A stretch of DNA of 32,000 nucleotides from Sulfolobus acidocaldarius DSM 639 (GTDB lineage Archaea; Thermoproteota; Thermoprotei_A; Sulfolobales; Sulfolobaceae): assembly GCF_000012285.1 (NCBI RefSeq), contig NC_007181.1, positions 90,001-122,000 on the forward strand. Reading direction: 5' to 3'. Made by a program: the position numbers and the translations under genes. This document shows positions 1-32,000 of this stretch, in pieces (the stretch's first letter is position 1; every line of letters begins with the position of its first letter). The notes beneath the pieces were generated by a model. That model ran no database searches, had not been told where the DNA came from, and was given only the letters and a program-made list of their open reading frames with translations.

Positions 1-2
1 AA

Positions 3-632
3 TTGATTCCATATTTTAAGGAGAAATATCATGCTCAGAATGTTGTATTGATGGGCAAGTCTTCTGGTGGATATGGTGCTATGGTATTAGGCATGAAATA
101 TCCTAATATAATCTCGGGAATAGTTAACCATTCCGGCGATGCGTATTTCGAGTACATTTATATTCCAATGTTCCCTAAAGTTCTGAAGCACCTAAGGAAG
201 TTTAGCTCTCCAAAGGAATGGTTGAAGCATTTTTGGGAGAGGTCTGACAGGAAGAGAAAAGATCTACTTGATACGCTAACATTAGTTGCAATGTCTGCCT
301 TCTATTCTCCCCAGGATACGGATATATTGTTACCGTTTGAGTTAGAGACAGGAGAGATAAATTACAATATATGGAATATGTGGTTGGAAAAAGATCCTGT
401 TAGAATAGTGGATAAAATGTATGATAACCTGAGAAATCTTAAGTTGTTATACATAGATGTAGGGAATAAGGATGAATTCAAACTGGATATAGGTCTAAGG
501 ATATTGCATGAGAAATTAAACAAACATAGTGTAAATCACTTTTATGAAGAGTACGACGGTGGACATTTCAATATGAGTTTCAGATACGATATCTCTTTAT
601 CTTTAGTGTCAAGGGTGTTCAATAATAAATAA
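3..632 (+). CDS. Alpha/beta-hydrolase, esterase family (5' end cut by window edge)
   Basis: ORF is open to the window start. G-x-S-x-G nucleophile elbow in LMGKSSGGYGAM. C-terminal YDGGHF is a plausible triad His. Overall resembles the putative-esterase / enterochelin-esterase-like fold. Confidence 0.7.
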   Translation: MIPYFKEKYHAQNVVLMGKSSGGYGAMVLGMKYPNIISGIVNHSGDAYFEYIYIPMFPKVLKHLRKFSSPKEWLKHFWERSDRKRKDLLDTLTLVAMSAFYSPQDTDILLPFELETGEINYNIWNMWLEKDPVRIVDKMYDNLRNLKLLYIDVGNKDEFKLDIGLRILHEKLNKHSVNHFYEEYDGGHFNMSFRYDISLSLVSRVFNNK

Positions 633-952
633 ACACCATGTATCTACACTGAATATACAAACCGTGTTTGTCTATTTAGAGTAACTTTTATATATATAGA
701 AAATCTACTTGGAATATTAATTGCAAGATCTTTAGTGTAGTACCTAAGGTTTTATTAGTGCAAAAACATAAATGATCAACGTAGTAGTTTTAAGAAAAAT
801 CAAGGAGTTTATTTTTCACTTAAAAAGGAGATTAGAATAATTGTTCTTATGCATATACCTCAAATGACAAAATGGTCTCATTATGTATGGTTTATGGGTC
901 AAAATATGAGGTATTTGATAACCCTAGAAAGGAGCTCACAGTAAAATACGTT

Positions 953-1410
953 CTAGGTAAATTCGGTTAAACTTTTACACTCTCCTCCAAAGAATTCTTT
1001 CCAGTCTGAGCTAAAGTAAAACTTACAATCCACTTTTTCTCCTGCTAGGACTTTAGGTAACCATATCTTATCATCTTGCCACATTTCCTCGTACGGTGGT
1101 TCTTTGAGCCACATTGGTATACCTTCCTCACTTGCCCTTGGAATTCCCTCAAATTCTGTAACAAGATATACATGCATTAAATACTTTTCCTGACCGTAAA
1201 GAAATTCTATTTTACCTACTCTCTCTGACGAGAGGACTCTGATCCCCAACTCCTCGTAAAGTTCTCTTTCGACGCATTCTCTGGGTGTTTCTGTATCCCT
1301 TAATTTTCCTCCAGCTGAATTTATATAACCTGTTCCAATTCCTCTTAACTTTCTAATGAATAGAAAAAAATCTCCTCTTTTTACTACTCCTAAACATGTC
1401 TCCATGAATC

Positions 1411-1414
<4 letters not shown>
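953..1414 (-). CDS. Nudix hydrolase
   Basis: Nudix box G-x5-E-x7-REUxEExGU readable as [27 protein letters not shown] start overlaps the fumC stop (GTGA), implying co-transcription. An alternative ATG start lies 9 nt downstream (METCLG). Confidence 0.85.
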
Positions 1415-2736
<1,322 letters not shown>

Positions 2737-2845
2737 TAATCTAAAGGGAATATATCCTTTGTGTTAGTAAACAGACTAACCAGGATAGATGGTTTAAGGG
2801 TGGTTATCTAGTTAGGATTTTATTTTGATTAATTTATTACTATGA

Positions 2846-3445
2846 TTGATGGTAACAGTAAAACGTTTTGAGATTGGAGATTATTTCACCAACTCATATT
2901 TGGTCATCGAGGAAGATGATTCAATACTCATAGACGTGGGTGGAGACCCCTCTGAGATCTTAGAATATGTTAGAACTAATAATATTAATCTTAAGGCAAT
3001 ACTTGCAACACACGGGCATTTTGACCATGTTATTGGGGTTCCGTTAATTCAGAGACACTTTAAAGTTCCCTTCTACATGAATAGAAAGGACGAAATAATA
3101 TTAAGATACGACAGTAGAACTAGAGAAATTAATGTGGATGGTGACTTGAAAGAAGGTGTTATTAATTTTGGGAAAATTTTGGTTAAAGTTATTGAAACAC
3201 CAGGACATACACTTGGAAGCGTATCGTTTATGATTGAAGACAACTTATTTACAGGTGATACTTTATTTAACGAGAACATAGGGAGATACGATTTAGGTGG
3301 AGACAGGGAATACCTAAAGAAAAGTTTACGTAGGCTAATGGATCTAGAGGATTTGCTTAACGTTTATCCTGGGCACGGATTCATAACTACACTAGGTTAT
3401 GAAAAGCTAAATAATCCTTTCCTAAATGGTGAGATAGACTGGTAG
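2846..3445 (+). CDS. MBL-fold metallo-hydrolase (glyoxalase II-like)
   Basis: HxHxDH metal motif as THGHFDHV, followed by TPGHT and YPGHG histidine motifs. TTG at 2846 or ATG at 2849 as start. Confidence 0.85.
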   Translation: MMVTVKRFEIGDYFTNSYLVIEEDDSILIDVGGDPSEILEYVRTNNINLKAILATHGHFDHVIGVPLIQRHFKVPFYMNRKDEIILRYDSRTREINVDGDLKEGVINFGKILVKVIETPGHTLGSVSFMIEDNLFTGDTLFNENIGRYDLGGDREYLKKSLRRLMDLEDLLNVYPGHGFITTLGYEKLNNPFLNGEIDW

Positions 3446-3481
3446 GATTAAGTTTAAATTTCATTCTATTCATTTAGTTTT

Positions 3482-4768
3482 GTGTTTCCAGGAGTATTTG
3501 AGCATTTACTGTATCAGTATACTTCAGCGATTCTCAGTGTTGGTTTCCTTATATTCAACGGTCTATTTGCTGTAATATATAATCCTAAAAAAGTTGTAGG
3601 AATTAAAGGTGACCCTGATTACACTTTTACAGATATAACTGTACTCATTCCTGTGTATAATGAAGTAGAGGACATATTTAGAAAAGTGATCAAGTCAGTT
3701 TCTAGTATGGGTTTAAAGTTCGTAGTAGTAGGAGATGGAGTTGATCAGCCATATAGGGCAATTACAGAACAGAACGGCGGTATTTTTATACGATTGGAAG
3801 AAAGAAGGGGAAAGAGATTTGCGTTATCGGAAGGCATGAGATATATAGATACAAGGCTGGTGTTATTGCTCGATAGCGATACTTTCATAGATAAAAGATC
3901 GTTGGAAAGGATGCTAAGCTATATGGCAGAAGACGTAGGTGGTGTCTCACCTAGCATAAGGGTCTGGAACAATGGAAAGATATCATACTATTATGCTAAT
4001 TTTTATGAGATTATGAGCGAAATAGTGAATAGAGCTACAAGTTATTTTGGAAGAACTATAATTCTCAGCGGGCAATGTGTATTATATAAAACGTCAGCCA
4101 TAAGGAACTATGTGATGTCGAACGATTTCACTAGTTCTAAGATATTCAATATTTCTTTGAAGATATCTGATGATAGAGATTTAACGGAGTATATTATAGA
4201 AAGAGGGTACAAGGCGATAAAAGCAATTGATGCAATTGCATATACGAAACCTCCAGAAAATTTATCACAGTTTGTTAAACAGGTAGTAAGGTGGACTAGA
4301 GCAAACTATCTGTTCTTCCTGCGATCATTGAGGGATGGAAGTTTAAGTCTCAGGGGAAATCTATACGTATTCGACATCATATATATGAATTTTCTGCCTA
4401 TCTTGGTGATATTCTCCCTAATTCCTCTTCAATATCCTCGTTTTGATATATTTAACACACTTTCAGCCTCAATTACCTCTCTAGAAAGATTGGATATTTT
4501 CCAATTAATTTTAGGTATCCCCATCAGAGCACATTTACCTCCCTTTGATTTCGTTCTTGTATTTATTTTACCGAGAGTACTGAGTATTATAGGTGGTGTA
4601 ACATTTCTATTGGTTATGATAAAAATTATGGAAAAAGAAAGGGGGAAAACTTTGATGTATGGTGTTATAGCATTAATTGTTCAGTCGTTGGCATCGTTCT
4701 ATTCCATAGCTAGTATGTGGAAACAGAGTTGGTCTTCTAGAGAGAAAAATCGTAAATCTAAGAAATGA
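3482..4768 (+). CDS. Membrane-embedded processive family-2 glycosyltransferase (hyaluronan synthase / NodC / chitin synthase-like)
   Basis: N-terminal TM helix, VLIPVYNE start of the GT-A fold and a DSD (DxD) motif in LLLDSDTF. SDDRDLT resembles the GDDRHLT/GEDRxLT block of HAS/NodC. QVVRW is an exact Q-x-x-R-W processivity motif. Several C-terminal TM helices. Confidence 0.8.
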   Translation: MFPGVFEHLLYQYTSAILSVGFLIFNGLFAVIYNPKKVVGIKGDPDYTFTDITVLIPVYNEVEDIFRKVIKSVSSMGLKFVVVGDGVDQPYRAITEQNGGIFIRLEERRGKRFALSEGMRYIDTRLVLLLDSDTFIDKRSLERMLSYMAEDVGGVSPSIRVWNNGKISYYYANFYEIMSEIVNRATSYFGRTIILSGQCVLYKTSAIRNYVMSNDFTSSKIFNISLKISDDRDLTEYIIERGYKAIKAIDAIAYTKPPENLSQFVKQVVRWTRANYLFFLRSLRDGSLSLRGNLYVFDIIYMNFLPILVIFSLIPLQYPRFDIFNTLSASITSLERLDIFQLILGIPIRAHLPPFDFVLVFILPRVLSIIGGVTFLLVMIKIMEKERGKTLMYGVIALIVQSLASFYSIASMWKQSWSSREKNRKSKK

Positions 4769-4859
4769 ATCCAAATCTTGCTCAATTTTAATGTCTTGTG
4801 GTTTTGTTTCAGTATTTTTAGTACTAATTCTTTTAACTTAAGGTACGTCCAGAATTAGT

Positions 4860-7319
4860 GTGGGGAAGTCACCATTCATTATGTTTTTGGTAATTGCTAT
4901 CATACTTTCGCCGATAGTGCTGATGATTCAAAACAATTTCGTATACTCAGACTCTCCCTTCTTAACACCTCAATATTCCAGTGTAAGAGTTGATCAAATT
5001 TTAGTTAAAGATTTTAATTACTCGTCAAATGATAACATTTACATAATAGCGTCAGGAAATTATTCACAGATATTAGATAAACTAAACAACTCATTGCACT
5101 ACCTCTCTCCCGACTCCAAATTAATTACACCATATGAATACCTTAAAATGTTTAATGAAACATTACAAAATTATTCTAAACCGTTAATAGAGGAAATTTA
5201 CAATAAAATATTGCCACTCCACTATCTATATGGAAATCTTACCTTTGAGAAGTTGATTATTCTATCGAACTTCACGTATTTCATGTACCAATTGAACGTA
5301 TCTTATGGAATTCCTCAAGGAAAATTTAACTCTAGTAGTACCCAGGCAGTACTCTTTAAGCAAATCTTTTTCGCACAGCCTGGTTCATTGCTTGAAAAAG
5401 CCAGGAATGCTAGTCTATATGTTTTCCGTGATCCCTTTATATTATTATTTTCTTTCATGAACTATAGTAACACATCACTTGCTTACAGGACTATTATGAA
5501 TTTCAGTAATTACTCATATCTTATTTACTTATTGACAGGTAAAAGTATACCTGAGGTTGCCCTAGAAAACCCTTATGTGTATTCAGAGAAGTTAGTTTAC
5601 AGTAAAGTCAACACTTCAGGTTTATCTATTTCTAATTTTCATAAGGGTGATCAGTGGTTATTTATAGTACAAGTTCCGTCAAACGAAAGTTTACAGAATA
5701 TTGAAAACTTTATCTCCAGCATTAATTACACAGTTACCGGTCACCTACCAGTTTATGCAGATTCTGCATCAACCACGGAGTCAGATTTACGGGTAATTGA
5801 TATTGTAACTATTTTACTGGTCGCAATTCTCTTATCTGTTTTAATTAGGGCATTAGTACCGATAATCCTCCTCATTATCAGTGCGGTTATAGGTTTAGAA
5901 ATAGCATACACTGCATTATACATATCCACCTTTCTAGGTTATTCCATATACTATATTTCTGGTCTGGTTATTCCACCAATAGTGTTTGGGATTACCATAG
6001 ATTACTCAGTACTATTTTTATATAGATATTTTGAGGAGGTATCCAAAGGCAGTACGTTTCCATTAGATAAAGCTTATAGGAATGCTAGAAGAGCAATTCT
6101 CTTCAGTGGATTAAGTATAGGCTTAGGTTTCTTATCATTTCTTATATCTCCTTCTCCTTTGCTTAAAAATATAGGAATAGCATTAGTTATAGCTAGCTTA
6201 TCTGCACTAATCCCGTCTATTCTCTTTATGAAGAGTTCTCTAAGTGTAGTGTCCATCAAGTACTTGAAGTTTCCTAGAAAGCAATTACCAAGTTCTATTG
6301 ATATAAGACAACAGTACCTTTCTAAGGTAAGTAGAAAATCAATAAACTATCGATATATTGTATTAGCCTCAATGATTCTTATTGCAATATTCAGTTATTT
6401 CGTTTTTATTCACGGGAGTACGAATGGTGACATAAGTGAGATCGTATCACCAAACAGCAAAGTGTTAGTGGGAGAAAAAGAGTTAAATAATTTCTTCAAT
6501 TACAGCGTGGATTACGTTATAATAAGAGGGAACCCAAATCAGTCATACAGTCAAATCTACAGCCTATCTAAATATGTAATAGATAAAGGTGGCTTCGTAA
6601 TAGGACCAGCTGGTATAGGTAGAACTCTCTTAAATACTACCACAGAATTGACTAACTTCTTCTTTGCAGGCAATTACACACTTGTTGAGATTTATATCTC
6701 ATCTCCTGTGTTCAGTAATCAAGCCATAAATTTCACTGAAAACCTTATAAAGATGGGTTACCTTGTGGGAGGAGCTAATGCGGAGAGGGTAGATATAATT
6801 GATAATACCGTATCGATTTACTATAGCTTCGTACTACCTGTAACTATATTAATTATCACACTTTATCTTGGTCTTGTTTTAGGTTCTATCATAGTTCCAA
6901 TAAGGCTTTCACTAACACTCCTCCTAAGTTCATTATTTGGTGTTGCTCTACTCCACATAATATTTGGTAGTGTGTATTGGTTATCTCCACTCATAGTCTT
7001 TGCAATAATGTATAGTTTAGGTATTGACTACGATATGTTCATAATAGTCAGGATCCTAGAGGAAGAGGGTAATGAAGAGGAACGTATTGTTAAAAGTGTG
7101 GAAAGTACTGGTCTTGCGGTTACTGCTGCAGGTCTCATTTTAGCAGGTGCGTTTATGTCCTTAGTTGTGTCAAATATGAGATTCTTACAGGAGATTGGTC
7201 TAGCGGTTGGTTTAACTATATTATTTGACACCTTTATAGTAAGACCGATACTTGTACCAGCAGTTATGAGTATACTTAAAAAATATAATTGGTGGCCAAA
7301 AACTAAAACCAAGAGCTAA
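4860..7319 (+). CDS. MMPL/RND-superfamily membrane transporter
   Basis: 819 aa with two repeated modules, each a large extracytoplasmic loop followed by a 5-6 helix bundle. Conserved MMPL-like GIDYxxF blocks (GITIDYSVLF, GIDYDMFI). GTG start. Confidence 0.8.
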   Translation: MGKSPFIMFLVIAIILSPIVLMIQNNFVYSDSPFLTPQYSSVRVDQILVKDFNYSSNDNIYIIASGNYSQILDKLNNSLHYLSPDSKLITPYEYLKMFNETLQNYSKPLIEEIYNKILPLHYLYGNLTFEKLIILSNFTYFMYQLNVSYGIPQGKFNSSSTQAVLFKQIFFAQPGSLLEKARNASLYVFRDPFILLFSFMNYSNTSLAYRTIMNFSNYSYLIYLLTGKSIPEVALENPYVYSEKLVYSKVNTSGLSISNFHKGDQWLFIVQVPSNESLQNIENFISSINYTVTGHLPVYADSASTTESDLRVIDIVTILLVAILLSVLIRALVPIILLIISAVIGLEIAYTALYISTFLGYSIYYISGLVIPPIVFGITIDYSVLFLYRYFEEVSKGSTFPLDKAYRNARRAILFSGLSIGLGFLSFLISPSPLLKNIGIALVIASLSALIPSILFMKSSLSVVSIKYLKFPRKQLPSSIDIRQQYLSKVSRKSINYRYIVLASMILIAIFSYFVFIHGSTNGDISEIVSPNSKVLVGEKELNNFFNYSVDYVIIRGNPNQSYSQIYSLSKYVIDKGGFVIGPAGIGRTLLNTTTELTNFFFAGNYTLVEIYISSPVFSNQAINFTENLIKMGYLVGGANAERVDIIDNTVSIYYSFVLPVTILIITLYLGLVLGSIIVPIRLSLTLLLSSLFGVALLHIIFGSVYWLSPLIVFAIMYSLGIDYDMFIIVRILEEEGNEEERIVKSVESTGLAVTAAGLILAGAFMSLVVSNMRFLQEIGLAVGLTILFDTFIVRPILVPAVMSILKKYNWWPKTKTKS

Positions 7320-7380
7320 AACTTGTGATGAGCCTTACAAGGGCTGAGCTATGATGTCCTGGATCCTTGCTGATAGTTTT
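7318..7380 (+). ncRNA. C/D box sRNA (2'-O-methylation guide)
   Basis: C box GUGAUGA at 7325-7331, then a 12-nt guide GCCUUACAAGGG. D' box CUGA at 7344-7347, then a 3-nt linker. C' box AUGAUGU at 7351-7357, then a 12-nt guide CCUGGAUCCUUG. D box CUGA at 7370-7373. A 6-bp terminal stem (AAAACU 7318-7323 / AGUUUU 7375-7380) lies 1 nt outside the C and D boxes. Confidence 0.8.
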
Positions 7381-7396
7381 AATTTTTAGCCGAATA

Positions 7397-9625
7397 TTGT
7401 ATATTGGATTGATAAATACTATCAATTTTAATGAGGAATTTAGAAAAGCTTCAAACTACAACTATAGGCTTTTGAGCATTCATCTAGGTAATTGGGAAAA
7501 ATCGACATTCGATTTGTTACGGGTTTATAAGGAATTCAGGGAACCTGAGAAAGCATTGTATGCTTTTCACCCTTGGATAGAAGGTGCGAAAGATAGATTC
7601 TTTAAATTCAAGAAATATATCCCCAATCTCCTTGACCTGGATTACAGTAACTACGGCAAGATATTGGGAGGAACATATGATGTGGTCATATTAGACTTAA
7701 TGGATGACTTTAGACCCAATTATATTTCCGCACTTGTGGATTTAGTGAGGGGAGGAGGTTTAATAATAATGTACTCCGATGATCTCCAAAGAAACAAGCT
7801 TTACAAGAACTCCATCCAGAGGAACGGCATTGTGGACAATTATTTTGAGGAGAGGTTTCTTAGAATGGCTAAGTCTTATCCTGGGGTATTTCTCTTCGTC
7901 AACGATAACCTGGAAAGCTTTAACACATTTAAGACGGAGCAGCTTTCTATTATTAATTCCAAGTTAAATCCTAGAAAATCTATTATTAATTCTAAGTTAT
8001 ATAGCCTATGTTTGACCGATGATCAGGCGAAGGTCTTAGACGAGTCTCTGTTTATCTTGGAAGATGGAAGAAGAGTGTTAACCATCACTGCTCCAAGGGG
8101 AAGGGGTAAAAGCTCTTCTATAGGTTTATTCCTCTCACATTTGAGTACTCTTAACATCTCTTTAGATATCATTATAACTTCTCCTTCGTATTATTCCTCG
8201 ATAGAAATTATTTCTTTTCTGATAAAGGGTTTGGATCAGTTAGGTAAAAGATATTCCATAACTAGGTCTAGAGATGGCAAAGTAATGGGTATCATGTCTG
8301 GAGCTTTAAGAGTGAAATGGTTAGCCCCAGATGTGGCAAAAGATTATCAAGGAGATATAATAGTAGTAGACGAAGCCGCATCAATAGGCACTGAGACTTT
8401 AGATTATATAGTTAGAAGTTGGGAGAAAGTAATTCTCGTGACCACAATTCACGGATATGAGGGTACGGGCAAAGCCTTCTTAAAGTATCTTAATGGTCTT
8501 AGAGAGGATAAAAGTATAAAGTTTAAACATGTGACTTTAGAGAAACCTATAAGGTATGCTAAGGGAGACCCGATAGAGAGATTTATTTATGACGTTATGC
8601 TTCTAGATGCAGAACCTAAAAAAGAGAATGAAAACTTAGAATTCACAGAAATCGATAGAAAAGAACTATTTGAAAAGGATCATCTATTAAGGCAGGTTTA
8701 CGGAATTCTTGTCTCTGCACATTATAGGAATTCCCCAGACGACCTAATGATACTAGGAGATCATCATTTTCAACGTATTTTCTCATTAGGAAAGATTGCA
8801 GTTGCACAGGTTATAGAAGAGGGTGCACTGGAGAAAGGAGAAATAGATAGAATTTTGAATGGTAGTGGATTAGAAGGACATCTAATTCCTTATAAGCTTA
8901 CGCTATATGAGAGACTTCAGGAATTTGGAAAGTATAAGGGTTGGCGTATAATGAGAATTGCGGTTCAACCAGATGTTCAAAACAAGGGATTTGGTAGTAA
9001 ATTATTGAGGAGTGTGGTGGAGAGAGGTAAAAGAGAGGGTATTGATTGGATAGGCGCATCCTTTGTGGCTGATTATAGAGTAGTGAACTTCTGGCTTAAT
9101 AATGGTTTCACTCCTGTACATTTATCTAACAGAAAAAATGAAGGTCTTAACGGATATTCTATCGTAGTACTTAAAGCACTGAATGAGGCTATAGAGCCTA
9201 TAATTAACAGATTATCAGTATTACTCAGGTTTAAGATTTTGCATACAGCTCACCAGTTATACTTTAACGTTAATCCTCTTTTGCTCTCAAAAATCCTGAG
9301 GGGGACTAATATTGACAGTAAATCGTCTAACTATCCTGTAAGTTTCCCCAAGGAGTATTGTTATAAAATAGAATCCTATTTGAAGGGAATACTGGAATAT
9401 AATAGTGTTGCAGATGGAATTCACGCTGTTACTCAGTATTATTTTCTTTATCCAGATCACTTCTTGGAAGAAAGAGAGGAAGCAGTTTTAATAGCTAGGA
9501 CACTTCAGGGCAAAAGCTGGCATCATATTTCATTAAGTACTGGAATAGACAGGAGAGTAGTTGAAGAATACATGAGATCTTCTATAGACAAGATATATAT
9601 GAAATATTGTGATAGAGTGTTGTGA
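7397..9625 (+). CDS. tmcA: tRNA(Met) cytidine acetyltransferase (Nat10/TmcA family)
   Basis: Helicase-type Walker A APRGRGKSS and Walker B VVDEAA. GNAT acetyl-CoA motif RIAVQPDVQNKGFGSKLL. The longest ORF starts at TTG 7367, which lies inside the C/D sRNA. In-frame TTG codons at 7397 and 7409 are the first starts clear of the sRNA; the true start is uncertain. Confidence 0.85.
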   Translation: MYIGLINTINFNEEFRKASNYNYRLLSIHLGNWEKSTFDLLRVYKEFREPEKALYAFHPWIEGAKDRFFKFKKYIPNLLDLDYSNYGKILGGTYDVVILDLMDDFRPNYISALVDLVRGGGLIIMYSDDLQRNKLYKNSIQRNGIVDNYFEERFLRMAKSYPGVFLFVNDNLESFNTFKTEQLSIINSKLNPRKSIINSKLYSLCLTDDQAKVLDESLFILEDGRRVLTITAPRGRGKSSSIGLFLSHLSTLNISLDIIITSPSYYSSIEIISFLIKGLDQLGKRYSITRSRDGKVMGIMSGALRVKWLAPDVAKDYQGDIIVVDEAASIGTETLDYIVRSWEKVILVTTIHGYEGTGKAFLKYLNGLREDKSIKFKHVTLEKPIRYAKGDPIERFIYDVMLLDAEPKKENENLEFTEIDRKELFEKDHLLRQVYGILVSAHYRNSPDDLMILGDHHFQRIFSLGKIAVAQVIEEGALEKGEIDRILNGSGLEGHLIPYKLTLYERLQEFGKYKGWRIMRIAVQPDVQNKGFGSKLLRSVVERGKREGIDWIGASFVADYRVVNFWLNNGFTPVHLSNRKNEGLNGYSIVVLKALNEAIEPIINRLSVLLRFKILHTAHQLYFNVNPLLLSKILRGTNIDSKSSNYPVSFPKEYCYKIESYLKGILEYNSVADGIHAVTQYYFLYPDHFLEEREEAVLIARTLQGKSWHHISLSTGIDRRVVEEYMRSSIDKIYMKYCDRVL

Positions 9626-9662
9626 TAAGATTTATTTCATTCTGAAGTGATATTAAGTCTCA

Positions 9663-10643
9663 ATGAGACTCATATCTAAACTAATATTAATTTATTTCAT
9701 TATAGAATTAGCTATATTTATTGGTGTCTCCTCGATACCTTATAATAATCCAGCCCTAGTGCAGGAGTACAACTCAATGGAAAGTGGAATTTATTCCATG
9801 CCATACTTTAGTCAGGTAATTGAAATATTCTCTCATAACCTGTTAATAGCCACAATAGATTTCATCCCTGTTGTCGGTGCAATATTCTTTGGCATATCTA
9901 TTGGTCAGACTGCATATTTATTAAGCGTAGTTGCTACCAGCCGGAATGTGCCATCCTTTTTAGTTGCAATAGCACTCTTAACACTTCCTCACTCTGCTGT
10001 CGAATTACCAACTTATGCAATAGCAGTGGCTGCTGGTACGTATGTTATTGTAAAACGAAAGGATTGGAAAAGATATCTCCTCATGTATCCACTCATACCT
10101 ATTGAACTTTTCCTGGCTGCCCTTATTGAGTCCGCAATAATTACATATACAGGATTTAACCCATACGCATTATGGCCTGCATCCATAGGATCGTTACTTT
10201 TAGTATATTTTCTCTATCAAAGGATTCAGAAGTTTGCGGAATCATTAATTAAAACACAAAATATGCAACCTGTCTTAGCTGGAACATCAGCTTTAGGAAG
10301 TGTTCCTATTTATGCCTCTTATTATAATAATTTTAAGAACGTTATGTCACAGGCTATTCAGTACGAAGTTAGATCCGATTTCATTAACGCTGTGAACAAC
10401 TACTGGTTAGCTGTGATCTTTCTCATAGACGCCATAGCAACAAAAATGAATATGCCTTATTACACCAAACAAGATTTGGATAATGTTATAAGCTATCTAT
10501 CGCAGAGAGAGCCTGGATTATTTGACGACTATAATAGAGCTTTTCAGTACAAACTGAGTAATGACATACCACAGTTTCTACAGACAGTCAAAATTCTTAT
10601 TCCTAGACTAGATAGAATTTATGTGAGTCTACAGAATTTCTAA
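9663..10643 (+). CDS. SpoIIM-like (DUF95) membrane protein with a C-terminal soluble helical domain
   Basis: Multi-pass TM N-terminal region containing LPHSAVELPTYAIAVAAG, which matches the SpoIIM family LPHgxxElpa...aG block. About 120 C-terminal residues are hydrophilic and helical. Confidence 0.65.
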   Translation: MRLISKLILIYFIIELAIFIGVSSIPYNNPALVQEYNSMESGIYSMPYFSQVIEIFSHNLLIATIDFIPVVGAIFFGISIGQTAYLLSVVATSRNVPSFLVAIALLTLPHSAVELPTYAIAVAAGTYVIVKRKDWKRYLLMYPLIPIELFLAALIESAIITYTGFNPYALWPASIGSLLLVYFLYQRIQKFAESLIKTQNMQPVLAGTSALGSVPIYASYYNNFKNVMSQAIQYEVRSDFINAVNNYWLAVIFLIDAIATKMNMPYYTKQDLDNVISYLSQREPGLFDDYNRAFQYKLSNDIPQFLQTVKILIPRLDRIYVSLQNF

Positions 10644-11354
10644 ATAAACAGGGTAATGGTCTGATCCTTCTATTTTAATTATCTTACTATCTTTAATCCT
10701 ATCCTTGATTTCACTAGATACGATACAGTAGTCTATTCTCATTGCTTTCCATTTCTCCAGGTAACTTCTCCAGGAATATTCTATTTTATTTCCGTTTATA
10801 AACCTATAAGTATCTACAAAATCTGTGGACAATATTTTGTTTATCCAACCTCTCTCCTCACTCGTTAACCCTGGTTCCTTCTCGTCCCAAAAAGTTGAAT
10901 CTATTTTGTCCCTTGCCACATTTAAGTCTCCACAGAGTATTACTGGCTTTCTCTTTCTCAGTTCTAACATAAACTTCTCGATCTCCAAATCGAATTTAAT
11001 CTTATAATCTAGTCTATTTAGATCGTCTCCTGCCCTTGGAAAGTAGGCATTTATGATAAAATAATCATCGAGCTCTATTGTTAGCACTCTTCCCTCTTCA
11101 TCGAACTCATTTATGCCCAGTCCCTTGATTACTGACAATGGCTTAATTTTAGAGATAGTTAGGACTCCGCTATAGCCTTTTTTCTTTGAGGGAAAGGGAA
11201 ATAAATTACTTCCACTCAGAGCTATATCAAGTGGTATCTCATTTGTCCTAATTTCCTGGAGCATGATTACGTCATAATCATTAATTACCGGTTGTAGGGC
11301 TCCCTTACGCAATATTGCTTTTATTCCATTTACATTCCATGAAAGTATTTTCAT
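10629..11354 (-). CDS. xth: Exodeoxyribonuclease III / AP endonuclease
   Basis: N-terminal MKILSWNVNG. MLQE catalytic Glu block, GDLNV, and C-terminal GSDHYPV (the SDHxP motif of the ExoIII/APE1 family). Confidence 0.9.
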   Translation of the reverse strand: MKILSWNVNGIKAILRKGALQPVINDYDVIMLQEIRTNEIPLDIALSGSNLFPFPSKKKGYSGVLTISKIKPLSVIKGLGINEFDEEGRVLTIELDDYFIINAYFPRAGDDLNRLDYKIKFDLEIEKFMLELRKRKPVILCGDLNVARDKIDSTFWDEKEPGLTSEERGWINKILSTDFVDTYRFINGNKIEYSWRSYLEKWKAMRIDYCIVSSEIKDRIKDSKIIKIEGSDHYPVYLEIL

Positions 11355-11616
11355 TGGTTGAAGATTTTATATGAGGACTTAAAAATGGTTAGGCAATTGC
11401 GAGTACTTTAAAAAATACACTGAGTAAGTGAGACCCAACTTGTAAATTTGGCAAAAACATAAGGATATAATTTCTATTTACTATCAGCCTGGAATAAAAG
11501 TAAGTAAGGCGGAAAGTTAGAAGTACTTTCCGCAAAGTTTGAGGTTAATACTCTTAAAATACCTGAGAAAAGTTTTGTCTAAAACTTTTTAGTTACGCCT
11601 TTATTCTGTTATAATT

Positions 11617-11877
11617 ATGGTTGAAGTGATTGATGCAACAAAATTGGAATGTCCTGAGCCATTTATGAAGACTGTAGCAAAGTTAATGGGAATGAAGGAA
11701 GGTACTGTAAAAGTGATGTTTAAAGACCCTAAATGTGTAGACATGATAGTTGAAGCAGTGAAGTTAATGGATTGCAATGTTCTTGAAAATACAAAACAAG
11801 GAGATGTTTTCAGTATAACAATTCAGAAAACTAGTTCTAGTAAAACCCCGAAAGAGATTAAAGCCAGTGGTTGTTAG
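11617..11877 (+). CDS. tusA: TusA/SirA-like sulfur-carrier protein
   Basis: 86 aa. Conserved CPxP persulfide-carrying motif in DATKLECPEPFMK. A short C-terminal tail ends in Cys (KASGC). Confidence 0.75.
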   Translation: MVEVIDATKLECPEPFMKTVAKLMGMKEGTVKVMFKDPKCVDMIVEAVKLMDCNVLENTKQGDVFSITIQKTSSSKTPKEIKASGC

Positions 11878-11943
11878 AAAGGTTACAAAGAAAAATAGTA
11901 TATATTTTTAAGTTTATAAAATATAATATTAGTATAAAAGTTT

Positions 11944-13017
11944 TTATTGCCTTATTGATTTCCCTAATTCTTCAGCTAGTTTCAGCAATGCACCCATAGT
12001 GTATCCAACATCTTTGTTATTTAGAGCACCTATTAGACCAAAAGTCCCAACTGGTTTTACTGAGGGTAAATCGTTGACCCAAGCCTTAAGCGCAACTCCG
12101 AATTTTTGTGTAAATAGGACTAACCCATCTACTACTTGAGGATCACTGAACACTTCCATTACCTTTAGTAGCCTATCTAATGCACCAGTTTTTTGTAAAT
12201 ATGTAAATCTTTCAAATAGTAAAAGTAAGGAGTTTATGTCAAGTTGTGATATTGTTCCGATTACTTTTTCACTGGTGAGTTGTTTGAACAATGGTGATAA
12301 CGATGTTAGTGCATTTATTGTTGACTCTAAGTCTATTGATTCAAGTAATTTAATGGTTTTCTCGCTGGTTAGTTTTTCTATTACTGGCCATATTGCTTGT
12401 ATTTTTGCTATTTGGTCCATTCCAAAGGATACAAGGGTATTTATAAGATCCGATTTTTGAACAGCATCTATAAGGTCTACTGCCTGCTGAATAAGGTTTA
12501 TCATTGCATCAAGCTGACCCTTTTTCTCCATTTCGTCAACTAATGAAGCTGTCTTATTGAGTACTGGTGCTAGCTTTTGAACTGAGTCCATTAATGAGTC
12601 TAGGTTAAGGCTTTCAATTGTTTTAATCGTCTTATCATTTGTTAGCTTCTGGACCAAAGGTAGATATTTTTCAAGGACATTTAGAAGATTGTCAACATCT
12701 AAGGTCTGATAGAAAGTTAGGGCTCTCTCACTGGTTAGTTTTTCTATTACTGGCCATATTGCTTGTATTTTTGCTATTTGGTCCATTCCAAAAGACATTA
12801 ACGCATTGATCAGATCAGCCTTTTGAACAGCATCTACCACTTCAACAGCCTGATCTAACATGTTTAGCATTGTGTCTAACTGACCCTTCCTATCCATCTC
12901 ATTTAGTTTTTCCGTGAGCTTTTCTATAGTAGAAAGTGAATCGACTAGTTTTGATATTCTTTGCATATTTTCAGGCGAAACAAGCTTTTCTAACGGATCT
13001 TCAAACATCTGAGACAA
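11944..13017 (-). CDS. DUF1641-type helical protein with an internally duplicated ~122-aa module
   Basis: C-terminal [27 protein letters not shown] resembles the DUF1641 consensus. Two tandem copies of a module: KGQLD.M.N...QAV...[33 protein letters not shown]. Confidence 0.65.
12365..12426 (-). repeat. 62-nt perfect direct repeat, copy 1 (inside the DUF1641-type gene)
   Basis: Identical to 12731-12792 (ctggttagtttttctattactggccatattgcttgtatttttgctatttggtccattccaaa). Period is 366 nt, i.e. 122 codons. Confidence 0.9.
12731..12792 (-). repeat. 62-nt perfect direct repeat, copy 2 (inside the DUF1641-type gene)
   Basis: Identical to 12365-12426. Flanking sequence in the two module copies is clearly diverged. 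Confidence 0.9.
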
Positions 13018-13216
13018 CTTTAATCTCCATATGTTTATTTGTATGCCATTTTATATCTTTTAATACAAATCTATGTGGAATAGTCGATATTCCCGTTTTC
13101 GTGTAGAGTAGTGTTCGCATGCGTTTGTATCCTTAACTATTCTAGTTTGAGGAAATTATTTGATTACGTAATACTCTCAATTTTTCCAGTAACCTCAACT
13201 TATTAAAGTTAGATAT

Positions 13217-13675
13217 TTAATGTGTAGATTCTGTTGTTTTCTTTTCTCTCATCAATCTCCTAAGCCAATTTAACACTTCCTCGTCATTATTATTTGATAA
13301 GTATTCTAAGTATCTTTCTAGGAATAGTTCGTAGGAACTAACGTTATACGTTTCCCTTATCCCTTTTAATGATGGAATTCTGCCGATCTTAAACGTATAT
13401 GACGTGTTTTTTCTCTTGGTAAACGTAATAACGGTAGTAAGTTTATCTGTGATTACTATTCTGGCTATTACATTACTCAGAAAGGATAAGGAGAATATAG
13501 TCTCATCCTTATTGCATGTAAATACTACGTTGTCATCAAATACTTTTAGTAAATTTTTTTCTTTTTTCTCCTTTACTATTACGTATCCCTGTTTTTCCAA
13601 TTCCCTCTTTATCTGCTCTACATCTTTGCTCTTCATCAATTCTTTTTCTTCAACCAGTATCCCGGGAAAATGCAC
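13217..13675 (-). CDS. Hypothetical protein (152 aa)
   Basis: Long ORF with normal charged and hydrophobic composition. The overlapping plus-strand ORF is S/L/F-rich, typical of a shadow frame. No motif recognised. Confidence 0.55.
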   Translation of the reverse strand: MHFPGILVEEKELMKSKDVEQIKRELEKQGYVIVKEKKEKNLLKVFDDNVVFTCNKDETIFSLSFLSNVIARIVITDKLTTVITFTKRKNTSYTFKIGRIPSLKGIRETYNVSSYELFLERYLEYLSNNNDEEVLNWLRRLMREKKTTESTH

Positions 13676-13861
13676 ATAAAATAATGGTTACGGTTGTTTT
13701 TTTATTTATCTATACATATTCACATGAAAATTATTGTGAGTAATAAGGTATTCATAAATTTTCTTTTTTAAACAATTTAAACTATCCCTATACCTTAAAA
13801 AAGAGAAAAACATACAAATGATAAATATGTATGTATCTCGATTTACTTTTTAATGAAAAGA

Positions 13862-13869
13862 TTTAAATA
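13862..13869 (+). promoter_or_regulatory. TATA box (TTTAAATA) for the winged-helix regulator gene
   Basis: Sulfolobus-type TATA consensus centred about 26 nt upstream of the ATG at 13892, consistent with a leaderless transcript. Confidence 0.4.
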
Positions 13870-13891
13870 TGAGTATTTAAAATGAATTAAT

Positions 13892-14302
13892 ATGGAAATG
13901 GGATCTAGTAGATTTAATATTGAGTTTGAACCAGCCAAAGTTAGATTACCATCAGGAAAGGAAATAAGATTAATTGAGGCGTTGAAGTTCTGCTATGACA
14001 TATCAGATACAGATTTTCAGGTATTAAAAGCACTAATAGGAAGCGATGGAAAAAATGAGGACGATTTAGCAGAACAATTGAAATTATCTAAAGCCTCCAT
14101 AAACAGGAGCGTAAATAAGCTAGTTTCTTTAGGCTTTGTAGAGAGGATGAAGGATGTATCCTCTAAGGGAGGTAGACCAAAATATATTTACAGAAGTATA
14201 CCAGTTGATAAATTGATAGAGAGAATTACAGAGGACTTTAAACGATGTGCTGAGCTGTTCGGAGCGGTTTTACCCAAAGAATTAAAGTTTAGCCAGCAAT
14301 GA
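13892..14302 (+). CDS. MarR/TrmB-type winged-helix transcriptional regulator
   Basis: 136 aa. HTH region [29 protein letters not shown] followed by a basic wing (GGRPKYIY). Confidence 0.75.
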
Positions 14303-14310
14303 TTTAGCCT

Positions 14311-15249
14311 GTGAAAATATTAATTACAGGTTTAGGATTTATTTCATCAAATGTAGCTTACTTTTTATCTCCGAAACATGACATAAAAATTACTTACAGG
14401 AGCCTTAATCCGGTTAAAGAGTTATACACTAAGATTCTAAAGGAAAAAGGCGTAGATACAACAAAGCTTGATGTAATTAATGAAACACAGAAATTGGAAG
14501 AGTTAGTAAAATCTAATGATCTAATCGTAAATTTCGTGGGAGATATTCAAGGGGACGAGAAAGTATTGTACATGGCTAATGTCGAAGTTCCATCAATTAT
14601 AGCGCAGGCGTGCAAAAAGTACAATAAGGTTATGATCCACGCAAGTGGTTCTACATACGGTGTAACAGGAAAAGTAACTATTGAGGAAAATCACGGCGAG
14701 GGTTTAAACCCATCAACCGCTTTTGAGAAAACTAAGCTACAAGGCGAGAAAGAGTTACTCAACATACTGGGTAAGAATGCCATCATACTAAGACCTACAT
14801 TGGTATATGGAAGATTTAACGCGCATGTGCAGTTCGTCACAATCTATAAGTTGGTTAAGCTGGGAATAATTCCAAAACTTGAAATAGAATTTCAACCTGT
14901 TAGTGCTAGATACATAGCTTATCTCATTGACTCCATAGCTAATGGTAAACTGCCCTCGAGAAATTACTTTTATGCTACTGAATGTTCACTTGTAAACTTA
15001 TCTGAATTCTTTCAGATATATGCTTCAACAATTAACAAGAAGGGGATACAAATTCCTATACCGAATAAGTTGGCTGAGATTGCATTACCTAAAGAGGTTA
15101 AGTCCCTATTAAAATATGCCGGAACGGTCTATGATTGTACAGTAATGAAGGAGTACGTCTCTAATATGGAGTTTGACAGGGAAGAGGTTATTGAAAATGC
15201 TAAGTTTCTCTCGACGTTAGATAAAAATAAAATACTTATTCCTACGTAG
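14311..15249 (+). CDS. NAD-dependent epimerase/dehydratase family protein (extended SDR)
   Basis: N-terminal Rossmann beta-strand and glycine motif KILITGLGFISSNV. Length and LRPTLVYG block are typical of the family. GTG start 8 nt after the regulator stop. Confidence 0.75.
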   Translation: MKILITGLGFISSNVAYFLSPKHDIKITYRSLNPVKELYTKILKEKGVDTTKLDVINETQKLEELVKSNDLIVNFVGDIQGDEKVLYMANVEVPSIIAQACKKYNKVMIHASGSTYGVTGKVTIEENHGEGLNPSTAFEKTKLQGEKELLNILGKNAIILRPTLVYGRFNAHVQFVTIYKLVKLGIIPKLEIEFQPVSARYIAYLIDSIANGKLPSRNYFYATECSLVNLSEFFQIYASTINKKGIQIPIPNKLAEIALPKEVKSLLKYAGTVYDCTVMKEYVSNMEFDREEVIENAKFLSTLDKNKILIPT

Positions 15250-15250
15250 A

Positions 15251-16054
15251 CTATGAAAATCTTTTTCTTATTTCATTATAATCTTCGTCCCTCAGGTCAA
15301 ATTTCATAACATCAGCTATTTCATCAATATGTGTTTTTTGTACGGCTTTTGGTATAGGTATTGATCTTCTCTTTAGATATGCTAATGCAACTTGTGCCTG
15401 CGTCTTGCCATATTTTAGTGCGATATCCTTCAACCTTGATTCTGAGGATATAGATCCCTGACCTAAAGGAGAGTACGCAATTATTGTTACTTTATTCTTC
15501 TCGGCAAACGGAATAACGTCCCTTTCTGGTGTCAGCCTATATATACTGTACTGAATTTGATTTGCTACTATTTCGTATTTCTTAGTGGAGTGTATGGCTT
15601 GGTCAAGTAACTTTACATCAAAATTACTAACTCCAATACATCTGACAACTCCCATATCAATTAGTTTCTCCATTGCTGATATTGTCTCCTCAACCTTCAC
15701 ATCAGGATTAGGCCAATGAATCAGATAAAGATCTATATATTTGGTGTTTAATCTCTTCAAACTAGCTAGCGCCGACTTTATTGTATCGTCATATTTAAGG
15801 TGATTAGGCCATACTTTTGTGGTTATAAAGAGGGACTCCCTATCAAAGTCAGCCACGGCTTTACCAACTATTTCTTCTGTGTGTCCTCCTCCATACATCT
15901 CTGCGGTATCGATTAGGTTTATTCCTTTATTTATAGTATATTTTATTGCTTCAATGTAAACATTATCGTTCCCGTGACCTGGAGTCCAATAATCTCCTCC
16001 CATCTTCCAAGTACCTAAACCTATACTACTAATTTTTTTATCACACAAGTTCAT
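15251..16054 (-). CDS. Aldo/keto reductase
   Basis: GLGTWKMGG, DTAEMYG and LYLIHWP blocks typical of AKRs. ATGA start/stop overlap with the upstream flavoprotein gene. Confidence 0.9.
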   Translation of the reverse strand: MNLCDKKISSIGLGTWKMGGDYWTPGHGNDNVYIEAIKYTINKGINLIDTAEMYGGGHTEEIVGKAVADFDRESLFITTKVWPNHLKYDDTIKSALASLKRLNTKYIDLYLIHWPNPDVKVEETISAMEKLIDMGVVRCIGVSNFDVKLLDQAIHSTKKYEIVANQIQYSIYRLTPERDVIPFAEKNKVTIIAYSPLGQGSISSESRLKDIALKYGKTQAQVALAYLKRRSIPIPKAVQKTHIDEIADVMKFDLRDEDYNEIRKRFS

Positions 16055-17295
16055 TTTAGTTCCCTCATTATCTCATTTATTGTTTCCAAATAAGAAGGAT
16101 GCGGGAATGGATACTCTGCAAGTTCTTTTACTTTAATGTTATATCTTATAGCTAATCCTAATACACTTACAATTTCTTCTGCTCTTTCAGAAAATGCAAC
16201 TGCTCCAATTACTTTATCATCCTCCACGCAAACTTTAACAAATCCTTCTGTCTCCTTCTCTGCGATAGCCCTCGTTAATGATGCCATATTCAATTTAACA
16301 CATTTACCTCTCGTTGTATCCCCCACATATGCTATCTGAGGTTTAGTGTAAATCACTTTTACTATGCCATCACTTCTATACCTAGAGGCTATTCCAGATG
16401 CATTATATCCTGCAGTTATTCCTTTGCTTATAGCCTCATGAGCAGTAAAACTTCCTGTGACATCTCCTGCGGCATACACTCCTCTAATTTCAGTCTCCAT
16501 AAACTCATTGACTTTTATCCATTTATCATGAGGTACTCCTTCGAAGCCGTTAACATTTGCTGTCCTTCCGAAACTCATTAGAATGATATCACCTTCTATT
16601 TCTTTTCCGTCATCTAGAACAACTTTATTCCTCTCAATCTTCTTAACTTCTTTACCTAGAAGGAGGCTAAACCCCATTTTTCTGAAGGTATATGTGACAG
16701 AGTTACGAAGATCAGGATCATGTCTAGGGAGAAGTAAATTCTCTTTTTCCACTACAAAAATCTCTTTACCTAATGCCCTAAGTAACCATCCGTATTCGAC
16801 TCCTCCTACGCCTCCTCCTATAATTACCACTTTTTGAAAGTCCCTATCTAGGTAAGGTAAGTCATCTGATGCAATTGAGCCTTGAACCTGTGGCTTTACA
16901 GTACCTGTAGCAATAATTATCTTGTCAGAACTTAAGGTCTGTCCGTTAACTTCTACTGAATTTCCCTTTAATATTGCTCTTCCATGTATAATATCTACGT
17001 TGTATTTTTCCAACATGTACTCGGTACCCTTACTTACTCTGTTTACTGCATTTATGCCCAATTCGCTAATTTCCTTAAAGTTGAATTCTATTTTACTGTT
17101 ACCCTTTACCTTTTCAATGCCTGAAGATAGAATTAAGGGGTGTAACATGGCTTTCGATGGTATGCATCCGTAAAGTACACAGGTTCCTCCTAGCCTATCC
17201 TCTTTTTCTACCAAAGTGACCTTATTTCCTAGTGAGGAAGAAGTTATAGCTGAGTATAGACCTGCAGGACCCGAACCAATTACGACGATTCGCAT
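16051..17295 (-). CDS. Class I pyridine nucleotide-disulfide oxidoreductase (dihydrolipoyl dehydrogenase-like)
   Basis: FAD motif VVIGSGPAG and redox-active CxxxxC in GGTCVLYGCIPSK. Second Rossmann motif IIGGGVGGVE. C-terminal HPSYLE (His-Glu dyad). I prefer the ATG at 17295 (MRIVVIG) over TTG 17334, because a TATA-like element lies inside the extension. Confidence 0.85.
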   Translation of the reverse strand: MRIVVIGSGPAGLYSAITSSSLGNKVTLVEKEDRLGGTCVLYGCIPSKAMLHPLILSSGIEKVKGNSKIEFNFKEISELGINAVNRVSKGTEYMLEKYNVDIIHGRAILKGNSVEVNGQTLSSDKIIIATGTVKPQVQGSIASDDLPYLDRDFQKVVIIGGGVGGVEYGWLLRALGKEIFVVEKENLLLPRHDPDLRNSVTYTFRKMGFSLLLGKEVKKIERNKVVLDDGKEIEGDIILMSFGRTANVNGFEGVPHDKWIKVNEFMETEIRGVYAAGDVTGSFTAHEAISKGITAGYNASGIASRYRSDGIVKVIYTKPQIAYVGDTTRGKCVKLNMASLTRAIAEKETEGFVKVCVEDDKVIGAVAFSERAEEIVSVLGLAIRYNIKVKELAEYPFPHPSYLETINEIMRELK

Positions 17296-17316
17296 AAATA
17301 TTCTTGTCCTTTGTAA

Positions 17317-17324
17317 TTTAAAAA
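17317..17324 (-). promoter_or_regulatory. TATA-like element (TTTTTAAA on minus strand) for the flavoprotein/AKR operon
   Basis: Centred about 25 nt upstream of the ATG at 17295. Confidence 0.35.
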
Positions 17325-17401
17325 TTAATTTCAATTACCTATGTTTTGGTACTTTGGTTTTTAATTTGTAGATAAAATGATTAAAATACAGTATAATAAG
17401 G

Positions 17402-17409
17402 TTTATAAT
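17402..17409 (+). promoter_or_regulatory. TATA-like element (TTTATAAT) for thiC
   Basis: Centred about 24-27 nt upstream of the tandem ATGATG at 17429/17432. Confidence 0.35.
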
Positions 17410-17428
17410 CTAGTTTATTGAATATCTT

Positions 17429-18718
17429 ATGATGTCCATAATCGAAGAAGCTAGGAGAGGTATAATAACAGATGAAATAAAAAGTATTAGTAAGTTAGAG
17501 AAAGTTTCTCCTGAAAAAGTAAGAAAAAGGATAGCTGAAGGTAAAATAATGTTACTTAGAAATGTTAAGAGACCCAGTAAAAAGTTAGTACCCATAGGTA
17601 AAGGTCTAACGACTAAGATAAACATCAATATTGGGACATCCAGTGAGGTAATTGATTTAGACATGGAGCTAGAGAAAGTTAAGATATCGAATAAGTGGGG
17701 AGATACTTTAATGGACTTATCCACTGGAGGGGACATAGACGAAATAAGGAGAAAAATTATAGATAAAAGCGACCTTCCTGTAGGTACGGTGCCAGTATAT
17801 CAGGCGTTCATACAGTCCTTCAAGAAGAAAAGTGGGGGAGCTTACTTCAGCGAAGACGAACTCCTAAGTATAGTTGAAAGACAACTAAAAGATGGTGTGG
17901 CATTCATGACAATTCATGCAGGTTTAACAAGAGAACTCGCTATTAGAGCTCTTAAAAGTGATAGAGTTATCCCAATAGTTTCTAGAGGAGGAGATATGAT
18001 CGCAGGATGGATGATACACAATGGTAAAGAAAATCCTTATCGAACTAACTGGAAATATTTACTAGAGCTTTTTAAGGAATATGATGCTACCATATCTCTG
18101 GGAGATGCATTAAGACCAGGTGCAACTGCAGACGCTCATGATGAGTTTCAGATAGGGGAGTTAATAGAAACTGCTAGACTTGTAAAGGATGCTATTAATA
18201 ACGGAGTTCAGGTTATGGTTGAAGGTCCTGGTCACGTTCCATTAAATGAAGTGGCATGGGATGTGAAACTAATGAAAAAGCTAACCGGAGGCGTTCCATA
18301 CTATGTATTAGGACCTTTAGTAATCGATGTTGGCGCACCATATGATCATATAGCCTCTTCTATAGGGGCTGCAATAGCCTCAGCTGCGGGAGCAGATCTA
18401 CTGTGTTATCTTACACCTGCAGAGCATCTCAGTTTACCTAACGCTAAGCAAGTTGAAGAAGGAGCTATAGCATATAGGATAGCAGCTCATGCTGGAGATA
18501 TAGTGAAATTAGGCAAGAAAGTTAGGAAATGGGATGATGAAGTAAGCTACTACAGGGGTAAACTGGAGTGGGATAAGATGATAGAGAAACTTATTGATCC
18601 TGAGCAGGCTTACAAGGTTTATACCCAATTTGGTGAACCCAATGTTAAAGCCTGTACTATGTGTGGTGGCTATTGCCCAATGATGTGGGCTATGGAACAG
18701 GTTAAAAAGATTGGCTGA
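17429..18718 (+). CDS. thiC: Phosphomethylpyrimidine synthase (radical SAM)
   Basis: 429 aa. C-terminal CxxCxxxxC cluster motif CTMCGGYCP and a highly conserved ThiC core ([28 protein letters not shown]). Confidence 0.95.
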
Positions 18719-18773
18719 CAAACAAAAAGATATACAATCACTTTTTTAGTATCTGTTATTTATCTTCCTTATA

Positions 18774-19628
18774 ATGTTAAAAGGCTCCATAATAACAGTC
18801 CTTGCTTCAACAGAAGCTGATGCCCTGAATATAGCTGAAAGATTAGGTAAAAGGGTTGAGTCAAGCATTTACTATAAGAAGTTTGGTGAACATATCAGGT
18901 CTATTCTTGTCCCTCAAAAGTTACTTGATCAAGCTGAGGCTCTAAGCGTATCATCCGCATTTTACTTGAAAATGAGCCAAATAACTTCTGTTGAGGGAGA
19001 ATTGGCTTTACTAGCAGAGGCTTCAGGACTGAAAGGTGTGGTACTCCCTCCAGAAGATAGTTCCGCATTTGAAAAAATCTTCAAGGATTTATCAATAGTT
19101 TCAATGGTTAGTAATGAATTTAAGGAAACAGATGGTGATGTGAACGATAAGGGTTATGTTTACGTTGATAGAGCATTTAATGTTAAGGGCGTTGGTACAG
19201 TAGTTTTAGGATTTTCGCTTACAGAAGTCAGACCTCACGACAAGTTGATAGCTTTGCCAATGAAGAAGGAGGTAGAGGTTAAGAGTATACAAGTTTTAGA
19301 TGAGGATCAGGAAGGGGTTTTGCCAGGTGTTAGAATAGGCTTTGCATTAAAGAATGTAAAGATCGAAGACATAGAGGGGGTAACAGCCTTAGTGAAGCCT
19401 AACATTAAGTTGGTCAACTCAATTCAAGGATTTACGAAGTTTAAGTGGACTTCAGATGCGGACTCAGTTCATGTAGTAGCAGGGGGCATTAAGACAATAG
19501 GAAAGATTGACGGTAATATCATTACCTTAAAAGACGAAATACCTATAACTGTAGGAAGAGTTATCTTACTAAATCTTAACGCTAAGCCCAAGAGTTCTAG
19601 GGTATATGGATATGCAGAGGTCAAATAA
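18774..19628 (+). CDS. SelB/EF-Tu domain II-like protein lacking a recognisable P-loop
   Basis: VDRAFNVKGVGTVVLGFSL...KSIQVLDEDQEGVLPGVRIGFALKNV matches the translation-factor domain II beta-barrel (SelB-like). No GxxxxGK[ST] is visible in the N-terminal ~130 aa. Confidence 0.6.
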   Translation: MLKGSIITVLASTEADALNIAERLGKRVESSIYYKKFGEHIRSILVPQKLLDQAEALSVSSAFYLKMSQITSVEGELALLAEASGLKGVVLPPEDSSAFEKIFKDLSIVSMVSNEFKETDGDVNDKGYVYVDRAFNVKGVGTVVLGFSLTEVRPHDKLIALPMKKEVEVKSIQVLDEDQEGVLPGVRIGFALKNVKIEDIEGVTALVKPNIKLVNSIQGFTKFKWTSDADSVHVVAGGIKTIGKIDGNIITLKDEIPITVGRVILLNLNAKPKSSRVYGYAEVK

Positions 19629-19665
19629 CTTCATAAATATAAATATCATTGAATTTTATTATAAG

Positions 19666-19724
19666 TAGGGGTATCTAGCCCTCTGACTGCCTCGCAGAGG
19701 GCTGTGTGAGGAGGGCTTCCTGCC
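19666..19724 (+). other. GC-rich structured element (candidate small RNA or 5'-UTR structure)
   Basis: About 60% G+C by hand count, against an AT-rich background. 9-bp stem AGCCCUCUG (19677-19685) / CAGAGGGCU (19695-19703). A second GAGGGCU copy at 19711-19717 could pair alternatively. Confidence 0.3.
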
Positions 19725-20435
19725 GTGAATTTGATATATATATTACAAATAGTCTTGACTTCCATAATGTTAGCTCACACATCTTATCTTGATATTAAAA
19801 AGAGAGAAGTCGACCTAAAAATATGGGCTATCTACGCCCCTCTAGTAATCTTCTTCATATTCAACTATCCACATCTTAATCTGTTTCTATATTTATATTC
19901 AGTCATAACTGTAAATTTAATCATGTATTTTTTATACCGTTTCTCAATGATGGGAGGTGCAGATTTGATACTATCCATAATTCTGTCTCTCAGTAATGCC
20001 ACGACATATCCCATATTTTTCCCTAATCTTTCATCAGAAGGCTTTGAGCCTTTTCTAGTCATTCTGTACGGTTCTATAATCATACTCCTATCAGGCTTAG
20101 TCAATCTGTTCAGGAACTTAAAGTATACAAAAGGTTATTCATTGACGATAAGATTGAATCTTGCTATTTCTGCCAGGAGGATAAAAGTAAAGGATTTTCT
20201 ATCTTCAAAATTTCTATTCCCATTAACCGTAATAGATGAAAAAGGAAACCAGAGTATTAGAACTAGTTTTGATGTGGAAGAGGATGATGAAGAATGGAGA
20301 AAATTATATCGGGAGTATGTAGGGAAAGGTTTAATCAGAGAGGAAGATTATATTTGGGTTATGTGGGGTGTTCCAGTAATTCCATTTTTCTTCTTAGGCT
20401 ATTTAATAAGTCTTGTGATAGGTTTTCCTATATAG
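19725..20435 (+). CDS. pibD: Type IV prepilin / preflagellin (class III signal) peptidase, A24 family
   Basis: 236 aa polytopic membrane protein. Asp23 in SYLDIKK and Asp80 in MGGADL. As I recall, these are the positions of the two catalytic aspartates reported for Sulfolobus solfataricus PibD, which has the same length. GTG start. Confidence 0.85.
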   Translation: MNLIYILQIVLTSIMLAHTSYLDIKKREVDLKIWAIYAPLVIFFIFNYPHLNLFLYLYSVITVNLIMYFLYRFSMMGGADLILSIILSLSNATTYPIFFPNLSSEGFEPFLVILYGSIIILLSGLVNLFRNLKYTKGYSLTIRLNLAISARRIKVKDFLSSKFLFPLTVIDEKGNQSIRTSFDVEEDDEEWRKLYREYVGKGLIREEDYIWVMWGVPVIPFFFLGYLISLVIGFPI

Positions 20436-20502
20436 ACTATATAAAATATTTAGTCAAAATACGAATAGATTTTATAATTTAAGATTTAGCAAGTATAGTG
20501 AA

Positions 20503-21342
20503 ATGTCATATCCAACTTCCGATCTAGATGCGTTAAATAAACTAAAAGACGCTTCTCTGTGGTTTATTATAATAGGCATACTATATTTCGTAGGTTTCTT
20601 TTTTGCATTAATAATAATTGTGCCATTAATACTTTATTTTGTAGTTGGAATACCTAAGTTAAGAGACGCGTTTCAAGCTTTTTCGAATCTAGGTAAGAAT
20701 GTTAATTTAGGCTTGACAGGACTTAACCTACTTATATACGGTTTTATAATAGCCTTTATCGGTGGAGTACTAACCTTCTTGGTACCCTTAGCTGGAGTTG
20801 CACTAGTTGGTGTAGGGGTTTTATTGATATTTGTGGCTCAGGTATTGATAGGAGTAGCTCTCTATAACATTGGTAATAGTTATAATTCTAGTTTAATGTC
20901 TATAGGCGGAATAGTTGAAATTTTCTTGAGCTTTATAGGCTGGATCCTAATTTATATTTCAATAGATGAGGTCATAAACAGATTTAGAGGCATGCCTGCA
21001 CAAAGTCCAACCACATTTGGTACACCTTCCTATCCTAGTGGTCCTACTTATATGCCTCCTGCAATTTATCAAGTTGGTACTGCATACCTCAAACCCAATG
21101 GTGAACTCAAGGTTACACTCTATTCAAATGTGGCAGGAATATCTATAATATCAGCTACAATAGAGGCGTTTTCAATAACAACGACCAATATATCTCCATC
21201 AGTGTTAAATCAAGGTAATAACCAAATTACAATACTCTTCCCAACAGTGACAGGTCTAAGTATAGGAGGAAACTATACTGTAGCATTATCTCTATCAAAC
21301 GGACAAGTAGTGAGGGTAACAGCGTTCTACACTAACATGTAA
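20503..21342 (+). CDS. Membrane protein with a Pro-rich linker and a C-terminal beta-rich domain (possibly DUF973-like)
   Basis: Four to five TM helices, then PAQSPTTFGTPSYPSGPTYMPP, then an about 90-aa T/S/I/V-rich domain. The family assignment is from memory and weak. Confidence 0.55.
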   Translation: MSYPTSDLDALNKLKDASLWFIIIGILYFVGFFFALIIIVPLILYFVVGIPKLRDAFQAFSNLGKNVNLGLTGLNLLIYGFIIAFIGGVLTFLVPLAGVALVGVGVLLIFVAQVLIGVALYNIGNSYNSSLMSIGGIVEIFLSFIGWILIYISIDEVINRFRGMPAQSPTTFGTPSYPSGPTYMPPAIYQVGTAYLKPNGELKVTLYSNVAGISIISATIEAFSITTTNISPSVLNQGNNQITILFPTVTGLSIGGNYTVALSLSNGQVVRVTAFYTNM

Positions 21343-22000
21343 GGCTTAAAATTAGTCTTTTTAATTTTTCAACATTCTTACTGATAAACACTCTACCTTT
21401 TTCTTCGTCTATAACTACTTTTCCCTTATTAATAATTCCGTATGGGTTTGACTCTTTAGTAGTTATGATATCGAAAACACCCTCTTGAAAAGAGTAATCA
21501 ACGTCCTTCAGCTTATCTTCATTAACCAGTTTCGGATTAATCACTTTTATTGCAGACGTCTCTATTGTGCCTGCATGAAGATCCTCTGAATTTTCTTCCT
21601 GAACTGTAAATGTGTAAACTTTAAACGTTTTGTTAGTGAAGTTTAACTGCCTCTTAACTACATCTATCACAGAAACTACTCCTCCATGTCCAATTACTAA
21701 TACTGCTTTTTTGGAAAATTTTGAAATAGAATTTAGGATTTCGAGCATGTAAGAGGCGAATGTGATATATGAGACACCTGCATATGGAAATCCCTCATGT
21801 TCCATGGAACAGGTGTAATAAACAGTTGGGAATAATAAAACAACATTATTCAGCTCTTCTTCAACTCTTTTAGCTATTTCTTCAGCAATTATAGAATCGG
21901 TGCCCATAGGTAAATGTGGTCCGTGTTGTTCTAAACTACCTACTGGTATCAAAGCTATTTTATTTTGAATATCGTCCTTATTCGAGTACAATATCTTCAT
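21332..22000 (-). CDS. Creatininase-family amidohydrolase
   Basis: PVGSLEQHGPHLPMGTD block, and later the HGG and H/E metal ligands typical of the creatininase fold. In archaea this family includes the riboflavin/F420-pathway formamide hydrolase ArfB. Confidence 0.8.
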   Translation of the reverse strand: MKILYSNKDDIQNKIALIPVGSLEQHGPHLPMGTDSIIAEEIAKRVEEELNNVVLLFPTVYYTCSMEHEGFPYAGVSYITFASYMLEILNSISKFSKKAVLVIGHGGVVSVIDVVKRQLNFTNKTFKVYTFTVQEENSEDLHAGTIETSAIKVINPKLVNEDKLKDVDYSFQEGVFDIITTKESNPYGIINKGKVVIDEEKGRVFISKNVEKLKRLILSLTC

Positions 22001-22369
22001 TATTCTCTATTTACTTAAGTGGATTAAAGAGTTTAAAACAACTTCACTTTCAATCTCAAGTCCATTCAAGGCATATATGTGCTTTAAATAGATAGTAAGA
22101 CGTGAGGAACAGACACTCATAAACTTGATCTCTTCAGAACCTTTAGAACTGGATTTAGCTATGTAAAGTCAAATAATGTTAACGTACCTAAAGATTCACC
22201 AGTTAGAAGGAGATGCTTATAGGGAAAGTATCGGTGCTCTAACTATAAGAAGGGATTTTTATGTGGGAGTAGCGATACGTGAATGTATTTTGTGGACATA
22301 GGTTAACTATGGATTCTAAGATGGAGAGACCCTATAGGGAAATGAACGTAATGCAAATATCATGAGGTA

Positions 22370-23017
22370 CTAATGAAATGGTGTTAATAGTTGTATCAAG
22401 ATTGTCCCAACAAAAGAAATGAAGAGATAAAGTACTACAAAATTTACGGCCAATATAGGCAATGCATATTTTATGAATTCTAGAAAGTTAAAGCCTTTTC
22501 CTCCTCTACTTTCTGAAGCCTCAGAAACTATAACATTACTGGCAGCCCCTAAAATAGTGAAGTTTCCAGCAATAGTGCTTCCTGCTGCTAACGCTAGCCA
22601 ATTCAATATACTTATTGCGCCTAACTTCTGCATTTCTTGTATGTATATAGCAACTAAAGGCACATTGCTGAGTATTTGACTTAAGACTACACTGGAAGCC
22701 ATTATGGTAGCTGTGTTAGTAGGTAATGGAACTATATGATATAAAGCATCCATTATTCCGCCCTTGACTAGACCTTCGGTAAATATGAACAGTCCTATGA
22801 AAAACACAATTACACTCCAATCAACCTTTTGAATTATTTCTCTTCTTTCTCTATTGACCAGTAATAAGATAGAGGAAGTTACTAGGGATGCTAGTACTAT
22901 ATCTATTCTGTAAATGCTTAAGACAAAAAATAGTATGATAGTAATTGCCAATAAAATAAGAGAAGAATAAGCCAATCTTTTGTTTTGTATCTGAATATTT
23001 CCAAGGTTATCGTCCAC
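22370..23017 (-). CDS. ArsB/NhaD (CitMHS) permease, C-terminal half (fragment of a split gene)
   Basis: Five to six TM helices. It continues the upstream ORF if one A of an A8 run is removed (see findings). Confidence 0.7.
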   Translation of the reverse strand: MDDNLGNIQIQNKRLAYSSLILLAITIILFFVLSIYRIDIVLASLVTSSILLLVNRERREIIQKVDWSVIVFFIGLFIFTEGLVKGGIMDALYHIVPLPTNTATIMASSVVLSQILSNVPLVAIYIQEMQKLGAISILNWLALAAGSTIAGNFTILGAASNVIVSEASESRGGKGFNFLEFIKYALPILAVNFVVLYLFISFVGTILIQLLTPFH

Positions 23018-23024
23018 AGTAATG

Positions 23025-23624
23025 TTAGAGAGTTTTTTTTCTAAAAATCAGAAGAAGGACGAAATAAGAAAGGATAAAATTTATCATAGTAGGTATTAGA
23101 AGAATAGCAACAAATATCAGAAAGGGAGTATTGGATTCTAGTAATATTAATAAGTTCTGAGGATTGCCAGTTGGCATCATTACACTACCTATTGTTACTC
23201 CAAATGCTAAAGCGTAAAGGAAGGGTAACTCATCGACTTTCATTGCCTTAGACGCTTCAAGAACGACAGGTGTCCAGCTTGATGATATACCGTCATTTGT
23301 AACCAAGTTGGAAAGGATTCCAGCGTAAAATAGAATATAGAAGAGAACCTTTTTTGGATCCTTATATCGAGAAACTAATTTGTATGCAAGAAATTTAAGA
23401 AATCCAGATACTTCTAACGCTGAAGAGAACATAAAAAGTGTCATGAGAAATAGAATTACATCTAAATTAACACTGGAGTAAGCTTCTTGTAGAGTTATTA
23501 CTCCTGTAACTATCATTAGGATTCCGCCAAAGAACATAGAAGCCCATAAAGGTACCTTAATAATACTCCTTGAAATGATCAATCCGTATGTTATTATGCC
23601 TATTATAAGAGCTATATATTCCAT
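23025..23624 (-). CDS. ArsB/NhaD (CitMHS) permease, N-terminal half (fragment of a split gene)
   Basis: Family-typical blocks SGFLKFLAYKL, LSNLVTND and PTGNPQNLLI. The ORF ends FRKKTL* immediately after the A8 run. Confidence 0.7.
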   Translation of the reverse strand: MEYIALIIGIITYGLIISRSIIKVPLWASMFFGGILMIVTGVITLQEAYSSVNLDVILFLMTLFMFSSALEVSGFLKFLAYKLVSRYKDPKKVLFYILFYAGILSNLVTNDGISSSWTPVVLEASKAMKVDELPFLYALAFGVTIGSVMMPTGNPQNLLILLESNTPFLIFVAILLIPTMINFILSYFVLLLIFRKKTL

Positions 23625-23659
23625 GAGTAAGTAGTTAATGCCTTATTCTTTTTAAGTTA

Positions 23660-24820
23660 TTGTCGATAAACACAACTAACGTGAAGCTATTCATAGGGCA
23701 AGCATTCATAGTAGCCGGATCAACATTATTGTCTTTGCTTTATCCTTTAGTACTCTATGATCAGACTCACTCCACTGCTTTATTAGGAATAAGTATGATG
23801 CTAAATGAGTTAGCAGTGGGTTTAGGATCGTACGTATGGGGTAGGATAATTGATAGAGTGAGGGAAAGATACATATTCTTTATAATACTCCCTGTATCTG
23901 GTATTGGAATCACACTGTTAATCTTCGATACAAGTTTAGGTCTAGTGGGATATGCTCTGTTAGGATTTTTTACTGCCCTAGATTCACCTATATACTCCAT
24001 ATTATTGTTAGAGAGATTTTCCATGGATAAGGCTGTGGTCGCAAATTCCATGTTATCTCAGCTATCGTTGGCTGGAAATATAATAGGTAGTATAATGGGC
24101 ACATTTAAGTTAAAGTTCTTCACTATAATTATATTCTTTACAATCGCTGCTGTCTTAAATGCCATATTGATACCGAGGTATAAGGGGGATATAAGAGAGG
24201 ATAAGGTAGAGAGAATAAGGGATACTAGGAGGTTACTTAAACCTTTAATCTCTTATTCTATATTTAACCTTTCTGCAGAGGTCTTTTATGTGGTCTACAT
24301 CCCATTACTTAATTTGTTAACATTGCCTTCATGGACCTATTTCGTTAGCTACACTATACTGTATATGATAGATGAATACATTTACTACATCTCACCAAAT
24401 TTAGTTAGGGACAATGAATTATATTATATCTTTATTTCGATAGCTCTTAGAGGTTTTTTGGTAGCTTTAGTGGGGTATTTGCTCTTTATGAAGATTAATT
24501 TTAGCTTTCTTACTGTCTTGTTATTTATATCTTTTGGTAGTCTATACCCTCTATATAATACAGCGTTATTTTCTCTTATATTTAAGGATTTAAAGAAAAA
24601 TAGGGGATCCATATTAGGTCTCTTTAGTGCTGGAAATAACTTAGCATCTGCCATGGGTAGTTACCTCTCAGGATTGGTAAATCCGATGTCGATATCTCAA
24701 GCTTATTTCTTCAGTTTCTTCGGGTTTTCGTTATCGTTTTTTATAATGTATGACTACATTAGTGAAAAAAGACAAAGAGTTGAAAATAAAAAGAAAGTCA
24801 TCGTTTCTAATTCTACCTAG
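23660..24820 (+). CDS. MFS transporter
   Basis: About 12 predicted TM helices. The loop 2-3 motif WGRIIDRVRERY resembles the MFS GxxxDRxGRR. TTG start, with an alternative GTG at 23681. Confidence 0.8.
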   Translation: MSINTTNVKLFIGQAFIVAGSTLLSLLYPLVLYDQTHSTALLGISMMLNELAVGLGSYVWGRIIDRVRERYIFFIILPVSGIGITLLIFDTSLGLVGYALLGFFTALDSPIYSILLLERFSMDKAVVANSMLSQLSLAGNIIGSIMGTFKLKFFTIIIFFTIAAVLNAILIPRYKGDIREDKVERIRDTRRLLKPLISYSIFNLSAEVFYVVYIPLLNLLTLPSWTYFVSYTILYMIDEYIYYISPNLVRDNELYYIFISIALRGFLVALVGYLLFMKINFSFLTVLLFISFGSLYPLYNTALFSLIFKDLKKNRGSILGLFSAGNNLASAMGSYLSGLVNPMSISQAYFFSFFGFSLSFFIMYDYISEKRQRVENKKKVIVSNST

Positions 24821-25757
24821 TGGTAATTAGTTTCTTTCTTCTTAAAACTTCTTCATAATATTTCTTTTCTACTTCAGTTTCTGGTGTATAGCTAGGTACT
24901 CTTATGGGTTTTCCAGTTGAGTCAACCCTAACATAGGTGAAGTAACCTGTGGTTATGTGTTCTTTCATCATAGTTTTTGGATCTATTCGAATCACATTAA
25001 TCAGTGTTTCTATTGATGTATTTCCTACATATATTATTCCTGCTCTTATCTCCACGATATCGCCTAACCTAATTGGCGTATAGAAACTCATTCTATTGAC
25101 TGCAACGGTAACTACAGTTCCAGGTTCACTCTGTTTTATATATCTTCCACATAATACACCGCCTAGGTCATCCATCGCTTTAAGTAATTTTCCAGCAGAA
25201 ATTATCTTTCCGTCATAGGTCATGTCAGGTGTTATAAATATCTTTGACGACAATCTATATCTCAATCCTTCTGTAGGATCAGTGATATCAAACTTCTTTT
25301 CAACCCTGTCCTTAATATCTCTTTGTCTTTCATTTCTCCTTTGAATAGCCTTCTCCATTCTTCTCTTTTCCTCTTCCGTATCAGCGATCAGTTTGTTCTC
25401 TATTATTATGGGTTTGAATAAATCGTCTATTTTCACGTATGTACCTGTTGCTTCGACTAATGTCTCTTCGTCTCTTAAGGCTCTCATAGATACTTCTACA
25501 GAAGAGTTGCCTACATATTCTGCTTCCGCTTCCACTGCTATGTTATCTCCTAATGATATTGGTTTCTTAAATATAACGTCGTCAAGTGATGCTATAACCG
25601 CTAAACCTTTAGCCACCCTTATCGCTGACATCATTCCAGTATCCACTAGGAAGTTCAGCATTACACCTCCGTGCAGTCTACCTAGATAATTTATGTGCTC
25701 GTAATGAATTATTTTTAGTGAGGAGACCTTGGTTTCAGATATTCTCAAATATGACAC
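24813..25757 (-). CDS. Acyl-CoA thioesterase with tandem hotdog domains
   Basis: Two repeated hotdog modules, each with a G(N)xS(V/I)E central-helix/strand block (YVGNSSVEV and YVGNTSIET). N-terminal LHGGVMLNFLVDTG. GTG start overlaps the upstream small ORF by 23 nt. Confidence 0.8.
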   Translation of the reverse strand: MSYLRISETKVSSLKIIHYEHINYLGRLHGGVMLNFLVDTGMMSAIRVAKGLAVIASLDDVIFKKPISLGDNIAVEAEAEYVGNSSVEVSMRALRDEETLVEATGTYVKIDDLFKPIIIENKLIADTEEEKRRMEKAIQRRNERQRDIKDRVEKKFDITDPTEGLRYRLSSKIFITPDMTYDGKIISAGKLLKAMDDLGGVLCGRYIKQSEPGTVVTVAVNRMSFYTPIRLGDIVEIRAGIIYVGNTSIETLINVIRIDPKTMMKEHITTGYFTYVRVDSTGKPIRVPSYTPETEVEKKYYEEVLRRKKLITTR

Positions 25758-26127
25758 TATTAACTTGATCAGCCACTTCTAAATATTTTTTATCTATCTT
25801 GGAGTATTCAAGTAAATAATCCCTTAATTGACCCAATATTTGCTTCCAATTAGTTTTTATCACTTTAATAACATCTTCAGGTATTTCATTGTATTCTATT
25901 CTTTTGCTGTCTGCTGAAAATATTGGCAAATATTCTTCAAGTGATAAAGATATAATTACTACACCTCTTCTGTCCAATACATACTCATGAACACCCTTCT
26001 TTGTCAGTGATATTCCGTAATCGTCGGATGGGGGTAACAGTCTAGCAACTGTTTTAAGAAAATCTATTGTTGACTCTTTATCTCCTTTTAATTTCATTTT
26101 TTTAAGAACGTTCTGTAACTCACTCAT
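25735..26127 (-). CDS. Hypothetical 130-aa protein, third gene of the NurA-like/HerA-like module
   Basis: The ATG directly abuts the stop of the ATPase gene (TAAATG). Normal protein-like composition. No motif recognised. Confidence 0.6.
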   Translation of the reverse strand: MSELQNVLKKMKLKGDKESTIDFLKTVARLLPPSDDYGISLTKKGVHEYVLDRRGVVIISLSLEEYLPIFSADSKRIEYNEIPEDVIKVIKTNWKQILGQLRDYLLEYSKIDKKYLEVADQVNSVIFENI

Positions 26128-27948
26128 TTAACTCGCCTTTGACAAATCATAATGTCCTAATGGTGGAGGAACAGGTACTCGTATTTTAATTTTACCCTCC
26201 CTTAACCAGGGGGATATTAGGTAAGCCACTCCATTTTTTTCCCAACTCAATATTTTAGCTTCTATCTTCGACAAGCCTAAGGATTCTGCTACCTCTGGCT
26301 TTATTCTGAAAATGATCTTCGTATTTGCCAACTGTACTATTATATCTGATAGATCAGTTGGGTTATGGGTAGAGAATATAAAGCCAATTTTTCTTCTCCT
26401 ACCTAGCCTCATCATAGATGATATCTTTCCTGCCACTTTTCTAACATAGTTTGCGTCCTCTTCAGAACCTTTACCAGAGGGGAAGAATTTATGAGCCTCG
26501 TCGATTATCAATACAAGCCTTTCCTTTAACGAGCCTATTTTCATCTGAGCCTCCCTTATTTCAAATATTTTATCAAGAAAATAATAAGTTACAATTTTCT
26601 GAGCGAAGTCATCTAATTCGCTATTATAAAGATCTAGAATTAACAACTTTCTATCAGATGTCAGTAGTCTTCCTAAAGGTTCTCTCTTTACGCCCACGTC
26701 AAATAGACCTGTCGATCTGAGCAAATATAATCCTCTTAATATATTCTCCTTAGTGCTTTTGTGAATACTCAAATTATCCAAGTCATAATCCTCAAGAGAT
26801 TCAGTGAGGCTAGCTAGAGAATTGTAGTCTTTTCCTTTTCTCTTCAATAGAATCTTAAGAAATTGGGTAGCCTGCTCAGAGAAATAAGGATTTAGTCTAG
26901 GTAAAACTTTCTTTATCTCATCAAACTTAAAATAAAATGGAAATATTTCGACCTCAGATTTCCACTCACTGTTTGAGACTACTATTCTTCCCTCAGATAC
27001 ACTGTGGTAAAATTTGTATCCTTTTTTGGACAGGTAGTTTATCATTGGATATACGTAAAGTTTGAAATATGCATTTGTTATTGATAAAAGATCCTTGTTT
27101 CCGTTAGTGTATTTCCTGATCCACTTTCTTGATAGAGGGTAAATTATACTTAGATTTAATCCTGACAACTTAGGGTAAAGAGACTCGAAAAGGGCTAAAC
27201 TTTGACTTACGTTCTTGTCCGTTTTATCAGGCGGTAAAAAAACGTGATAATAGTCTCCTGTTGCATCAAAAACAAACACCTTAGTAAGCTCTGCTATTGA
27301 GTAAATACCTGCAATTACGTCTTTTACAAATGATGTTTTTCCTGCTCCAGTTGTCCCCAATATCAGTGTATGGTAGTTTAGGTCATCTAGGCTGATGCTC
27401 ACTTTTATATTGCCTACGTGATTATCTAAGTAGCCTAATCTCAAAAGACCTCTATTGGTATCTAGCGACCTCTCTATTACCTCTGCTCTAGGTAAAATAA
27501 CTGGTGATTGTGGCTCAACAACTAGGTCAGCTGACTCTGGCTCTGTAGACTCCAGAAAATTTACTTTAGTGAGCGGTTCACATTTAATTACCACGTTAGA
27601 TATTAGGGAGCCTGGTTCCTCTTCCCCTATTTCATTACTTGATATTATTGGCGAATCTGGATATAGTAATGACGACACGTCACTTCTCTCATATCCTATG
27701 ACTCTTAGCAGAACAAAGTACAAAGTCTTTATGTCAATAGCTCCCAATAAAACCCCGATCTTTCCCAAAAAAGGGTACTTATAATAAGTCACAGGATCAA
27801 TAACTACATTAACCTGCGTGTTGTTTTCATCAACCTTACTCGGAATTCCACGTGATACTCTTCCTATAATATCACCTAACGTGATAGCCAATGCCTTGGC
27901 TTTCTCTATCTGGTCTTTAATCTTCATCGAAAAATCTTCAGACAACAT
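26128..27948 (-). CDS. HerA/FtsK-superfamily ATPase (DUF87-type), enlarged paralog
   Basis: Walker A LILGTTGAGKTSF and Walker B LVLIIDEAHKFF. C-terminal GRRRKIGFIFSTHNPTDL...ANTKIIFRI is typical of HerA. The N-terminal ~190 aa is beta-rich, consistent with a HAS barrel. I prefer the ATG at 27948, which is preceded by GAGGTG-cttg, over the longer ORF start at 27990. Confidence 0.8.
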   Translation of the reverse strand: MLSEDFSMKIKDQIEKAKALAITLGDIIGRVSRGIPSKVDENNTQVNVVIDPVTYYKYPFLGKIGVLLGAIDIKTLYFVLLRVIGYERSDVSSLLYPDSPIISSNEIGEEEPGSLISNVVIKCEPLTKVNFLESTEPESADLVVEPQSPVILPRAEVIERSLDTNRGLLRLGYLDNHVGNIKVSISLDDLNYHTLILGTTGAGKTSFVKDVIAGIYSIAELTKVFVFDATGDYYHVFLPPDKTDKNVSQSLALFESLYPKLSGLNLSIIYPLSRKWIRKYTNGNKDLLSITNAYFKLYVYPMINYLSKKGYKFYHSVSEGRIVVSNSEWKSEVEIFPFYFKFDEIKKVLPRLNPYFSEQATQFLKILLKRKGKDYNSLASLTESLEDYDLDNLSIHKSTKENILRGLYLLRSTGLFDVGVKREPLGRLLTSDRKLLILDLYNSELDDFAQKIVTYYFLDKIFEIREAQMKIGSLKERLVLIIDEAHKFFPSGKGSEEDANYVRKVAGKISSMMRLGRRRKIGFIFSTHNPTDLSDIIVQLANTKIIFRIKPEVAESLGLSKIEAKILSWEKNGVAYLISPWLREGKIKIRVPVPPPLGHYDLSKAS

Positions 27949-29026
27949 CAAGCACCTCAAATTTGTTTCTGAAACTCTCCTGGACCCCAATTCTATCTAG
28001 CGAGAACATAATAAATCTCAGTATGCCTGACGACAATTCTTTTGCAGTCTTGTCTGCTACGGCTAAAGCCAAAGGTATTCCTTCAGTTGTGAATTTCAAG
28101 GAAGATAATCTATCTACAGCGTTTTTGCCTATTGATTCTATCCTGAGAATAGAGAATTTTGGTACGTATTTATGAATAGGATAAATCATGTAATTTACAA
28201 ATACTTTAACCCTTTCATTCACATCTTTAACAAGGGGTCCAATACATAACGTGGGATATGGTGGATTATAATTAAATCTAACAAACTGATACAAGTAAGC
28301 CTCATCTGATAAAAACCCACGAGGGTCCACCTTATATTTTGCTGTTAGTTCCTTATTACTAGATAAGGTTCTTATTAACAGGTCTGACTTGTCTATCCTT
28401 TTAACTACTCCAATAAAATTTTGATCTAAAATTGAAAGACGTTCATTTATGATTTTAGTTTTGACCCTCTCAGGGAGGTATACATAGGAGGGGAATAATG
28501 GTCCATCAACTAAGACTAAACCCTTATTTTTTAATACTTTCAAAGCTTCAGTTTCTAATATAGCTCTTAACTCAGTTTCTATTCTTTCAGGTTCTATTGT
28601 AGATTGGAAAGGTGTACCATCTAGCGAAAATGTCATAATGTACTTTGATGAATATAAGTACGGATTTATTGTTCCTTTAGAGTTCGATGAAGGGGCTAAG
28701 GCTATAAAGGGCTTCTGAATTTCTAATCCTTTTAAACCAAACAAACCTGGATAAACTCCGTACACAGGCTTGTTAGAAGAAGACACTGCAACTGTGGATA
28801 TACTTATTGTTCCACCGGCGGAAAAAATACTTCTACTACTACCATCTATTGCATAAACTTCCATATTTAGTCTGGTTGGAATTACCTCTTTTACGATATC
28901 GTTGGTAATTAGTGAGGCATCGCTTTCTTTAAAATCTCCCCTAGGAACATAAATATTGAAGTATTCTCTTATATATCTTTGTATTACTTCATTCAGTATT
29001 ACAGCAAGTTCATTGGTATTACTCAT
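27938..29026 (-). CDS. NurA-domain-like nuclease
   Basis: 362 aa. YAIDGSS and LVLVDGPLFP acidic motifs and a later IGVVKRIDKS block, in the order expected for NurA-domain proteins. The stop overlaps the ATPase start by 11 nt. Confidence 0.6.
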   Translation of the reverse strand: MSNTNELAVILNEVIQRYIREYFNIYVPRGDFKESDASLITNDIVKEVIPTRLNMEVYAIDGSSRSIFSAGGTISISTVAVSSSNKPVYGVYPGLFGLKGLEIQKPFIALAPSSNSKGTINPYLYSSKYIMTFSLDGTPFQSTIEPERIETELRAILETEALKVLKNKGLVLVDGPLFPSYVYLPERVKTKIINERLSILDQNFIGVVKRIDKSDLLIRTLSSNKELTAKYKVDPRGFLSDEAYLYQFVRFNYNPPYPTLCIGPLVKDVNERVKVFVNYMIYPIHKYVPKFSILRIESIGKNAVDRLSSLKFTTEGIPLALAVADKTAKELSSGILRFIMFSLDRIGVQESFRNKFEVLDVV

Positions 29027-29052
29027 TCTTTGTTATAATTTTATTAATGTAA

Positions 29053-29060
29053 TATTTAAA
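29053..29060 (-). promoter_or_regulatory. TATA box (TTTAAATA on minus strand) for the NurA-like/HerA-like operon
   Basis: Centred about 30 nt upstream of the ATG at 29026. No SD motif precedes this first gene, consistent with a leaderless or near-leaderless transcript. Confidence 0.4.
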
Positions 29061-29092
29061 TATGGCGTAATACCAATTAGTATTACCATATC

Positions 29093-30424
29093 CTAATCGT
29101 CCTTCATTAACCGTCTTATAGCTACGATAACAGGATCCCACACTCTATTTATTGCTGGTAAATAGCCCATCTCGGTGAAAAACACGTCATCAATTGTGAA
29201 GCCCTTGTATAACATTCCTGCTAGCATATTTATTCTGCCTAAAACTTCCTCTACTCCAATTATCTGCCCGCCTAATATCTTTCTACTTTCTTCATCTGCA
29301 ATAATTTTAACATATATATCACCTCCTCCTGGATAATATCTTGCCCTCGTTTTACTGTTAATTGAAGCTGATATGACATGGAAACCGTGTTTTCTAGCTT
29401 CTTCCTCGTTTAAGCCAACCCTAGCTATGTAATAGTCCTTATATTTAGTGACTTGAGTGTTAACTGTACCGGGGAATGTCATCTCCTTCCCTCCTATGTT
29501 ACTTCCAGCCACGTAACCCATTTTATTGGCAACTGGCGCAAAGGGTACCCACTGGGGTCTCCCCGTAAGTAGGTTTACAACTTCCGTGTTGTCTCCAGCA
29601 GAGTAGACATCTTTTAGAGTGGTTCTCATATGTCTATCAACTTTTATTGCACCTGTATCTCCTAACGTTAACTTACCTTTAACAAGGTCAACATTAGGCT
29701 CAACACCTATTGCGACTACTGTCCCGTCTACCTCATAATTTCCCTTGTCTGTAACTACTAACCTTCCCCCTCTCTTTATTACCTCCAACCTTTCATTAAG
29801 CTTAACCTCTGCATCCTTCATCACAATACTCGTGATAATCTTGCCTAACTCATTATCTAAACTCCTATTGAGAAGATAGTCTCCCTTATGTATCAGTACG
29901 ACCTTCTTTCCTCTTTCAACTAATGCTTCAACCATTTCAAGTCCTAGTATACCTCCACCTATGATGGCTACAGTATTTAATGACCATAGTTGCTTTCTTA
30001 ATTCTAGGGCGTCTGCTGGATGGTGAACATAAAACACTCTCTCATTGCCTTCAGTCTCTACTTTTTTAGGCTTAGCTCCTGTACTTAAGAGTAAGTAATC
30101 ATACTCTCTCTTTATTTTTTCTTTATTGGCAGTTTCTCCATAAATAGTTCTTCCTGAGAAGTCAATTTCAGTTATTCTTATACCTGTTTTAACGTCTATT
30201 TTCCTCTTTTCTTTGAAGAACTCAGGCGTGTATGTCATGAATAAACTTTCATCATCAAAAAGTCCCTCGATAAAATAAGGTATTCCACAGGGCGCATGGC
30301 TTACGAATTTCGTTGACTCGAATACCTCAATATCCATCTCTGGTTTTAGTCTTCTAACTTTAGAAGATGCACTCATTCCTGCTGCTCCACCACCTACTAC
30401 AACTAACTTCTCCATTACAGTCAC
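29093..30424 (-). CDS. CoA-disulfide reductase / NADH oxidase-family flavoprotein
   Basis: FAD motif VVVGGGAAG and the single redox-active Cys context VSHAPCGIPYF. Second Rossmann motif IIGGGILGLE and SAGD near the C-terminal part. Confidence 0.85.
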   Translation of the reverse strand: MTVMEKLVVVGGGAAGMSASSKVRRLKPEMDIEVFESTKFVSHAPCGIPYFIEGLFDDESLFMTYTPEFFKEKRKIDVKTGIRITEIDFSGRTIYGETANKEKIKREYDYLLLSTGAKPKKVETEGNERVFYVHHPADALELRKQLWSLNTVAIIGGGILGLEMVEALVERGKKVVLIHKGDYLLNRSLDNELGKIITSIVMKDAEVKLNERLEVIKRGGRLVVTDKGNYEVDGTVVAIGVEPNVDLVKGKLTLGDTGAIKVDRHMRTTLKDVYSAGDNTEVVNLLTGRPQWVPFAPVANKMGYVAGSNIGGKEMTFPGTVNTQVTKYKDYYIARVGLNEEEARKHGFHVISASINSKTRARYYPGGGDIYVKIIADEESRKILGGQIIGVEEVLGRINMLAGMLYKGFTIDDVFFTEMGYLPAINRVWDPVIVAIRRLMKDD

Positions 30425-30773
30425 CTTATTTTTAATATTTCTAAATCAAAGTTAATAAACTATACATACGTAGATTTTTGGATATATTAATATTTAACTA
30501 CTTATATAATAACTAATAATTAACTTTTATGTTAATTATGAAGATTACGTTTCGTGTATGTTCTTTTCTGACGCAATAAATAGATCAGTAACACCATCCA
30601 TGAGACCCATCTTATAATATGAGGAAAGCCTCGCCATTTAAGGTGAGGAGGAAGCCAGATTCCTAGGAAGAAATTTATAATTTTCAGCAGTAGCCATCTT
30701 TAACACTTGCCTTTTCATCTAATTTATGCAATAGGTAACTCATTTATAGTAAATTTACCAAGAGATACTTGTT

Positions 30774-31208
30774 ATGGAGAAAACAGGTTTTGAAAATTTA
30801 ACGAAGAAATTGGATGAGATAAGCGAGGCAGGTCTTAGTTTTAATGAAGCTGAGTTAATAAGATTCCTTAGATCTGAGGTTAAGAAGCAGAAGGGTTTGT
30901 TAGATTCCTTTAACGAGGCATTAGATTCCCAGAGATGGGAAGAAGCTCTATCGTCGTTTTTGTTGTTTACGCAGAGAGTTAATGTGGTATTCATTTATCT
31001 GTTTCAGCCTACCCACATCTCGTTATTAACAGGAAGTAAAATATCCTCATTACTTGAGGAGTATCTCTCAGCAACATCACTTTCAATATCTATGTCCCTT
31101 CTGAAATTAAGACCACATCTCAAGAAAATTGGAGTTGAAAGCATAACGACCTCAATTTTGTCAAACCCACCATCTCTTAACTTCAGTATGGTGATAAAGG
31201 GTGAGTAA
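30774..31208 (+). CDS. Hypothetical protein (coding strand and extent uncertain)
   Basis: The first ~70 codons look like a genuine helical protein (MEKTGFENLTKKLDEISEAGLSFNEAELIRFLRSEVKKQKG...). The last ~70 are S/L-rich and overlap a better-looking antisense ORF. The 3' end carries the SD for the downstream PGI/PMI gene. Confidence 0.35.
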   Translation: MEKTGFENLTKKLDEISEAGLSFNEAELIRFLRSEVKKQKGLLDSFNEALDSQRWEEALSSFLLFTQRVNVVFIYLFQPTHISLLTGSKISSLLEEYLSATSLSISMSLLKLRPHLKKIGVESITTSILSNPPSLNFSMVIKGE

Positions 31209-32000
31209 TGTTTACGAGAGGTGGAAAGAGTTTTATGAAGACGCAATTTCCCGTGATATACCCGGCGTTAAAACCGCTGAAAAAATAGCTTATTTTGGTA
31301 TTGGCGGAAGCGGAATACCAGGTGAAGTCCTAAAACTCCTAGACTTACCTGTGGAGTATAAGCTGTTCAGGAGTTACAAGGTAAACGTTGATTCAAAAAC
31401 TACAGTTGTAGCGGTAAGTTATTCTGGTAACACTGCAGAGACACTTGCTGGGGTAAAGAGGGCTCAAGAATTAGGTGTAAAGGAGATAATAGTCATTACC
31501 TCTGGAGGTAAACTTAAGGAGATAGCTGAAAGTAAAGGATATCCTTTATTAAGCTTACCCCAAGGCTATCAGACACGATTTATTTTTCCGTATATTTTCA
31601 CATATCTTGTTAGAATCCTTAACCAGAGTACAGGATCTAACTATAGAGTACAAGATTTAGTTGATGGAATACAGGACAATTTCACCATGTTGTCAGAGGT
31701 AAGTACACGAATAGCCAATAGGATCACTGGAAAGGTTCCTATATTTTATGCTTCAGATTTACTCCCTATTGCTGAAAGATTTAAACAGGAAGTAAATGAG
31801 AATGCTAAGTATCCAGCCTTTTTCTCTCAGTTACCTGAGGCTAACCATAACGAGATAGAACTTTACTCGTCACAACAGGGAAATCAGTTTATACCAATTG
31901 TTATTCCCTCTGATAAGATAGACGAGGCTACAGCTTCTCTAATAAATGCAGAGTTAATTTATCCACCTTATAAGAGTATACTGAAGAACATATCCGGCAT
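31201..32000 (+). CDS. pgi: Bifunctional phosphoglucose/phosphomannose isomerase (SIS domain), 3' end cut by window edge
   Basis: Not in the supplied ORF track, because there is no stop before the window end. My translation from GTG 31201 reads VSNVYERWKEFYEDAISRDIPGVKTAEKIAYFGIGGSGIPGEVLK...VAVSYSGNTAETLAG...ERFKQEVNENAKYPAFFSQLPEANHNEIE, matching the crenarchaeal PGI/PMI family. GGTGA lies at 31190-31194, 6 nt upstream of the start. Confidence 0.85.
   Translation, partial: MSNVYERWKEFYEDAISRDIPGVKTAEKIAYFGIGGSGIPGEVLKLLDLPVEYKLFRSYKVNVDSKTTVVAVSYSGNTAETLAGVKRAQELGVKEIIVITSGGKLKEIAESKGYPLLSLPQGYQTRFIFPYIFTYLVRILNQSTGSNYRVQDLVDGIQDNFTMLSEVSTRIANRITGKVPIFYASDLLPIAERFKQEVNENAKYPAFFSQLPEANHNEIELYSSQQGNQFIPIVIPSDKIDEATASLINAELIYPPYKSILKNISG

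Follow-up and report, generated by a model that had tools for sequence, protein, structure and literature searches.

What is the short motif that lies between the stop codon of an MMPL-family transporter gene and tmcA in Sulfolobus acidocaldarius, and which nucleotides would it mark for modification? The window analysed here covers 32,000 nucleotides of S. acidocaldarius DSM 639 (NC_007181, 90001-122000), and the motif occupies its positions 7318-7380; the original prediction had read it as an archaeal box C/D sRNA. RNAs of this class have a total length of about 50-65 nt and carry guides of about 12 nt. Their C/D and C'/D' motifs each bind L7Ae, Nop5 and fibrillarin are recruited next, and fibrillarin places a 2'-O-methyl group on the target nucleotide that pairs with the fifth position of the guide, counted upstream from the D or D' box (N+5).

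Architecture and identity of the RNA

The features of the locus, in window coordinates, are the following.

4860..7319, + strand: MMPL-family transporter gene (Pfam MMPL, E = 1.8e-49); the sRNA begins at its stop
7317-7319, + strand: stop codon TAA of the MMPL gene, from sequence reading
7318-7323, + strand: 5' arm of the flanking stem, AAAACT, overlapping the MMPL stop TAA at 7317-7319
7321..7378, + strand: mature Sac-sR24, 58 nt (genome 97321..97378), identical in sequence and coordinates in Dennis 2015 and Daume 2017
7325-7331, + strand: C box GTGATGA (GUGAUGA), in alignment with the C boxes of snoPyro_CD and several sR families
7332-7343, + strand: D' guide GCCTTACAAGGG / GCCUUACAAGGG; predicted target the anticodon loop of (pre-)tRNA-Thr(UGU), with U34 at N+5
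7344-7347, + strand: D' box CTGA (CUGA), from sequence reading
7348-7350, + strand: D'-C' linker GCT, 3 nt, from sequence reading
7351-7357, + strand: C' box ATGATGT (AUGAUGU), from sequence reading and covariance-model alignment
7358-7369, + strand: D guide CCTGGATCCTTG / CCUGGAUCCUUG; predicted target gene positions 20-31 of tRNA-Gln(CUG)/(UUG), with standard G23 at N+5
7370-7373, + strand: D box CTGA (CUGA), from sequence reading
7375-7380, + strand: 3' arm of the flanking stem, AGTTTT, from sequence reading
7377..7388, + strand: stretch TTTTAATTTTTA, A/T-rich and TATA-like, about 26 nt before TTG 7409
7409..9625, + strand: tmcA, a tmcA/NAT10-type RNA cytidine acetyltransferase gene; probable start TTG 7409, alternative TTG 7397, longest ORF from TTG 7367

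Base for base, the architecture is the one originally described: boxes in the order C-D'-C'-D, two guide spacers of exactly 12 nt, a 3-nt linker, and complementary flanks that close the motif in a 6-bp stem whose 5' end overlaps the MMPL TAA at 7318-7319. The list of open reading frames also bears out that the TTG at 7367, first codon of the longest tmcA ORF, falls within the D guide. The pattern RTGATGA-N12-CTGA-N3-NTGATGN-N12-CTGA has three exact matches in the 2.2-Mb genome, all of them published sRNAs (sR9, sR24 and sR105), and none in five Markov-1 random genomes, the analytic expectation being 9e-6 per genome; chance does not account for the motif. Rfam gives no match to the sRNA at the gathering threshold, which is expected because its C/D models are guide-specific. 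Below that threshold, full-length covariance matches were obtained to snoPyro_CD (21.9 bits for a cut-off of 45, E = 0.012), sR12, sR2, sR9 and sR28. Folding the naked RNA with RNAfold shows nothing remarkable (z = 0.38), as expected, since a k-turn RNA depends on protein to hold its shape.

The motif is a real archaeal box C/D sRNA and an ordinary member of a well-known class, already published as Sac-sR24 from the same locus and without any difference in the RNA (Dennis 2015; Daume 2017). Hence the original reading was correct and had been established experimentally earlier, while the description of the sRNA as hidden cannot be kept for an RNA published at least twice. A discrete transcript of ~60 nt, which the prediction had asked for, is on record as a 58-nt species with defined ends and a small-RNA-seq coverage of 6634 reads (Dennis 2015, BMC Genomics 16:632, Additional file 1), and the association with L7Ae, likewise asked for, as a RIP-seq peak over 97295-97416 (log2FC 1.21, p = 0.022; Daume 2017, mBio 8:e00730-17). 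Because the published mature RNA spans 7321-7378, it keeps 7321-7323 of the 5' arm, and only three of the six stem pairs survive trimming.

Candidate tRNA targets of the two guides

The search of rRNA and tRNA genes proposed with the prediction produced matches in tRNA-Gln and tRNA-Thr(UGU) and no rRNA target. In 16S and 23S rRNA, neither guide exceeds 9-10 Watson-Crick pairs, always with mismatches and never with 10 or more contiguous base pairs, and this complementarity scan rules out rRNA as a target of sR24. The RNA is also absent from the rRNA-target predictions in the passages available from Dennis 2015 and Daume 2017. Judged by complementarity, sR24 is most likely a tRNA guide and not an rRNA guide. 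We found no published tRNA target for it in the reachable literature; an earlier listing is possible in Omer et al. 2000, Ziesche et al. 2004 or the Lowe snoRNA database. The locus itself is already known, and the target assignments below are a modest addition to it.

The target 12-mer given earlier for the D guide was correctly derived. It pairs over 12/12 Watson-Crick positions with the genome at 442215 (+) and 1240440 (-), both inside tRNA-Gln genes (CUG and UUG), and in a genome-wide 12-mer scan these two genes and the antisense of the sRNA's own gene are its only 12/12 matches. A full 12/12 match arises with random guides in 2-4e-4 of trials. In the same whole-genome scan, 11/12 matches outside tRNAs are about as numerous as chance predicts and were set aside. 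According to Table S1 of Wolff 2020, mass spectrometry finds a methylated, RNase T1-resistant G23 in S. acidocaldarius tRNA-Gln(UUG); the T1 fragment GmAUCmCAGp from this tRNA is annotated '[Gm] 23' there, its authors having inferred from the T1 resistance that the methyl group sits on the ribose.

Three other C/D guides in the genome aim at the same tRNA-Gln: Sac-sR126 at G18, Sac-sR14 at U34, and an unnamed guide at ~1993081 (-) at C26. Their guide sequences and loci are unrelated to those of sR24, and all three sites are also reported as methylated by mass spectrometry (Wolff 2020); therefore, the N+5 rule works on tRNA-Gln. Together, sR24 and these sister guides would account for the methylated G18, G23, C26 and U34. 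In the portions of the literature covered, C/D sRNAs are already named as responsible for G18 and U34, and no such assignment is given for G23 and C26. Among relatives, the complementarity of the D guide is 11-12/12 in g1, g2 and g7 (our handles for genera), and the guide is replaced in g3, whose tRNA-Gln anticodon stem has changed. We conclude that the D guide most likely specifies Gm23 of both tRNA-Gln isoacceptors, as predicted from base pairing.

For the D' guide, too, the target 12-mer had been derived correctly, and it occurs as a 10-bp match in pre-tRNA-Thr(UGU). The 10 base pairs are contiguous and run across N+5, which is the wobble nucleotide U34. Random guides give at least 10 bp over N+5 in 0.6-0.7% of trials (P about 0.006), and with a duplex of only 10 bp in S. 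acidocaldarius, at least two unrelated genomic 11-mers are equally good by chance. The guide pairs C31-A38 and the next two nucleotides, which in most Sulfolobaceae are the first bases of the intron, and the duplex with the precursor is superior to that with the mature tRNA in 24 of 27 genome pairs, usually by one base pair. Furthermore, the 5' end of the guide co-varies with the bases following A38: guide CC faces intron GG in most genomes, guide GC faces target GC in G003, G004 and the intronless G019, and guide GU faces target AC in G001, a covariation that rests on about three independent changes, related genomes being non-independent. Intron dependence is not universal, as the G003 guide forms its better duplex with the mature tRNA, not with the precursor.

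The 22 S. acidocaldarius tRNAs covered by Wolff 2020 do not include tRNA-Thr(UGU). The base pairing indicates that the D' guide most likely specifies a predicted Um34 of this tRNA, and since the nucleotides after A38 are mostly intronic, methylation is predicted mainly on the unspliced precursor. A broader proposal would combine several parts: within Sulfolobaceae the D' guide co-evolves with the nucleotides that open the intron of pre-tRNA-Thr(UGU), Um34 is formed on the unspliced precursor, the intron is kept partly to complete the duplex, and the 'orphan' Gm23 of tRNA-Gln has its missing guide in sR24. We rate the chances of this combination as about even.

Guides that act on intron-containing tRNAs are known elsewhere, and sR-tMet of Haloferax volcanii reportedly pairs across the exon-intron joint. 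As is proposed here for sR24, published accounts describe C/D-guided 2'-O-methylation of position 34 on intron-containing pre-tRNA for sR-tMet (Joardar et al. 2011, RNA Biol 8:782) and the action of the tRNA-Trp intron guide at the same position (Clouet-d'Orval 2001; Singh 2004). Both differ from sR24 in belonging to Euryarchaeota and in targeting C34, of tRNA-Met or tRNA-Trp, and the tRNA-Trp guide, unlike sR24, is located within the intron. In Pyrobaculum, the predicted site of sR46 is U34 of tRNA-Thr, which is also the one predicted for the sR24 D' guide, and sR27 is likewise a wobble-nucleotide guide for one tRNA, with U34 of tRNA-Gln as its predicted site (Lui et al. 2018, NAR 46:5678); their host order is Thermoproteales, unlike that of sR24, and the likeness is one of predicted site.

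Conservation, biogenesis and the start of tmcA

Conservation of the boxes in related genomes, also raised with the prediction, is borne out: 30 genomes of eight Sulfolobaceae genera have the complete C/D architecture and share the D' guide core CUUACAAGG. The core is almost invariant, making the D' guide the most conserved part of sR24, while the D guide is replaceable. The D' box varies among homologues (CUGA, AUGA, CGGA, CAGA, GUGA), as is usual at internal boxes, and homologues carry complementary flanks of their own, such as AGTT/AACT in G018. In G019 (g8), the element is limited to its first half, with C box, guide and D', and was counted as partial. No homologue was found in g5, g6, g10, g12 and g13 despite an identical tRNA anticodon loop; for g10 this holds for BLAST and two pattern searches. 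Pattern matches in g13 (G040 and G042), which initially resembled additional covariation, were rejected, as they have neither a D' box nor C'/D boxes and are probably coding sequence.

The junction of MMPL stop and sRNA is kept in five genera (g1, g2, g7, g11 and g14), and a published dRNA-seq list has no + strand primary transcription start site (TSS) between genome positions 96191 and 98543. From this conserved placement and the lack of a mapped primary TSS, sR24 most likely arises by trimming from MMPL read-through transcripts, a single TSS list being weak evidence for co-transcription. In g3, g4 and g9, the homologous sRNA adjoins neither MMPL nor tmcA.

The original prediction had also argued for a tmcA start downstream of that of the longest ORF, at 7397 or 7409, and had suggested a possible co-transcription of two RNA-modification functions. 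The former is supported. Pfam identifies TmcA_N, helicase and GNAT domains, TmcA_N beginning at residue 23 of the long ORF, and the N-termini of orthologues start 14-20 residues before a conserved YYR motif, which fits TTG 7409, 29 nt beyond the sRNA. On the strength of the orthologue N-termini and the domain boundary, TTG 7409 is the probable start. The TATA-like stretch at 7377..7388 is possibly a putative tmcA promoter overlapping the 3' flank of the sRNA. The case for functional co-transcription is weak: linkage is conserved to the MMPL stop, and tmcA is directly adjacent in only two of the five MMPL-linked genera. In the other three a gap of roughly 2 kb separates the sRNA from tmcA, with a CARDB-type gene there in the one genome examined. 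Because direct adjacency is confined to two genera, it looks like a by-product of gene order and not functional coupling.

Alternative readings and implications

Taken together, we hold it to be very probable that sR24 is a canonical box C/D tRNA guide for Gm23 of tRNA-Gln and Um34 of tRNA-Thr(UGU), trimmed from MMPL read-through and adjacent to tmcA without being coupled to it. Once trimmed out, its D guide would pair with the D-arm/anticodon-stem junction of both tRNA-Gln and specify Gm23, and its D' guide, the ancient and conserved half, would pair with the anticodon loop of tRNA-Thr(UGU) and specify Um34, mainly on the unspliced pre-tRNA.

An alternative that we consider unlikely confines methylation to the D guide and Gm23, and leaves the D' guide an orphan or a chaperone that does not methylate, with tRNA-Thr(GGU) as one conceivable partner. 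This tRNA is numerically the best D' match among tRNAs, at 11/12, but its A-G mismatch sits exactly at N+5, and it was discarded as a methylation target. Conserved N+5 mismatches, as well as tRNA-targeting sRNAs with one orphan guide, have been described in Pyrobaculum, and Um34 of tRNA-Thr(UGU) is so far only predicted in S. acidocaldarius. However, a D' guide that is the most conserved part across eight genera, next to a D guide that can be replaced, is the reverse of the pattern expected for an orphan guide; its 5' end follows the bases after A38, intron bases included, and U34 is perfectly paired at N+5.

Far less probable still is that the locus acts chiefly in cis, as a k-turn in the MMPL 3' UTR and tmcA 5' region. 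L7Ae bound there would govern the stability of the mRNA or the translation of tmcA, and the sRNA would be a by-product. Passages of Daume 2017 describe L7Ae as binding mRNA k-turns and repressing translation in S. acidocaldarius, the longest tmcA ORF opens within the D guide, and the published dRNA-seq list has no separate TSS for tmcA. The tmcA frame passes through the sRNA in the three g2 genomes, and in G003 the start codons preceding the conserved QLSLGYR motif are confined to GTG 1527, within the C' box, and GTG 1488, shortly before the sRNA. Against this stand a discrete and abundant 58-nt RNA with both guides intact, specific tRNA complements for both guides with one predicted site observed methylated, the position of the sRNA away from both genes in g3, g4 and g9, and a likely tmcA start in S. 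acidocaldarius that lies past the sRNA.

For annotation, the result speaks against placing the start of tmcA at the first codon of the longest ORF. For tRNA modification, the mass-spectrometry survey of S. acidocaldarius tRNAs notes methylated nucleotides still without a guide or enzyme (Wolff 2020); for Gm23 of tRNA-Gln, sR24 offers a guide with 12/12 complementarity, and the C/D sRNA at ~1993081 (-) offers a guide for Cm26. Finally, the D' guide leads to a testable prediction of intron-dependent wobble methylation in tRNA-Thr(UGU). If true, this would be a family-wide, sequence-level case in which a trans-acting C/D guide recognises the joint between exon and intron, and the prediction bears on why crenarchaeal tRNA genes retain introns.

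Architecture and identity of Sac-sR24

A box C/D sRNA between the MMPL-family transporter gene and tmcA, a TmcA/NAT10-type RNA acetyltransferase gene, can be read directly from the DNA; the boxes, spacers and stem of the original prediction, and its TTG at 7367 inside the second spacer, agree with the sequence base for base.

Elements of the sRNA locus, read from the sequence (window positions)
7317-7319, +, MMPL stop codon TAA
7318-7323, +, 5' stem AAAACT
7325-7331, +, C box GTGATGA
7332-7343, +, D' guide, 12-nt spacer GCCTTACAAGGG between C and D' boxes
7344-7347, +, D' box CTGA, followed by linker GCT
7351-7357, +, C' box ATGATGT
7358-7369, +, D guide, 12-nt spacer CCTGGATCCTTG between C' and D boxes
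7370-7373, +, D box CTGA, one T before the 3' stem
7375-7380, +, 3' stem AGTTTT

In a whole-genome pattern scan, the strict C/D motif occurs three times, each time in a published sRNA. It is absent from five Markov-1 random genomes, and its analytic expectation is 9e-6 per genome.

The window (bases 90001-122000 of one 2,225,959-bp contig) shares its coordinates with the published S. acidocaldarius tables. Additional file 1 of Dennis et al. (2015) contains the entry 'Sac-sR24, 97321, pos', 58 nt long, which matches window 7321-7378 at every base and has a small-RNA-seq coverage of 6634; the mature RNA thus retains 3 of the 6 pairs of the flanking stem. In the L7Ae RIP-seq data of Daume et al. 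(2017), sR24 is tabulated at 97321..97378, with reads in every library and a significant peak (log2FC 1.21, p = 0.022). Hence, the discrete transcript of about 60 nt and the L7Ae association by which the original prediction was to be checked are both in print. Its core reading as a C/D box sRNA is correct, although the RNA it called hidden is an already known feature. An Rfam search returned no family at gathering score; sub-threshold alignments to generic and Sulfolobus/Pyrobaculum C/D models span the full length (snoPyro_CD, 21.9 bits, E = 0.012). The tables of Daume et al. (2017) also place a second L7Ae ligand in the window, a 'K-turn mRNA' element at 19661-19730 (genome 109661..109730) in the SACI_RS00660 5' UTR (log2FC 3.61).

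Targets of the two guides

Both rRNAs were located and scanned, and neither guide has a convincing complement in 16S or 23S rRNA. Across the whole genome, the D guide finds 12/12 complements, besides its own antisense, only at 442215 (+) and 1240440 (-). Both are tRNA-Gln genes (one CUG, one UUG) paired at gene positions 20-31, a match that shuffled or random 12-mers achieve against the tRNA set in 2-4 per 10,000 trials. The target nucleotide paired to the fifth guide position upstream of the box (N+5) is gene position 24, which is standard G23 after adjustment for D-loop length. This prediction gains independent support from Table S1 of Wolff et al. (2020), where an RNase T1 fragment of S. 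acidocaldarius tRNA-Gln(UUG), GmAUCmCAGp, is annotated '[Gm] 23' and is uncut by T1. The main text of that study credits C/D sRNAs for G18 and U34 only, and describes further methylated positions as awaiting a guide.

A genome scan for C/D-type guides found three more against tRNA-Gln: Sac-sR126 (predicted site G18), Sac-sR14 (predicted site U34), and an sRNA-like locus near genome 1993081 (-), TGATGA ... GCCCTGGAT ... CTGA, which complements gene positions 25-33 with standard C26 at N+5, in agreement with Cm26 in the same MS fragment. Together with sR24, they cover all four MS-detected methylated positions (G18, G23, C26 and U34), a coherence that argues more strongly than anything else for the D-guide prediction. 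A tRNA-Gln(UUG) look-alike at 1231711-1231788 (-), identical to the true gene over positions 27-75 (the 3' half) and unrelated in its 5' half, appears to be a duplicated tRNA 3' half, such as mobile elements leave behind where they integrate.

Of the biologically plausible matches to the D' guide, that of pre-tRNA-Thr(UGU) is the best: C31 to A38 and the two intron bases that follow, GG, form an unbroken run of 10 pairs, with wobble U34 at N+5; the mature tRNA offers 9 pairs. At least 10 bp across N+5 arise in 0.6-0.7% of random-guide trials, and the match taken alone is suggestive, not decisive. U34 of tRNA-Thr is a recurring target in Crenarchaeota, given that a Pyrobaculum sRNA family has the same predicted site, and box C/D-guided methylation of position 34 in intron-containing pre-tRNAs is established in Haloferax. 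Since S. acidocaldarius tRNA-Thr(UGU) lay outside the tRNA set analysed by Wolff et al., its Um34 remains a prediction. A C/D-like guide near genome 1062305 (-), GATGATGA..ACTGGCTGT..TTGA, complements gene positions 54-62 of this precursor, at its 3' intron-exon joint, and may represent a second sRNA acting on it.

Conservation and covariation in Sulfolobaceae

DNA and pattern searches of 47 Sulfolobaceae genomes recovered the D' core CUUACAAGG with full C/D architecture in 30, representing 8 genera, plus a half-copy in the g8 genome G019 (g1-g14 denote genera); the boxes are thus conserved in relatives, a point on which the original prediction had staked itself. No homologue was found by these searches in g5, g6, g10 or g13, where the tRNA is intronless or its intron starts differently; pattern matches in g13 were rejected as not being sRNAs.

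Conservation in sR24 resides in the D' guide, whereas the D guide varies between genera. When each D' guide was scored against tRNA-Thr(UGU) of its own genome (n=27), the precursor paired better than the spliced form in 24 (10-11 bp versus 8-10) and equally in 2, while the mature tRNA was favoured in one, G003 of g2 (11 versus 9). Furthermore, covariation links the 5' end of the guide to the two target bases 3' of A38: guide CC faces intron GG in g1, g3, g4, g7, g9, g11 and g14, guide GC faces target GC in G003, in G004 and in G019, which lacks the intron, and guide GU faces target AC in G001. These patterns represent roughly three independent compensatory events; as the genomes are related, no P value is given.

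Only g1, g2, g7 and most of g14 carry CUGGAUCCUUG as their D guide, and g3, g4, g9 and g11 have another sequence in its place; tRNA-Gln retains CAAGGAUCCAGG in most genera. Pairing is 11-12/12 in g1, g2 and g7. In g14, tRNA-Gln C27 has become G and pairing falls to 8-9; in g3, the anticodon stem is now GGCGG and the guide has been replaced with one of unrelated sequence. This pattern suggests that the D guide is a more recent acquisition of particular lineages.

Genomic setting and the tmcA start

The sRNA begins at, or a few bases from, the MMPL stop codon in g1, g2, g7, g11 and g14, and lies at other genomic sites in g3, g4 and g9. Only in g1 and g2 does tmcA follow directly; in g7, g11 and g14 it lies ~2 kb further downstream. 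Conservation thus links the sRNA to MMPL and lends no support to the proposed functional pairing of two RNA-modification genes. In the g7 genome G018, the only one examined among these three genera, a CARDB/NPCBM_assoc surface-protein gene fills the gap (L005 1543-3057 / L170 36-1505; ~660 aa), its longest ORF opening within the sRNA. Most Sulfolobaceae genomes, including that of S. acidocaldarius (genome 365998-366447 (+)), carry two tmcA/NAT10-type paralogues that share ~46% identity in their first 150 residues.

The published NC_007181 dRNA-seq list contains no + strand TSS between genome 96191 and 98543, and none at the annotated or probable tmcA starts; its sense-strand primary TSSs at window 6191 and 8543 (genome 96191 and 98543) fall inside MMPL and tmcA, respectively. 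Sac-sR12 likewise lacks a nearby TSS, and its authors describe it as co-transcribed with its upstream gene. Given this parallel, the TSS-free interval and the conserved position at the MMPL stop, we favour excision of sR24 from MMPL read-through transcripts, while the A/T-rich stretch at 7276-7289 could be an internal promoter.

The downstream tmcA start proposed earlier is supported by the TmcA_N boundary and by orthologue N-termini. TTG 7367 opens the longest ORF (752 aa) within the D guide; Pfam TmcA_N starts at its residue 23 (profile position 5). Across ten genera, orthologues have their first Met 14-20 residues ahead of a conserved (Y/F)YR motif, with no conserved sequence further upstream. 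The motif Arg would be residue 34 from TTG 7367, 24 from TTG 7397 and 20 from TTG 7409; hence, TTG 7409 is the best fit. About 26 nt upstream of it, at 7377-7388, lies a TATA-like TTTTAATTTTTA, which is compatible with a near-leaderless tmcA mRNA.

In g2 genomes (G003, G004 and G001, on L011, L006 and L018, ~1500-1570), the tmcA frame passes through the sR24 homologue. Ahead of the conserved QLSLGYR motif, G003 offers just two possible starts, GTG 1488 (before the sRNA) and GTG 1527 (within the C' box); from either, D guide and D box conceptually translate as WILA(D/E). In all three genomes, tmcA probably starts at the GTG/ATG in the C' box, and a single DNA stretch would then serve both as guide RNA and as N-terminal coding sequence.

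Taken together, the additions to published knowledge of sR24 are incremental: tRNA-Gln Gm23 as the predicted product of the D guide; Um34 of tRNA-Thr(UGU), predicted to depend largely on the intron and accompanied by covariation of guide and target; linkage to MMPL, not tmcA; and a probable downstream tmcA start.

Follow-up and report, generated by a model that had tools for sequence, protein, structure and literature searches.

We found that three tightly packed minus-strand genes of Sulfolobus acidocaldarius, Saci_0148–0146, probably encode a housekeeping DNA-processing machine which, by analogy, would resemble the HerA6-NurA2 complex and carry a lineage-specific accessory factor. Public collections contain the exact sequences of all three proteins under S. 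acidocaldarius, and each has conserved orthologues: These are real genes and not chance open reading frames. An earlier note on this DNA had proposed a second, paralogous nuclease-translocase pair without Mre11 or Rad50, and this is borne out by the presence of a canonical set elsewhere in the genome (herA is saci_0053). Its description of an undescribed system is overstated, since the genes are already catalogued in arCOGs (Table 1) and at least four papers mention the pair by name.

The first two genes overlap by 11 nt, from the ATG of Saci_0147 (27948–27946) to the TGA of Saci_0148 (27940–27938), with GAGGTG (27957–27952) 4 nt upstream of that ATG. In Sulfolobus, Shine-Dalgarno sequences are used by internal operon genes. 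The second junction has zero spacing, the TAA of Saci_0147 running directly into the ATG of Saci_0146 (TAAATG). These features, together with the protein motifs and the upstream box that the earlier note had read from the same sequence, all check out. The end of Saci_0146 in turn shares 23 nt with the thioesterase gene Saci_0145, so it is not evident that the packing stops at three genes. The G+C content of the locus is unremarkable.

Table 1. Features of the Saci_0148–0145 region (positions in the 32-kb window, the whole stretch of DNA analysed)
Feature	Position	Strand	Remarks
Palindromic pair of aCcr1-type boxes, GTAATAC-N6-GTATTAC	29067–29086	-	Just upstream of the TATA box
TATA box TTTAAATA	29053–29060	-	Ends 26 nt before the Saci_0148 ATG
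Saci_0148, NurA-like ORF	27938–29026	-	362 aa, arCOG00287
Shine-Dalgarno-like GAGGTG	27952–27957	-	Within the final codons of Saci_0148
Saci_0147, HerA/DUF87 ATPase	26128–27948	-	606 aa, arCOG00284
Saci_0146, small conserved protein	25735–26127	-	130 aa, arCOG05897
Saci_0145, double hot-dog acyl-CoA thioesterase	24813–25757	-	Pfam 4HBT, E = 2e-22

Saci_0148 has a strong match to the Pfam NurA family (PF09376; E = 2.3e-30, 106 bits against a cut-off of 21 bits) that spans model positions 2–253 of 254. It carries the motifs YAIDGSS (D61) and LVLVDGPL (D174). All 73 members of the NurA-like family examined share D61, E158, and D174, and 71 of them have D325; R154, K209, and R210 are conserved alongside these residues. 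A crystal structure of Pyrococcus furiosus NurA exists, and solved NurA is undetectable from Saci_0148 by sequence search or by family profile. Since the family has diverged so far that its own profile finds no solved NurA, the mapping of D61, E158, D174, and D325 to an active site is drawn only from the Pfam alignment and motif similarity. We classify Saci_0148 as a predicted, non-canonical NurA-family nuclease.

Saci_0147 matches DUF87 (E = 1.3e-15, 58.6 bits; Pfam cut-off for DUF87/HerA, 23.2 bits) and HerA_C (E = 2.3e-07). Walker A (GTTGAGKTS, K204), Walker B (LIIDEAH, D483/E484, followed by GRRRKIGFIFSTHNP), and the arginine block RLGRRRKIGF are invariant in 25 ATPase homologues. The AlphaFold2 model (pLDDT 86) predicts an N-terminal helix and beta-barrel (approximately residues 1–153) and a RecA-like core with a helical/beta insertion at approximately 229–440. 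Its best Foldseek matches are HerA of Thermococcus kodakarensis (from the NurA complex), Sulfolobus solfataricus, and Deinococcus radiodurans (E ∼1e-21 to 1e-23); the Sir2-HerA, DUF4297-HerA, and TdpAB defense complexes are also among the matches. Sequence and model thus identify a HerA-family ATPase of predicted hexameric type. It is not the canonical HerA orthologue, because it reaches only ∼44 bits against the NCBIfam HerA equivalogs (cut-offs 800–970), and its sequence match to S. solfataricus HerA has an E-value of only about 1e-6. The Walker A-Walker B spacing is 280 residues, as the earlier note had estimated; counted from alignments, it is 202 in HerA of S. solfataricus and 250 in that of T. 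kodakarensis. Solved HerA chains range from 500 to 696 aa. The "large insertion" therefore holds only relative to the Sulfolobus HerA. As a counterpoint to the housekeeping reading, the best PADLOC matches of both enzymes are CRISPR type III-associated models ("Type III coevolved" NurA, E = 4.7e-17; HerA, E = 2.6e-41).

The locus shows the same five-gene order in all Sulfolobales genera sampled: oxidoreductase, nurA-like, herA-like, small gene, and thioesterase. The ATPase is 49%–76% identical and 584–609 aa long in all full-length Sulfolobales sequences. The coupled NurA-HerA pair also occurs in Desulfurococcales, and many loci of that order, like those of Sulfolobales, show overlaps of 4–8 nt at the NurA/HerA junction. 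Searches of plasmids, phages, and IMG/VR viral contigs turned up no relatives. The window holds housekeeping genes; a search of it found no CRISPR array, tRNA, mobile-element gene or integrase, and no cas, csm6, Sir2, DUF4297, or modification gene. The module is an order-wide, vertically inherited part of the core chromosome and not a mobile defense island.

The third gene is conserved across Sulfolobales, in agreement with the earlier note's view of an extra subunit, and the triad is kept there as a unit. With the strong NurA-domain hit and the canonical set found elsewhere, none of the three outcomes that the note had named as refuting its proposal came about. Saci_0146 has no match in Pfam, PADLOC, or NCBIfam; one UniRef entry names it DUF5858. 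Orthologues are present at 17 of 18 Sulfolobales loci, and in 14 of the 18 the small gene starts ≤12 nt from the ATPase stop or overlaps it. It is missing at the locus in one genome (HS-7) and is displaced by 180–1800 nt in three others. The family is small, with no more than 20 cluster representatives in a set of 1.84 billion proteins, is confined to Thermoproteota, and is tied to the NurA/HerA pair only in Sulfolobales; distant relatives in other Thermoproteota do not lie beside NurA/HerA genes. The AlphaFold2 model (pLDDT 88.6) has an alpha2-beta4-alpha3 layout, for which Foldseek returned no counterpart from PDB or BFVD, and the protein is mildly acidic (pI 5.9). The motifs PPSDD and DEYLP are made up of invariant residues. 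We propose Saci_0146 as an accessory subunit or regulator. Because its distant relatives are unlinked, HS-7 is without the gene, and three loci have it displaced, it may not be an obligate subunit.

These same exceptions bear on a possible, though on balance unlikely, alternative, namely that the functional unit is the NurA-HerA pair only and that the 130-aa gene, with an unrelated role, and the thioesterase gene are neighbors kept by synteny. Desulfurococcales keep the coupled pair with no small-protein homologue found within 6 kb, one distant homologue adjoins an ERCC4 nuclease gene, and the flanking oxidoreductase and thioesterase genes are equally syntenic while clearly unrelated in function. 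However, the tight junction in most Sulfolobales loci, with direct abutment in S. acidocaldarius, persists across genera despite the divergence of the ATPases, and a TTTAWATA scan of the minus strand (25700–29100) found no separate TATA box before Saci_0146.

The sole match in that scan is the TATA box upstream of Saci_0148, which lies close enough to the ATG to imply a leaderless or near-leaderless transcript; the extended sequence of this box, ATATTTAAATAT, is conserved across genera. The adjacent palindromic box pair contains AGTATTA on the plus strand (29079–29085), the published binding motif of the cell-cycle repressor aCcr1 (PMC9976892), and a GTAWTAC box abuts the TATA box in 14 of 17 orthologous Sulfolobales promoters. 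In S. islandicus, the orthologous promoter is recorded as carrying the box and being down-regulated (PMC9976892), and aCcr1 has been reported at the saci_0148 promoter in S. acidocaldarius (bioRxiv 10.64898/2026.09.06.749720). An earlier microarray, however, classed the gene of S. acidocaldarius as non-cyclic, so that gating of its expression by the cell cycle is only a possibility. EMSA places the S. islandicus regulator Csa3a at two sites of the SiRe_0094 promoter, and csa3a overexpression raises the SiRe_0095 protein (PMC5587795), which hints at a link to immunity.

For the housekeeping machine, the T. kodakarensis HerA6-NurA2 structure, in which NurA sits on the HAS domain (PMC12977600), suggests how complex formation, stoichiometry, and substrate might look. 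The Saci_0147 ring would pump double-stranded DNA through its central channel and deliver it to a Saci_0148 dimer docked on the N-terminal barrel face of the ATPase, where the conserved D-E-D-D metal site would cut it. With their stop and start codons overlapping or abutting, the genes would be coupled in translation and their products made together. Saci_0146, a Sulfolobales-specific add-on, would most likely contact the basic nuclease-ATPase complex, and not DNA, in the role of adaptor or regulator. The operon would be transcribed from one leaderless-type promoter, shut off by aCcr1 through the conserved box beside the TATA element; in S. islandicus, this promoter is bound by Csa3a as well. 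The module, dispensable for growth, would then serve conditional processing of DNA ends or DNA intermediates of the host chromosome.

The earlier note had offered defense as one of two possible roles, and an innate anti-virus or anti-plasmid system can be envisaged in which the ATPase loads foreign DNA ends and feeds the nuclease, with the small protein as sensor or inhibitor. ATPases of the HerA family serve as the scaffold in the Sir2-HerA, DUF4297-HerA, and TdpAB defense complexes (PMC11291478, PMC11514289), a CRISPR-linked nurA-csm6-herA paralogue is known in Pyrobaculum, and HerA-NurA of T. kodakarensis may destroy foreign dsDNA (PMC12977600). The PADLOC matches, the non-essentiality of the enzyme genes, and Csa3a binding at the orthologous promoter point the same way. 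The case is nevertheless weak, and we regard it as improbable: every Sulfolobales genus sampled has the module at the same place with the same neighbors, Desulfurococcales keep the pair, the constant length of the ATPase and its 49%–76% identity are consistent with vertical descent, neither mobile or viral relatives nor defense genes were found in the searches above, and a cell-cycle repressor governs the promoter.

A role in CRISPR type I-A spacer acquisition, with RecBCD-like degradation of DNA at ends or forks supplying prespacer fragments, has been hypothesized for the S. islandicus orthologues SiRe_0094/0095 (PMC5587795). The Csa3a data and the likeness to CRISPR-coevolved HerA/NurA models agree with it, but Csa3a also binds the canonical herA, dpo2, and smc promoters and is thus not specific to the pair (PMC5587795). 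Moreover, neither cas genes nor arrays adjoin the pair in the S. acidocaldarius window, and the ORFs inspected at Desulfurococcales pair loci give no sign of CRISPR linkage, so that such a helper function seems quite improbable.

It is very improbable that the ATPase is a motor moving chromosomal DNA out or in during Ups/Ced exchange while the nuclease processes what is transferred. There is a precedent in Thermus thermophilus, where transjugation requires both TdtA, a HerA-like ATPase, and the NurA-like nuclease next to it (PMC5365140), and Saci_0147 has weak NCBIfam similarities to CedD, CedB, and VirB4-type ATPases. The scores, however, are 44 bits (CedD) and 22 bits (CedB) against cut-offs of 600–700, no membrane or pilus genes were seen in the operon, and the pair is also conserved in Desulfurococcales, which to our knowledge lack the Ups/Ced system. 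The main text of two papers on new Ced/Ups components does not name Saci_0146–0148, since among searchable papers these genes appear only in two aCcr1 studies. That we are merely looking at the canonical repair HerA and NurA, split off from mre11 and rad50, as the label "nurA" given to saci_0148 among DNA repair nucleases in a recent preprint might suggest (bioRxiv 10.64898/2026.09.06.749720), is refuted, with next to no probability left, by the existence of saci_0053, by equivalog scores far below cut-off, by the weak sequence match of Saci_0147 to S. solfataricus HerA and the failure of Saci_0148 to find a solved chain, and by S. islandicus, which carries both sets in separate arCOGs, the canonical operon (M164_0062–0065) being essential and both second-pair enzyme genes non-essential by Tn-seq (the small gene was left unassigned).

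At the boundary of the operon, most of the Sulfolobales genera sampled have the thioesterase gene overlapping the small gene by 13–23 nt, an arrangement also annotated for S. islandicus, and Saci_0145 may be co-transcribed with the operon. Its membership in the module is doubtful; the thioesterase gene is absent beside the NurA/HerA pair in Desulfurococcales. Judging from its sequence, the stretch AAAAATATTT (25781–25790) could be a promoter of Saci_0145's own.

The three minus-strand reading frames and their junctions are present in the window sequence exactly as the earlier note had described them, and every peptide motif it cited is found in the translated proteins. The products have exact matches among S. 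acidocaldarius proteins (AAY79569, AAY79568, and AAY79567) and comprise a NurA-like protein (Saci_0148), a HerA-like ATPase (Saci_0147), and a small protein (Saci_0146). The TGA of the NurA-like gene and the ATG of the ATPase gene overlap by 11 nt, and the ATPase TAA directly joins the ATG of the small gene (TAAATG). On the other side of the small gene, the acyl-CoA thioesterase gene Saci_0145 overlaps the end of Saci_0146 by 23 nt (25735-25757), and an overlap of 13-23 nt between the same two genes is seen again in Stygiolobus, Acidianus, Metallosphaera, and S. islandicus. Saci_0145 could belong to the operon as its fourth cistron, or it could be read from an internal leaderless promoter, a AAAAATATTT stretch ~29 nt 5′ of its GTG.

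Coordinates of the module and other features in the window (arCOGs and orthologues of Saci_0147 and Saci_0146 from the supplementary gene table of the S. islandicus essential-genome study)
Feature	Position	Strand	Length	Remarks
NurA-like ORF, Saci_0148	27938-29026	-	362 aa	
HerA-like ATPase, Saci_0147	26128-27948	-	606 aa, counted from the ATG with GAGGTG-N4 upstream	annotated HerA helicase; arCOG00284; SSO2285, SiRe_0095, M164_0096
Small protein, Saci_0146	25735-26127	-	130 aa	annotated Uncharacterized conserved protein; arCOG05897; SSO2286, SiRe_0096, M164_0097
Thioesterase gene, Saci_0145	24813-25757	-		
AAAAATATTT stretch	25781-25790			
TTTAAATA box before Saci_0148	29060-29053	-		
Palindrome GTAATAC-N6-GTATTAC	29086-29067	-		
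ORF	9663-10643	+		no Pfam match, E ≤ 1e-5
ORF	13217-13675	-	152 aa	no Pfam match, E ≤ 1e-5
ORF	18774-19628	+		no Pfam match, E ≤ 1e-5
ORF	30774-31208	+		no Pfam match, E ≤ 0.001
Paired TTTAAATA boxes	13862-13881	both		intergenic
TrmB/MarR-type regulator gene	13892-14302	+		
CitMHS ORF	22370-23017	-		model positions 196-332
CitMHS ORF	23025-23624	-		model positions 8-185

NurA nucleases are typically Mn2+-dependent 5′-3′ exo/endonucleases that form dimers and dock on HerA. The proposal that the first gene encodes a member of the NurA family is borne out by a strong match to Pfam NurA (PF09376; 106.3 bits against a cut-off of 21, E = 2.3e-30) that spans model positions 2-253 of 254. Across 73 NurA-like sequences from related loci, D61, E158, and D174 are invariant and D325 is kept in 71; R154, K209, and R210 are likewise invariant. 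Judged by motif similarity, the four acidic positions probably correspond to the metal-binding residues (D...E...D...D/H) of an RNase H-like active site, and the conservation of both acidic and basic residues is consistent with an active metal-dependent nuclease. Solved NurA structures are available, for example that of P. furiosus, and the family is undetectable against them: Neither the single sequence nor a 15-member family profile matched any chain in the PDB at E ≤ 1.

HerA proteins typically form hexameric rings that move double-stranded DNA. Saci_0147 matches the DUF87/HerA central domain (PF01935, E = 1.3e-15) and HerA_C (PF05872, E = 2.3e-07). In 25 homologues, the Walker A residue K204, the Walker B residues D483 and E484, and the arginines R514, R517, and R519 are invariant, as is the RLGRRRKIGF / STHNP block, which pairs in the alignment with REGRKFG...SQRP of solved HerAs. 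The AlphaFold2 model (pLDDT 86) predicts an N-terminal helix and beta-barrel (residues ~25-153) followed by a RecA-like core, with an insertion between Walker A and Walker B made up of a small beta unit and helices (helical part ~342-412). As modeled, the protein has the three-part fold of HerA: an N-terminal HAS barrel, a RecA-like core, and a helical-bundle insertion. Foldseek aligns the model over its full length (probability 1.0, TM 0.5-0.7) with HerA of T. kodakarensis (in its complex with NurA), S. solfataricus, and D. radiodurans, and also matches the HerA subunits of DUF4297-HerA, Sir2-HerA, and TdpAB complexes (E ~1e-19 to 1e-23, ~12-17% identity overall). Within the HerA family, Saci_0147 seems to form a deep branch of its own. 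The earlier note had called the ATPase enlarged. This is true relative to Sulfolobus HerA, with 280 residues between Walker A and Walker B compared with 202 in SsoHerA (250 in TkoHerA; counted on alignments), but not relative to the family, since both spacing and length lie inside the range of solved HerAs (500-696 aa). We therefore do not regard Saci_0147 as an unusually enlarged HerA.

The same two families, adjacent and translationally coupled, make up the canonical HerA-NurA pair encoded with mre11 and rad50 (SSO2251/SSO2248 of S. solfataricus; T. kodakarensis PDB 9x1l/9x1m; the saci_0053 operon of S. acidocaldarius itself). The Saci_0147 model can be superposed from end to end on canonical HerA and retains Walker A, Walker B, and the arginine block, and a NurA domain with conserved acidic residues is common to both nucleases. 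In contrast, identity to canonical HerA is only ~15% in structural alignments, and the Saci module has a different pair of arCOGs (00284/00287 versus 00280/00367), an extra 130-aa gene, and an aCcr1-controlled promoter. The canonical herA of S. acidocaldarius, saci_0053, lies elsewhere. Saci_0147 matches S. solfataricus HerA (4d2i) at only E ~1e-6, and it scores 44.2 and 42.8 bits against the NCBIfam HerA equivalogs NF040819 and NF040937, for which the cut-offs are 970 and 800; by these scores and the distinct arCOGs, it is not an orthologue of canonical HerA. NCBIfam scores far under cut-off likewise led us to reject CedD or CedB as the identity of the ATPase. Family searches of the window's 29 ORFs of at least 110 aa gave no Mre11 or Rad50 match, and the pair is flanked by genes for a CoA-disulfide/sulfur oxidoreductase and an acyl-CoA thioesterase rather than by mre11 and rad50. 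Four window ORFs of 144-326 aa have no Pfam match at all at the limits listed in the table.

The two sets also differ in essentiality. In S. islandicus, the canonical nurA-rad50-mre11-herA genes (M164_0062-0065; nurA arCOG00367, herA arCOG00280) are essential, whereas M164_0095 and M164_0096, the orthologues of Saci_0148 and Saci_0147, have 9 and 21 transposon insertions and count as non-essential; the small gene M164_0097 is left without an essentiality class (essential-genome study supplement). Together with the separate saci_0053, the other arCOGs, and the low equivalog scores, this refutes identity with the canonical pair and upholds the view that the locus holds a second, paralogous pair without Mre11/Rad50. 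The excerpted S. islandicus records list a third cluster, M164_0014-0017, with a NurA-like nuclease (arCOG07312, SSO2197), an SMC-like protein (SiRe_0016), and a HerA (SSO2200); since these excerpts give no S. acidocaldarius orthologue for this nuclease or HerA, S. acidocaldarius may have only two NurA-HerA sets.

The small protein has no match in Pfam, PADLOC, or NCBIfam, and one UniRef entry names it DUF5858. Orthologues are present in 17 of 18 Sulfolobales loci, the gene being missing at the HS-7 locus. In 14 of them, it starts no more than 12 nt from the ATPase stop or overlaps it, and in the other three, it is displaced by ~180, ~370, and ~1800 nt. The family is small: It forms 39 clusters at 90% identity, with only 20 cluster representatives found at E ≤ 1e-3 among 1.84 billion proteins, and its true members are all 123-148 aa long. 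The invariant residues fall in two loops, LPPSDD and DEYLP, and at a few strand positions. A confident AlphaFold2 model (pLDDT 88.6, pTM 0.79) predicts two helices, a four-stranded meander, and three helices, for which Foldseek found nothing below E = 0.04 in the PDB and BFVD. The family is mildly acidic (median pI 5.7) compared with the basic nuclease (pI 9.0) and ATPase (pI 8.9), which favors a protein-binding over a DNA-binding role.

Two ideas about the small protein were rejected. Its HMM matches none of the longer Desulfurococcales ATPase or nuclease ORFs at E ≤ 10, so it is not a domain split off from these, and the sole candidate for a fusion to other domains, a protein of 1250 aa, is a repetitive match to one helix. 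Scanning hot-spring metagenomes with a four-member subfamily of distant homologues returned 29 loci of a divergent subfamily, none of which adjoins NurA or HerA genes, so it is only in Sulfolobales that the small protein is linked to the pair. On one metagenome contig (L081, Ga0209289_100007, 4241-5423), the distant homologue overlaps the 3′ end of an ERCC4/XPF-type nuclease gene (Pfam ERCC4, E = 2.5e-17), which is a second, independent tie of the small-protein family to a DNA nuclease; other loci of this subfamily have unrelated neighbors.

The triad is conserved as a unit across Sulfolobales. A scan with one genome per species returned 80 loci, and the ATPase occurs in all Sulfolobales genera sampled (Sulfolobus, Sulfurisphaera, Stygiolobus, Saccharolobus, Acidianus, Metallosphaera, Sulfuracidifex, Aramenus, and HS-7) at 49-76% identity, full-length copies being 584-609 aa. 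Nearly all of the 18 complete Sulfolobales loci preserve the gene order oxidoreductase, NurA-like, HerA-like, small protein, thioesterase, and the NurA/HerA junction is mostly a 4-nt overlap. The ATPase of ~60 Desulfurococcales loci is 30% identical and 600-680 aa long, and most of these loci have a NurA-like ORF of ~330-480 aa directly upstream, from a few-nt overlap to ~80 nt apart, only some of these ORFs being confirmed as NurA by sequence search. Neither a small-protein homologue nor the thioesterase gene accompanies the pair in the Desulfurococcales loci. A ~620-aa ORF 3′ of the pair in some of them was considered as a third subunit and rejected, since by eye it looks like a GlmS-type glutamine-fructose-6-phosphate aminotransferase. 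At four Desulfurococcaceae loci (L046, L048, L052, and L058), a second NurA-domain gene directly follows the pair at ~8030-9280 (Pfam E = 1.8e-22 in L046), and L058 has a second HerA-like ORF too; these are tandem paralogous pairs.

A tblastn search with the ATPase against 72,556 plasmids and 50,697 phage records gave no match, and a search of IMG/VR gave no relative. The genes of the window are housekeeping genes (fumarase, ThiC, TmcA, a PibD-type peptidase, transporters, and oxidoreductases), G+C is ordinary at the module, and the 32 kb contain no CRISPR array, tRNA, Rfam match, or tandem repeat. Conserved synteny, the absence of mobile-element relatives in these collections, and the housekeeping setting are what one expects of a core module passed on by vertical descent, and not of a defense island.

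The TTTAAATA box before the first gene is the only TTTAWATA match on the minus strand of 25700-29100, and its end lies 26 nt short of the first ATG, a distance in keeping with a leaderless archaeal promoter. Directly 5′ of this TATA box lies a perfect palindrome of two boxes that includes AGTATTA, the published binding motif of the cell-cycle repressor aCcr1; the window as a whole shows no enrichment of the heptamer alone (15 found, 13 expected). In 14 of 17 Sulfolobales orthologous promoters, a GTAWTAC box sits directly against a conserved ATATTTAAATAT element, at about -47 (loci L001-L018, about -60 to -30 from the NurA-like start; 29053-29086 on the minus strand of the window), and the three box-less promoters include two (L011 and L016) whose start the longest-ORF rule had set clearly too far upstream. 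The promoter of the module thus bears a strong phylogenetic footprint.

Published data agree with this architecture. The orthologous promoter of S. islandicus is listed as containing the box and as down-regulated on aCcr1/gp21 overexpression (PMC9976892), and a 2026 preprint counts the saci_0148 promoter among those associated with aCcr1 whose genes go down strongly when aCcr1 is overexpressed (bioRxiv 10.64898/2026.09.06.749720). The CRISPR regulator Csa3a also binds the SiRe_0094 promoter in S. islandicus, where SiRe_0095 protein is up on csa3a overexpression (PMC5587795). In an earlier microarray, the gene of S. acidocaldarius came out as non-cyclic (PMC9976892), so cell-cycle periodicity of the module stays putative.

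The module belongs to both protein families, but neither to the canonical end-resection operon nor to any defined defense system. Its closest counterpart is the S. islandicus nurA-herA pair SiRe_0094/SiRe_0095 (SiL_0094/0095, M164_0095/0096; SSO2284/2285 in S. solfataricus), the direct orthologues of Saci_0148/0147, with the same small gene (SiRe_0096), the same flanking genes, and no structural difference. Published work on this pair consists of Csa3a and aCcr1 promoter binding and Tn-seq (PMC5587795, PMC9976892, and the essential-genome study), none of which treats the small gene as part of the module. The earlier note's expectation of an undescribed system is too strong: The pair has been catalogued before and appears in several papers, without functional study, and the module is not a new kind of system. 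What we add is an order-wide, translationally coupled third gene whose product lacks any detectable structural relative, an aCcr1-box/TATA architecture that is conserved, the occurrence of the pair in Desulfurococcales, and evidence against a mobile-defense origin.

The T. kodakarensis structure at 2.8 Å shows six HerA and two NurA subunits, with NurA on the HAS domain and double-stranded DNA entering the HerA ring (PMC12977600). By analogy, the Saci module may work as a HerA-NurA machine in which a Saci_0147 ring would translocate double-stranded DNA into a dimer of Saci_0148; coupled translation would ensure that the subunits are made together, and the small acidic Saci_0146 could be a Sulfolobales-specific adaptor or regulator. 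The most likely cellular role is the conditional processing of chromosomal DNA ends or intermediates.

Defense against foreign DNA retains some weight as an alternative. The best PADLOC matches are the CRISPR "Type III coevolved" HerA (E = 2.6e-41) and NurA (E = 4.7e-17), perhaps just the nearest archaeal profiles of these families, and a CRISPR-linked paralogue is known in Pyrobaculum. This Thermoproteales nurA-csm6-herA cluster (PAE0122-PAE0128) is likewise a non-canonical archaeal NurA-HerA paralogue, but the Saci locus lacks csm6/CARF, a CRISPR array, and cas genes, and its third gene encodes an unrelated small protein. Several defense systems are scaffolded by HerA, and foreign-DNA degradation has been proposed for the T. 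kodakarensis complex by its authors (PMC12977600). Bacterial Sir2-HerA, DUF4297-HerA, and TdpAB also combine a HerA-fold ATPase (Foldseek E ~1e-19 to 1e-22) with an adjacent effector gene, yet the effector here is NurA and no phosphorothioate-modification gene is adjacent; against the NCBIfam anti-phage HerA equivalogs, Saci_0147 scores 35.6 and 18.5 bits (cut-offs 800-850). Family searches of the operon and window found no Sir2, DUF4297, tdpC, or csm6/cas partner. Rather than being patchy and island-borne, the module is part of the core genome and inherited vertically. With its fixed synteny, a pair shared with Desulfurococcales, and no plasmid, phage, or viral relatives in the collections searched, it is probably not the new defense system that the earlier note had thought it might be.

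A role as a helper of CRISPR adaptation has been published as a hypothesis (PMC5587795), but the Csa3a binding behind it is not specific to this pair. A DNA-transfer role, with a precedent in the Thermus thermophilus TdtA/NurA-like transjugation operon, where a HerA-like ATPase and an adjacent NurA-like nuclease act outside classical double-strand-break repair (PMC5365140), finds no support here. That operon is carried by an integrative element, together with genes for an integrase and a restriction enzyme, and the Saci locus has none of these.

A further reading, which we consider improbable, is that of a cell-cycle-gated pump-nuclease that works on the host chromosome around division. The module would then be expressed with the aCcr1-repressed division-phase genes and be silenced at G1/S. 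Its task might be to remove or resolve DNA caught at the plane of division, or to handle intermediates of segregation or termination, and the DUF5858-type small protein, without a detectable structural relative, would target or license it. An old prediction casts a HerA-type ATPase as the FtsK counterpart of archaea, and such a machine, if real, would realise it.

To our knowledge, crenarchaea have several NurA-HerA pairs, of which only the Mre11/Rad50-linked one has been studied. The end-resection role of that canonical pair is itself now questioned (PMC12977600). The second pair is kept across two orders, is dispensable for growth, and has a promoter bound by aCcr1 and, in S. islandicus, by Csa3a. 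Its function would bear on how Sulfolobales divide DNA-processing work between paralogous motors, on whether a HerA-type pump serves chromosome handling at division, and on what a small, Thermoproteota-restricted protein of new fold contributes. As the module is found in genetically tractable model organisms, these questions are directly testable.

Two further features of the window lie outside the module. Two adjacent minus-strand ORFs that differ in frame each match one half of the same CitMHS citrate-transporter model and are either a frameshifted pseudogene or a split gene. Between the 152-aa ORF and the TrmB/MarR-type regulator gene, two TTTAAATA boxes on opposite strands lie 5 nt apart, an arrangement that looks like a compact divergent promoter.
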